The notes under the pieces are model-generated. The model did not search any database, had not been told where the DNA came from, and saw only the letters and a program-made list of their open reading frames with translations. From a virus, in UHGV virus genome UHGV-1372865: a stretch of 45,889 nt of DNA; one strand, given 5' to 3'. The translations under genes were made by a program, and so were the position numbers. Positions within the stretch are counted from its first letter, which is position 1. The number at the start of each line of letters is the position of its first letter. Of this stretch, positions 1 to 45,889 are shown one piece after another.

Positions 1-48
1 CTTAGCCGATTACTTCGGTGTATCAGTTGAGTATTTTTTGGAGTAGGA
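1..48 (+). CDS. 3' end of the cro-like XRE-family HTH regulator; continues in frame from the ORF that starts at 45750 at the window's other end
   Basis: Frame 1 translates to LADYFGVSVEYFLE*. Joining the last bases of the window (..aaa at) to base 1 (c) gives ..KADKLKILADYFGVSVEYFLE*, matching the C-terminus of the cI-like protein (..KIADYFGVSVEYLQ). Confidence 0.7.
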
Positions 49-55
49 GGAATTT

Positions 56-268
56 ATGGCAGATGAATGGCTCGGAAGAGCAATCAATGATTATCTGGTA
101 AAAAGAGGTATCAAACAGATTTTTTTATCACAAAAAACAGGGATACCGAAACATAAGATATGTAGTTCGCTGAATGGCAAGAGACGGTTTACTTTTGAAG
201 AATATGAGCTGATCTGCGGAGCACTTGAAGTGAATACGGACAAGTTTATTAAACCGAAGAAATTGTAA
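56..268 (+). CDS. Second small HTH (XRE/Cro-like) DNA-binding protein
   Basis: 70 aa; central segment (..LSQKTGIPKHKICSSLNGKR..) has the helix-turn-helix pattern; sits immediately after the cro-like gene. Confidence 0.55.
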   Translation: MADEWLGRAINDYLVKRGIKQIFLSQKTGIPKHKICSSLNGKRRFTFEEYELICGALEVNTDKFIKPKKL

Positions 269-279
269 AGGAGAAAAAG

Positions 280-429
280 ATGTCTAAGAAAAGTCAAAAA
301 AGTTTGTATGAAGAAATGGTAGAAGATTTATCGAAGTTCGTTATTCGCACTGCGAACAAGGACAATCCAACACCAGAAGAGCTTGCAGCAATGACTGAAA
401 TGGCAAAAATGCTATTCAGGACAATTTAA
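280..429 (+). CDS. Small hypothetical protein (49 aa)
   Basis: ATG preceded by AAGGAGAAAAAG RBS; ends just before the hairpin at 431-456. Confidence 0.35.
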   Translation: MSKKSQKSLYEEMVEDLSKFVIRTANKDNPTPEELAAMTEMAKMLFRTI

Positions 430-430
430 A

Positions 431-456
431 AGTCCTGAGTATAAACTCAGGACAAA
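431..456. terminator. Hairpin between convergent small genes; possible bidirectional terminator
   Basis: GTCCTGAG-tataaa-CTCAGGAC perfect 8-bp stem. Confidence 0.45.
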
Positions 457-459
457 AGA

Positions 460-594
460 CTAATGGCTTGTACTTTTATGGTTTGCAAGGATTGTTCCTG
501 CTTTAGATTTTGCGGAAGCTGATTTGCTTGTGGAAAGAGTTTTTCCAGCTTTGCTGACTTTAGCAGATGGCTTGCATGATTTGCCTTTTGCCAT
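460..594 (-). CDS. Small Lys/Ala/Ser-rich basic protein (44 aa), possible nucleic-acid binder
   Basis: Minus-strand ORF MAKGKSCKPSAKVSKAGKTLSTSKSASAKSKAGTILANHKSTSH with a strong RBS (AAAGGTGGTGAatatATG); not in the ORF track because it is under 60 aa. Confidence 0.4.
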   Translation of the reverse strand: MAKGKSCKPSAKVSKAGKTLSTSKSASAKSKAGTILANHKSTSH

Positions 595-800
595 ATATTC
601 ACCACCTTTCTTATTAAAAATGAGATACCCCTAGTAAGATGGTACAACACAATATATGGAAAGCCAAATAAGAATCACGAAAAACACAATATAAAGTACG
701 AAACATATGTTTTTGCACAATATTTAGTGAATAGTGCAACCTTGATATTATACCACTTTTTGTATAAAAATCAAGAAAATCACAATATATAGGAGGACTA

Positions 801-1115
801 ATGAACAATTTAACAGTATGTGAACAAAACGGTCAGCTACTCACCGACAGTAGAGAAGTAGCAATGACACAAGAAGAACGTAACGAATACTTATTAAAAC
901 ACGAAAATTTTATTCGCTGCGCTCGGTGCAAAAATTTAATACACAGTTCAAACAAATATTGTCAATATTGTGGGTGTCCTAATGAAAAAGAACTCCAAGC
1001 TATTAAAAAAAGCAAGGAGCTCAGTTCCGATATTGTGCTTAATGGAAAGATTATTTCTCAAGCTGTTCGGAAAGCCATTTGTGATACAACTCAAGAAGAC
1101 GGACGTTCATTTTAA
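801..1115 (+). CDS. Hypothetical early protein with a Rha-like N-terminal motif and a CxxC..CxxC zinc ribbon
   Basis: AGGAGGA RBS; N-terminus (..CEQNGQLLTDSREVA..) resembles the start of the phage Rha family; CARCKN..CQYCGC zinc ribbon. Confidence 0.45.
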   Translation: MNNLTVCEQNGQLLTDSREVAMTQEERNEYLLKHENFIRCARCKNLIHSSNKYCQYCGCPNEKELQAIKKSKELSSDIVLNGKIISQAVRKAICDTTQEDGRSF

Positions 1116-1275
1116 AACTGAATCCAGCTATAAATCCGGCTATTTCGTTAAAAGCATTAGGGTCTCCAAGAGATGTTTCAAGCGTTGGATAATCCTCATC
1201 ATTAACGCCGTTGATATAGTCGATATCTTCTTGTGTTAACGATTTTTTAAATTCGTCAAAAGATTTAAGTACCAT
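1051..1275 (-). CDS. Hypothetical acidic protein (74 aa), convergent with the neighbouring early gene
   Basis: Strong RBS AAAGGAGATCGACTatg on the minus strand. Confidence 0.4.
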   Translation of the reverse strand: MVLKSFDEFKKSLTQEDIDYINGVNDEDYPTLETSLGDPNAFNEIAGFIAGFSFKMNVRLLELYHKWLSEQLEK

Positions 1276-1335
1276 AGTCGATCTCCTTTCTTAAATACTC
1301 GGCATTGGCAGATGCCTGTAAGCAAATTATAGGAG

Positions 1336-1532
1336 ATATGGAAACAAATGACAATAAAGATTCACAAGAAAGAGGTGTGGTAAAAATCAACTGGAATAAA
1401 TTTTCGGAGTTGTTTGAAATTTCCGATGACGAAAAAGAATTTTTTGAAATGATTTATCGAAGACGCACCATATACAGATGCGTCATAGGAATTCTGATAA
1501 TCATAATAATCGTGTTGTTATTAACGAGGTAA
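1336..1532 (+). CDS. Small protein with a C-terminal hydrophobic tail (about 65 aa counting from the internal ATG)
   Basis: TAGGAGATatg RBS; C-terminus is ILIIIIIVLLLT. Confidence 0.3.
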
Positions 1533-1827
1533 TAACTGACGCAACGATGGAAATTATAAGCGGCCAAAGCTTACTGTCAAAGAATTTCTTTCTACGGTAA
1601 GCGCAGTAACGGAAGTATTTTTCGGTAAGAGAAAAAGTTCTTTCTGGCGCTTCATCAGCTGGAGTTGTGTCAACAAAAGAATAATTGCTTGATATTAGTT
1701 TATATCCCATTAGAGGTTTTTCGGATTTGCCAAGAAAACCTGATGTAACTGTTTTCTTAAACCTCATACAGAACAACTTAAATTTTTCTGGGAATAGCAA
1801 GCAAATTTCATCAAAATCAGAACTCAT
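1501..1827 (-). CDS. Hypothetical tail-anchored membrane protein (108 aa)
   Basis: AAAGGAGAAAAAGTatg RBS on the minus strand; C-terminal TM segment (IISIVASVITSLITT). Confidence 0.45.
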   Translation of the reverse strand: MSSDFDEICLLFPEKFKLFCMRFKKTVTSGFLGKSEKPLMGYKLISSNYSFVDTTPADEAPERTFSLTEKYFRYCAYRRKKFFDSKLWPLIISIVASVITSLITTRLL

Positions 1828-1921
1828 ACTTTTTCTCCTTTGTTTTTGATAACTACATTATAAAGGAGGGAGAAATGTAAAACAAGATAAAACGAGATAA
1901 AACAAGATAACAGGAGGTAAT

Positions 1922-2731
1922 ATGAACGAATTAAAAATTTTTAATAATGAAGAGTTCGGTAAAATCCGAACAGTGACAATTGACAATGAACCGTGGTTTG
2001 TGGGGAAAGATGTGGCAGAAGCATTGGGGTATGTCAAAGCAAGAAATGCCATTGCAAATCATGTGGAAGAAGATGACAAAAAGGATGCCCCAATTCAGGG
2101 CGGCCTTGGTGGCACTCAATCGATGACGATCATTAACGAATCCGGTCTTTATGCCCTTATCTTCGGTAGCAAGTTGGAATCCGCAAAAGAATTCAAACAC
2201 TGGGTGACATCCGAAGTTCTTCCAGCACTCAGAAAGACGGGCTCTTATGAAATGCCAAAGAAGAAGCAAAACAACGAACGTCTTGCCAGTGTGAACAATG
2301 CAGTAAAGATTTTAACGCCGATGCTCCAAGCAGCAGGGTGCAACAGTAAAATCCAGCTCCTGACCGCGAAATCGCTTTATGAGAAAGCAGGAGTAAATCT
2401 GCCGATCAGGATTGAAGCGGATCAGCAGTATGTGGATACGGTACATATCGCAAGGCAGGCAAGACTTTACTTTCAGAGTTCAGGCAAGCCGGCAGACAAA
2501 GCTGTGAATGAGATTATTCGTAGGTTAGATTTGTCAGAAGACATGTATACGGAAACATGGGAATCCAAAGGAAAGTGGCAGGGGACTGTTAGAAAATATG
2601 CTCCAGAAGTGATCGATATGGTAAAGCAGTGGTACGCCGACAACGGATATCCAAGAGAAATCTCATACACACAGTGCGATGGGCAGATAAAGAAATATCA
2701 TGTGATCGTCAGAGATTCGGATGTTAATTAA
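1922..2731 (+). CDS. Phage antirepressor with an N-terminal BRO-N domain and an antirepressor-type C-terminal domain
   Basis: N-terminus (FNNEEFGKIRTVTIDNEPWFVGKDVAEALGY) matches the BRO-N consensus; CAGGAGGTAAtATG RBS; its C-terminal domain resembles that of the 25742 protein. Confidence 0.85.
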   Translation: MNELKIFNNEEFGKIRTVTIDNEPWFVGKDVAEALGYVKARNAIANHVEEDDKKDAPIQGGLGGTQSMTIINESGLYALIFGSKLESAKEFKHWVTSEVLPALRKTGSYEMPKKKQNNERLASVNNAVKILTPMLQAAGCNSKIQLLTAKSLYEKAGVNLPIRIEADQQYVDTVHIARQARLYFQSSGKPADKAVNEIIRRLDLSEDMYTETWESKGKWQGTVRKYAPEVIDMVKQWYADNGYPREISYTQCDGQIKKYHVIVRDSDVN

Positions 2732-2789
2732 AAACGTAGGACAACATACGTAGGACGATCAACCGGCATACAGTAAAGAGGGGTGGTGA

Positions 2790-2942
2790 AATGAAAGGAA
2801 TCGAAGTAGTAAGCATGATTAAAATCAATGGATCTTGGATAAACCAAGAGGATTTAAACCGAGAGGAACTTTCTCAAATCTTGGAGAAAAAATTAGATGA
2901 AACGATGAAAAATATAGGATTCGAAAGAAGAAAAACCGCCTA
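2790..2942 (+). CDS. Small hypothetical protein (50 aa)
   Basis: GAGGGGTGGTGAAatg RBS. Confidence 0.3.
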
Positions 2943-2965
2943 GGCGGTAGATGGGAGGACAAGCT

Positions 2966-3154
2966 ATGAAAGTTAAAGGAACTTACCATTGCCAGACTAC
3001 TCAGCAGCCCAACACATTAAATAGCTGGGATATCCGGTCAGTCTCCGTAGAGCTGCCAGAAGAAAAGGACAAGCCTTACTGGCATAAGGTTGCAGCAGCT
3101 GTGATCGGGTTTGTGCTGGTGCTACTGGCGTGGTATCTGGTGGTTGGGTATTAA
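2966..3154 (+). CDS. Small membrane protein (C-terminal TM helix)
   Basis: GGGAGGacaagctATG; C-terminus AAAVIGFVLVLLAWYLVVGY. Confidence 0.4.
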   Translation: MKVKGTYHCQTTQQPNTLNSWDIRSVSVELPEEKDKPYWHKVAAAVIGFVLVLLAWYLVVGY

Positions 3155-3237
3155 AAATGAGCACCTACGAAAAGGGTAGATGTAGGTACTCAGGTAAAAA
3201 ATCAATTTAATTTTAAGCGAAAAGGAGAGAAATGTAA

Positions 3238-3876
3238 ATGAAAAAATTTGAATTAACCAGCGAATTTGTAACTTTTTTAGGAAAGACGCTCTTTAGAATC
3301 AAGGCTCTTGTGTCGTTTGGTGATGTAGCAGAGGGAGAATTGGGCGGATTTATAGAAAGGGAGAATAATCTTGACCAGTCCGGTGACGCTTGGGTATACG
3401 GTGATGCTTGGGTATACGGTGACGCTCAGGTATGCGGTGACGCTCAGGTATTCGGTAACGCTCGGGTATACGGTGATGCTTGGGTATACGGTGACGCTCA
3501 GGTATGCGGTGATGCTCGGGTATACGGTGACGCTCGGGTATACGGTGACGCTCAGGTATGCGGTGACGCTCAGGTATTCGGTAACGCTTGGGTATGCGGT
3601 GACGCTCAGGTATGCGGTGACGCTCAGGTATTCGGTAACGCTTGGGTTCAAAACTGCCGTGATTATTCTGCTACAAGCTGCTTCGGATCGGAAAATAGGA
3701 CGACAACATTTTTCCGCACGAAAGACGGCGGAATCAGCGTGAGATGTGGATGTTTTTACGGAACACTGAGGGAATTTAGAGAAAAGGTGAAAGAACGACA
3801 CGGAGACAGTCGACTGGCAAAGGAATATTTGATGCTGGCAGATTTGATGGAGTTTAGATTGTCTAAGGATGAGTAG
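3238..3876 (+). CDS. Hexapeptide-repeat protein, probably a beta-helix: about 15 copies of [GN][DN]A[WQR]V[YCF], with a Cys-containing C-terminal domain
   Basis: GGAGAGAAAtgtaaATG RBS; the repeat is encoded by a near-perfect 18-bp tandem array. Confidence 0.7.
   Translation: MKKFELTSEFVTFLGKTLFRIKALVSFGDVAEGELGGFIERENNLDQSGDAWVYGDAWVYGDAQVCGDAQVFGNARVYGDAWVYGDAQVCGDARVYGDARVYGDAQVCGDAQVFGNAWVCGDAQVCGDAQVFGNAWVQNCRDYSATSCFGSENRTTTFFRTKDGGISVRCGCFYGTLREFREKVKERHGDSRLAKEYLMLADLMEFRLSKDE
3382..3647 (+). repeat. 18-bp tandem DNA repeat (ggtgacgctcaggtatgc and variants), about 15 units
   Basis: Read directly from the sequence; units differ only at 1-3 positions. Confidence 0.9.
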
Positions 3877-3887
3877 GAGGATAAGCA

Positions 3888-4151
3888 ATGGATAGAAAGA
3901 AAATACATGAACTTTTAGATTTAATTCTCGAGATTCAAGAGCACGGAGAAGGTAAGGATGGGTATCCGTACGTAAACATTGAATTTTTAAACTACGGGAG
4001 CAGAATACTTTTGTGCGCACAAGAAAACGGATTTGTCGAGAATGGAGATTACGATTTGTTTGACTGGATTACAACAGATGAGCAACTAGATGATGCAATC
4101 GTTTTGGCAGAAGTATTACTGGAAAAAGCAGCAGATATGGCGGGCGAATAA
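3888..4151 (+). CDS. Hypothetical acidic protein
   Basis: GGAGGAtaagcaATG RBS; 87 aa. Confidence 0.5.
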   Translation: MDRKKIHELLDLILEIQEHGEGKDGYPYVNIEFLNYGSRILLCAQENGFVENGDYDLFDWITTDEQLDDAIVLAEVLLEKAADMAGE

Positions 4152-4152
4152 T

Positions 4153-4299
4153 ATGTACAAATATACAGAAGAACTGGAAGAAATAACAGATCAAGAAGCG
4201 GCTGAAAAAGACAGATATTTTAGGGTACGCAAAAGGCACTATCAGAATTATTGTGATTTTATGGAGGAAATAACAAATGGCAACATTATACGAGATTGA
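4153..4299 (+). CDS. Small hypothetical protein (48 aa counting from the internal ATG)
   Basis: In-frame ATG just after the previous stop; the longer track ORF overlaps the upstream gene. Confidence 0.3.
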   Translation: MYKYTEELEEITDQEAAEKDRYFRVRKRHYQNYCDFMEEITNGNIIRD

Positions 4300-4741
4300 C
4301 GAAGAGATTTTAAATTGCGTAGATCAGGAAACGGGAGAGATTATCGACCCAGAAAAGCTGGCACAGTTGCAGATGGATTTTGACAAAAAGGTAGAGGGAA
4401 TTGCTCTCTGGATCAAAAACCTCTTATCTGATGCAGAAGCAATCAAGGCAGAGAAAAATAAACTGGCTGATCGCCAGCGGTCATGTGAGAACAAGGCGAG
4501 AAATCTAAAAGAATACCTGTCTGGCTACCTGTGTGGAGAGAAATTCAAAACACCAAGAGTTAGCATCTCTTATCGAAAATCAGAGAGCGTAGAGGTGCAA
4601 GACATTTCAAAACTGGATGAAGAATACTTGAAGTTCACTGATCCGGAGGTGGACAAGACCAAGGTGAAAAAGGCGCTGAAAGATGGAATTGAACTCTCTG
4701 GCGTTGTATTGGTACAGAACAATAATATTCAGATTCGGTAG
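4277..4741 (+). CDS. Siphovirus Gp157-family protein, a recombination-module accessory
   Basis: MATLYEIDEEI..EGIALWIKNL..AEAIKAEKNKLADRQRS..KFKTPRVSISYRKSESVEV matches the Sipho_Gp157 pattern; GGAGGAAAtaacaATG; lies upstream of an SSAP. Confidence 0.65.
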   Translation: MATLYEIDEEILNCVDQETGEIIDPEKLAQLQMDFDKKVEGIALWIKNLLSDAEAIKAEKNKLADRQRSCENKARNLKEYLSGYLCGEKFKTPRVSISYRKSESVEVQDISKLDEEYLKFTDPEVDKTKVKKALKDGIELSGVVLVQNNNIQIR

Positions 4742-4749
4742 GTGCAATC

Positions 4750-5352
4750 ATGGGAAATTTGGATTTATATAACAGGGTTAGAATTGTCCCGGAAGAGGCA
4801 AAGAAGCCTATCAAAGGCGGCCGCTTGAACGGAATGACGGATATTAACCCTATGTGGAGAATCAAAGTACTTACAAGTGAATATGGTCCGTGTGGCATTG
4901 GCTGGTTTTACAAGCCTGTTAAGAAATGGACGGAGCAGGCAGGAGGTGAAACAGTTGCATTCGTAGATATCGAACTGTTTATAAAGGTAGATGGTGAGTG
5001 GTCGCAACCGATCTGTGGAACTGGGGGGAGTAAGCTATCGCAAAACGAAAGAAATGGTCTTTTTGTTTCCGATGAATGTTACAAAATGGCAACAACAGAC
5101 GCTATTTCTGTAGCTTGTAAGCAACTTGGAATTGGAGCAGACGTGTACTTTGGGGCAGATAGAACTAAGTACGATTCTCCATTTGAAAGAGTGGAGCGAG
5201 TGCGAAACGAACTGAAAAAGCGCAGATGTTCAGAAGCGAATTTTATGCAGGTATATAGGTTGGATAATATTGAACAGGTGACAGATAGCCAAATCAAAGA
5301 TTTTATAGCGAGAATGGAGGCGGCAAAGCATGACAGTGTGGATCAGAAGTAG
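4750..5352 (+). CDS. Rad52/Sak-family single-strand annealing protein
   Basis: C-terminal core KMATTDAISVACKQLGIGADVYFG resembles the Rad52-fold SSAP signature (..AESDALKRA..GIG..LY); adjacent to the Gp157 and NinB-like genes. Confidence 0.65.
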   Translation: MGNLDLYNRVRIVPEEAKKPIKGGRLNGMTDINPMWRIKVLTSEYGPCGIGWFYKPVKKWTEQAGGETVAFVDIELFIKVDGEWSQPICGTGGSKLSQNERNGLFVSDECYKMATTDAISVACKQLGIGADVYFGADRTKYDSPFERVERVRNELKKRRCSEANFMQVYRLDNIEQVTDSQIKDFIARMEAAKHDSVDQK

Positions 5353-5845
5353 AGTGCAGATGCCGAACTACGTGAAAGAAAGTATTAGATCATTGGTAAA
5401 GTCGATTTGCGATAAAGATGTCGATGTGAGTATTGCTCTGCACAAAGAATCAAAAACAGATCAGCAAAGAAAATACTTTTGGACGCTGGTAAAAGAACTC
5501 CGCAGCGTTATGAAAAACGGACAGACTGAAAACGATGTGTATTTGCATCTTTTAAGGATATACGGGACGTCAGATTTTATAAGCCTTCCGTCCGATCAGG
5601 TGCATCTTGCAAGAGCTTGTTACCGGATTGTAGAAGTACAGAACAAGAAAGAGTTTGTGAACAAGGAGAATGAGTGCATTACTGTTTGTACTTTGCGCTG
5701 CTGGAAAGGATTGAGCGAATACGATACCAACGAAGCTTGCATGTTGATAGATGGAGCGGTTGAAGAGTGCAAAAGTCTTGGTATTCCGACAGATACGCCG
5801 GATGAAATTCGCAAAATGAAAGAGTTGTGGGGGATTGAATTATAA
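5330..5845 (+). CDS. NinB/Orf-like recombination mediator
   Basis: Motif KTDQQRKYFWTLVKELRSV parallels lambda NinB (SLDQNRKLWACLGDVSRQV). Confidence 0.45.
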   Translation: MTVWIRSRVQMPNYVKESIRSLVKSICDKDVDVSIALHKESKTDQQRKYFWTLVKELRSVMKNGQTENDVYLHLLRIYGTSDFISLPSDQVHLARACYRIVEVQNKKEFVNKENECITVCTLRCWKGLSEYDTNEACMLIDGAVEECKSLGIPTDTPDEIRKMKELWGIEL

Positions 5846-5862
5846 GCATTGATTACAGTGAC

Positions 5863-6221
5863 ATGGCGTTCCCAAAGCCGAAGCGAAAGAAAAAGAAAAA
5901 AGGTCATCAAAGAGCATCCGGCAGACCAAAGAAGCTGTGGAGCATATTTACAGAAGATATGGATCACTGCATGTACACAGGAGTTTACGGAGTGGAGCGT
6001 CATCATATTTTTAGCCACACATCAAGAGAAATAGAACTTTCGGAAGATTACGGATTCATAGCTCCACGAGACCGGATCTGCATCCAAACGGAACAAGGGC
6101 AGGGGAGAATGCTTCGAAAGTTGACCGATACTTAAGAAAATGCTGCAAGGAGTATTATTTGCAGCACTACGGAACAGAAGAACAGTTCCGGCAAGAATTT
6201 CACTATGTTAGTAAGGGTTAA
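5863..6221 (+). pseudogene. Small phage HNH-like protein of the MAFPKPK..SIFTED..HHIF family, broken by a frameshift near 6070-6085
   Basis: Frame A (5863-6135) gives MAFPKPKRKKKKK..SIFTEDMDHC..ERHHIF..SEDYGFIAP. The expected C-terminus (..HPNG..KEYYLQHYGTEEQFRQEFHYVSKG*) is in the +2 frame, open from 6015 to 6221. The second Cys and His ligands are also missing. Confidence 0.5.
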
Positions 6222-6334
6222 ACCTTTGCTATAAATTGTAACCCGTTCATGGCTGCTGTGTAGTACGTCACAAATACCTTAAGTAAGCCAGATTCATTGT
6301 CTCCCGGTAACTCCGGGAGCAGAAAGGAGAATAA

Positions 6335-6745
6335 ATGGTAATTACAATTCCGGGAAAACCCGTTGGAAAAGCAAGACCAAAATTCCGCAGAGCCGGATTT
6401 AAGGTCATTACATACACACCACCCGCAACCAAGAAATATGAAAAGGAAGTTGCGAGGATTTATAAACAAAGCGCATGCGTTCTTTATACAGAGATACCTC
6501 TGAGAGTTCGAATTTTAGCGAAATTTCCGATTCCAGAGAGCTGGTCTAAGAAGAATAAGGAGAAAGCATTAAAAGGCGAAATAAAGCCGAATAAGAAGCC
6601 GGACTTAGACAACATTGCAAAAATCATTTTGGATGGACTGAACGGAGTCGCATACACCGATGATAAGCAGGTGACCAGTCTGGAGATTGAAAAAGTGTAC
6701 TCGGACACACCTTGCGTGGTGGTCTATATTGCGGAGGATGAGTGA
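6335..6745 (+). CDS. rusA: RusA-family Holliday junction resolvase
   Basis: GKPVGKARPKF..KKPDLDNIAKIILDGLNGVAYTDDKQV matches the RusA signature; AGAAAGGAGAAtaaATG. Confidence 0.85.
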   Translation: MVITIPGKPVGKARPKFRRAGFKVITYTPPATKKYEKEVARIYKQSACVLYTEIPLRVRILAKFPIPESWSKKNKEKALKGEIKPNKKPDLDNIAKIILDGLNGVAYTDDKQVTSLEIEKVYSDTPCVVVYIAEDE

Positions 6746-7551
6746 TGGCAGATAACAAGAAATACTACTATCTAAAACTGAAGGAGAACTTTTTCGATTC
6801 AGACAGCATGGTTTTATTGGAAAGCATGCAAGATGGCATTCTTTACAGCAACATTTTGATGAAAATGTATCTTAAGAGCCTTAAAAACAACGGGAAACTG
6901 GTTTTGAACGATGCAATCCCGTATAACACGCAAATGATAGCGACTGTAACACGCCATCAGGTTGGAACTGTGGAAAAAGCAATTGAGGTGTTCGAACAAC
7001 TCGGACTAATAGACATATTAGATGGAGGAACTATTTACATGTCTGATATCGAACTATTTGTCGGGAAATCTTCTACTGAAGGAGACCGGAAAAGAGCAGA
7101 GAGGATGAAGTTGAAACATGTTGAAAATTTAGCACTTGGACAAATGTCCGACATTCATCCACCAGAGATAGAGATAGATATAGATATAGAGAAAGAGATA
7201 AGAGATATAGATAATATATATGATTGCGCAGAAGCGCAAAAAGCACACAAGAAACAGGTAAAGAAAGAAAAACCTACAAAGCATAAATACGGAGAGTATA
7301 ACAACGTACTTTTGACAGACGATGAGCTCGACAAGCTAAAGGATAAATTTCCAGACTGGGAGGATAGGATTGAACGATTATCCGGCTACGTTGAGTCTAA
7401 AGGGGCGAAGTATAAGAGCCATTATGCAACAATCATAAACTGGGCGAGAAGAGAAGGCGGTACTGGCAGAACTGCGATAAAGAGCAGCATACCAAAGAAT
7501 ACAGGGTATGCACCAGAACAGGATATGAATGATCTGGATGATCTATTTTAG
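6742..7551 (+). CDS. Phage replisome organizer / replication initiation protein (Phage_rep_org_N with a DnaD-like C-terminus)
   Basis: KKYYYLKLKENFFDSDSMVLLE..ILYSNILMKMYLKS is typical of the replisome organizer N-domain; C-terminus ..YKSHYATIINWARRE; acidic DIEIDIDIEKE linker. Confidence 0.7.
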   Translation: MMADNKKYYYLKLKENFFDSDSMVLLESMQDGILYSNILMKMYLKSLKNNGKLVLNDAIPYNTQMIATVTRHQVGTVEKAIEVFEQLGLIDILDGGTIYMSDIELFVGKSSTEGDRKRAERMKLKHVENLALGQMSDIHPPEIEIDIDIEKEIRDIDNIYDCAEAQKAHKKQVKKEKPTKHKYGEYNNVLLTDDELDKLKDKFPDWEDRIERLSGYVESKGAKYKSHYATIINWARREGGTGRTAIKSSIPKNTGYAPEQDMNDLDDLF

Positions 7552-7563
7552 AGGTGAAGTAAC

Positions 7564-8394
7564 ATGAGCATAGAAACAGCAATGGATAAAATGGCAGACG
7601 GGATCAGTGCAAGAGTCCCTGTATCCGAAAATGAATATATGGGGGAAGACGGTCTTCTGCACTGTGGGATTTGCAAGAAGAATGTGCAGACGAAAATAAA
7701 GTTCCTCGGCAAAGAAAAAACGGTGCGTTGTATATGCGATTGTAAGCGGAAAGAGTTGGAAGCGTTTGAGGAAAAAGAACGACAGCAAGAGAAAGAACGA
7801 AAGAGAAAAAGCTGCTTTGCGGAAACGAATATGGCAGCATGGACTTTCGAAAACGATGACAGGAAGAATGCGAAGATCTCTGACGCAATGATCCGGTATG
7901 CAGAACGATTTCCAGACTTCAGGAAAATGGGTAAGGGACTCCTGCTTTACGGAAGTGTTGGGACAGGCAAAACGTATTATGCAGCTTGTATTGCAAATAA
8001 GCTGATCGATGATGGATACAGTGTAGTGATGACAAATTTTGCACGTCTTACGAATACCATACAGGGTAAATTTGATGGAAAGCAAGAGTTTATTGACAGC
8101 CTAAACAGGTACAGCCTGCTGATTATTGATGATCTTGGAGCGGAGAGAAAATCAGAATTTATGCAAGAAATGGTATTTAACATTATTGACAGCAGATACA
8201 GGTCTGGTTTGCCTTTTATTATCACAACAAATCTGACAGCAGAAGAGATTAAAAAGAATCAGGATATCGGATATTCGAGGATTTATGACCGAATTCTGGA
8301 AAGATGCTTCCCAGTAGCTGTAACGGGAGACAGCAGAAGAAGACGGAAAGTGAAAGACACGTTCTTGGATGTAAAAGAAAAGCTAGGATTGTAG
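7564..8394 (+). CDS. DnaC/DnaI-like helicase loader AAA+ ATPase with an N-terminal zinc finger
   Basis: Walker A LLLYGSVGTGKTYYAACIA; Walker B LLIIDDLGAE; sensor FIITTNL; N-terminal HCGICKK..CICDC. Confidence 0.85.
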   Translation: MSIETAMDKMADGISARVPVSENEYMGEDGLLHCGICKKNVQTKIKFLGKEKTVRCICDCKRKELEAFEEKERQQEKERKRKSCFAETNMAAWTFENDDRKNAKISDAMIRYAERFPDFRKMGKGLLLYGSVGTGKTYYAACIANKLIDDGYSVVMTNFARLTNTIQGKFDGKQEFIDSLNRYSLLIIDDLGAERKSEFMQEMVFNIIDSRYRSGLPFIITTNLTAEEIKKNQDIGYSRIYDRILERCFPVAVTGDSRRRRKVKDTFLDVKEKLGL

Positions 8395-8402
8395 GTGATG
8401 AA

Positions 8403-8618
8403 ATGGGAATGCCAACAGGGAAAATAAGAAAAAAGTGCAAAACTTGCGTATACAGAATGAGCAAGCATGAACAGGGATTTATGCACGGGAATTGTAATTA
8501 TATTTGCATAACAGGCAAAATTCGCGGATGTGATGTGGAAAATTGCGATAAATACATAAACGGAAAAAGAAAAGAGGAAAAAGATTGGTGCGTAGAAAAT
8601 CAAAACATGGAAACATGA
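8403..8618 (+). CDS. Small Cys-rich hypothetical protein
   Basis: Internal ATG after the stop of the upstream gene; multiple CxxC. Confidence 0.4.
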   Translation: MGMPTGKIRKKCKTCVYRMSKHEQGFMHGNCNYICITGKIRGCDVENCDKYINGKRKEEKDWCVENQNMET

Positions 8619-8673
8619 ATAAATTTATGTACAGCAGCACAAAGCGGAAGAGAAGGAATAGGGTGAGAGGGAA

Positions 8674-8991
8674 ATGAATAAAAGAAAGTTGTACAAGCCA
8701 TATACAAAAGATATTGAAAAAATGATCGAAAACGGCTTTAATATCCAGAACATCTATGCAGCAATAAGCGAAGAGAGCGGAATCGATGCAAGTATTGAAA
8801 CGTTCAAAAACTTCCTGAAAGACAATGATATGCTGCCTGAGTCAAAGAAACAGGAAACTTCGGTCAAGGATATCTTCGGCAACATTGCAAATTACATGGA
8901 GTTTCACGAGGGCTGGGTGCGGACCAGTTGCCGGCTCAACAGGGCGATGTCGAATCCAAACCGGATATTAATGCGGAGGTATTTACAGTAG
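8674..8991 (+). CDS. Hypothetical protein
   Basis: AGGGTGAGAGGGAAatg RBS; 105 aa. Confidence 0.5.
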   Translation: MNKRKLYKPYTKDIEKMIENGFNIQNIYAAISEESGIDASIETFKNFLKDNDMLPESKKQETSVKDIFGNIANYMEFHEGWVRTSCRLNRAMSNPNRILMRRYLQ

Positions 8992-8993
8992 CT

Positions 8994-9149
8994 ATGAAAA
9001 AAAAGAAAGAGAAACCAAAGAAAAATGAAGTACATATCTGCTCTTCCTGCGGACGGGAAATTATCGGAGATTTTGAGTATGTAAAGACAAAGAGAGGGAC
9101 GGAATTGTATTTCTGCAAAGATATGAGGTGTAAACATGGGAAAAGTTGA
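8994..9149 (+). CDS. Small zinc-ribbon protein (51 aa)
   Basis: MKKKKEKPKKNEVHICSSCGREI..FCKDMRCKHG. Confidence 0.4.
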   Translation: MKKKKEKPKKNEVHICSSCGREIIGDFEYVKTKRGTELYFCKDMRCKHGKS

Positions 9150-9519
9150 TGATTATACAGCTGGCAGATCACAGGGATTGATTCTAGCAAGGGAGATTGT
9201 GAAAAAAGACGGTATTGATGGACTGGAAAAAGAAATCCAGTTCCGGAATATCACAGGAATAAATACAGCATTAACCAGAAAAGAACTAAACATTGCCTGT
9301 GAGAAAATCAAAAACATGACACTGGACACAATGATGGTGATCGCAGTCGCAACGCTGCATGATGAGTTCGGTTTTGCTGGGAAACGGTGCAAGAGATTTA
9401 TCGACCGAATGAACCTGAAAGCAGAGTGTCTGGTGGACGATATGGCAACATGGGACGAATACACAAAGATGATTAAAGATGAGATCGGAATCGAGATGAC
9501 GATACGGAGGAATGACTAA
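9136..9519 (+). CDS. Hypothetical protein
   Basis: 127 aa; stop overlaps the next start (TAATG). Confidence 0.5.
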   Translation: MGKVDDYTAGRSQGLILAREIVKKDGIDGLEKEIQFRNITGINTALTRKELNIACEKIKNMTLDTMMVIAVATLHDEFGFAGKRCKRFIDRMNLKAECLVDDMATWDEYTKMIKDEIGIEMTIRRND

Positions 9520-9908
9520 TGCCAAAAACAGAAGAAACATGGATGGACGGGATCACTACAGAAATGATGGAGCATATCTGCGACAACCTGTGCAAGTATC
9601 CAGATCAGCTAAGCGGCGAAGCACTGGAAGATAAATGTGCAGAATGCAAGATGGGACGGTTTGTGTGCGATATTTTGAACCAGTACAACAAGATTAATGA
9701 TTTTGCAAACAGCCAGTGCGCGAAGTTGATGTGTGAGATGCATGAGCTGAAAGAACGAGATACGGCAAAGAAGCCGAATATAATGGACTACATACTTGGT
9801 GACATTAACTTTAAATGCCCTACGTGCAAAAGTGAATATATTTGCGAAAAAGGTTATGAACATTTTTATTGCCCGAATTGCGGTCAGAAAATTAAATGGA
9901 GTGAGTAA
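9519..9908 (+). CDS. Cys-rich hypothetical protein with several CxxC pairs
   Basis: 129 aa, 16 Cys; GGAGGAAtgactaATG. Confidence 0.5.
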   Translation: MPKTEETWMDGITTEMMEHICDNLCKYPDQLSGEALEDKCAECKMGRFVCDILNQYNKINDFANSQCAKLMCEMHELKERDTAKKPNIMDYILGDINFKCPTCKSEYICEKGYEHFYCPNCGQKIKWSE

Positions 9909-9909
9909 C

Positions 9910-10083
9910 ATGGAAGAAATTAGAGTCGGAGACATAGTGATGTGCGTTGAATATCCAGGTAATCCATGCGGAATAGTGGTTAAACAGTATCGTCCGACAG
10001 CATGCGGACAGCAGACAATGATTAAATGCAATGACGGGCGGTTATTCCACGCACCAACAAGTGATTTTAGAAAGATAAGGTAA
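9910..10083 (+). CDS. Small hypothetical protein (57 aa)
   Basis: In-frame ATG right after the previous stop. Confidence 0.35.
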   Translation: MEEIRVGDIVMCVEYPGNPCGIVVKQYRPTACGQQTMIKCNDGRLFHAPTSDFRKIR

Positions 10084-10106
10084 TTGGAAGGAGCGAGGAA
10101 TAATCA

Positions 10107-10253
10107 TGATGGGAAGATGCAAATTAACAAGTATATGCGGACACGATTATTGCTGCATAGAATGTCCAGAAAACGAAGTGTGCAAAGAGCAGTGCGCAAG
10201 AATGGACCGGTATGAGTATTGTGTGGAGTGTCCGGAATATGAGGAGGAGTAGT
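10107..10253 (+). CDS. Small Cys-rich protein (48 aa)
   Basis: GGAAGGAGCGAGGAAtaatcATG; MMGRCKLTSICGHDYCCIECPENEVCKEQC.. Confidence 0.35.
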
Positions 10254-10404
10254 GATGAAAAAAATATGATATTTTAATTGCGAAATTGTATGCGTGCTGC
10301 GGAAATCAAGAAGAGTTTCCATGCGAGCCGATTACCATTGATACTAATAAAATGAGCGAGTTATTGGAAGGTGTATTTATAAAAGCAGGATTGTTGGAGG
10401 TGGA

Positions 10405-10596
10405 GTGATGAACGCATTAGAGAAAATCGTGGAAGAAATCGAGTCCATGAAAAATGATGCCTACGAAACGCTGAAAGAAGAAAGGAAAAGACACGGAGCG
10501 AGCAAAACAGCAGAAGAGCTGGAAAGCTATCTTTATGGCTTGACCTGTGCAGTGGATGTTATAGAGAAGTATGCAGATAAGGAGAATGTGGAATGA
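10405..10596 (+). CDS. Hypothetical protein; N-terminal paralogue of the next gene
   Basis: MNALEKIVEEIESMKN compared with MNVLEKILEEIKGLIEK; GGAGGTGGAGTGATG. Confidence 0.5.
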   Translation: MMNALEKIVEEIESMKNDAYETLKEERKRHGASKTAEELESYLYGLTCAVDVIEKYADKENVE

Positions 10597-11069
10597 ACGT
10601 ATTAGAGAAGATTTTGGAAGAGATAAAGGGACTGATCGAAAAGCACAAAAATAAAGCCTATGAATTGGTGGCACGAGAACCCTTGACCCAGTGCTATACC
10701 GAGGCTGATATTGAACAAATAAAAGTGCATGAACTTGCGGTTGTGAGAGATATCATCCGCAAGCACATGGATAACAATAATTTGCACGAGAAATGCAGCC
10801 GGAGAAAATGGTATCAGATAGGATATAAAGATGGAAAGAATGACGGCTGGATTCCGGTGGAGGAAAGGATGCCTACAAAAGAAGAATTTCTTAAAGATGA
10901 TGGCAGATTCATTCTCGATGATGGGAACAGACGATATCAGGGCTTGTTTGATGTTTATGATGGCAAGTTTAAATTTTCAAGGCATATAAGCGGAATCCAT
11001 TATGAACTGTTTGAGGATAAATGTGTTATCGCATGGCAGCCACTACCAGAACCATACAAGGAGGAATAA
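10593..11069 (+). CDS. Hypothetical protein with a DUF551-like C-terminal region
   Basis: ..GWIPVEERMPTKEE.. motif; the ATGA overlap with the upstream paralogue indicates translational coupling. Confidence 0.5.
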   Translation: MNVLEKILEEIKGLIEKHKNKAYELVAREPLTQCYTEADIEQIKVHELAVVRDIIRKHMDNNNLHEKCSRRKWYQIGYKDGKNDGWIPVEERMPTKEEFLKDDGRFILDDGNRRYQGLFDVYDGKFKFSRHISGIHYELFEDKCVIAWQPLPEPYKEE

Positions 11070-11262
11070 CATGGACATTTTAATCACAATCGCATTCCTA
11101 GCCCTGTACTATATCCTGGGGCTTGGGACAGTGATTACTTTGAAAACAGGAATCGAAGAGGATGTAAAAATAGAAGGCGCGGATTACCTGATGGCTGCGG
11201 GATTCCCGATACTGCTATTTGTGGTGTTTTTGGATTGGATAGCTCGAAAGATAGTGAGGTAG
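11070..11262 (+). CDS. Small two-TM membrane protein
   Basis: CAAGGAGGAAtaacATG; MDILITIAFLALYYILGLG..GFPILLFVVFL. Confidence 0.5.
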
Positions 11263-11267
11263 GAAAT

Positions 11268-11858
11268 ATGAGAAAATTTAACTGGGATGAATTTAAAAAT
11301 GAAGAAAATAAGATTGCGGTGCACTGCAAGACCGAGGAAGAGGCGAAAGACTTTTGCAAGAGAATGCATGAGCATGGGATGAAGTGGTGTTCAGGCAAAA
11401 GCTACCTGAAAGAGATAAATTACGAATCCTGCGAAGAAGAAACATGTTATATCAAAGGAGAGTTTTCGCCGTATCAGTACTATAAAAGCAATGGGTATGA
11501 AATCTTAGAATGGAGTGATTACACGAACAAAGAATTTACGAAAGCAGATTTGAGAGATGGGATGGTAGTGAAACATCGAAATGGTGACAAGAAAATGGTG
11601 ATAAGCGAAGCATTAATCGGAGAAGATGGATATTCGGATCGAAACTGCTTTCGAGAAGATTTGACATACAGATATTTTAAAGATCTCGATATTGTTGGTG
11701 TCTACGCAATCAAAGAATATAGCAACTTTGCAGATATGCTTTCGGACTATAATTTAGAACTCATCTGGGAGCGCAAAGAACCAAAGAAAATGACTGTGGA
11801 GGAAATGCGGAAGAAGTTGGAAGAGTTGACCGGGGAGCAGATTGAGGTGACGGCATGA
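11268..11858 (+). CDS. Hypothetical protein
   Basis: GTGAGGTAGGAAAtATG; 196 aa. Confidence 0.5.
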   Translation: MRKFNWDEFKNEENKIAVHCKTEEEAKDFCKRMHEHGMKWCSGKSYLKEINYESCEEETCYIKGEFSPYQYYKSNGYEILEWSDYTNKEFTKADLRDGMVVKHRNGDKKMVISEALIGEDGYSDRNCFREDLTYRYFKDLDIVGVYAIKEYSNFADMLSDYNLELIWERKEPKKMTVEEMRKKLEELTGEQIEVTA

Positions 11859-12103
11859 CCAGAGAGACTATGAAGCGCAGAAGGGAGACAGCAGACACCG
11901 TGAGAAAGATAGAAGCATACAAGATGGCAACGAGAAAGCCCTGTGAGACAGCTTTAAAGCAAAAGGGGCATAAAGCCTTTAAGTGCGACTTTAAAAGCCG
12001 CGAGAGGACGAATAAGGACGCTGTGGAGTACATAGCAGAGAAATACAACATAAAAGATCCTGTTCCGGGAGGTGATAGAGTTGGACAAGAACGTGATTTA
12101 TGA
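11855..12103 (+). CDS. Hypothetical basic protein
   Basis: 82 aa; ATGA overlap with the upstream gene. Confidence 0.45.
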   Translation: MTRETMKRRRETADTVRKIEAYKMATRKPCETALKQKGHKAFKCDFKSRERTNKDAVEYIAEKYNIKDPVPGGDRVGQERDL

Positions 12104-12488
12104 GTACATAGATGCAAAAGAATTGGTAAAAGAGACAGAGGAAGATATCAGGCGGCACAGAAGAAAGACGATCGTACAGGACAAGGTGACGGGCAGTAAT
12201 CCAGAGTTTCCGTATCAGCCACAGAGCTTTAATATCTCTGGATGTATAGAGAGCGCAGTGAACATAGACGAAGAGGAACGGTTGTTGGAAGAACGAAAGC
12301 TGAACGCAAAGCGGATTAAAGTAAAAGCAGAGCGAGTAATCAATAAAGCTCCGGTAAGGATGCAGCGGATTATCCGGTTCAAGGTGATGCAAGGACTGAC
12401 ATGGGATGAAGTAGCTGCGAAGATGAAAGGAAATTGCACAGGGGAAAGCGCAAGGAAAGAATTTCAGAGGTGGATGAAAGAAAAATAA
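12072..12488 (+). CDS. ArpU-family phage late-gene transcriptional activator (C-terminus resembles sigma-70 region 4)
   Basis: C-terminus PVRMQRIIRFKVMQGLTWDEVAAKMKGNCTGESARKEFQRWMKE looks like an HTH; it is the last gene before the tRNA/terS, the usual ArpU/RinA position. Start is GTG or TTG near 12072-12081. Confidence 0.55.
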   Translation: MIELDKNVIYEYIDAKELVKETEEDIRRHRRKTIVQDKVTGSNPEFPYQPQSFNISGCIESAVNIDEEERLLEERKLNAKRIKVKAERVINKAPVRMQRIIRFKVMQGLTWDEVAAKMKGNCTGESARKEFQRWMKEK

Positions 12489-12588
12489 AGTTTGTCCGTT
12501 TTGTCCACATTGTCCGCTTTAAATAATATATAGTATAACATGGAGTTAGAAGAAAGACTCCAAAAGCTTTCCAAACAACATTCGGAAC

Positions 12589-12633
12589 ACCGCCGGACTT
12601 TCACCCTTTCTCGTCTGGCGGTGTTTTTATGCC
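12589..12633 (+). terminator. Rho-independent terminator
   Basis: CACCGCCGGA-loop-TCTGGCGGTG followed by TTTTT. Confidence 0.55.
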
Positions 12634-12642
12634 GTGGCAAAT

Positions 12643-12690
12643 GTAGGGCAGACAGGTTCGACTCCTGTACACGGCTTCGGATGTAAAGTA
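12643..12690 (+). ncRNA. tRNA-like minihelix (acceptor stem plus T-arm only), either a degenerate tRNA or a tRNA fragment
   Basis: GCCGTGG..ACAGG-TTCGACT-CCTGT-ACACGGC: the T-arm closely matches that of the tRNA-Asn downstream, but there is no room for D or anticodon arms. Confidence 0.3.
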
Positions 12691-12863
12691 GCGGCTGGTA
12701 GACGGCCCTTAAATGATTAAGCGCGCGATCGGCTTTGCATCTGATTGGTACCAATAGCAGGTATCCGCAGATCTGCAAAACAAACAAAAATAGATTCAGC
12801 AATCTATATTTAGTGTCAGTACCCGAGTGCGGATAGGGTAAAGGATGTCAGACGGCATCCTAC

Positions 12864-12936
12864 GGGTGTATAGCTCAGTTGGTAGAGCAATCGGCTGTTA
12901 ACCGATGTGTCGCAGGTTCGAGTCCTGCTATACCCG
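12864..12936 (+). tRNA. tRNA-Asn (anticodon GTT)
   Basis: Folded by hand: 7-bp acceptor GGGTGTA/TATACCC, D-arm GCTC-AGTTGGTA-GAGC, anticodon arm ATCGG-CTGTTAA-CCGAT, T-arm GCAGG-TTCGAGT-CCTGC, discriminator G; 73 nt. Confidence 0.9.
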
Positions 12937-13059
12937 TTGTGGACTACTGCAAGGTTCCTCCTTTTTTCTTATAAATTTTGATTGTGTTTTTGGTTATTTT
13001 GGTTTTTGTTGGCGTTATTAATTCTTTCAGCAGTAGTCCTAAATTCTTAGCATCCAGAG

Positions 13060-13557
13060 ATGGGTGCTTTTATTATGCTTAAAATTAACAGATTGGAAGG
13101 TGGTGAAGTGGCAGGTTATGATAACATAAAAGATCGTGGATTTGATAAACGAACAACGGGGGAACTACGAATAATTACTTCTAAAGGTGGTAAAGCAAGC
13201 GGCGAAGCAAGAAGAAGGAAAGCAAATTTTCGGAAAACGCTGAACATGCTGCTTACCGCCGAAATAGATAGTCCTGAATGGAAGCCGGTTCTGGAGTCAC
13301 TTGGTGTTGAGTGCACTCTGGAATCGGCTCTTTTGATGGCACAGATCAAAGAAGCGTTGGGCGGAAATACACAGGCAGCTACATTCGTAGCGAAGTATGC
13401 GGGGCAATCACCGGAACCGGATGAGAACAGACGCAACCGAGAAGCAGATACAGAATTGAAACGGGCAAACGCAGATAAGCTGAACCGAGATTGCAGTAGT
13501 GAAGATGAAACGGAAGGAGTAGAGATTATCAATGATGCAGACAAAGAAACAGGTTAG
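13060..13557 (+). CDS. Terminase small subunit (assigned by position)
   Basis: 165-aa basic/acidic protein immediately upstream of terL and overlapping it. Confidence 0.45.
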   Translation: MGAFIMLKINRLEGGEVAGYDNIKDRGFDKRTTGELRIITSKGGKASGEARRRKANFRKTLNMLLTAEIDSPEWKPVLESLGVECTLESALLMAQIKEALGGNTQAATFVAKYAGQSPEPDENRRNREADTELKRANADKLNRDCSSEDETEGVEIINDADKETG

Positions 13558-14890
13558 AATATCAGATCTGATCATTCCGAAATATCTGCCTTTATTTAAT
13601 GATAAACAGCATAAACATATTATCCTGACATCTGGCCGTGCCGGTACAAAATCCAGTTATGCAGGAGTCAGAGGAATCTTCCAGTTGGTGGATGATGCGA
13701 ATGGTTCAGCAGTAGTTCTTCGTAAGCATCACAATAAGCTGCGGAAAACAGTGTACAAAGAAATGCTCCGGGGCATTAACCGGCTAGAAATCCCCAAGTC
13801 ATATTTCAAGATCGGAAAATCACCGATGGAGATTACATATAAAAAGCACAATACAACGATGTATTTCTCCGGTTCTGATGGAATTGACGATACCAAAGGT
13901 ATCATCGATGAGGACAAGCCGATAAAGCTTGTAGTGCTGGATGAGCTGACAGAGTTCTTTGATGACGGGGAAGGGGAAGATGAACTGGCGAATATAGAAG
14001 CAACGTTCGTCCGTGGAAACAAAGCTGGTTTCCAGATGATCTATCTTTACAATCCGCCGAAGAATCCGAATGCTCCGATCAACCTCTGGTGCAAGAAGAT
14101 GGAAGAGCGGGAGGACTGCATCCATATTCACACAAGCTATAAAGATGTTCCGGTTGATTGGTTGGGACAGGATCTGATTGATTCTGCAGAAGCTATGATG
14201 CGAGCTGATATCAAGATGTACCGGTGGACATGGTTAGGAGAGCCTACGGGAGTTGATGATCTGATCTACTATATGTTTTCAGCAGAGAAGCATATTTATC
14301 AGCCGGAAGATTACATTGAGGAAGAGAAACGAAGCATTGGGGAGATTGGAATCGGAGTGGACTACGGTCAACAGAATGCAACAGTCTATGAAGCTTTCGG
14401 CATTGACTATCAAAATCAAGTCCTGCGTGGAATCGATGAGTACTACTATTCCGGGCGAGAAAGTGGAACACAGAAATCTCCTTCGGAGTATGCACAGGAT
14501 ATGAAAACATTCTGCGACAAGATAGAAAAGGAGTATGACCGTGTAGTCAGCTACATATTCGTGGATCCATCGGCAGCAGGTCTGATTGAGGAAATACGGA
14601 GAGTCATCCCCCATATACCGGTTATACCGGCGCAGAATGATGTCAAGTTGGGGATCAGCCGTGTGCAGAAGTTGTTGTCTTTCGGAAGAATGATCGTCAG
14701 CGAGAAACAGAAGATGCTGATAAAGGAGTTTGGACTTTATCAGTACAATACAGATGGAATTAAAAAAGGTGTTGAGATTCCAGTAAAAGAGAACGATCAT
14801 GCGCTTGATGGAACACGCTATTTATGCGTCGGAATGTGGAACCAGATTAAATTTATGTTGCCAATATCAGAAAGAGGTGAGGAACGTTGA
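13532..14890 (+). CDS. terL: Terminase large subunit (PBSX/XtmB-type)
   Basis: Walker A ILTSGRAGTKSS; Walker B LVVLDELTEF; C-terminal nuclease motif ..NDHALDGTRY. Confidence 0.9.
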   Translation: MMQTKKQVRISDLIIPKYLPLFNDKQHKHIILTSGRAGTKSSYAGVRGIFQLVDDANGSAVVLRKHHNKLRKTVYKEMLRGINRLEIPKSYFKIGKSPMEITYKKHNTTMYFSGSDGIDDTKGIIDEDKPIKLVVLDELTEFFDDGEGEDELANIEATFVRGNKAGFQMIYLYNPPKNPNAPINLWCKKMEEREDCIHIHTSYKDVPVDWLGQDLIDSAEAMMRADIKMYRWTWLGEPTGVDDLIYYMFSAEKHIYQPEDYIEEEKRSIGEIGIGVDYGQQNATVYEAFGIDYQNQVLRGIDEYYYSGRESGTQKSPSEYAQDMKTFCDKIEKEYDRVVSYIFVDPSAAGLIEEIRRVIPHIPVIPAQNDVKLGISRVQKLLSFGRMIVSEKQKMLIKEFGLYQYNTDGIKKGVEIPVKENDHALDGTRYLCVGMWNQIKFMLPISERGEER

Positions 14891-16266
14891 TACAGTATGA
14901 AACTATAAAACAGGCAATGGGAGTGGATGTTGCGGTATCCCAGAGAATGGCACAGGCAATCTATCGTTGGTCGAAGATGTATATCAACGAATCCTCCTGG
15001 TTGAATGATGATGTAAAGGGACTAAACCTCCCGGCAGCAATCTGCTCCGAAATAGCAAGACTGGTGACAATGGAATCCAGCATCAATATTACGGGCGGAA
15101 GCAAAGCTGAAATGATTAAAGAGGGGATACAGCCATTTCTAAATGAGATTTCAAACTACACAGAATTTGCCTGCAGTACAGGCGGTGTGGTCTTTAAACC
15201 GTATTTATCCCAGAAAGGGATTGAAATAGATGTGGTGAGAGCCGGTGACTTCTATCCGGTAGAATTTAACAGCGCAGGAGAGATTACAGCGGCTATCTTC
15301 CCAGAGTTTAAGCGTGTTGGAAAGAATCTTTATACAAGGCTTGAATATCATGCATTGTATGGAAGCAGGTATAGCATTGTAAACAAAGCGTTTATCAGCA
15401 AGAAAGCAATGGTAAAAACGGATGATATCGTAAATCTCGGACAGGAGATCAATCTGGAAGAAGTACCGGAATGGTCAGATATTGCCCCTTATGTCGAGTT
15501 TCAGAATGCGGACAGGATGCTGTTTTCTTACTTCAAAATTCCATTGGCAAACAATACAGACATCCATTCTCCTCTTGGTGTATCGATCTATGCAAGAGCC
15601 GTGAATCAGATCAGGGATGCTGATGAGCAGTATGGAGCAGTGTTGTGGGAATACAAATCAAAGGAAACTGCGATTCAGGCAGCAGACGAATTCTTTCGGA
15701 AGAATCGACAGGGAGAAGTTATCCTGCCAAAAGGAAAAGAGCGTCTTTACCGGGCAATGGGGCCGAATGTGATGAGTAGGGATGGAAATCCTTTTTTTAA
15801 TGCGTATTCGCCGGAGATCCGGGATGAGAGCTTTTTCAACGGGTACAACAGGATTATACAGAAAGTAGAGTTTAACTGTGGTCTTGCTTATGGAACTCTT
15901 TCAGATCCACAGGTAGTGGATAAGACAGCAGAAGAAATTAAGGCCAGTAAGCAACGCTCTTACGCGACGGTAAAATCTATTCAGAATAGCCTTGGGAACG
16001 CACTTGAGAATCTTGTATCAGCAGTGGAAGTGTGGATGTCACTGGGAGGCATTGCCACAGAGGGAAAGGTGGAGGTATCCTGCAGTTGGGATGACTCCCT
16101 TGTAACAGACAAGAAATATGAGACGGAACAGCTTCGGGCTGATTTTAGTATGGGAGTTGTTGGTCCTGTAGAGTACCGGATGAAGCGTTTCGGTGAAACG
16201 GAAGAGCAGGCGATCAAGATGCTGAAACAGGCATCACAATTTAGCCAGGAAGATACAATGGAATAG
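14887..16266 (+). CDS. Portal protein (SPP1 gp6-like)
   Basis: 459 aa, directly after terL with an ATGA overlap; size and position are typical. Confidence 0.7.
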   Translation: MIQYETIKQAMGVDVAVSQRMAQAIYRWSKMYINESSWLNDDVKGLNLPAAICSEIARLVTMESSINITGGSKAEMIKEGIQPFLNEISNYTEFACSTGGVVFKPYLSQKGIEIDVVRAGDFYPVEFNSAGEITAAIFPEFKRVGKNLYTRLEYHALYGSRYSIVNKAFISKKAMVKTDDIVNLGQEINLEEVPEWSDIAPYVEFQNADRMLFSYFKIPLANNTDIHSPLGVSIYARAVNQIRDADEQYGAVLWEYKSKETAIQAADEFFRKNRQGEVILPKGKERLYRAMGPNVMSRDGNPFFNAYSPEIRDESFFNGYNRIIQKVEFNCGLAYGTLSDPQVVDKTAEEIKASKQRSYATVKSIQNSLGNALENLVSAVEVWMSLGGIATEGKVEVSCSWDDSLVTDKKYETEQLRADFSMGVVGPVEYRMKRFGETEEQAIKMLKQASQFSQEDTME

Positions 16267-16277
16267 GGTGTGAGGAT

Positions 16278-17915
16278 ATGCAGCCAAAGGAAATGGAGCA
16301 CCTGCCACTGCAGCTTGAAAAGATGTTTCTTGAATTACAGAACCGCATTATGAGAGATGTAGTCAGGAGGATTAAAAAGACAGGTGGAATTACATCTACA
16401 GCGGACTATCAGTTGAACAGAATACAGATCATTGGAAATTCTACGGAGTTCATTGAATCGGAAATCAAACGTCTTTCAGGGCTTACTGATCCGGAGCTAT
16501 GGGAGATTTATGATACTGTAATCGAAAAGGATTACACCAGGGCGAAAGAAATTTACGAACAGGTAAATGCCAATTTTACACCTTATGAAGATAATGAGCA
16601 GATGCAGACATGGGCGAAAGCAATTCTAAGCCAGACAAAACATGAAATCCAGAATATCACACGATCGATGGGATTTGCTTTGGATTACGGAGGAAAGAAA
16701 GTATTCACTCCATTTTCGGAGTATTATCAGAAGTATCTTGATCGTGCATGTATGGATATTGTAACCGGAGCATTCGACTACAATACCGTTCTCAGGCGTG
16801 TAGTAAAGGAAATGACAGCTAGTGGAATACGGACAGTAAATTATGCGTCAGGATATGGAAATCGGGCCCCTGTGGCGGTTAGACGAGCTGTCATGACGGG
16901 GGTGCATCAACTTGCTGCACAGATTAATGAGCAGGTGGCAAAGGATTTGGGAACAGATACCTACGAAGTAACGTGGCATGCCGGGCATAGACCTTCTCAC
17001 TGGTGGGGAGGGAATGTGTACACAAAGCAGCAGTTAATCTCGATCTGTCGTTTGGGAGAGGTAGATGGTCTGTGCGGAGCTAACTGTAAGCATAGTTACT
17101 TCGCGTTCGTAGACGGTGTGTCTGTCAGAACGTACACACCGGAACAATTGAGGGAAATGGAAGCAAATGAACAGGTCGCAAGGTCTTATCAGGGAAAATC
17201 ATATAACGCCTATGAAGCTCAGCAGCGGCAGAGAGCACTTGAAACCAGAATGAGAAAGCAGAGAAGTGACATTGATCTTCTAAAAAAAGGAAAAGCCAGC
17301 CAGTTGGACATACAGGCAGCCCAAGCAAAGTATCTGAACACACTCCGGGAATACCAGGGGTTTTCTAAAAAGATGGAGCTTCCAGAGCAGATGCAGAGAG
17401 TGTATATGGATGGGCTTGGAAGAGTGTTGCTGGGAAGAATATTTGAGTCAAGAATTTCTAATATAAAAAAGAAGACAGCAGAAAAAATATTCGATGTAGA
17501 GATTACAAAAGAAATGGATACAGTACTCGCAGCTAACTTATACAAAAATCTTAATAAGTCAAATGTTGGAAAGACAGTTCTTGATTTTATTAAAACGAAT
17601 CATATTTCCGTTAACGTATATTATAGCAGAAATACAATTTCAGAAACGGGACTGGAAGGACTGTATGGATCATGTATTGGAAATCATATCTATATCAATG
17701 GGGTGGAAACACAAAGCATACGGAAGACGGCGGAAACGATTATCCATGAAGCAACGCATATCCGATTGGATATAGGTGGAGATCAACACGCAGAAGCTGT
17801 TTGTGACTATTTTGCTGAATTACATACGAAAGGTAAATTGACGGGACAAGACATTAGGAATATAATAAAATCAGTAAAAGGAAGATATTCAGATCGTGAA
17901 TGGAGGCTAAAGTAA
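16278..17915 (+). CDS. Minor head / head-morphogenesis protein (MuF / SPP1 gp7 family) with a C-terminal extension of about 140 aa containing an HExxH motif
   Basis: Position after the portal; GGTGTGAGGAtATG; C-terminal ..ETIIHEATHIRLD.. motif. Confidence 0.7.
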   Translation: MQPKEMEHLPLQLEKMFLELQNRIMRDVVRRIKKTGGITSTADYQLNRIQIIGNSTEFIESEIKRLSGLTDPELWEIYDTVIEKDYTRAKEIYEQVNANFTPYEDNEQMQTWAKAILSQTKHEIQNITRSMGFALDYGGKKVFTPFSEYYQKYLDRACMDIVTGAFDYNTVLRRVVKEMTASGIRTVNYASGYGNRAPVAVRRAVMTGVHQLAAQINEQVAKDLGTDTYEVTWHAGHRPSHWWGGNVYTKQQLISICRLGEVDGLCGANCKHSYFAFVDGVSVRTYTPEQLREMEANEQVARSYQGKSYNAYEAQQRQRALETRMRKQRSDIDLLKKGKASQLDIQAAQAKYLNTLREYQGFSKKMELPEQMQRVYMDGLGRVLLGRIFESRISNIKKKTAEKIFDVEITKEMDTVLAANLYKNLNKSNVGKTVLDFIKTNHISVNVYYSRNTISETGLEGLYGSCIGNHIYINGVETQSIRKTAETIIHEATHIRLDIGGDQHAEAVCDYFAELHTKGKLTGQDIRNIIKSVKGRYSDREWRLK

Positions 17916-18091
17916 TGACACCAAAAGAAATTGGAATGATGATAAAGGCGTTACGGGATGGAAAAGAAGTAATTTGTCCGGAATGTAAAACAGGTAAAAT
18001 CATTACACCTTATAATCCAAAAACAAGTACATATTTCAATTGTACAACCTGTAATTTTAAGATTCATATGGAACCGGCGGAAAAGAGATGA
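17915..18091 (+). CDS. Small zinc-ribbon protein (58 aa)
   Basis: GGAGGCTAAAGTAatg overlapping the MuF stop; CPECKTG..CTTCNF. Confidence 0.45.
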   Translation: MTPKEIGMMIKALRDGKEVICPECKTGKIITPYNPKTSTYFNCTTCNFKIHMEPAEKR

Positions 18092-18127
18092 TACCATTCA
18101 TTCTTAATTGAGTGAGTGGTATTTTTA
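18091..18127 (+). terminator. Rho-independent terminator
   Basis: ATACCA..TGGTAT stem followed by TTTTTA. Confidence 0.5.
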
Positions 18128-18345
18128 TGCCAATTTCAAAAAATAAAAACAATAAATTTAGCATCTATCCAGTGTGGTAGGTGCTATTTTTATACGCTGC
18201 CCTCAATTTTGGGGACAGTATTTGTCCGATCAACCCTCAAGACATTTAAACTGCGGGAAAATATCCCCTGTGGCATGGGAGAATAACTGCCACGGCCAGC
18301 GGAGACACCGCGATAATAAACAGTGGTCAAAGAAAGGAATAAAGA

Positions 18346-18968
18346 TGCAGTTAAGAGACGTATTAGGAGAAGAGCTTTTCGGACAGGTAGATGCAAAGAT
18401 TCAGGAGCATAACAACGGAATCGAGGATAAGCTGAAGCATGTCAGATTCGTTGATTTATCAGATGGCGGCTATATCAGCAAGGAAAAGTACCAGAGCCTT
18501 GAGACGAGAGCCAATGGACTGGAGACGCAGCTCGGCGAAGCAAACACTACGATTAAGTCTTACAAGGACATGGATATTGACGGAATCAAGCAGTCTGCTG
18601 CTGACTGGGAGAAAAAGTACAACGAAGACACAAAAGCACTAAATGATCAGATTGAATCAGACCGAAAGATGTTTGCAGCAGAGAGGTTTTTGGACACGCA
18701 GAAGATTAAATCTCCTTTATCCAGAAAGACAATCTTACATGAGTTTCTGGAACAGAAGATGGAGTTTAAAGACGGTGCTTTTGTTGGTGCAGATGAGTAC
18801 ATGAAAGGCGTCAAAGAGAAATATCCGGATGAGTTCGAACAGGAAGAACCGGACGGTGGAAAAAAGACATGGGTAAGAGGTACTCATGGAACCTACAGAC
18901 CGGAGACAAAATCCGAAGAAGAGGCTTATCTCACAAGGAAATACGGAAACAACAAATACGCGAAATAG
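18346..18968 (+). CDS. Scaffolding protein
   Basis: AAGAAAGGAAtaaagATG; coiled-coil, charged, 207 aa; immediately upstream of the major capsid gene. Confidence 0.6.
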
Positions 18969-18987
18969 AAAAGGAGAATAAAAGAGT

Positions 18988-19854
18988 ATGGAATATGGTG
19001 GATATAACGTAAGCGAAAAATACAGTTCAATCGTTGCACCAAATTTTTATTTTGATGCAATTTTTCAGCCGGGGATGACATTTAATGATCAGTATCAGGG
19101 TGATGCTGAAGGAGCGGGAGCAGTAAAAGTGTTCCGTTTAGCTGCCAAGGCGGCAAAAGACCCAAAACAGCCGGCATCCGACTTCGAACACGGAAAAGCA
19201 GACAATGATCTGATTCCAGTGTTAATGAATAACCTGCAGCAGGAATCAACGAAGATTTATAACGTACAGGCAAGCGCTGTGCCGTTTGACATGGCTGATG
19301 CGCATCTTTCCCAGTCTACACAGGTTTGCAAAGAGGGATGGCAGCAGTCCGGTCTTGCATGTCTTGCACATGAAGGAACGGCAATGCAAGATACAGAAGC
19401 AATTACCGCTTCCAATATCATCAATAAGGTGATTGCAGGAAGAAAAACAATCCGTAAGCAGAAAGCGTCTGCGAATGTGGTTATGGCATCTGTTGAGACC
19501 TACAGTACGATGCTGGAAGTTGCAGGAGATAAATTCATTCCTGTTAAGAATGATGAGATCATCCGCACCGGACAGATGGGATATTACCTTGGAATGTTGT
19601 GGGTAGAGTGTAATATGCTCGACTTGACAGCAGCTGCAAAATACTACGATTATGCAGGAAGTCTACAGACAGAAGATCTGTCAAAAGTAGAGTATATCAT
19701 GTATGACTGGAGAGGACTGCATATCATTGACCTGTTATCTATGGCAAGACTGAAAGACTCTGAGAACTTCAACGGAACTCTTGCACAGGTGGAAATCTGT
19801 ACCGGATACCGTCTTGGAGATAAGAACTACGCAGTTGTAAAAAAAAAGGCCTAG
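18988..19854 (+). CDS. Major capsid protein
   Basis: AAGGAGAAtaaaagagtATG; 288 aa; position after the scaffold. Confidence 0.6.
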   Translation: MEYGGYNVSEKYSSIVAPNFYFDAIFQPGMTFNDQYQGDAEGAGAVKVFRLAAKAAKDPKQPASDFEHGKADNDLIPVLMNNLQQESTKIYNVQASAVPFDMADAHLSQSTQVCKEGWQQSGLACLAHEGTAMQDTEAITASNIINKVIAGRKTIRKQKASANVVMASVETYSTMLEVAGDKFIPVKNDEIIRTGQMGYYLGMLWVECNMLDLTAAAKYYDYAGSLQTEDLSKVEYIMYDWRGLHIIDLLSMARLKDSENFNGTLAQVEICTGYRLGDKNYAVVKKKA

Positions 19855-19937
19855 ATGACGATTTGGCACAAGTAGGAACTGCGAAAGTCGGAAAGGCAAA
19901 AGTAGGTAAAACAAAATAAGAGACGGAGGTAATAATA

Positions 19938-20267
19938 ATGGCATATACACCAACTACATGGAATAATGATGACGTTATTACAGCAGAGAAACTGAATAAG
20001 TTAGAGCAGGGCGTAAAGAATGAGCAGGTTGGACCAGCAGGACCAGCAGGACCAGCAGGAGCAGTAGGACCAGCAGGACCAGCAGGACCAGCAGGACCAG
20101 CAGGACCAAGTTACACTCTTCCAGCGGCGAACAAAACAACGCTGGGCGGTGTGAAACAGATGGCTTTGATTGCAGATTTGTCCACAGAAACAGCAACTGA
20201 CCTGAAAGATAAAATCAATGCGATTCTTGAGGGGATGAAAAAACAGGGTATCATGGCGAATTCGTAA
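19938..20267 (+). CDS. Small collagen-like (GPA)n protein, possibly head decoration or fibre
   Basis: GGAGGTAAtaataATG; ..GPAGPAGPAGAVGPAGPAGPAGPAGP.. encoded by a 9-bp tandem repeat (ggaccagca) at about 20030-20105. Confidence 0.55.
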   Translation: MAYTPTTWNNDDVITAEKLNKLEQGVKNEQVGPAGPAGPAGAVGPAGPAGPAGPAGPSYTLPAANKTTLGGVKQMALIADLSTETATDLKDKINAILEGMKKQGIMANS

Positions 20268-20280
20268 GGAGGAATAGGCG

Positions 20281-20679
20281 TTGATACGTGTAGATTTTCA
20301 GTTTTACGTAGAAGAATACAATGGAATTATAATCGAGGACGAACGGTCATTGAAACAGCCGATCTTGAAAGCTAACACCTATCTGAATCAAGTGATGCAT
20401 TTACAGCCGAGTGAGAACGATATGGAGTTAGTGAAGCTTTGCCTGTGTGAACTTTCTGACATGATCTATCAGGATGATATGAACCGAATGGAACATGGAG
20501 GAAGGGAAGTGCAGTCGGAAAACACAGATGGATATTCCGTGAATTACGCGACTGAAGCGGAGGCGGGGAAGATTGCAGTAGACGCTCTGCAAACGAAAAT
20601 CTACGCGGTCATCCGCCGTTATCTAGCGCATACAGGACTGCTTTATCTGGGGGTGAATGTCAATGCTTACGAATGCTAA
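20281..20679 (+). CDS. Head-tail connector / DNA-packaging (gp6-like) protein, assigned by position
   Basis: AGGAGGAAtaggcgTTG start; 132 aa. Confidence 0.4.
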   Translation: MIRVDFQFYVEEYNGIIIEDERSLKQPILKANTYLNQVMHLQPSENDMELVKLCLCELSDMIYQDDMNRMEHGGREVQSENTDGYSVNYATEAEAGKIAVDALQTKIYAVIRRYLAHTGLLYLGVNVNAYEC

Positions 20680-21070
20680 GATTACGATTTTTAATCAGTG
20701 GCCAGATCGGGAGAATAGGAAGATGGTGTTTATTCCTCACGTCATCCCTAAGGTCTGGTTTCACACAAACCAGAAAAGTACCGTAGGGGAAAATGGATTG
20801 AGAAGCGCGGATGAGTATCAGATTCGGATTCCGTATACAGAATGCGCTGATTGGATCACGCCGGATGCGTTTAACCGATTAACAGCAGTGTATGGGAAAT
20901 GGACTGTGCGGAATGGTGATTTCTTTATCCTTGGAGAATGGGATGGAGAAAATGTCACAGGGATAGAAAATATCAGGAAAAGGTTCTCTGGAACGATTGG
21001 GAAAGTACTTAGTCATTCCGAGAACTTTTTTGGTTCTTCTAAGCATATCAGGATAGGTGGTGGTTCTTAA
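20657..21070 (+). CDS. Head-tail joining / head closure protein, assigned by position
   Basis: 137 aa; overlaps both neighbours. Confidence 0.35.
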   Translation: MSMLTNAKITIFNQWPDRENRKMVFIPHVIPKVWFHTNQKSTVGENGLRSADEYQIRIPYTECADWITPDAFNRLTAVYGKWTVRNGDFFILGEWDGENVTGIENIRKRFSGTIGKVLSHSENFFGSSKHIRIGGGS

Positions 21071-21417
21071 TGGCAAAGATCAGGCTTGATATAGATCCGG
21101 TAGATAAAATTTTATTGAAGAGAAGTCTCAATAAGAACGGAGCAGGGCAGAAGTTCTTCACCCATGAAGTAAGACAGCTGTCCACACCTTATGTGCCGAG
21201 ATTAAGCGGAAACCTGTCAATGGACAGTGTGACAGAAACAGCATCCTCTATTATCTATGACACTCCTTATGCAAGGCGGCAGTACTACGAGAATAAAGGA
21301 AAGAACAGAACAAAGCACGCTCGCGCCGGTAGCCACTGGACAGAGCGTATGTGGGCGGATCGCGGGAAAGAAATTGTACAGTCTGTTGCGAAATATTGTG
21401 GAGGTAAGGCGAAATGA
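21070..21417 (+). CDS. HK97 gp10-like minor capsid / tail completion protein
   Basis: 115 aa; ATGG overlap with the upstream gene. Confidence 0.4.
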   Translation: MAKIRLDIDPVDKILLKRSLNKNGAGQKFFTHEVRQLSTPYVPRLSGNLSMDSVTETASSIIYDTPYARRQYYENKGKNRTKHARAGSHWTERMWADRGKEIVQSVAKYCGGKAK

Positions 21418-21842
21418 GCATAACAAACCAAGTGGCGGAGTTTATTGCCGGGTGCCCGTTTCTGCAGGAGTTTCAGGAGATGTTCCCTGTTGTGAATGTA
21501 GATATGTTGGAGGAAGATGTGACTGCATACAGTATTGAAAGTACGCCAGCAGAACCAATTTTAAAGCGGTACGCAAACGGCGATACTGTCAGACAGTATG
21601 TATTTTCGTTATGTTCCAGAGTGCTTTACGGAGACGAAGAAAACAGGGACACTTCGGAATTCTATGAAAAATTTGCAGACTGGCTGGATGAGTGTACAAA
21701 AGTAGAAAACTTGCCGGAATTGACAGGAAAACTGCAGAGTAAATCTATTCGAGCAACAACAGACGGATATCTGTACGATGCACAGGAAACAAAGTGCCAG
21801 TACAGGATACAATGTCAATTTATTTATTATAAACGGAGGTAA
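21414..21842 (+). CDS. Tail-associated hypothetical protein
   Basis: 142 aa, between the head-tail genes and the major tail gene. Confidence 0.35.
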   Translation: MSITNQVAEFIAGCPFLQEFQEMFPVVNVDMLEEDVTAYSIESTPAEPILKRYANGDTVRQYVFSLCSRVLYGDEENRDTSEFYEKFADWLDECTKVENLPELTGKLQSKSIRATTDGYLYDAQETKCQYRIQCQFIYYKRR

Positions 21843-21850
21843 CAAAGGTA

Positions 21851-22377
21851 TGAAAATGAATATTCAGTTTTTTGCAGCAGCAGGCGAGACTGGTGTTGTA
21901 GGTAGATGGCAGCATCCGGGATATCTGGATGTTTCAAAAGATCTGAGTGAAACTTATGAGCTTCTTGGATTTGGAGTGACTCAGTTGGACGATTCTCCAT
22001 CTGCACAGACATCTTCCAAAAGATATGTTAATCAGAAATCAGCAACACAGAGAATCGGCTCTTATGAATGGACGGCACCATTGGAGTTCGACCTGATCCG
22101 CTCCGAAAAAGCGATCGAATTTATTGCGGATATCGGAGAAAATGAAAAGACCGGGTCAGATGCAGAAACTTATTATGTGAAGGTGTTCATGGAAAAGCCT
22201 GTGGAAGAACAGGAGAATAAGTTTTATGCAAAGAGAAGAAAAGTAGCCATCGAGGTGTCAGATTTCTCGGACAACGATGGTGAGATTCAGGGATCTGGAA
22301 ATTTACTTGGTGTATCGGATTGGGAAGATGGACAGTTTGATACATATACAAAGAAATTTACGGTGGGGGGAGTATAA
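21851..22377 (+). CDS. Major tail protein
   Basis: AACGGAGGTAAcaaaggtATG; MKMNIQFFAAA.. N-terminus; precedes the chaperones and the tape measure. Confidence 0.5.
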
Positions 22378-22453
22378 TCCCCGCCGATAATGCCTTGGTT
22401 GGCGTGGGAGTAGTAGGTAAGGCGAGAATTGGAAAAGGAAGGAGCGCAAGAAC

Positions 22454-22807
22454 ATGATTATCAATGGAGTAGAATTGGAATTCAACCTGTATGATCTGGA
22501 GAATCCAGAGCTGAAAGAGCGATATGGAGCTGAATTGGAGAAGATGAAACACGTTGCAGAAGAGCTGCCAGAAGGAACAGAGCTGGAACAGAATAGATTT
22601 CTGTGCGGCAGAGTGAAGCAGATGTTTGATTCTGTATTCGGAGAGGGTACAGGTAATCGTGTGTGTGGAAAAGGAAATGATTTGCTTGCTTGTATGACAG
22701 TTTATGAGCAGTTGGTCACAGAGCAGATCAGACAGGACAATCAGTACAATGAGATTATGGGGAGATTGGAAATGCTATCAAAGGGAAATGCTCTTGTAGA
22801 AAAATGA
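22454..22807 (+). CDS. Tail assembly chaperone (Gp14-like)
   Basis: AAAAGGAAGGAGCgcaagaacATG; 117 aa; immediately upstream of the Gp15-like gene. Confidence 0.5.
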   Translation: MIINGVELEFNLYDLENPELKERYGAELEKMKHVAEELPEGTELEQNRFLCGRVKQMFDSVFGEGTGNRVCGKGNDLLACMTVYEQLVTEQIRQDNQYNEIMGRLEMLSKGNALVEK

Positions 22808-23430
22808 TGAATCTCTTAATAGAAAAATTTCCAGAGTTTTTGATCGTGAATGGTGTGGAGTGTCCTGTAAAATGGGATTTCCGCACTGTTTTAAAATGCA
22901 ATGAAATCATAGAAAGTGCAGAAGAATTGACGGGAGATTCCTTGCTGAAAGTGTTGCTGCTGTTCTACAGAGATTGTGATTATTTCACAGAAGAACACGT
23001 GGATCAGATGTTTTGGTTCTTTTCCTGTGGCAAGGAGCAGTCAAAGAAGAAATTCCCGCGGAAGATCGCAGGGGTCAATGATAAGCAACCGTTTGACTTT
23101 CAAGAGGATGCAGGACTGATCTATGCCGGTTTCATCCAGCAGTACGGAATTGACTTGCAGGCAGAAGAGATGCACTGGTGGAAGTTTATGCTGCTTCTGG
23201 AGAATCTGGGAGAAGATACCAGGCTGTCAAAGGTTATTGAGTACCGTACAATGGACGTGTCGAATAAGAACCTCTCAAAAGAGGAAAGAGAGTTCTACCG
23301 GGCAATGCAGAAGTATTACGGTCTGGAACAGGCACCCGCTATGGATGATCGGACAAGACAGATTGAAGATGCGCTTCTCAATGGCGGCGATGTGAGTGAA
23401 TTGCTTCGTACGAAAAACGTACGAACGTAG
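22804..23430 (+). CDS. Tail assembly chaperone (phage Gp15 family)
   Basis: MMNLLIEKFPEFLIVNGVECPVKWDFRTVLK.. resembles the start of the Gp15 family; separate ORF with an ATGA overlap. Confidence 0.55.
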   Translation: MMNLLIEKFPEFLIVNGVECPVKWDFRTVLKCNEIIESAEELTGDSLLKVLLLFYRDCDYFTEEHVDQMFWFFSCGKEQSKKKFPRKIAGVNDKQPFDFQEDAGLIYAGFIQQYGIDLQAEEMHWWKFMLLLENLGEDTRLSKVIEYRTMDVSNKNLSKEEREFYRAMQKYYGLEQAPAMDDRTRQIEDALLNGGDVSELLRTKNVRT

Positions 23431-23501
23431 AGAGTGTGTGTAAAGGTGTGGCGAAGTGCTGCACCTTATTTTAATACTTAAAAAAAACAGATAGTGTCAA
23501 A

Positions 23502-24191
23502 TTGACACTGACGAGATTCAGCGAAAGGATTGAAAATATGTTAGTAGAAGTAAAAAGAGTGAATAAAATGGAAATGACAGTTGTATCAAGCTTGGATGTA
23601 TCAGATACATTTGACAAGAATCATCGAGATGTAATGGAGTCTATAAGGAATATAGAGTCTACTATAAGTACAGCGGAATTTTCCGCTCTATTTTATTTGG
23701 ATTCTTACAAGGCATCCAATGGAAAAATGAATCCCATGTATCTTATGACAAGAGACGGCTTTACTCTTTTGGCAATGGGTTACACGGGGGCGAAAGCTAT
23801 GAAGTTCAAACTTGCCTACATCAAGCAATTCAATGCTATGGAAAAAATCCTACAAGGCAAACTTGTTGAACGAGAAAAAGGAATTGCTGTCAGGCAATCA
23901 CTTACAAAAGCACTGCAACAGTCCACAGAGAATGAGCGGATGCACGGACATGCTTACTCTACTTACACCAACTGTATTTATAAAGTATTGTTCGGAGTAA
24001 ATGCAAAGCAACTTCGTGAGAATCTTGGAATTGGAAAGAAGGACAATTTGAGAGACTATCTTTCAGCAGAAGATTTAAAAGTAATTCAGTCAATGGAATG
24101 TCTGGTAAGTGGACTTGTAGACTGTGGATGGGGATACGATCAAATCAAGGAGTTTATACAGAAAAATAATACAATGCAGATTGCAGCGTAA
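23502..24191 (+). CDS. Rha-family phage regulatory protein / antirepressor
   Basis: ..MTRDGFTLLAMGYTGAKAMKFKLAYIKQFNAMEK.. is the pRha signature. The true start may be internal (23538 MLVEV.. or 23571 MEMTVV). Confidence 0.7.
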   Translation: MTLTRFSERIENMLVEVKRVNKMEMTVVSSLDVSDTFDKNHRDVMESIRNIESTISTAEFSALFYLDSYKASNGKMNPMYLMTRDGFTLLAMGYTGAKAMKFKLAYIKQFNAMEKILQGKLVEREKGIAVRQSLTKALQQSTENERMHGHAYSTYTNCIYKVLFGVNAKQLRENLGIGKKDNLRDYLSAEDLKVIQSMECLVSGLVDCGWGYDQIKEFIQKNNTMQIAA

Positions 24192-24545
24192 CCCCCCCTC
24201 TCAAATTGAGCGGGGGTTCAAACTGAGCATCCGTTAAAGTGGTGGTCACAGACTGAGACCCCCTGTAATTGAAGTTGGTGCGTCCATTCTTGGACTCTCC
24301 TGTTTCGCCCACAAGTGGGCGAAGAAAATAGAGCTTGTCTATTTGGGATTCGGATCGTCTTTTATGACGAACCGTATATTTGTACCGACGAAATTCGTCA
24401 TCACATGACGGAGCAAGGATGCGCTTTCCCCAGCTGTGGGGAAGGATAATCCATAATCGGATTCTCCATTGTCAGAAGTGGCAACACATTATTTTGGGAT
24501 GAGTTCAAGATTGAGCCGATTGAATTTCCATATTCCATTCCATCC

Positions 24546-24574
24546 TTGCGATTCCACAACCCTCACGGTATAAT
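24546..24574 (+). promoter_or_regulatory. Sigma-A-type promoter driving the lipoprotein gene
   Basis: TTGCGA, 17-nt spacer, TATAAT; followed by GGAGGAAGGTTATG. Confidence 0.6.
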
Positions 24575-24611
24575 GAGTATGTGGTAAAGCGTATAGGGTA
24601 GGAGGAAGGTT

Positions 24612-25718
24612 ATGAAGAGAGTACTAAGTGTCTTGCTGGCAGCAGTTCTTTGTGTGGGGATGCTGACAGGATGTGGGGAGAAGAAAGATGCTGGTGAGGT
24701 GGAGAGCAAAAAGGAAGAAGAAAGCGAAATTGAGTTACCTTTTGACAGAACTTTTGATGATGCGCACGAAGTATTGGCCACACTACAAGCAGGAGGAAAA
24801 TGCAACTTTACATCCTCTGGTGTAAGTACTTTGGATGATGGTGGAAAATTAGAAACATTGGTTGATAGCTCTAATGGAAGTTTTATGACGTTAATTGGGA
24901 ATGAAAACAGCAACATAACAATAGTATCTACCACAGCAAAGGATGAAACGACTTTTGTTGGCGTAGGGATTATGGCGTTAATGATAACAGATGTATTATC
25001 TGCTGATTTGGGAGATTTTTTGACATACTTATCAGCAGAAAATTTAAAGAATATGGGAACAGATATCGGAGACTCAAAGCATGAAGTGATAGAAGGTGTT
25101 ACTTACTTTCTGACTAAATCTGGAACAGATCCAGATTATGAGTATAGACTGCAAGTAGAAAGAGACGATGAAACAAAAGAAGATTACGAGCAATACTTGA
25201 AGGAAAAAGCGATAGCAGATCAGTTTAAAGCAACTCCAGAGAGCGAAGTAGAGGAGCCGGTTGGATATCAAACCGGAATGTACAAAATAGGTACAGACAT
25301 GCCGGCGGGAGAATATCTTATCACATCTTCTGGCGGCTATTATGCAGTGACAGCCGATTCCAGCGGAAGTTTGGAATCAATCATCAGCAATGACAATTAT
25401 AGGAATAGAGCCTATGTTACAGTACAAGACGGACAGTATTTCCAGTTTGACGGAACGGCAGTTCCCGTCAGTGAGGCGGCTGCATTCACTCCGGTTAATG
25501 GTACATATCCAGATGGAATGTATCTTGTAGGAAAAGATATTCCGGCAGGAGAGTATAAAGTATCAGCTGCGAATGGCGGCTATTATGAAGTTACCGCTAA
25601 CTCAACAGGAGATTTAGGAACGATAATTGCAAATGACAACTTCGAAGGAGAAGTGTATTTGACAGTACAGGATGGACAGTATTTAAAATTAAGCAGAGCG
25701 CAGATCGTTGCACAGTAA
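24612..25718 (+). CDS. Secreted lipoprotein with two tandem C-terminal repeats of about 55 aa
   Basis: Signal peptide plus lipobox MKRVLSVLLAAVLCVGMLTGC; repeats G.Y.[IV]G.D[MI]PAGEY..S..GGYY.VTA.S.G.L..II.NDN....Y[VL]TVQDGQY... Confidence 0.75.
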   Translation: MKRVLSVLLAAVLCVGMLTGCGEKKDAGEVESKKEEESEIELPFDRTFDDAHEVLATLQAGGKCNFTSSGVSTLDDGGKLETLVDSSNGSFMTLIGNENSNITIVSTTAKDETTFVGVGIMALMITDVLSADLGDFLTYLSAENLKNMGTDIGDSKHEVIEGVTYFLTKSGTDPDYEYRLQVERDDETKEDYEQYLKEKAIADQFKATPESEVEEPVGYQTGMYKIGTDMPAGEYLITSSGGYYAVTADSSGSLESIISNDNYRNRAYVTVQDGQYFQFDGTAVPVSEAAAFTPVNGTYPDGMYLVGKDIPAGEYKVSAANGGYYEVTANSTGDLGTIIANDNFEGEVYLTVQDGQYLKLSRAQIVAQ

Positions 25719-25741
25719 GTATAGAAAAAGCACACAATGAC

Positions 25742-26458
25742 TTGATAAAAGATATTCGTAGATATTGCAAACAACTTTCACTGGGGAAAATTCCTCAGTC
25801 AGATTTTTTCACAGAATCAACTTATGTAAATGGTAGAGGAAAAGAGTATCCTTGCTACAATGTCACTAAGAAAGGTTGTGAATTTATCGCTCACAAGTTG
25901 ACCGGATTAAAAGGTACAGAGTTCACAGCGAAGTACATCAACCGTTTTCACGATATGGAAGATACGATTCGAGAAGGTATTCCGTTAAAGAAGAAACCTA
26001 CTCACAAAGAAAAACTCCCATCTGTCAACCAGATGGTTAAGAACATCAAAGGTGCTCTCAATGATGCAGGAGTAGACTCTAAGTACATAGCTGCTGAAAT
26101 TATCCGCATTTATTCAGACAACGGGTATCCAGTGAAAGTGCCGCTGATTTCAGAAGTTCCGGTCTTGTGGGATTGCACCACGATGGCGAAAGAGTTTGGT
26201 ATTTTATCGGAAAGTGGCAGACCACACGATAAGGCAGTAAGTGCTATCATTCAGAAGTTGGATGTTTCAGAGGCCGAAATTGTAAAGACAGCTTATAGCA
26301 GGAATGGACATGACGGCGTTACCATTCAATACAAAGATTCCGTTTTCCAGAAAGTAAAAGAATGGCTGGAGGAAAATGGGTATCCAACACTCATTGAGCA
26401 TCAGTTATCAAATGGTAATACAAATAAATGCAAAGTTGTTTATCAGGAGGTGGCGTAA
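25742..26458 (+). CDS. Rha-like antirepressor with a TTG start; its C-terminal domain resembles that of the BRO-N antirepressor at 1922
   Basis: ..YNVTKKGCEFIAHKLTGLKGTEFTAKYINRFHDMED (pRha core); C-terminal GRPHDKAVSAIIQKLDVSE compared with GKPADKAVNEIIRRLDLSE in the 1922 protein. Confidence 0.55.
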   Translation: MIKDIRRYCKQLSLGKIPQSDFFTESTYVNGRGKEYPCYNVTKKGCEFIAHKLTGLKGTEFTAKYINRFHDMEDTIREGIPLKKKPTHKEKLPSVNQMVKNIKGALNDAGVDSKYIAAEIIRIYSDNGYPVKVPLISEVPVLWDCTTMAKEFGILSESGRPHDKAVSAIIQKLDVSEAEIVKTAYSRNGHDGVTIQYKDSVFQKVKEWLEENGYPTLIEHQLSNGNTNKCKVVYQEVA

Positions 26459-26459
26459 G

Positions 26460-26879
26460 ATGAATTTATATGAAAAAATTAAGAGAGAAAACTTGATGAT
26501 CCCTGTTGCATTTAGAATGAAATTTGAACAGGCAGAAGATTTGTTGAACCATGCTCTCGGCGACTTTGAGCTTGCGTTATCATCATTTAGATTTGGCTAT
26601 ATGCAAGGGCAGAGAGCAGAAAAAGCGAACAATACTAAAGCGGAAAATAATCAGTTTCAGAGCCTCTTGTCGCAGTTAAGACCGGAAGATTATAGAATTA
26701 AACGCCAGATAGAAGCAATCTTATACGGGTATTTGGATAAACGTGACAGACTTCCAGATACAGAGCAGTGTGATCGTAAGAAATCCATTGTGAAGATTGT
26801 GGAGAATATGGAAAATGAAGAGTGTTTGGAACTTGTAGAACGGTTCGCTAAAAATCTGGCAAGTAGTGAGGTGGCGTAA
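26460..26879 (+). CDS. Hypothetical protein
   Basis: GGAGGTGGCGtaagATG; 139 aa. Confidence 0.45.
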   Translation: MNLYEKIKRENLMIPVAFRMKFEQAEDLLNHALGDFELALSSFRFGYMQGQRAEKANNTKAENNQFQSLLSQLRPEDYRIKRQIEAILYGYLDKRDRLPDTEQCDRKKSIVKIVENMENEECLELVERFAKNLASSEVA

Positions 26880-27102
26880 TGAAAGAGAATAGAGAGAAAT
26901 TAAGCACAGCGGCTAAATATAAGAAGAACTTCATTATCAGCAAGCTGAAAGAAATGGACGAATGTCATATAAATCGCGTATATGCCTTTATGCAAGGCTG
27001 TACTGGAAATCCGGTCAAATAACTAAATACAGTAATCAGGGCATCTATCAGAAATGGTAGGTGCTCTTTTTATACAAATTTTTAACACGAGGTGGTGAGT
27101 AA

Positions 27103-30100
27103 ATGGCAGATGGAAAAGTTGTAATTGAAACAGATCTGGATTCTTCCGGGATAGAAAAAGGACTTTCAAAGCTTGGGAGTATAACAGCAAAAGGGATGAA
27201 AGCGGCAACGGTAGCGATCACGGGAACTGCAGCAGCACTTGGTGGAGTTGCAGCAGCGGCAATCAAGGTGGGTTCTGATTTTGAATCTCAGATGTCTAGA
27301 GTTAAGGCTATCTCCGGAGCAACAGGAGAAGAGTTTGAGCAATTAAAGGAACAGGCAATGCAGTTAGGTGCTGATACCTCGTTTTCTGCCAGTCAGGCAG
27401 CAGAGGGAATGGAGAATCTGGCAGCAGCTGGTTTTACTACATCCGAGATTATGAGTGCAATGCCGGGACTTTTAAATCTGGCAGCGGCATCCGGTGAAGA
27501 TCTGGCGAGCAGTTCGGATATTGCAGCATCAACCTTAAGAGGATTTGGACTGGCGGCATCCGATGCAGCACACGTTGCGGATGTTCTGGCGGCGAATGCA
27601 AACCGTACGAATTCCTCTGTAGCAGATACCGGAGAGGCAATGAAGTATATAGCTCCTCTTGCAAGGGCAGCAGGACTTAGTTTGGAAGAGACAGCAGCGG
27701 CAATCGGAATCATGGCGAATGCCGGAGTGAATGGCAGTCAGGCTGGTACTTCTTTAAGAGGAGCGTTATCACGGCTTTCAAAGCCAACGAAAGACATGTC
27801 TGAGGCTATGGATGAACTTGGAATTTCCTTCTACGATTCCAACGGGAAAATGAAATCCCTGACGGAACAGGTTGGAATGCTCAGACAGGCAACAGAGGGA
27901 ATGACGGATGAGCAGAAAAATAATTATCTGGTCACCCTGTATGGACAAGAAGCATTGTCCGGTATGCTGGCATTGATCAATGAGGGAGAAGGTTCTCTCG
28001 GAGAACTGACGAATGCCTATAAGAACTGTGATGGTGCAGCTCAAAAGGCAGCAGAAACAATGCAGGACAATCTATCTGGTGCATTAGAGCAGCTTGGTGG
28101 ATCAGCAGAAACATTAGGTCTGGCGTTTTACAACAGTGTAGCGGACAATCTGAAAAATGCAGCAAAGACAGCAACAGAAAGCATCAACAATATCACAGAT
28201 TCTTTCAATAACGGTGGTCTGAATGAAGCGATCCAGACAGCAGGTGATGAATTTGCGAATCTTGCAATAGAAGCGGCATCCCATGCCCCAGAAATGGTGG
28301 ATACAGCAGTGGATTTCATAGAATCCTTTGCTTCTGGAATTGCTTCGAACAAAGGAAGGATTCTCGGTGCGGCCGGAGAGATGGCGGAGTCTATGGCATC
28401 CGGTCTGGCAGAGCTGTTACCATCCAAACTGCAAGAGCCGGTTGAGGATGCAATTGATGCAGTGGCAGAGTCATTGAGTGATGGTGGATTAAAAGAAGCA
28501 GCAGAGACAGCAGCGGACACATTGGATAATGTAGTGGATGCTGTTGGAAATCTGGCTGATAAAGCGCTTCCGCCATTGACAAAGGCACTGGACTTTGCAG
28601 GAGAGAATCTGGACTTGATCGCAGCATCAGCAACGGCAGCTTTTACTGCATTTAAAGGATATAAAGTTGTCAATGAAACAACATCTATATTAAAAAAAGG
28701 TGTGAAAACATGGAAGACCGCTTCTGCAGCAGTGGATGCTTACTATGCTGCACAGCTTCTGGCTATGGAAAGTGGTGTTGCAACAAACGCTACACTTACA
28801 GCGGGGCAAGCAGTTGTTGGCATGTTTACAGGAAAGGTGAATTTAGCCACAAAAGCACAAACTCTTTGGAACGTTGCTATGAAAGCGAATCCGATTGGTC
28901 TTGTGATTTCTGCGGTAGCAGCTCTGGCAGCAGGTCTTGGTGTTTATGCTTTGACGCAGAAAGAAGCGGAGTCTGCTACAGATAAAGCCAATAAAAAACT
29001 GGCAGAGCAGGCAGAAGCAATCAGAGAAACTCAGGCTGCAAGACAAGATGAAGTTGCCGGAATTCAGACGCAGTTTGGTTATTATCAGCAACTATGGGAT
29101 GAGTTACAGGGAATTGTTGACCAAAATGGGAAGATAAAGGAAGGATATGAGGAACGTGCAGCCTTTATTACATCCACATTATCCGAAGCACTTGGCGTAG
29201 ATATTGAAACGACAGATGGAGTAATACAGAAGTATGGTGAGTTAACGCAATCCATAGATCAAGTTATTCAAAAGAAAAAAGCAGAGGCAATATTGTCCGC
29301 TTATGAGGATGATTATACTACAGCGATAAAGAATCAGACACAAGCAGCAAAAGAAGTTTCTCGCACATTTGACGATTATTCTGAGGCACTAAGAGCATCC
29401 GAAGAAGCAACAAGAAAGTTGGAAGATGCCACTGCGTCAATGACTACAGAACAGGCAGCAGGTTCTTTTGAAATCATGCGTCTTCAACAAGCACAGATGG
29501 AAGCTGATGCAGAATTACTTGAAGCGGAAAAGGCATTTGATAATGCGAAAACTGCTTCCAATGAGTATTTGACTACGATATCAAATTACGAAGCCGCAAT
29601 GGGGGCAGTTGAATCCGGAAGTGAAAATGCCGCTCTTTCTGTTTTGGCATTGGCAAATGATATGAAACGCGCTGGGGAAGCGAGCGAAGAAGCTTTAAAA
29701 GAACAAGCTGAAAGTTTTCTGCAAAGTTATGACGATATGCGTGCAGCAGCGGCGGAAAAAGGTTCTGGAGTAACGAATGAAATGGTGACTCAAGCTCGTA
29801 TCATGTGGCTCATGGCTCAAATTGAATACGAAAAGGGATCTACTAATAATATCGCTTCGATTGAAGCTTATCAAAATGAAATCAATCAATTACTCGGAAA
29901 TTCAGGAAATCCAGAAGCAGCAGCCCAAGAAGCGAAAGAAACCACAGAAGCTGCAACGAACGCTTTACAAGAGGGAAAAGAACCAGTGAAGCAAGCAGCG
30001 AAAGACGCTATCGAGGGTGGCGTCAGTGAGGGAGCGGCAGAGGCAGATACTTCTACGGTTCCTGCTCAAAAAGGAAAAGAGGCGGCGGATAGTACTGCGA

Positions 30101-31320
30101 ATTCTGTAAACAGTGGAAAAACTGCGATCAATGAAGCAGCAAAAAGCGCTGTGAATGAGATCAATACAGGTGCAAGTACTACAGATACGACAACGGTTCC
30201 TTCCAGCAAAGGAAGTGAGGCAACACAGTCTCTGATTGATGCACTGTATGCGAATTCCAATGCCGTATTGATGGCAGCGGCTTCCTTAGGCGGTCAGATT
30301 CCACAAGGGTTGAATGGCATGGATATGTTGTCAGCTACGGCAGGATTTGGAAACAACGTAGGTTTTGGACTATCATCCTCTTTGAGTGGCCAAGCCCCGG
30401 TTGTGCAGGCGGCTGCATCAGGATTGGAAAATGCGGCTTTATCAGGACTTTCATCTGCAAATGTTTCGGGACAAGCGCAGGCAATGGGAAGTCAGATTGC
30501 AAACGCGCTTGCAAATGGAATTGTTGGTGGTTCTGGATCAGTAAATGCGGCGGCATCTACATTAGGCGGCAATGCAGCGGTGGCATTGTCAAATGTCAAG
30601 CTTTCCGAAAAAGGAAAACAGGAAGGAAAGAAACTTGGTGATGGTTTAAAGAGCGGGATTGATTCTGGCAAGAAAAATGCGGAGTCATCTGCCAAAAGTC
30701 TTGGAGACGGAGCTGTATCCGGTTTAAGTAGCGTTGGAATGAGAAGCAAAGCGTACGATCAAGGATTGAATTTTTCCTATGGTCTTGCAAATGGTATTTC
30801 GGCTGGAAGCTCCGCGGCTATTTCCGCAGCTATCGCAGTTGCTTCTTCTGCACTGGCAGCAGCGAAAAGGGAACTTGATGAGCGTTCTCCATCCAAAAAG
30901 ACAAGGGAATTTGGTCAATTCTTCAGTAAAGGTCTGGCGTTGGGTATTAAGGATGAAGAAAAGTCAGTTGTAAAATCTTCCCGGAATATTTCAAACGCAG
31001 CACTGGAATCTATTGACCTATCTACTGTTTCAGCACGGATGCGAGAGGTTATGGCTTTTAATGCATCCAGAGTAGCGAATCGTCCAGCAACATCTGTTAT
31101 GCAGTACAAGATGGATAACGCAGAAATCAGAAATCTTCAGCAACAGAATCAAGCGATTCTGAATGCAGTGGCAGGACTTTCTGATCTGGCAAAACGTCCG
31201 ATCGAAGTAAGCACAACACTGAATGGAAGAGAATTGATTAAAGAAACAGCAGCTCAAATGCTGACAGAACAGCAAAGAATTACAGATTTTAAGAAATTAC
31301 TGAAAGGAGAACGTACATGA
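27103..31320 (+). CDS. Tail tape measure protein (TP901-type core)
   Basis: 1405 aa, Ala/Ser/Gly-rich; ..SQAAEGMENLAAAGFTTSEIMSAMPGLLNLAAASGEDLASSSDIAASTLRGFGL.. is the tape-measure core motif; GAGGTGGTGAGtaaATG. Confidence 0.9.
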   Translation: MADGKVVIETDLDSSGIEKGLSKLGSITAKGMKAATVAITGTAAALGGVAAAAIKVGSDFESQMSRVKAISGATGEEFEQLKEQAMQLGADTSFSASQAAEGMENLAAAGFTTSEIMSAMPGLLNLAAASGEDLASSSDIAASTLRGFGLAASDAAHVADVLAANANRTNSSVADTGEAMKYIAPLARAAGLSLEETAAAIGIMANAGVNGSQAGTSLRGALSRLSKPTKDMSEAMDELGISFYDSNGKMKSLTEQVGMLRQATEGMTDEQKNNYLVTLYGQEALSGMLALINEGEGSLGELTNAYKNCDGAAQKAAETMQDNLSGALEQLGGSAETLGLAFYNSVADNLKNAAKTATESINNITDSFNNGGLNEAIQTAGDEFANLAIEAASHAPEMVDTAVDFIESFASGIASNKGRILGAAGEMAESMASGLAELLPSKLQEPVEDAIDAVAESLSDGGLKEAAETAADTLDNVVDAVGNLADKALPPLTKALDFAGENLDLIAASATAAFTAFKGYKVVNETTSILKKGVKTWKTASAAVDAYYAAQLLAMESGVATNATLTAGQAVVGMFTGKVNLATKAQTLWNVAMKANPIGLVISAVAALAAGLGVYALTQKEAESATDKANKKLAEQAEAIRETQAARQDEVAGIQTQFGYYQQLWDELQGIVDQNGKIKEGYEERAAFITSTLSEALGVDIETTDGVIQKYGELTQSIDQVIQKKKAEAILSAYEDDYTTAIKNQTQAAKEVSRTFDDYSEALRASEEATRKLEDATASMTTEQAAGSFEIMRLQQAQMEADAELLEAEKAFDNAKTASNEYLTTISNYEAAMGAVESGSENAALSVLALANDMKRAGEASEEALKEQAESFLQSYDDMRAAAAEKGSGVTNEMVTQARIMWLMAQIEYEKGSTNNIASIEAYQNEINQLLGNSGNPEAAAQEAKETTEAATNALQEGKEPVKQAAKDAIEGGVSEGAAEADTSTVPAQKGKEAADSTANSVNSGKTAINEAAKSAVNEINTGASTTDTTTVPSSKGSEATQSLIDALYANSNAVLMAAASLGGQIPQGLNGMDMLSATAGFGNNVGFGLSSSLSGQAPVVQAAASGLENAALSGLSSANVSGQAQAMGSQIANALANGIVGGSGSVNAAASTLGGNAAVALSNVKLSEKGKQEGKKLGDGLKSGIDSGKKNAESSAKSLGDGAVSGLSSVGMRSKAYDQGLNFSYGLANGISAGSSAAISAAIAVASSALAAAKRELDERSPSKKTREFGQFFSKGLALGIKDEEKSVVKSSRNISNAALESIDLSTVSARMREVMAFNASRVANRPATSVMQYKMDNAEIRNLQQQNQAILNAVAGLSDLAKRPIEVSTTLNGRELIKETAAQMLTEQQRITDFKKLLKGERT

Positions 31321-32789
31321 CACTTTCTGTGAAGTTCAATGACATCGAATTAGGAAAGTACATCGAAGTACTACAGGGATTTACACCGTTTGTCGGTGCT
31401 GACTGGAATCCATCGTTTGTGAAGGCAGAAAAACAGAATGGAAGTGATTTTGCTTACACGTCATACGAGAACAAACAAATTGTGATGCCGTTTACGATTG
31501 AGGGTAATCTGGAAGAGAAGTACGATGCTTTACAGAAAGCATTAAAAGTAGATGAACCAAAAAAGTTAGTGTTTGGAAATGTTCCGAACAAATGCTTTTA
31601 TGCGATTCCAAGTGGTACTTTAGAATTCAGCGAAGAAACAGAATTTCTGGGAGAGGGAACAATCACATGGTTAATCCCTGACGGTGTAGCATACTCCACC
31701 GCAGAATTCGACTTCTATGGCGTCCAGAATAACGGCTACCAGACCATTACCATCCAAAACAACGGCACCGAATGGGCAGACGTGGACTACGAGATCACGC
31801 ACCAACACGAAAACGGATTTATCGGACTTGTGAGCCAGTATGGAGTGATCCAGCTCGGAAAAGAGGAGGAAGCAGACGGAGAGAACTACGAAGCGTCCGA
31901 AGAACTGTTTAACGGTTACGGCTTGTTTCAAGACGATCATGGAACGTCTTACCAAAATCCGGAAAACACCACACGGGGAACACTCGAAGTACGGAACATT
32001 GCTGGACACAATGTGATGGCGCTAAAAGGTGGACAAGCAACATCCGGATACTGGAATGGTGGAATGAAAACACTTACTATCCCGGTGGACAGTGAGGGCA
32101 GACGTGGAGCGAAGAACTTTTACTGTTACACCCAGCACTGGTTTGAAACCGGATTAATGGGGCAGACAGGAGCGCAGACCATTGCATTTCTGACAGGAGA
32201 TAACAAGGTGATCTGCGCCATGTCTATTAACAAGAGTGATACGGTTGGCAATACGGCGCATGTGGACTGGTTTGCCCCTCAAAACAAGAAAATTAAGACA
32301 CTGGATTTCCAGCCGACATCCTACGAGGATAACCCGTTTAATTTAAAAATGGGCGGCGGACACAATGACTTTTTAAAAGAGGGTGACAAGTTGCGTATTT
32401 TCTGGTACGGGAAGTATTACCACTTTACTATCCCAGAGATCAAAGATATGGAATGCGAGAAAATCCAGATCTGGATCGGGCAGTGGGGAAGTAGAGATCT
32501 TGGAAATCAGCTGGTTACGCACAATTATTTAAAAAGTATCTGGTTCCGTAAGGATAACGTGGAAAAATACCGAGATGTGCCGAACCGGTACCGTGCCGGA
32601 GATGTGGTGTCTATAGACGGGGAGAGTACGAAGGTCTACGTTAATGGGATGGTGGCTAAGGGAGATGAGATTAATGGATCCAATTATCCAAAAGTGCCAC
32701 CCGGAACAACAGAAGTGCAGTTCTGCTATTCTTCCTTTTCTTCTCCACCGCCACAGATTAAAGCGAAAATACGGGAGGTGTATTTATAG
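31317..32789 (+). CDS. Distal tail protein (Dit), enlarged to 490 aa
   Basis: ATGA overlap with the tape measure; sits in the conserved TMP-Dit-Tal order. Confidence 0.55.
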   Translation: MTLSVKFNDIELGKYIEVLQGFTPFVGADWNPSFVKAEKQNGSDFAYTSYENKQIVMPFTIEGNLEEKYDALQKALKVDEPKKLVFGNVPNKCFYAIPSGTLEFSEETEFLGEGTITWLIPDGVAYSTAEFDFYGVQNNGYQTITIQNNGTEWADVDYEITHQHENGFIGLVSQYGVIQLGKEEEADGENYEASEELFNGYGLFQDDHGTSYQNPENTTRGTLEVRNIAGHNVMALKGGQATSGYWNGGMKTLTIPVDSEGRRGAKNFYCYTQHWFETGLMGQTGAQTIAFLTGDNKVICAMSINKSDTVGNTAHVDWFAPQNKKIKTLDFQPTSYEDNPFNLKMGGGHNDFLKEGDKLRIFWYGKYYHFTIPEIKDMECEKIQIWIGQWGSRDLGNQLVTHNYLKSIWFRKDNVEKYRDVPNRYRAGDVVSIDGESTKVYVNGMVAKGDEINGSNYPKVPPGTTEVQFCYSSFSSPPPQIKAKIREVYL

Positions 32790-35700
32790 TGGATAACATC
32801 AGGATCGCGATTTTAAGCGCGAATAACACACCAGTAGCGTTTATGGACAATCAGCACAAGAAGTCCATGCACTACTGGAAAGACGAATTGCACGAATACT
32901 TACAGGGTGCGGCAAATACTTACACCTTTACGGTGTCCGCAAAGCATCAGGATGCAGAGAATGTTACCGCCGGGAATAAGGTGGCGTTTATACACAAAGG
33001 GAAATCCTACTATCTAAACATCGTAAACACTGAGCAGACAGAGGAGACGATCACAGCTACGGCGTGGTCGTTATCTTTTGAGCTAATCAACGAGGATGCC
33101 GGAGAGTACAAAGCCGGAAAAGCAATGAGCTTTGAGGAGTACCTTGCCGTTTTTGATGCTGAGAGAACACTAAAACTGGGGCTCAATGAGGTATCAGATA
33201 AGCGGATCACCAACGAATGGACAGGTACAACGTCCGTATTAAAGAGATTATTCTCTCTGGCTAATGTATTTTCTGCGGAGATCGAGTTTGAGACAGTGCT
33301 TAACAGCGATTACTCCTTAAAAGAGATTGTGCTGAATGTATATCGGAAACACTCCGATACAGACAGCGGAGTCGGAGAATACCGGAATGACATTGTACTG
33401 CGGTACGGGAAAGGAATTACCGGAATCCGTAAGACCACGGATGCAGAAAAGTTATATACATGCATCCAGCCGACCGGAAAGGACGGTCTGACAATCAATG
33501 GTCTTGACAAGAAAGAATACGATGAAAACGGGAATATCGAGTACTTTACAGACGGTGCGATCATCCGGGCACCACAGGCAAGAGACCGGTTTCCGTCCAA
33601 TATCGTGAATAAAGAGGATGCTTATATCCTGATGCGGAAAGAGTATGATACAGACAGCAAGGACAAGCTCTATAGCATGGCTCTGTCTGATCTTAAAACA
33701 GCATCCGAACCGGTGGTGACTTACGAGGTGGACGGATATTTTGACACCAACATCGGGGATACGGTAAGGATGCAGGATCAGGAGTGGACACCAGTCCTTT
33801 ATCTACAGGCAAGAGTATCAGAACAGATCAGGAGTCTTACCAATCCAAAAACTGCAAAGACGGTATTTACAAACTACAAAGAGCTTACATCCGAAATTTC
33901 GGATAGCTTGTTGCAGAGGATGGAAGATCTTATCAACAAAAATAAGGTCTACACTTGTTCCATCTCCACCAACAATGGCATCATCTTTAAAAATGGTATC
34001 GGCAGCACTACTCTGACAGCTTACGCTTACGATAACGGCGTGGACGTGGCAGACAAGCTACAATTCCGGTGGAGCAAAGATGGCACAGAGTTTTATGTTG
34101 GTAAGAGTGTTACGGTAAATGCTACTGACGTGGATACAAAGGCGGTGTACTCGTTTGAGGCTATGGAAAATGGGATAAAACGTGGGTATTACGAGGTTAC
34201 GATTGCAGATTTAATGGATGGAGAGGACGGAAAAGACGGGGAACAGGGTCCGCAAGGTGAGAAAGGAGAGCAAGGCGAACAGGGACCTCCGGGACCACAA
34301 GGCGCTCCGGGATTGGATGGTATACAGGGTCCAAAGGGGGATCAGGGAATCCCGGGAAAAGATGGGAAGGACGGAAAAACACAGTACACCCACATCGCCT
34401 ATGCGAACAGCGCAGACGGTAGGACAGATTTTTCCGTGTCCGACAGTAATAGGGAATATATCGGAATGTATGTTGATTTTGCGCAAAATGACAGCGCAGA
34501 CCCGACAAAATACGCATGGAGTAAGATCAAAGGCACAGACGGGGCGATCGGAACACCCGGAAAGCCGGGAGCTGATGGAAAGACCCCGTATCTACATATC
34601 GCCTACGCAAACAGTGCTGATGGAAAGACGGGATTTTCCACCACGGATGGTACAAATAAGCTCTATATCGGGCAGTATACAGATTATATACAGGCAGACA
34701 GTGCAGATGCTACGAAGTATACATGGACAAAGATCAAAGGCGAACAGGGGGAACGTGGGCTACAAGGGCTGCAAGGAGAAAAAGGCGAACAGGGGATTCC
34801 TGGAACAGCTGGTGCGAATGGAAAGACCAGTTATTTCCACATCAAGTATTCTTCTGTGGCAAAGCCGACAACGTTCAGTCAGATGACAGAGACGCCGTCT
34901 GCTTATATTGGAACTTATGTGGACTTTGTACAGGAAGATTCTACAGATCCTGCAAGATATACCTGGTCGCAGTTTAAAGGATCGCAAGGCGTAAAAGGAG
35001 ATCAGGGAATTGCTGGTAAGAATGGTGCAGATGGGAAAACAAGTTATTTACATATCGCCTACGCAAACAGCGCAGATGGAAAGACAGGGTTTGATGTTTC
35101 GAATAGCGCTGGGAAGTTTTATATTGGACAGTATACAGATTTCACGCAAGCGGATTCTACAGACCCGACGAAATACGCATGGACAAAAATCAAAGGCGAA
35201 AATGGAAAAGACGGAACAAACTCAAGAAGCTACATCCTGGAAGCGTCCGATACCGCTATTAAAAAAGGTGCAGACGGAGCTTTAACACCATCTAAAATAA
35301 CATTCCGGTCGTTTTATCGAGATGGAGACAGTGCGACAAGGATACCATATAATGGTAGATTTAAAATCGAAGAGTCAACCAACGGAACATCATACTCCGT
35401 GAAATACACCTCATCTGCGAACGAAAGTGCAAAGGAGTATACACCGACTGCAACTGCGAAAATACTCCGTTGCACGCTTTACAGCGCAGACGGGACTATA
35501 AATGCTTTGGATACGCAGAGTGTTGTTGTGCTTACGGATGTGGATAATTTGGAGATTGGCGGTAGGAATTTACTATTAAACACAGGGTTTAATACTTTTA
35601 ACCATTGGATTAAAGGTAGTAATACAAAATCTCTCCAGATGGTTAATGGATGGTGTGAAGTTACGATTGGTGGGACATGGTCTGGATTTGTTCAAGAATT

Positions 35701-37750
35701 TATACCAGAAAAAAATGTTGAATACATAGTGAGTTACGAAGCGTATCTGGTAGACACTGTTGCTGAAACTGCTGTGTTAGAAACAGATTTTGGTACTCCA
35801 GATCAAAATCAAACAATTAACAAAACGCCTGCAAAATATTCATTGAAATTAAAATATCCATCTACATCTTTAAATGGAAAAATAGATTTCATGTTATCAA
35901 ATAATGAAGTGGGTAAAAAATGGAGAATTCGAAATATCAAACTTGAAAAGGGTAATAAAGCCACAGACTGGTCTCCCGCTCCTGAGGACATAGAAACTTT
36001 AGTAGTAACATTGTCCAACGATTCCCAAACAGTAGCAACAGACACAAACGGAAACGGTGGAAACTTTATAGATTGCTCTACAAAAGTGCAGGTTTACAAC
36101 GGCGCACAGGACGTTTCAGAAGTCGCTACTTACACCGTAACAAAATCTTCCGGAATTGCTGGTACATGGGATTTAAGTACACGTACTTACAAGGTATCCG
36201 CTCTATCTACGGATAACGGATGGGTTGACATTAAAGTAACATACAACGGAAATTCTATCACAAGACGGTTTACGGTTTCGAAATCGAAACAGGGCGCGCA
36301 GGGAGCAACGGGACCTCAAGGTGATAATGGACCACAAGGGCCGGCGGGGACGTCTGGAAGAGGGATAAAAACTATTACAGAATATTATTTGATTTCTTCC
36401 GCAAAAACAGGAATTACAACAGCGTCAAGCGGTTGGAGTACATCAGTTCCGACGATGACAGCAACAAATAAATACTTGTGGAACTATGAAAAATTTACGT
36501 TTACAGATAATACGACAGCGACCACTACACCAAAAATAATCGGGATATACGGAGACAAAGGAACAACAGGAGCTACTGGTCCGCAAGGACCTCAAGGAAA
36601 TACAGGTGCTACTGGACCGCAGGGGCCACAAGGAGCGACTGGCCCGAAAGGACCGCAGGGGGCAACTGGTGCAACGGGACCACAAGGGGTAACTGGAAAC
36701 GGAATAAAGTCTATCACGAATTATTATCTTGCAACGGCAAGCGGAAGCGGTGTGTCGGCGTCCACATCAGGATGGACTACAACTGTACAAGCAATAACGG
36801 CGTCAAAAAAATATCTGTGGAATTATGAAGTTGTTACCTATACAAATGGTAGCACGTATCAATCAGCACCATGTATCATCGGGGTATATGGTGATAAGGG
36901 AGCGACAGGTGCTACAGGAGCAACAGGACCAAGTGGCATAATTGTATCTTCTACGGCTCCGTCAAATCCTAAAGTTGGCCAGTTATGGCAGACAGCAAGT
37001 GGAGAGCCGATTAAGAGATGGGATGGAAGTAGGTGGGTGATCCATTATATTTCTGTTGATAACTTAAACGCACAGACTTTAAGTGCGATAGCGGCAGATC
37101 TTGGAACTGTAACTGCCGGACTTATTAAGGATAAGAATGGAACAATGCTTATCGATGTTACATCCGGAAAGATTATTAGCAAGAAAATCGTGCAAGGAGC
37201 AGTGGAAAATGTTGCGTCATTGAGTAATGCGTATTTGGCTTTCTCCGGTAAGGCTCCGACAACAGATCGAGCTACTATGAGCGTGAACTTGCAAAACATC
37301 ATGTTTACAAATGAAAATACAAGAAAAGCAACGACAATCCAGTTTGAGGATGAAATGATATATGCAAGAAATTCTGTATCCCCACGTATAAGCATATATG
37401 CGTATCGCAATTACGATTCCGGTACCGTGAAAGGTCCATTTACAAGTGCAAACTCCAATAATAACATCCGCGTGGAACTAAAAAGAAGAGGATTTATGGT
37501 AACATGCAAGATCACAATGCTTGCACAATTTCCAGGAAGTGGCGAATACGGGCCATTCAACGAGGTGAAAATTCCAGTAGGATATCGACCGGTTGTGGAT
37601 TTCTTTGCTCCCTATAGTGAAGTTGTAGGATCTAACATATTTGGAACGGGAAGATACGGCATAGGAAAAGATGGGGGGATCAAGATTTATGTGGAGAATG
37701 CCGCATGGACAGAACATCACGCAACGTTCACGTGGATTACAGATGATTGA
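32789..37750 (+). CDS. Tail-associated protein / tail fibre (Tal) with collagen-like G-X-Y tracts and internal module repeats
   Basis: 1653 aa; G-X-Y runs at about residues 480-530, 1170-1190, 1260-1310 and 1365-1385; four repeats of about 50 aa (..[15 protein letters not shown]....YIGQYTD..QADS.DPTKY.W.KIKG) and two longer repeats (GIK.IT.YYL.....G......SGW.T.V....A..KYLWNYE). Confidence 0.8.
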
Positions 37751-37832
37751 TTAAAGGAGCAAATATGGAGATAAGAGCAAGACCATGATGGTCTTATTTT
37801 TATACTTTAAAAACAGAAAGGAAAGTGAGGAT

Positions 37833-38285
37833 ATGAAGAAAATGGAACAGTTAGCAAATGTAAAGGCGTTTTTATGCATGGTGTTTGGAGCTATTGCTGG
37901 AGGATTTGTAAACCTGATCGGAGGATGGTCTGAGGACTTAACTACATTACTTATTTTTATGGGTGTAGATTTTGTACTCGGGTTACTGATCGCTGCCTTT
38001 TGGAAAAAGAGCAACAAATCAGAGAACGGGGCACTGAGCAGCTACTCTGCATGGAAAGGTCTGTGCAGAAAAGGGGTATCCCTACTGATCGTACTTATTG
38101 CATATCGGCTGGATGTCACTCTCGGCGTAGACTACATCCGCACAGCCGTAGTACTGGCATTTATAGCAAATGAGGGTATCTCGATTTTGGAAAATGTTGG
38201 AATTATGGGTGTGAAATATCCGGAAGCGTTAAAAAAAGCACTGGATGTTTTAACAAATAAATCACAGGAGCAGGAGGGCGAGTAA
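37833..38285 (+). CDS. Holin (phage_holin_4_1-like, multi-TM)
   Basis: AAAGGAAAGTGAGGAtATG; TM segments FLCMVFGAIAGGFVNLIGG, LLIFMGVDFVLGLLIAAFW, GVSLLIVLIAY and VVLAFIANEGISIL; charged C-terminus. Confidence 0.7.
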   Translation: MKKMEQLANVKAFLCMVFGAIAGGFVNLIGGWSEDLTTLLIFMGVDFVLGLLIAAFWKKSNKSENGALSSYSAWKGLCRKGVSLLIVLIAYRLDVTLGVDYIRTAVVLAFIANEGISILENVGIMGVKYPEALKKALDVLTNKSQEQEGE

Positions 38286-38380
38286 TCGTCCTCTTTTGTA
38301 GATTTTATTAACACTAATCTTACTTGCGGAAACAGTGCAGATGGTATATAATAAACGTATTATATATGGCGGTGCATACA

Positions 38381-39088
38381 ATGGAATTAAACGATATTAC
38401 AGTTTTTGTGGACGAATCTGGAACGATTGGTAAAGGTACGATAAAAGAGAATGACTTCTTTATTATCACGCTCTTATTTGTTAAAGATGAAGACATAAAT
38501 CATATTAAAAAAGTATTTAAAAAGGAACGGCTAAAAATTGTTAATAAAAAGGATACGCTCAAAGAACAGTTAAGGAACAATAAAGAGGTAAAGGGGTCAG
38601 AGCTTAGTGAGGTAGAAAAAAGACAAATATATGAAAAGCTAATCGAAAAGTGCGGCGATAAGTTCGAAATAGCTGTGATTGTGATGAATAACAGAAAAGC
38701 TACAGTAAAATTCAGATCGAATTCATCTAGAGCATTTAACTACCTTATAAAAACTTTTTTAGAAAAGCATTTCAAGAAAAGAAGCAAGTTCAAAGAGTTG
38801 AGCCAAATACATTTTGTTATTGACGAGAGGAATGTTGCGACAGAGTCAAAATATACTTTACAGGAATATTTGAATACAGAATTGAATTTAGTGGAATCAT
38901 TTGCGGAAAAAGATATAGTTGTTCATTATTATGATTCAAAAAATTATTTGTTACTGCAACTAGCAGATTTTATTTCAAATACTTTTTACAGATATAGGCA
39001 AAAAAATATCGCAGAATCAAAAGATAATGTAAAAATGTTACTAAATCAGACAAGTACAAATAAAATATTCAAATTTCCGTATTATTAA
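38381..39088 (+). CDS. DUF3800-family protein (N-terminal VFVDESG motif) of unknown function, AT-rich
   Basis: MELNDITVFVDESGTIGKG.. is the DUF3800 hallmark; GC content is visibly lower than the flanking lysis genes. Confidence 0.55.
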   Translation: MELNDITVFVDESGTIGKGTIKENDFFIITLLFVKDEDINHIKKVFKKERLKIVNKKDTLKEQLRNNKEVKGSELSEVEKRQIYEKLIEKCGDKFEIAVIVMNNRKATVKFRSNSSRAFNYLIKTFLEKHFKKRSKFKELSQIHFVIDERNVATESKYTLQEYLNTELNLVESFAEKDIVVHYYDSKNYLLLQLADFISNTFYRYRQKNIAESKDNVKMLLNQTSTNKIFKFPYY

Positions 39089-39195
39089 AATTGATTATAC
39101 ATATAATTTAACTGGCAGTTGTTATATAAGTCCATGTTTTGACACATTTGTGCTTGGGAGATATCCTCGAATATGGCGTAACAACTGTTTTATTG

Positions 39196-39224
39196 TTGAC
39201 AATTACGAAAAAACATGCTAATAT
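39196..39224 (+). promoter_or_regulatory. Strong sigma-A promoter upstream of the 88-aa gene and the endolysin
   Basis: TTGACA, 17-nt spacer, TAATAT. Confidence 0.65.
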
Positions 39225-39305
39225 TTGTTTAACAAAATAAGTCCTTATAAACCGCAAGAGATTGTAAGCAGTATGTACTACTGTCGGAGTAAGGCATTGC
39301 CAGAA

Positions 39306-39334
39306 GAACACCTCAGCTATGGGGTGTTTTTTGT
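39306..39334 (+). terminator. Intrinsic terminator / attenuator hairpin inside the roughly 180-nt leader
   Basis: AACACC-tcagctatgg-GGTGTT followed by TTTTTTG, about 80 nt upstream of the ATG at 39415. Confidence 0.5.
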
Positions 39335-39414
39335 TATACATATAGTGAATGCGTAGGGAGCTTGGAAACAGGCTCTCTTTTATTGTGCGATTGCACGGGA
39401 AGGAATAAAGAATT

Positions 39415-39681
39415 ATGGGTAGTAGAGAATTTTTAAACATTTGTAAAGCAAAGGTGGCAGATTATTTTAATCAGAATAAAGACAAGACGGATACGTCTGG
39501 CAACATGACTTCGGATGATGTATTTGTAGTTTGGTATTGCAAGACACTGCAAAATCACAAGGCGTTACTTAGTACGCCAGTGAGTGACGGTATGTATCAT
39601 GAGATCACATACAATGGAGACAAAAACGAGTTATATTTTGATGCTTACAAAAAGTGGGAAAACATTAAATACGATATGTAA
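39415..39681 (+). CDS. Hypothetical protein (88 aa, no TM), first gene after the promoter
   Basis: GGAAGGAAtaaagaattATG. Confidence 0.5.
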   Translation: MGSREFLNICKAKVADYFNQNKDKTDTSGNMTSDDVFVVWYCKTLQNHKALLSTPVSDGMYHEITYNGDKNELYFDAYKKWENIKYDM

Positions 39682-39714
39682 GTTGTGCGTCATCGCGCAG
39701 GAAGGAGAGAAAAT

Positions 39715-40692
39715 ATGAGTATTTGTCGTGGAGTAGCAGGAAACAGAGGAAGAAATCCGGTAGGAATCTTTTTTCACAATGACGCTGGAAGCAAGAACGC
39801 CAATGCAGAATTTTACAGAAATTGGTTACAGACACATCCTCTGGAAAACGGATTTGCGCACTATTATGTAGCACAGGATGGCATCTTACAGGCAGAGGAT
39901 GATATGAATTGTGCATGGCACTGCGGAGACACAAACGGGAACTTAAATTATCTTGGCATCGAAACGTGTCAGAGTATGGGCGATCTGGATGTATTTAAAG
40001 CAAATGAGGAAAAAGCATTGCAGTTGGCAGCGCAGAAGTGCAAGCAGTATGGAATCACACCAAGCACAAGCACGATAAGGCTACATCAGGAAGTGTATGC
40101 CACATCATGCCCTCACAGATCTGTGGAGATTCACGGTGGCAGAGAAGCTACAAAGTCCTACTTTATCAAACGGATTAAGGAGTACATGGGTGGTAATGTC
40201 ACGCCACCAACTTACGTATCTGGTGGACAGGGATCCGGACAGGCATCGGCGTCACAGCAGCCGGAAGTAGTATTTACCTACGCTGTCAAGCTGGAGGACG
40301 GACGCATCTTGCCGTTTGTACGGAATCTTACAGACTTTGCCGGAATTCAGGGTAAGAAAATCACAGACGTGGCTATCAAGGTAGACAAGGGATCCGTAAA
40401 ATACAGAGTCCACGTGATTGGCAGAGGGTGGCTGCCTTATGTGACCGGATGCAACTGGAAAGATCACAATAATGGTTATGCCGGTACAGGACAGCCAATT
40501 GACGCAATCGAGGTGTACTACAATACTCCAGCAGATTATGCGGCAAAATACGGCTACCAGAAAGCCCAGTACCGTGTCAGCCCTGTAAATGGAGCTTACT
40601 GGTCATGGCAGTATGATAACGAGACTGGAAACGGACAGGACGGATATGCTGGAGCGTTCGGACAGGCAATCGATCGGTTCCAGTTGTTCTAA
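39715..40692 (+). CDS. Endolysin: N-acetylmuramoyl-L-alanine amidase (Amidase_2/PGRP) with C-terminal CW_7-like cell-wall-binding repeats
   Basis: ..GIFFHNDAGS..HYYVAQDG..CAWHCGD..NYLGIETCQS..YATSCPHRS.. amidase_2 motifs; C-terminal GYAGTGQPIDA / GYAGAFGQAIDRF repeats; GGAAGGAGAGAAAAtATG. Confidence 0.85.
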   Translation: MSICRGVAGNRGRNPVGIFFHNDAGSKNANAEFYRNWLQTHPLENGFAHYYVAQDGILQAEDDMNCAWHCGDTNGNLNYLGIETCQSMGDLDVFKANEEKALQLAAQKCKQYGITPSTSTIRLHQEVYATSCPHRSVEIHGGREATKSYFIKRIKEYMGGNVTPPTYVSGGQGSGQASASQQPEVVFTYAVKLEDGRILPFVRNLTDFAGIQGKKITDVAIKVDKGSVKYRVHVIGRGWLPYVTGCNWKDHNNGYAGTGQPIDAIEVYYNTPADYAAKYGYQKAQYRVSPVNGAYWSWQYDNETGNGQDGYAGAFGQAIDRFQLF

Positions 40693-40697
40693 TAAAA

Positions 40698-40727
40698 ACC
40701 CCCTCGGAGATCAGCTCTCTGAGGGGT
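40698..40727. terminator. Hairpin between the convergent endolysin and integrase genes
   Basis: CCCCTCGGAGA-tcagc-TCTCTGAGGGG. Confidence 0.45.
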
Positions 40728-40847
40728 GAATATTGTATCATTTTCGTGTATATTTATAATATGTAAAAATATTATAGGTTATTGCTATTTGGTGGCCCGG
40801 ATTGCAGTAACCTATAACATATCCGTAAACCCTTATAAACAGAGGGC

Positions 40848-42266
40848 TCACGAGATATAAAGGTGGAAGATCAGTTTGCCGTTTTTCTTGTCATAAACGA
40901 TATCCTCTACCAAACTTCTCATAAAAATGCCTTTCGTATCATAGTCTATCGCATCATTTTTAATCACATCGTATACAGTTTGCACGTTCTTGAGCACATC
41001 AGATTTTGTTTTCGTATCTCCATTATTCTTGTCGAGATTTTCCAGTTGCATCAAAATATCTTCCCTGTCTTTTTGCAGACGCTCTTTGTTCCGTTTATAT
41101 TCTTCCAAAGTATCTACTTCATTCTCATAAGCGAGACGGATCCGTTTCTCCCTGTTGGAAATTTTATCAAGTTCAGACAAGAGTGATTCACGTTCTGATA
41201 TCTTCTCACCGGTCTCGGCAGAGTGGTAAGAGTATTCAAAATCCATACCGGAAAGAAGTTTTTCAAAATACTCTTCCAGTGCAGCGATCACTTTTTTCTC
41301 TGATATCGAACAGGATTCGGTATGTACTCCTTTGCTGTACTTATAGCACTGGAAACCAGGTGAGTGCCTGTTTGCGCCATTGTAGGCGAGAGAGGCCCCG
41401 CAGTATCCGCATTTTAAAATCCCTGATAACCAATGTTTACATGAGGATACATCACGGCGTTTCAGTGGCCTATATGTAGTTTGTATCTTTTTCATGCGGG
41501 CTTCGAAGCGTTCTTTTGAGTAATGGACTTCATGCGTTCCCATGAATGTTATCCCATTCCACGCGACAAGACCATAATAGAATGGATTTTTCAAGATTCT
41601 TTCTACGCTACGGGATTCGAAAGGGTTCCCTCGTCTTGTGCGGACTCCCATATCGTTTAGCTTTCTTGTTATCTTTGTGGTATCTGAGTTGTGGTAATCA
41701 AATTCATCACAGATAAAATCCACGACCTTCATTTCATCCGGATCAATTTTATAAGGATCTCCGTTTCCAACAGCACGATACCCAAAAGGTGGGGACATCT
41801 GGTATCCTTTTTTTGTAGCCTTTTCTTTCATCCCTCTTAGGACTTCGCCAGAAAGCCGGATAGAGTAGTATTCATCCATCCATTCAATGATTCTCTCGAT
41901 TAAAGAGCCGAATGGACCATCTATCAAAGGTTCTGACACACTCACAACATCAACGTTGCTTTGCTTCCGCAGCAGGGATTTGTATACGATAGATTCTTCT
42001 TGATTTCTTGCGAATCTGCTGAATTTCCAAACCAGAATCACATCAACCGGATGATCGGATGATTTTGCAAGCCCGATCATTTTTTGAAATTCCGGCCGTT
42101 TATCGGCTTTTCTTCCTGATATCCCAATCTCAAAGAAAACTTTCAAAATGATAATATTGTTTTTGGCAGCATATTCCCGTAATAGTTTCTCTTGCGAATC
42201 CGGAGAAAGTTCTTCCTGCTTATCAGTGGATACACGGACGTAACCATAGGCATATCTTGCGCTCAT
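40848..42266 (-). CDS. Large serine recombinase (phage integrase)
   Basis: N-terminal resolvase catalytic motif YAYGYVRVSTDKQ..SPDSQ; recombinase domain; Zn-ribbon CGYCG..C; coiled-coil C-terminus; 472 aa. Confidence 0.9.
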   Translation of the reverse strand: MSARYAYGYVRVSTDKQEELSPDSQEKLLREYAAKNNIIILKVFFEIGISGRKADKRPEFQKMIGLAKSSDHPVDVILVWKFSRFARNQEESIVYKSLLRKQSNVDVVSVSEPLIDGPFGSLIERIIEWMDEYYSIRLSGEVLRGMKEKATKKGYQMSPPFGYRAVGNGDPYKIDPDEMKVVDFICDEFDYHNSDTTKITRKLNDMGVRTRRGNPFESRSVERILKNPFYYGLVAWNGITFMGTHEVHYSKERFEARMKKIQTTYRPLKRRDVSSCKHWLSGILKCGYCGASLAYNGANRHSPGFQCYKYSKGVHTESCSISEKKVIAALEEYFEKLLSGMDFEYSYHSAETGEKISERESLLSELDKISNREKRIRLAYENEVDTLEEYKRNKERLQKDREDILMQLENLDKNNGDTKTKSDVLKNVQTVYDVIKNDAIDYDTKGIFMRSLVEDIVYDKKNGKLIFHLYIS

Positions 42267-42530
42267 TTTAGATCATCTCCTCATTTAATTTATGTAAAAA
42301 TAGGTACAAAAATAACAGCCAGCACATGAACAAATGTTCTGGATTGTGTAGCTGTCCCGAAGATGATACAATATTCTTGGCTTCAGATTGCATATCTTCG
42401 GATATGTATTACCGTCTCGGTGTTGGTAGCACCGGGGCGGTTTTTATTTTATTCTCCTAAAGAATTTAATGAATTCATTATGTCTTCTGTGCTCATTCCG
42501 GCAGCAGAGTCAGTGTACTTTTTGACGCGG

Positions 42531-43496
42531 TTATATTATTTTAGCTCCTTTTTTACGGTTGCAACGCCAACAAAGAGTCTGAAGATTATCTTCTGTTGTC
42601 AGTCCACCTTTAGAAATTGGAACTATATGGTCTATCTCAAGCAGTAAATTTGGTTCTTTCTCTACGGATGCACCGCAGTTTTTGCATGTAAATTCATCAC
42701 GTTCTTTAATTTTCTGTCTCAGCTTACTTGTCATGAGTGCTCGTTGGCCGGCTGCGCTTTTATTGAATTTTATTTTTTCCGAAAGAAATATCACAAAACG
42801 ATTCAGATTATCAATATCCATCACAACATCGCACTGAGTAGAAGCATTTCCACCAGGGCTTACATATTTAAAAATATACTTCGGAAAATACGCAGTCCCC
42901 ATATCAATTTCATCAAACCCGAGTTCTCTTTCAAGCTTTGTTTTACCTATTTTCCTTATAAGTAAGGGAACTTCACTCTGAATACTTTCAATTATTCCGT
43001 TTTTTTCCGTTTTTAGTTTAGTTTTTCCCTCTTCAGCAGCTTCAAAATTATTCAGAATATTTTCGAAAGCAGACAAATTTTCTTCAGTCGCCTTTATTCC
43101 GAAATATTTACATATATACTCAAACGGCTTTTTCTTTGCATTATTGCACACAGTACGAGAGCAGTCGTGGATGTTCGGCAAATACTCCTGATTATTTAAG
43201 TGTTTCCGCTTGTAGTTCCATTTACTCCTATCTCTATAAAGCGCGTCGCCATAGTCTGTTTGGGTCGAAACAAGTTGTGTATGTTTCAGACGTTCGATAT
43301 GACCGTTCAATTCGTTGCAATCATTTATGTATGACTCTATTCTATCTTTTATTTGTAAAAACTTTCCACTTTTATAATAAAATAGTTCATACATCTTCCA
43401 CGCAATAAAAATAAGCGCCAATACTACAAAAACAGGCCATATTTCAATTGCGACTCCAATAATTATCAGCACAATAATAAAACCTATAAATTGCAT
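42531..43496 (-). CDS. Membrane-anchored HNH nuclease: N-terminal two TM helices, a central domain of about 200 aa, and a C-terminal HNH
   Basis: MQFIGFIIVLIIIGVAIEIWPVFVVLALIFIAW (2 TM); C-terminal CKNCG..EIDHIVPISKGGLTTEDNLQTLCWRCNRKKG (HNH). Preferred start is the M with the AAGAGGGAAActaATG RBS. Confidence 0.65.
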   Translation of the reverse strand: MQFIGFIIVLIIIGVAIEIWPVFVVLALIFIAWKMYELFYYKSGKFLQIKDRIESYINDCNELNGHIERLKHTQLVSTQTDYGDALYRDRSKWNYKRKHLNNQEYLPNIHDCSRTVCNNAKKKPFEYICKYFGIKATEENLSAFENILNNFEAAEEGKTKLKTEKNGIIESIQSEVPLLIRKIGKTKLERELGFDEIDMGTAYFPKYIFKYVSPGGNASTQCDVVMDIDNLNRFVIFLSEKIKFNKSAAGQRALMTSKLRQKIKERDEFTCKNCGASVEKEPNLLLEIDHIVPISKGGLTTEDNLQTLCWRCNRKKGAKII

Positions 43497-43547
43497 TAGT
43501 TTCCCTCTTTTCCCCTGCATTTCGCGTTATTTTATAATGTGGTTATA

Positions 43548-44603
43548 CTACTCCATATATCTTTTCACAACGGTAATCAGCTGATCACGATATTTATATA
43601 GATCATTGAGTGTTTCGATGTAAAAACGTTCCATTTTCTTATTTTCATCTGGAATGAATAATTGCTTGTTTTTCTTGTCGAGATTTATCCTACAAATAGG
43701 CTTTCTATTATTATCTTTGTACAAGATTCCAAAGTAGCTCTCTGTATCTCTATGTACTACATCGTTAACATCTACGGTTCCGGCGAGCATACCTCTTACA
43801 ATGTAGAATGATTCGATTTCTTCTTCCGTAGTTACGATTTTTGATACGGGTTCTTCTGTGATTTCTTCTGTTTCTGTTTTTTCATCATCATTATCCTTTG
43901 ATAAAGCAGAAGATATCTTGTTATTCACGATTTCATTCACAAATGAGGAGAACGCCCTTTTTACAACAGGAGTGAATTTTTCTATCACTCTTTGGTTCTT
44001 CTGTCCGTCATATATATTCGTGAGTACAAGCCTTACAAATTCTTCTGATGGTGATTCAAATTCATCTGACAACACACCTTTTATGAGCGAACTATATTTC
44101 AACTCTTCAGCTGTGCTGAATATTTTTTCTCTGTCGAAATTTTCCTTGCAAAACTTCCTTAATTCATTTATGGAAGAGTCTTTTAGGCTGAGCATGTTTA
44201 TTTCAAGGAATGGAACCAGATCCATTTTATTCGCTTCTTCCAAATCCGTGTAAAATCTGTATATAATCCCGTTTGTCAGAATGCCGAATTTGGCAGGAGA
44301 CGTTCCAAAATATCTGAATAGTTGTGAAGAATGTTTATCTAGCTGTTCGGAACAACTTTTGCATTCAATTAGAATGTTTGGTTCTCCATTATCCAAAATT
44401 GCATAGTCAACCTTTTCCCCTTTTTTAATGCCAACGTCCGCTGTATATTCCGGGCAAAACTCCAGTGGATTGAATACATCGTACCCAAGTATCTGAAACA
44501 TAGGGACGATTAAAGACATTTTTGTTGCCTCTTCGGTAGATACAGTATCTTTCATCAGTGATACGCGCTCCGAAAATTGTTTAATAGATTCGATAAACTC
44601 CAT
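43548..44603 (-). CDS. HsdR-N-like PD-(D/E)xK nuclease-fold protein with an acidic linker and a C-terminal domain of about 90 aa
   Basis: ..TKMSLIVPMFQILGYDVFNPLEFCPEY..VDYAILDNGEPNILIECK..KFGILTNGIIYRFY matches the type I HsdR N-terminal (HSDR_N_2) pattern; RBS AAAAAGGAGGAAAtATG at the internal Met. Confidence 0.65.
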   Translation of the reverse strand: MEFIESIKQFSERVSLMKDTVSTEEATKMSLIVPMFQILGYDVFNPLEFCPEYTADVGIKKGEKVDYAILDNGEPNILIECKSCSEQLDKHSSQLFRYFGTSPAKFGILTNGIIYRFYTDLEEANKMDLVPFLEINMLSLKDSSINELRKFCKENFDREKIFSTAEELKYSSLIKGVLSDEFESPSEEFVRLVLTNIYDGQKNQRVIEKFTPVVKRAFSSFVNEIVNNKISSALSKDNDDEKTETEEITEEPVSKIVTTEEEIESFYIVRGMLAGTVDVNDVVHRDTESYFGILYKDNNRKPICRINLDKKNKQLFIPDENKKMERFYIETLNDLYKYRDQLITVVKRYME

Positions 44604-44662
44604 ATTTCCTCCTTTTTGTACCTCACACCACTTCATTCTATATAAACGCTGTAGCGATTATA

Positions 44663-45103
44663 TCATTCAAAATCTTTCAATCTTAATTCAATCATTCTTT
44701 TATGATAACCGAATAATCTAGATAATTGATCAGTAGTAAAATCCAGATGTTCTTCAATATCAGAATCTTGGATAAGTAAATTCAAAGCGAAACGATCAGC
44801 TTCCGTTTCAAATTTACTTGTCACAAAATTTGTTCTCGTATCCATGAATATAGCATTGCTATCTTTATGTAAGAACAAATGGCCAAGTTCATGAGCGATT
44901 ACAAATAATAGTTCATTCTCTGGCAATCGTTCATCCACGTATATGATGTGGTTCCTCTGAAAATAGTGGTAGAACCCACGAACTCCGTCTAATGGATGGA
45001 AAACAAGTATTGCATCCATTGCCTTTACAATTTCAAGAGGATTTCTTGTGCCGTATTTTTGAACGATTTCATTCACACGTTCCTTAATATCCATAAGTAT
45101 CAA
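44663..45103 (-). CDS. ImmA/IrrE-family metallopeptidase
   Basis: HEXXH motif VIAHELGHLFLH; overlaps the cI-like gene (ATGA). Confidence 0.8.
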   Translation of the reverse strand: MILMDIKERVNEIVQKYGTRNPLEIVKAMDAILVFHPLDGVRGFYHYFQRNHIIYVDERLPENELLFVIAHELGHLFLHKDSNAIFMDTRTNFVTSKFETEADRFALNLLIQDSDIEEHLDFTTDQLSRLFGYHKRMIELRLKDFE

Positions 45104-45558
45104 TCCTTTTTATACTTTTTAGGCGTATATTTCTCTTTGTTCTTTTGTTTTGCCATTTCCATTCCAATTCTCATAGCTGAGAGAATAGAATCTATTGCTT
45201 CTGGGGATGCTGGATCGCCATCAAACATCAGGCCGTCTTGTTTAAGCAATGCTTCTGTATCATTCAAAATCGCTTCTATTTGTTTGGAATCTCTTTTTGT
45301 AAGAGAAGTATTGCCAGTTGCTTTTTGACGTTCCGGCTCTTTTCCTGTTTGTAAATACTCAACTGATACGCCAAAATAGTCGGCGATTTTTTGCATTTTA
45401 TCAATTTTAGGAGTACTTAGTCCACGTTTCCAATCGCTTAGAGTTGACTGCGAAACTCCTGTTTCCTTACTCACCTTATAAGGAGTTACTCCGTTTTTCT
45501 GTAGTAATTCACTAAAAACCTCATACATAATTTGTTCACCTTTCATAAAAATAAACAA
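45100..45558 (-). CDS. cI-like XRE-family repressor
   Basis: N-terminal HTH ..TPYKVSKETGVSQSTLSDWKRG..; divergent from the cro-like gene. Confidence 0.8.
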   Translation of the reverse strand: MFIFMKGEQIMYEVFSELLQKNGVTPYKVSKETGVSQSTLSDWKRGLSTPKIDKMQKIADYFGVSVEYLQTGKEPERQKATGNTSLTKRDSKQIEAILNDTEALLKQDGLMFDGDPASPEAIDSILSAMRIGMEMAKQKNKEKYTPKKYKKD

Positions 45559-45584
45559 TACTAAAGAAAACCGATAAAAAGTAA

Positions 45585-45613
45585 TTGACTAAATCGGATT
45601 CACGTAGTAATAT
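45585..45613 (+). promoter_or_regulatory. Rightward (PR-like) promoter in the cI/cro intergenic switch
   Basis: TTGACT, 17-nt spacer, TAATAT. Confidence 0.5.
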
Positions 45614-45749
45614 ATGAGCATACACAAGAAAACCGTTGCAGTTTTCGGTGTATATGCTACGAACTGTTTATATATTTTGCTTGACAACCGAAGTATATCA
45701 CATTTTCGTAGTAATTGCAACAACTCAAGATGTGAAAGGTGGTGTGAAA

Positions 45750-45889
45750 ATGTACCAAAGATTTTTAGAACTATTGTGCAAAACAAACAAAACTCCGTAT
45801 CGTGTGTCAAAAGATACAGGGATATCGCAATCTGCATTATCCGACTGGAAAACAGGGAGAAGCAAGCCGAAAGCAGATAAGCTAAAAAT
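45750..45889 (+). CDS. Cro-like XRE-family HTH regulator, N-terminal part; continues into bases 1-48
   Basis: GAAAGGTGGTGtgaaaATG; ..TPYRVSKDTGISQSALSDWKTG.. HTH; the ORF stays open to the window end. Confidence 0.7.
   Translation, partial: MYQRFLELLCKTNKTPYRVSKDTGISQSALSDWKTGRSKPKADKLK

Follow-up and report, generated by a model that had tools for sequence, protein, structure and literature searches.

The modular evolution of phages is reportedly an idea of Susskind and Botstein, and morons, a concept attributed to Juhala and Hendrix, are said to be accessory transcription units that carry a promoter and a terminator of their own and are inserted between the genes of late operons. Boundary or 'linker' sequences have been reported at module junctions in lambdoid phages, and the late operon of lambda, which is antiterminated by Q, has a promoter-proximal terminator in its PR'-tR' region. 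In phage SPP1, terminators delimit the late gene clusters, and morons reside between gene 7 and the scaffold gene 11 (PMC6316719). Regulators of the Ltr/ArpU type have been described as promoter activators, whose sites consist of three 7-nt direct repeats that follow the regulator gene directly and precede the terS promoter (PMC3753634).

Here, we analysed a repeated element in the virus genome UHGV-1372865, using a stretch of 45,889 nucleotides that we refer to as the window. A sequence-only reading of this DNA had reported two similar sequences, beginning at 18161 and 27041, and both are present at these positions on the plus strand. Each is part of a stem-loop, and a shorter relative of the two lies further upstream:

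18159–18195, plus strand: stem-loop of copy 1, UAGCAUCUAUC-CAGUGU-GGUAGGUGCUA, then UUUUUAUAC
18161–18169 and 18176–18184, plus strand: core arms of copy 1, with G-U at arm positions 4 and 8
27038–27075, plus strand: stem-loop of copy 2, AGGGCAUCUAUCA-GAAA-UGGUAGGUGCUCU, then UUUUAUAC
27041–27049 and 27056–27064, plus strand: core arms of copy 2
13049–13078, plus strand: shorter relative, AGCAUCCA-GAGA-UGGGUGCU, then UUUAUUAUGC (pattern AGCATCCAGAGATGGGTGCT-TTTATTATGC)

The pattern GCATCTATC-N6-GGTAGGTGCT-N-TTTTTATAC matched the window exactly twice, at 18161–18195 and 27041–27075 on the plus strand, and had no match at all in 100 dinucleotide-preserving shuffles of the window. The reported identity of about 85% reflects a real similarity and is slightly too high: we measured 29/35 (83%) between the spans 18161–18195 and 27041–27075, and 29/37 (78%) for the 37 bases as they had originally been written. 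Five of the six loop bases and one base 3' of the stem account for the mismatches. A weaker likeness extends in the 5' direction, giving a 58-nt pair that is 74% identical (18138–18195 versus 27018–27075). Likewise, 'copy 1 of 2' holds for full copies and omits the relative at 13049–13078, which shares its outer stem (GCAUC/GGUGC) and its tail with the wider hairpin family described below.

The genes and hairpins around these sites are as follows:

12072–12488, plus strand: transcriptional regulator, last early gene (phrog_36, E = 9.6e-12)
12863–12937: tRNA-Asn gene, 5' of the relative at 13049–13078
16278–17915: minor capsid protein 2 gene
17900–18091, plus strand: 63-aa ORF, a variable cassette between the minor capsid protein 2 and scaffold genes
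18091–18126, plus strand: hairpin 'term A', directly 3' of the stop codon of the 63-aa ORF (−19.1 kcal/mol, z = −5.56)
18345–18968, plus strand: scaffold protein gene (PF06810)
18988–19854: major head protein gene, next after the scaffold gene
22804–23430: Gp15-type tail chaperone gene
23443–23476, plus strand: terminator-like hairpin directly 3' of the tail chaperone gene, at the left edge of the inserted cassette
23502–27022, plus strand: 3.5-kb accessory cassette between the tail chaperone gene and TMP, closed by copy 2
23502–24191: Rha-like regulator, first gene of the cassette
within 23502–27022: a 368-aa protein and a 167-aa ORF, further members of the cassette
25742–26458: second Rha-like protein of the cassette
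26879–27022: 47-aa ORF, last in the cassette, before copy 2
27103–31320, plus strand: TMP gene (a homologous representative of the downstream gene cluster matches PHROG tape-measure families)

Both copies thus stand just upstream of major late genes, as the sequence-only reading had it: 148 nt separate the end of copy 1 from the scaffold ATG (18345), and 27 nt that of copy 2 from the TMP ATG (27103). The relative at 13049–13078 is about 30 nt from the probable terS start (GTG, 13108). The further statement of the sequence-only reading, that each copy follows an insertion or another terminator, was also borne out, with term A located 35 nt 5' of copy 1 and the 3.5-kb cassette preceding copy 2. 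The 63-aa ORF has no family match, and relatives have another ORF, of 64 aa, in its place. An operator-like palindrome (GTGTCAA-A-TTGACAC, 23494–23508) precedes the first cassette gene. The gene formerly called 'ArpU-like' is that at 12072–12488; its product matched sigma-70 region 4 weakly and below threshold (well below curated cut-offs) and had no Pfam match. Megablast of the head region against GenBank phages returned no match.

Folding of the element revealed the anatomy of an intrinsic terminator. The arms GCAUCUAUC and GGUAGGUGC form nine pairs including two G-U pairs, and flanking A-U and G-C pairs bring the total to 11 in copy 1 and 13 in copy 2; in both, a T run follows directly 3' of the stem. 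A terminator scan placed the two copies among the best sites of the late region, with copy 2 at the top and copy 1 scored with 11 pairs and a 6-nt loop. On the plus strand, copy 1 folds with −17.6 kcal/mol (z = −3.85) and copy 2 with −20.5 kcal/mol (z = −6.81), as opposed to −10.4 kcal/mol (z = −1.39) and −6.5 kcal/mol, respectively, on the minus strand. On that strand the G-U pairs turn into C-A mismatches, which accounts for its poor folding. The shorter relative folds with −11.5 kcal/mol (z = −2.09). The transcribed strand hence holds a stable G-C-containing stem-loop within the usual dimensions (5–14 bp, loop of 3–8 nt), a U-rich tract immediately 3' of it (UUUUUAUAC in copy 1, UUUUAUAC in copy 2) and, for both copies, a co-directional gene upstream; the exception is the group of terS contexts with a divergent gene, to which we return below. 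Judged by this anatomy, both copies are most likely one-directional intrinsic (Rho-independent) terminators, at which transcription would end.

Searches for other kinds of signal returned little. A promoter scan found no sigma-70-type promoter (−35 and −10 hexamers 16–18 nt apart) overlapping 18138–18200 or 27018–27100, and consensus promoter matches in the window were no more numerous than in shuffles. In the Rfam comparison of the window, the tRNA alone reached the gathering score, and relaxing the threshold to an E-value of 10 for 18040–18360 produced sub-threshold matches only, unrelated in kind. A literature search by element sequence gave no relevant match.

We collected 15 stem variants and aligned 16 sequences, the two copies of the window being taken in; all are fully paired, a statistic that leans on the pre-filtering of this set for pairing. 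Pairing is also kept in variants from loci that had been chosen regardless of a hairpin (L369, L377, L388, L396, L423 and L429). Three pairs are changed on both sides (pair 1 from G-C to A-U, pair 7 from A-U to G-C and pair 9 from C-G to U-A), and both G-U positions are C-G or U-A in some variants. Loops range from 3 to 8 nt and stems from 7 to 13 bp with pairing kept. In the wider family, the outer stem GCAUC/GGUGC and the tail are common to all while the inner stems are quite different. Its members often occur in tandem with a second hairpin, GCTCGGAGAAATCCGGGC, which is present in 98 viral stretches among the matches listed, representing at least 47 contexts. As this unrelated hairpin is equally dispersed, wide dispersal is a property of several terminator modules and is not confined to one sequence.

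A genome-wide motif search, extended to related phages, had been proposed as a check on the element; besides the two exact matches in the window, it recovered the stem from a large set of viral contigs. Scanning sequence collections for the exact stem with any 6-nt loop—counts that are lower bounds, from samples that are not random—we found it in at least 118 viral contigs and, in a collection with one genome per species, in at least 120 bacterial species. The latter are mostly Lachnospiraceae, with Blautia, Roseburia, Dorea, Lachnospira, Ruminococcus and others among the listed host genera, and some matches fall in Oscillospiraceae, Erysipelotrichaceae and Bacilli. Assemblies carry 1–2 copies each. 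Two contigs of an uncultured Ruminococcus sp. (UMGS669) are nearly identical to the two sites of the window. For comparison, scans with the same number of specified bases for the stems of other terminators of the phage returned 12 viral contigs for term A and 16 for the hairpin at 23443–23476, nearly all of them close relatives of the window. The dispersal of the element therefore goes far beyond that of an ordinary terminator. A plasmid collection contained no real matches, by which we ruled out a plasmid element. A scan with the 3' tail alone (GGTGCTTTNTTATGC) returned generic terminators from many environments and was uninformative about stem variation.

When matches were dropped if either flank resembled that of another match, at least 76 independent contexts were left. 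These have in common an A at −1, the stem, T at +1 to +4 and at +6/+7, and TGC at +9 to +11; the T residues at +1 to +4 are each present in 67–76 of the 76, and no conservation was seen beyond −1 and +11. Their loops are biased towards AGAAAT, in which an A-U pair closes a GAAA loop. Terminator function on its own does not demand that 18 nt of stem be kept exactly in at least 76 unrelated contexts, and this excess of conservation is a point against explaining the element by that function. Diverged forms occur in Streptococcus, Terrisporobacter and Lactobacillus phages. Among GenBank entries, Terrisporobacter phage TPDSL_ph1 has a related hairpin before TMP, Ruminococcus phage NatCom_3870 has one that follows the large terminase gene and a pair of small ORFs, and in Streptococcus phage Javan157 a hairpin with another inner stem, the same outer stem and the same tail (TTTTCTTATGC) is preceded by the minor capsid gene and a small ORF and followed by the scaffold and capsid genes. 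The family, whose members combine the outer stem GCAUC/GGUGC with an inner stem that varies, in many cases a GAAA loop, and a UUUnUUAUGC tail, is best explained as a set of widely dispersed, almost sequence-invariant terminators of Bacillota phages and prophages, mainly those of Lachnospiraceae.

We inspected the genes on either side of the element. A co-directional ORF ends at most 150 nt upstream, usually 0–30 nt, in 204 of the 242 matches listed. These upstream ORFs fall into 68 clusters among the matches listed and include RelE and ParE toxins, Fic, a Schlafen/AlbA_2 ATPase, AAA_14/DUF4143 proteins and Rha/Ant anti-repressors. Downstream genes, again among the matches listed, are fewer in kind: TMP (82), scaffold (18) and Mom-like (12) genes, with terS of three unrelated families, endolysin and serine recombinase genes as further examples. 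Non-late contexts occur as well, among them sites that follow toxin genes or precede tRNA genes. Junctions are sharp on both sides. Near-identical TMP genes are preceded by at least three different upstream ORFs, each joined at TAAATACAGTAATCAGR and followed by the hairpin, and one upstream ORF is joined to differing downstream sequences right after the T run. In terS contexts such as L029, L035 and L090, the adjacent upstream gene is on the opposite strand and the terS start is ~28 nt away; here, the hairpin must sit in the leader of the late operon and cannot end a co-directional cassette gene, which speaks against a cassette boundary at these loci. In such divergent-gene contexts, the hairpin may be a regulated element.

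To relate hairpin and insertion, we compared 57 loci picked by similarity to the N-terminal 400 residues of TMP alone, with the gene start in view. The family hairpin is present ~35 nt upstream of TMP in 28 of them, 5 have another terminator and 24 have none. Where the hairpin is present, the end of the Gp15-like chaperone gene lies at least 865 nt before TMP if a chaperone was matched, and otherwise beyond the 3 kb examined; in the window, the distance is 3.67 kb. Loci without the hairpin differ: a chaperone was matched in 19 of them, and in 15 of these the gene ends 12–47 nt before TMP, its stop codon abutting the ribosome-binding site of TMP. Relatives therefore either have a cassette between these two conserved genes or have none, which is the arrangement of a moron. 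Since TMP relatives without a cassette are also without the hairpin, the latter is not needed for TMP expression. The corresponding hairpin–cassette comparison for the scaffold site is limited by the fact that most leader-bearing phages have no detectable homologue of the minor capsid protein 2 gene.

The leader in question lies beside copy 1 and is a structured RNA distinct from the hairpin:

18226–18344, plus strand: structured scaffold leader, between copy 1 and the scaffold start
5' part of the leader: sequence-conserved block CCGA..TTTAAACTG (CCGAAAAAGGCTTATGACGTTTAAACTG)
18265–18267 with 18277–18279: S1 of an H-type pseudoknot
18270–18275 with 18288–18293: S2 of the pseudoknot
18294–18298 with 18324–18328: helix P4, which encloses P3, with the ribosome-binding site last
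18299–18302 with 18308–18311: hairpin P3

The leader is conserved across loci whose scaffold proteins are only 28–78% identical, and a pattern scan returned at least 30 distinct versions. In the pseudoknot, the loop of the 3-bp S1 pairs with a segment past an A-rich linker, forming the 5–6-bp S2; it is found in 36/36 distinct versions examined. A covariance model built from 21 seed sequences and the nested helices S2, P3 and P4, without S1, has a single match in the window (18226–18347, 117.5 bits) and also finds non-seed members, including L465. Covariation is strong: in the alignment, 92.4% of cells are paired versus 72.5% in shuffles (0/500 reach the observed value), a share that falls to 28–42% when the 3' partners are slid by 1–3 columns, and 15 of the 18 pairs show changes on both sides; as the alignment was fitted to the model helices S2, P3 and P4, their pair counts lean towards structure. 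S1, which is outside the model, is 94.7% paired. Most lineages have a terminator-like hairpin of varying sequence 5' of the leader, a place taken in the window by copy 1.

Several other functions of the leader were considered. Read as a promoter, the conserved block (TTGTCC-19 nt-TAAACT) occurs once in the window and has poor hexamers. An upstream ORF in the block (ATG-ACG-TTT-AAA-CTG..) is not general, the window lineage and L465 having AAG for ATG. A −1 frameshift at UUUAAAC with the pseudoknot was rejected: the leader is non-coding in most lineages, the spacer measures 13–14 nt, and L467-type sequences have stop codons in the scaffold frame. Likewise, an N-terminally extended scaffold protein starting from GTG 18174 would use a frame that is open in the window only. 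By analogy, one may speculate that the leader acts as an operator in the translation of the scaffold gene. Autoregulation of the P22 scaffold is one such analogy. Another is the pseudoknot operator of T4 gene 32, which is mentioned in a survey of phage structured RNAs that reports roughly 10,000 candidate RNAs (PMC10690425). Judged by the comparison with Rfam, the leader is apparently undescribed, which makes it a candidate for a new type of cis-regulatory RNA in front of phage scaffold genes.

How, then, does the hairpin element compare with the systems introduced above? Like the intrinsic terminators of Bacillota, it has a 9–13 bp stem with a G-C base and a tetraloop-type loop (GAAA in copy 2), is followed 3' by an interrupted U tract, lies on the sense strand a few nucleotides past a stop codon, and has a stem that evolves by compensatory changes. 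Ordinary terminators, however, are not sequence-conserved between unrelated loci, whereas the stem of the element is identical in at least 76, and the element stands immediately before essential late genes. With morons it shares a cassette that is present or absent at one junction, a cargo of toxins, Fic and anti-repressors, and a factor-independent terminator—here recognised by its sequence—at the 3' end of the cassette. Copy 1 even occupies the insertion point of the SPP1 morons, between the equivalents of minor capsid gene 7 and scaffold gene 11. What differs is that the terminator is conserved and the cargo is not, with unrelated cassettes sharing an end unit of ~37–58 nt. As in the linker sequences of lambdoid phages, a short conserved non-coding sequence marks a break in similarity with differing modules on either side; unlike them, the element is a functional-looking terminator hairpin found across a bacterial family and beyond. 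The terS contexts recall lambda PR'-tR' in that a terminator separates a regulatory region from the first late gene, with more terminators inside the late operon, but we identified neither a Q-like protein nor a qut-like site or processive antitermination RNA here, and the late regulator of the window is of the Ltr/ArpU activator type.

The sequence-only reading had favoured a late promoter or an ArpU/Ltr-like activator site in the DNA. The position of the element upstream of late gene blocks, the regulator gene of PHROG family 36 with its likeness to sigma region 4 (12072–12488) and a tail (TTATAC/TTATGC) that loosely resembles a −10 hexamer would agree with this; the promoter scan, however, listed no sigma-70-type −35/−10 pair at either copy, and the element itself proved to be a terminator-type hairpin with a T run on the coding strand. 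Nor does it look like an Ltr/ArpU site, being an inverted repeat without internal direct repeats that lies 5.7 and 14.6 kb downstream of the regulator gene. The spacing of the arms varies with loop and stem length while pairing is kept; since the arms co-vary around a loop of 3–8 nt, a folded strand fits the data and a two-box DNA site of fixed spacing does not. G-U pairs would be meaningless in double-stranded DNA, the element also occurs next to toxin, tRNA and Mom-like genes, outside late contexts, and 24 of the 57 homologous loci lack it in front of TMP. We consider a promoter or activator site very improbable. A mobile or recombination DNA hairpin akin to REP/REPIN sequences, attC sites or IS200/IS605 ends, moved by a dedicated recombinase and only secondarily resembling a terminator, would account for other features: both flanks are breakpoints, with the same left flank joined to differing right flanks and the reverse; the unit is discrete (about 37–58 nt), its conservation ending sharply at −2 and +11; and it marks cassette 3' ends as attC sites do. 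Set against this are the 1–2 copies per assembly, with no high-copy families, the lack of plasmid matches, and the T run, which is always 3' on the coding strand and which a DNA recombination site does not need. No target-site duplication is visible, the A at −1 belonging to the stem, and among the neighbouring genes no RAYT or other transposase and no integron integrase recurs. This origin is, in our estimation, quite unlikely.

A further reading, close to the minor option of an anti-termination or RNA-processing signal in the sequence-only reading, takes the hairpin as a sequence-specific RNA site that a phage or host protein or a modified RNA polymerase would recognise, serving terminator-specific antitermination or the processing or stabilisation of late mRNA at module borders. 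It draws on the invariance of the stem across at least 76 unrelated contexts, a spread that the two control terminators do not approach, on the location directly before terS, scaffold and TMP genes with no space for a downstream promoter, on the terS contexts, where a divergent regulatory region is followed by an operon leader that contains the hairpin, and on the G-U pairs, which restrict the fold to one strand. Yet the inner stem is free to vary as long as changes are compensated, variants have Watson–Crick pairs at the G-U positions, many close relatives whose late genes need expression have no such hairpin, no candidate binding protein was found, and the like dispersal of GCTCGGAGAAATCCGGGC points to terminator modules in general and not to one ligand. 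Recognition of this kind thus seems unlikely to us. In the same vein, we hold it to be a long shot that the hairpin is anything beyond a passive terminator and serves hundreds of Lachnospiraceae phages as a dedicated signal, be it one that the late machinery or an RNA-binding protein recognises, letting only late, phage-programmed transcription pass cassette borders, or a self-propagating linker at which phage recombinases exchange accessory cassettes; if it were, such a signal or linker would offer a testable handle on how the cargo of gut prophages is insulated and exchanged.

The reading we favour, and regard as reasonably probable, is that the element acts as an intrinsic terminator and, at late-module junctions, marks a fixed 3' border for accessory-gene cassettes, or morons, that can be exchanged. 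Copy 1 would close a small-ORF cassette between the minor capsid and scaffold genes, copy 2 a Rha-type regulator cassette between the tail chaperone gene and TMP, and the relative at 13049–13078 the region between the regulator gene and tRNA on one side and terS on the other. At these places, the hairpins would stop transcripts arriving from the cassette or from further upstream and probably provide them with a stable 3' end. A strong terminator before essential genes needs an additional read-through mechanism, and this weighs against the boundary explanation. With start codons 27–30 nt away at TMP and terS, essential late transcription would have to cross the hairpins, and may do so by partial read-through or by means of a terminator-resistant late transcription complex. 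The likeness of the two copies would stem from common descent and spread by recombination at a neutral non-coding junction, as opposed to a shared binding site for a regulator of the window's phage.

Should the boundary explanation be true, it would account for how the essential late operon of gut prophages can house accessory genes such as toxins, anti-repressors and Fic that neither drive nor disturb it, and the element would show where the exchange of cassettes happens. The GCATCTATC..GGTAGGTGC hairpin would then be a sequence tag of cassette ends in Lachnospiraceae prophages, of use for annotating cargo genes in metagenomes. The presence of terminators before terS, scaffold and TMP genes also raises the question of whether Ltr/ArpU regulators are promoter activators only, or whether they confer terminator resistance as well.

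Between the first copy of the terminator-like hairpin and the scaffold gene lies a structured leader, which, together with the conserved block at its 5' end, occupies the following positions:

Window 18226-18344: conserved, structured scaffold-gene leader, which contains an H-type pseudoknot (stems S1 and S2) followed by helix P4, which encloses hairpin P3.
Window 18226-18253: 5' block of this leader, CCGAAAAAGGCTTATGACGTTTAAACTG, also present at homologous loci outside the window (e.g. L467:6206-6235).

The ribosome-binding site directly follows the structure on its 3' side. Viral contigs carry at least 30 distinct versions of the leader, and covariation among these was strong: 92.4% of cells were paired, as compared to 72.5% in shuffles, and both sides had changed in 15 of the 18 pairs. 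A comparison with Rfam returned no match to the leader, which we consider a candidate for a new cis-regulatory RNA.

The 5' block is conserved in sequence and has no pairing partner. In most lineages, it can be read as a short upstream open reading frame (ATG ACG TTT AAA CTG ..) with a stop codon at or within the pseudoknot; in the lineage of the window and in L465, another of the loci outside it, AAG replaces the ATG. The block could act as promoter, upstream ORF or binding site.

Repeats were apparent inside several window ORFs. An 18-nt unit is present in 14 tandem copies (3327-3686; repeat family D1) within a 212-aa ORF of the early region (3238-3876), and could either belong to a replication origin, as iteron-like repeats, or encode a repetitive protein. 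Runs of 9-nt repeats (20019-20117 and 34224-36932; families D2-D7) fall within a 109-aa ORF of the head region (19938-20267) and a 1653-aa ORF (32789-37750), where they possibly encode collagen-like Gly-X-Y repeats.

The accessory cassette between the tail chaperone and tape-measure genes (23502-27022) is preceded by an operator-like palindrome, GTGTCAA-A-TTGACAC (23494-23508). Its placement just ahead of the first cassette gene suggests that the cassette may be transcribed from a regulated promoter of its own. A similar palindrome, ACCACGTATATACGTGGT, is found upstream of the hairpin at loci where the latter precedes terS (e.g. L029 and L022). Within the cassette, a 368-aa protein (24612-25718) combines a weakly lipoprotein-like N-terminus with a C-terminal domain of the Rv1352/Rv1906c type, and may be the product of a surface or exclusion-type cargo gene.

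Ahead of terS, the tRNA-Asn gene of the window lies ~110 nt upstream of the shorter hairpin relative. Between the two, a perfect 10-bp inverted repeat, GGACTACTGC / GCAGTAGTCC (12941-12950 and 13030-13039), flanks a T-rich spacer of 79 nt. The repeat folds at -21.6 kcal/mol; possible readings are an insertion scar, att-like site or RNA stem. In two viral contigs, a putative tRNA gene (GGGATATAGTTTAACGGTAGAA...) begins no more than 6 nt after the exact hairpin:

L011 ~1900-1930 (minus strand): exact hairpin and putative tRNA gene.
L014 ~113-150: exact hairpin and putative tRNA gene.

In a single case, from one Clostridia metagenome-assembled genome (L313 ~3320-3369), a CRISPR repeat-like sequence, GTTTCAATCCACGCGCCCGCAC, directly adjoins the hairpin.

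Outside the window, a second hairpin, GCTCGGAGAAATCCGGGC, with a T run on its 3' side, was found, for example at these loci:

L008:4938-4955: second hairpin.
L104:881-898: second hairpin.
L588 ~2536-2553: second hairpin.

It, too, is widely dispersed, occurring in 98 viral stretches and in at least 47 unrelated contexts. Often it lies immediately 3' of a GCATC...GGTGC hairpin, and this conserved tandem would constitute a double terminator.

What the first reader, a model, noticed from the sequence alone, without database searches (positions are those of the whole stretch)
45750..45889. The cro-like gene runs off the right end and finishes at bases 1-48, so the window is a closed circular phage genome
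The ORF starting at 45750 ends ..KADKLK with two bases left over. Adding base 1 gives ATC (I), and then LADYFGVSVEYFLE* in frame. The join reproduces the conserved XRE C-terminus seen in the cI-like protein (KIADYFGVSVEYLQ). This would not happen by chance for an integrated prophage cut out of a chromosome. It implies a complete, circularly closed temperate phage sequence of about 45.9 kb, with attP intact somewhere in it.
Basis: seen in the sequence. Interest (0 to 1): 0.6.

Follow-up and report, generated by a model that had tools for sequence, protein, structure and literature searches.

The report
Complete circular gut phage genome
The two ends of this 45.9-kb sequence join seamlessly inside a small regulator gene, so the window is one complete copy of an ordinary temperate phage of the gut bacterium Ruminococcus gnavus, drawn as a circle that was opened at an arbitrary point.

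Summary
The ORF that starts at 45750 runs off the right end and continues in frame from base 1. It stops at TAG 44-46, not 48, giving a 61-aa Cro/C1-type HTH protein. Of 91,678 possible joins, only this one rebuilds the motif, apart from the cI gene itself. The join is contiguous in independent sequences. Phage phiRgPS_6 gp23 is 61 aa and 59/61 identical. Three long chromosomal contigs hold the 300-nt junction exactly and align without interruption from 40787 through 45889|1 to 3205.

Those prophages end at 40787, where host cotJC, cotJB and cotJA begin. The window instead carries both arms of an intact attP (40773-40816, core 40787-40801) beside a large serine integrase. A metagenome scan found 17 contigs with the attR hybrid and 4 with the attP form.

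All phage modules are present once, in the usual order, with no host DNA. The exact terminase occurs in R. gnavus CCUG 49994.

A circular map does not prove a circular molecule. Permuted virion DNA, a replicative circle or a collapsed tandem prophage would all look the same.

This is an ordinary result: a new mosaic member of a described phage group.

The parts
45750..45889 (+). 5' part (codons 1-46 plus 2 nt) of the cro-like gene. It continues at base 1.
   Evidence: A GAAAGGTGGTG ribosome-binding site lies upstream. The joined product is 100% identical to 61-aa genes called in L108, L110, L113 and L114.
1..46 (+). 3' part of the cro-like gene: the third base of the Ile codon, then LADYFGVSVEYFLE, then TAG at 44-46.
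   Evidence: Similarity to phiRgPS_6 ends exactly at base 46. Pfam HTH_3 profile positions 43-55 are supplied by this piece.
45529..45749 (.). Divergent regulatory region of 221 nt between the cI-like and cro-like genes. It holds promoter-like sites and short repeats that are presumed operators.
   Evidence: One search finds TTGACT-17-TAATAT on the + strand and TTGCAA-17-TATACT on the - strand. One search lists repeats D1-D4 and inverted repeats I1-I6. Function is inferred, not tested.
45100..45528 (-). cI-like repressor of 142 aa: an N-terminal HTH_3 domain with no S24 peptidase domain.
   Evidence: HTH_3 2.1e-13, Phage_CI_repr 3.4e-5. 66% identical to the Cro-like protein. The exact protein is listed in 319 blocks of the collection.
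44663..45103 (-). ImmA/IrrE-type M78 metallopeptidase, co-oriented with the repressor and overlapping its 3' end.
   Evidence: Peptidase_M78 5.5e-16. The pairing is conserved in all 10 related places.
56..268 (+). Second small HTH gene (70 aa), directly downstream of cro.
   Evidence: HTH_26 3.2e-5. The homologous gene is annotated 'repressor protein' in phiRgIBDN1 and phiRg519T2. The same 70-aa gene follows cro in L108, L110 and L113.
40773..40816 (.). Intact attP. The arms are TATAGGTTATTGC (40773-40785) and GCAGTAACCTATA (40804-40816). The core ATTTGGTGGCCCGGA (40787-40801) is shared with host cotJC.
   Evidence: 17 metagenome contigs carry the left arm joined to the cotJC 3' part (attR). 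L005, L108 and L110 carry the cotJC 5' part joined to the right arm (attL). The window and 4 contigs carry both arms.
40848..42266 (-). Large serine recombinase (integrase), 472 aa.
   Evidence: Resolvase 1.4e-28, Recombinase 1.2e-13, Zn_ribbon_recom 1.2e-7. One search matches the catalytic domains of TP901-1 integrase and transposon recombinases.
40693..40735 (+). Hairpin plus T-run after the endolysin gene; a terminator-like element that marks the end of the late operon just before attP.
   Evidence: CCCCTCGGAGA...TCTCTGAGGGG. It is conserved in phiRgPS_6 and in most of the metagenome contigs.
13060..40692 (+). Single complete late module: small terminase-like gene, TerL, portal, SPP1 gp7-like minor capsid protein, scaffold, major head protein, connectors, tail, tape measure (1405 aa), Dit, tail fibre, holins and amidase endolysin.
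   Evidence: It is 95-99% identical to prophage DNA in R. gnavus CCUG 49994 and in metagenome contigs. Dit and the tail fibre are 93-95% identical to isolated R. gnavus phages.
269..13059 (+). Early module: antirepressor (Bro-N), Gp157-like protein, replisome organiser, DnaC/IstB-like ATPase, DUF551 protein and tRNA-Asn.
   Evidence: Patches are about 90% identical to R. gnavus phages phiRg519T2, phiRgIBDN1 and others.

Best explanation
The window is one full unit of a temperate siphovirus genome of Ruminococcus (Mediterraneibacter) gnavus. It is written as a circular map that was opened arbitrarily inside the cro-like gene.

Shown: joining base 45889 to base 1 restores a 61-aa Cro/C1-type HTH gene. 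That gene lies divergent from a cI-like repressor that is paired with an ImmA-type M78 peptidase. The genome has one copy of every module in the usual order: cro, early/replication, packaging, head, tail, lysis, attP, integrase, cargo, ImmA, cI. Next to a large serine integrase it carries an intact attP whose 15-nt core matches codons ..QFGGPD.. of the host spore-coat gene cotJC.

Inferred from the known behaviour of these families: after infection the DNA circularises. The integrase recombines attP with cotJC to give the prophage form seen in many chromosomal contigs. The cI-like repressor holds lysogeny until ImmA inactivates it. The Cro-like protein has a recognition region nearly identical to cI's (ISQSALSDWK against VSQSTLSDWK). 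It probably binds the same operators in the 221-nt intergenic region and shuts off the repressor promoter during lytic growth.
For: The join is in frame and completes the HTH_3 domain, and it is unique among 91,678 possible joins. Independent sequences are contiguous across it: phiRgPS_6 gp23, 61 aa and 59/61 identical, in a circular record; IMG/VR L002 at 99.5% from 40690 to base 51; and L108, L110 and L113, which align 8.3 kb at 98-98.8% across the join and match the 300-nt junction exactly.

Prophage ends map to 40787, not to the window ends, and cotJB/cotJA lie beyond them. The attP, attL and attR forms are all resolved, and the host gene is confirmed as Mn_catalase/CotJC with CotJB beside it. 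The integrase has the LSR domain set. The modules are complete.

Host evidence: the exact TerL is in R. gnavus CCUG 49994 (the accession is listed as that strain in PMC10072058), and the tail fibre is 93-95% identical to R. gnavus phages. GC is 41.65%, against 41.4-42.7% for the R. gnavus phages listed in PMC13435783.
Against: The window has no terminal overlap or direct terminal repeat, and no reads or record metadata are available. Circular closure is therefore inferred from sequence continuity alone. The source contig was not found in IMG/VR. An attP-type junction can also lie inside a chromosome, between tandem prophages (contig OATI01000168.1). The regulatory roles of Cro, cI and ImmA and the exact crossover dinucleotide are untested.
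Confidence: 0.9

Rival explanations
1. The window is a unit-length piece of, or an assembler's collapse of, two tandem prophage copies in cotJC or a replication concatemer. It would then not be a free circular molecule.
For: Contig OATI01000168.1 carries one attP-like internal junction and one attR, with 1,861 identical bases on the lysin side. Tandem prophages with this integrase module therefore occur in nature.
Against: A window cut from a chromosome would have to be exactly one unit long, with no base gained or lost at the join. Nothing in the window is host-derived.
Confidence: 0.07
2. False circularisation or a chimeric assembly: two different co-occurring phages share the cro region, and the assembler closed a path through that repeat.
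For: A mosaic breakpoint lies only about 50 nt from the join. phiRgPS_6 similarity ends at base 46, and L002-L004 jump from base 51 to about 860. This phage family is highly mosaic.
Against: L108, L110 and L113 carry the same arrangement as the window without interruption from 40787 to 3205. That includes bases 52-860 after cro, on long chromosomal contigs. Every module is present exactly once, with none duplicated or missing.
Confidence: 0.02
3. The element is a phage-plasmid maintained as an extrachromosomal circle and does not integrate.
For: The window has a circular map. No other evidence supports this.
Against: A large serine integrase and attP are present. Relatives with the same integrase and immunity genes are integrated in cotJC in many contigs. 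The attP-to-cro region has no match in 72,556 plasmid records. No partition or plasmid-replication families turned up among the proteins scanned.
Confidence: 0.01

Closest known systems
Ruminococcus phage phiRgPS_6 (MT980839.1; Buttimer et al. 2023, PMC10072058)
   Same: The immunity region is nearly identical: 97-99% over about 1.3 kb covering ImmA, cI and cro. Its gp23 is the same 61-aa protein, 59/61 identical. Tail fibre and Dit are 93% identical. It has the same host species and is a temperate siphovirus with a circular record.
   Different: Its genome is 37.8 kb and it has a tyrosine integrase with an intergenic attB. Its packaging, head and tail-shaft module is unrelated at the DNA level. 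Similarity stops exactly at the cro stop codon.
Ruminococcus phage RgGU19 (LC889034; PMC13435783)
   Same: By published features only: 46,025 bp, 41.8% GC, a serine-type integrase, a Cro/CI repressor, best similarity to phiRgPS_6, and a 208-nm tail. The window is 45,889 bp with 41.65% GC, and its 1405-aa tape measure predicts a tail of about 210 nm at 0.15 nm per residue (my calculation from established knowledge).
   Different: Its sequence is not in any collection available here, so identity could not be measured. The resemblance is a lead, not a test.
434/P22-type Cro with cI repressor (XRE/HTH_3 bistable switch)
   Same: A small single-domain HTH_3 protein is encoded divergently from a repressor that has a homologous HTH domain, and the two share an intergenic control region.
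   Different: The two domains are unusually alike (66% identity). The repressor lacks a LexA-like S24 autocleavage domain and is paired with an M78 peptidase instead. Operator binding is untested.
ImmR/ImmA immunity module (Bacillus ICEBs1 and phage phi105 type; from my own knowledge)
   Same: An HTH repressor without a protease domain is followed by a co-oriented ImmA/IrrE M78 metallopeptidase. The pair is conserved in all relatives.
   Different: Cleavage of the repressor is not shown here. This is a tailed-phage setting with its own Cro-like partner.
Prophages with large serine recombinases inserted in sporulation genes (SPbeta in spsM, skin in sigK; cotJC is named as a frequent phage/transposon target, citing Abe et al. 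2013, in bioRxiv 10.1101/2021.11.22.469490)
   Same: A large serine recombinase has its attB inside the coding sequence of a sporulation gene (cotJC, in a cotJA-cotJB-cotJC operon).
   Different: There is no evidence of sporulation-timed excision or of a dedicated directionality factor. The host is a gut Lachnospiraceae species, not a Bacillus or Clostridium model.

Membership tests
Complete, circularly closed temperate phage genome | End-to-start continuity with no base missing or duplicated | tested here: met
   The join restores the ORF in frame. The 300-nt junction is found exactly in three independent contigs.
Complete, circularly closed temperate phage genome | One copy of each essential module and no host DNA | tested here: met
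   Searches identify the immunity, replication, terminase, portal, head, tail, lysis and integration modules. The host genes cotJA/B/C flank relatives but are absent from the window.
Complete, circularly closed temperate phage genome | attP intact (both phage arms), not attL/attR hybrids | tested here: met
   The site at 40773-40816 was compared with 17 attR contigs, 4 attP contigs and the attL of L005 and L110.
Complete, circularly closed temperate phage genome | Direct evidence of closure: terminal repeat or overlap, junction-spanning reads, or a record flagged circular | not testable with these tools
   The window has no terminal overlap. No reads or record metadata are available. The source was not found in IMG/VR.
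Cro/C1-type (XRE, Pfam HTH_3) lytic-switch regulator | Full-length HTH_3 domain in a small single-domain protein | tested here: met
   HTH_3 1.1e-10, residues 11-59 against profile 7-55 of 55, in a 61-aa protein.
Cro/C1-type (XRE, Pfam HTH_3) lytic-switch regulator | Encoded divergently from the repressor across a shared control region | tested here: met
   The intergenic region is 221 nt (45529-45749). The same layout appears in 10 of 10 related places.
Cro/C1-type (XRE, Pfam HTH_3) lytic-switch regulator | Binds the operators and represses the repressor promoter | not testable with these tools
   Only promoter-like sites and short repeats were seen.
Lambda Cro family (distinct winged alpha+beta fold) | Sequence match to the lambda-Cro family profile | tested here: not met
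   A Pfam scan at E up to 0.01 returned only HTH_3, HTH_19, HTH_26 and HTH_31. The protein is cro-like by position and presumed role, not a lambda Cro homologue.
Large serine recombinase phage integrase | Resolvase catalytic domain, Recombinase domain and zinc-ribbon domain | tested here: met
   All three Pfam domains score above their cut-offs.
Large serine recombinase phage integrase | Compact attP of about 40-50 bp with imperfect inverted arms around a short core, beside the gene | tested here: met
   The arms are 13 nt with 12 of 13 complementary, and lie 18 nt apart. The site is 31 nt from the integrase stop codon.
Large serine recombinase phage integrase | Recombination directionality factor for excision | not tested
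   No candidate was sought.
ImmR/ImmA-type immunity module | HTH repressor without a protease domain, plus an adjacent co-oriented M78 peptidase | tested here: met
   The pair is conserved in relatives.
ImmR/ImmA-type immunity module | Peptidase cleaves the repressor on induction | not testable with these tools
   This needs an experiment.
Sporulation-gene intervening element (skin/SPbeta type) | Inserted within the coding sequence of a sporulation gene | tested here: met
   Relatives split cotJC after ..QFGGPD. The window itself is the unintegrated form.
Sporulation-gene intervening element (skin/SPbeta type) | Developmentally timed excision that rebuilds the gene in the mother cell | not testable with these tools
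   No expression or excision data are available.

The most novel reading that the evidence does not exclude
In R. gnavus and related gut Lachnospiraceae, fully lytic-competent phages of this family act as regulated intervening elements in the spore-coat gene cotJC. The serine integrase would excise them during sporulation and rebuild cotJC. Several integrase lineages appear to compete for the same few codons (..FGGPDGE..), in either orientation, and a second insertion hot spot lies about 90 nt downstream.
Probability: 0.12. Interest if true: 0.45.

Novelty: new member of a known kind. Interest (0 to 1): 0.12.

Why it matters
The practical value is bookkeeping. The window can be treated as a complete, correctly closed phage genome and re-origined sensibly. 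The cro gene should be annotated across the origin rather than lost as two fragments. The integration site (attP 40773-40816 into host cotJC) and the host (R. gnavus) are now assigned. None of this changes what is known about phage biology. R. gnavus temperate siphophages with serine integrases and genomes up to 46 kb have been published, and cotJC is a reported phage target.

Tried and rejected
1. Terminal overlap between the window ends: none from 8 to 399 nt. Closure cannot be shown from a repeat.

2. Source contig in IMG/VR, searched by an exact 46-mer from the portal gene: not found.

3. I first read the first 26 nt of L002, which do not align with the window, as a possible host flank marking the prophage end. 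I rejected this because they end in a stop codon at the same place as the window's endolysin stop, so I took them for a different lysin C-terminus.

4. The 51-nt stretch after the lysin gene that is conserved in phiRgPS_6 was considered as attP. I rejected this because it is a hairpin terminator and phiRgPS_6 uses a tyrosine integrase with a different attP.

5. A clean domain swap inside the integrase gene was considered, because megablast similarity to L107-type loci ends at about 41800. I rejected this because the proteins are only 48% identical overall, with the conserved N-terminal catalytic domain carrying the alignment.

6. PADLOC scan of the HSDR_N and HNH cargo genes and other unknown ORFs: only weak HNH-domain matches and no system assignment.

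7. Plasmid collection: no match.

8. TerL against solved structures, to infer the packaging mode: it matched only two terminases with no usable pac/cos information. The packaging strategy remains open.

Full report
**Observation.** The right end of the window holds an ATG at 45750, preceded by a GAAAGGTGGTG ribosome-binding site. From there 46 codons (MYQRF...KADKLK) run to 45887 and leave AT over. Base 1 (C) completes ATC. Bases 2-43 read LADYFGVSVEYFLE, and TAG follows at 44-46. The joined gene is 186 nt and encodes 61 aa. The cI-like protein on the other strand (45100-45528) contains KIADYFGVSVEYLQ. It aligns with the joined protein at 66% identity over 59 residues, starting at residue 1 and running across the join.

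**Chance.** I joined the last two bases of the window to every position on both strands, 91,678 joins in all. About 58% stay open for 15 codons, so an open frame alone means little. Only two joins give more than 5 of 15 identities to the cI motif: base 1 on the + strand (10/15) and the cI gene itself (14/15). The Pfam HTH_3 match grows from 24.0 bits on the truncated 46 aa (profile 7-42) to 41.8 bits on the joined protein (profile 7-55 of 55). The ends do not overlap.

**Independent contiguity.** A 2-kb query built across the join hits Ruminococcus phage phiRgPS_6 (MT980839.1, a circular record, host R. gnavus ATCC 29149) at 98.8% in one piece. That piece ends at the cro stop codon. Its gp23, annotated 'transcriptional regulator, HTH cro type', is 186 nt and 59/61 identical to the joined protein. 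Anaerostipes phages AC844P1-3 cross the join at 72%. IMG/VR contig L002 matches at 99.5% from 40690 through to base 51, and L003 and L004 are collinear across the join.

The exact cI protein is listed in 319 blocks of the assembly collection. In all 10 places shown, a 61-aa HTH_3 gene lies divergent from it. L108 (362-kb contig), L110 (1.5 Mb) and L113 (52 kb) each align with the window in a single uninterrupted stretch of 8.3 kb at 98-98.8%, from 40787 through 45889|1 to about 3205. Each holds the 300-nt junction exactly, and their Cro proteins are 100% identical to the joined one. Nothing is missing or duplicated at the join.

**Where the prophage really ends.** The window encodes a 472-aa large serine recombinase at 40848-42266 on the minus strand, with Resolvase, Recombinase and Zn_ribbon_recom domains. 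Between its stop codon and the endolysin terminator lies TATAGGTTATTGC-(18 nt)-GCAGTAACCTATA, at 40773-40816.

In genome contigs with related integrases, similarity to the window stops inside this site. In L005 (98% integrase identity) and in L110, the integrase-side arm is fused to ..ATGTGGAATTATGAA...CAATTTGGCGGCCCGGA. This is the 5' part of a gene encoding MWNYEKRLQYPVKITQTNP.IAKVIISQFGGPD.

A metagenome scan with the lysin-side arm returned 22 contigs:
- 17 continue into GGPDGELAASMRYLSQRYTMPY..., which is the attR hybrid.
- 4 continue into the other phage arm and the integrase, as the window does. This is the attP form.
- 1 is something else.

The rebuilt host protein is a manganese catalase (Mn_catalase 3.7e-37). 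Upstream of it lie CotJB (4.1e-31) and CotJA, so the target is cotJC. The shared core is ATTTGGYGGCCCGGA (40787-40801). A T/C difference at 40793 travels with the left flank. This places the exchange between 40794 and 40801, which is compatible with the symmetric centre GG at 40794-95. That last step is an inference.

Its own ends are unrelated to the prophage ends.

**Completeness and identity.** The window contains the following, in order:
- cro, a second HTH gene, and Bro-N and zinc-ribbon regulators
- a Gp157-like protein, a replisome organiser and a DnaC/IstB-like ATPase
- a DUF551 protein and tRNA-Asn (12863-12937)
- a small-terminase-like gene, TerL (Terminase_3), portal, an SPP1 gp7-like protein, scaffold, major head protein and connectors
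- a Gp15-like protein and two antirepressor-like genes
- a 1405-aa tape measure, Dit and a 1653-aa collagen-repeat tail fibre
- holins and an amidase endolysin
- attP and the integrase
- an HNH gene and an HSDR_N gene
- ImmA and cI

Each module occurs once, and no host gene is present. The early region is about 90% identical, in patches, to the isolated R. gnavus phages. Dit and the tail fibre are 93-95% identical to them. The packaging-to-tail module is absent from those phages but is 95-99% identical to prophage DNA in many contigs. These include JAPRAY010000015.1, the R. gnavus CCUG 49994 assembly (strain identity from PMC10072058). GC content is 41.65%.

A 2026 paper describes 29 further R. 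gnavus siphophages of 32.3-46.0 kb, mostly with serine integrases. One of them, RgGU19, has 46,025 bp, 41.8% GC, a 208-nm tail and best similarity to phiRgPS_6 (PMC13435783). By those features it is the likeliest close relative.

**How it works.** The following is shown: the genome is a circular permutation opened inside cro; the lysogeny module is cI + ImmA-type peptidase, with Cro divergent from it; and integration is by a large serine recombinase into cotJC.

The following is inferred from established knowledge of these families. The repressor lacks an S24 domain, so induction probably goes through the M78 peptidase, as in ImmR/ImmA systems. Cro and cI share a nearly identical recognition region, so they probably compete for the same operators in the 221-nt region. 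That region has promoter-like sites on both strands.

The physical form of the DNA is not determined. The SPP1-like head genes hint at headful packaging and permuted ends, which would explain a circular assembly, but the terminase comparison was uninformative.

**Rivals.** A tandem prophage or a concatemer would give the same window. A chimeric false circle is unlikely, because long chromosomal contigs show the same arrangement on both sides of the join. A phage-plasmid is unsupported. A linear chromosomal fragment with unrelated flanks is excluded by everything above.

**Verdict.** The biology is ordinary: a new mosaic member of a described group of R. gnavus temperate phages. cotJC is already reported as a frequent phage target (bioRxiv 10.1101/2021.11.22.469490).

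Noticed in passing
window 40773-40816; L005, L085-L106, L108, L110: The phage integrates inside the coding sequence of the spore-coat gene cotJC (Mn catalase), after codons ..QFGGPD. The attP core mimics 15 nt of the gene. In attL the truncated CotJC runs 4 codons into phage DNA (..GGPDCSNL*).
   Followed up: yes
L007, L008, L013, L020 (and L009-L012, L014) versus L005, L006, L015: Prophages with integrases 60-74% identical sit at the same cotJC codons but in the opposite orientation. Their integrase-side flank is the sense 3' part of cotJC instead of the antisense 5' part.
   Followed up: partly
L009, L012, L014, L103-L105, about 90 nt downstream of the core in cotJC: Several contigs diverge from cotJC again at GATATCGGTA (..TDIG|TEE..). 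This suggests a second insertion hot spot for another element in the same gene.
   Followed up: no
L097 and L103 (both from contig OATI01000168.1, 84 kb): The contig holds tandem prophages: one internal attP-like junction and one attR, with 1,861 identical bases on the lysin side. The internal core differs (CCCATATTG instead of CCCGGATTG).
   Followed up: partly
window 42531-44636 (-): A two-gene cargo lies between ImmA and the integrase: a 362-aa protein with a type I restriction HSDR_N / PD-(D/E)XK-like domain and a 329-aa protein with a C-terminal HNH nuclease. The pair is conserved in all 10 related prophages. PADLOC gives no system assignment. It could be a superinfection-defence pair.
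   Followed up: partly
L107, L111, L112, L115, L116 versus window 40848-45528: The same cI-ImmA-HSDR_N-HNH cassette (about 96% identical) is linked in other prophages to a different serine integrase (491 aa, 48% identical). That integrase is inserted beside a 306-329-aa gene next to rseP-dxr-cdsA-uppS-frr, not in cotJC.
   Followed up: partly
window 45750-46 and 45100-45528: The Cro-like protein and the N-terminal domain of the repressor are 66% identical over 59 residues, with almost the same recognition helix. This is unusually close for a Cro/cI pair and suggests a recent duplication or gene conversion.
   Followed up: partly
window 46-101: A sharp mosaic breakpoint lies right after the cro stop codon. 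phiRgPS_6 similarity ends at base 46, L002-L004 jump from 51 to about 860, and similarity to phiRg519T2 and phiRgIBDN1 begins at 101.
   Followed up: partly
window 23502-26879: Regulator-type genes sit inside the tail module, between the Gp15-like gene and the tape measure. They are a Rha-like regulator (229 aa), an unknown 368-aa protein, an antirepressor-like protein (238 aa) and an unknown 167-aa ORF. Relatives carry a Phage_pRha or Bro-N gene at the position of the first of these, directly after the Gp15-like gene, so this looks like a variable slot.
   Followed up: partly
window 12863-12937 (+): A tRNA-Asn (GTT) gene lies just upstream of the small-terminase-like gene. It is 96.6% identical over 58 nt to tRNA-Asn of Bacillus phage Mater.
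   Followed up: no
window 27103-31320: The tape measure protein is 1405 aa, which predicts a tail of about 210 nm. This matches the 208-nm tail reported for R. gnavus phage RgGU19 (46,025 bp), the likeliest published relative. The sequence comparison could not be run here.
   Followed up: partly
window 39108-39440 (-): A lone minus-strand 110-aa ORF lies inside the otherwise plus-strand lysis region, between the holin-family genes and the DUF6275 gene. It has no family match in PADLOC.
   Followed up: no
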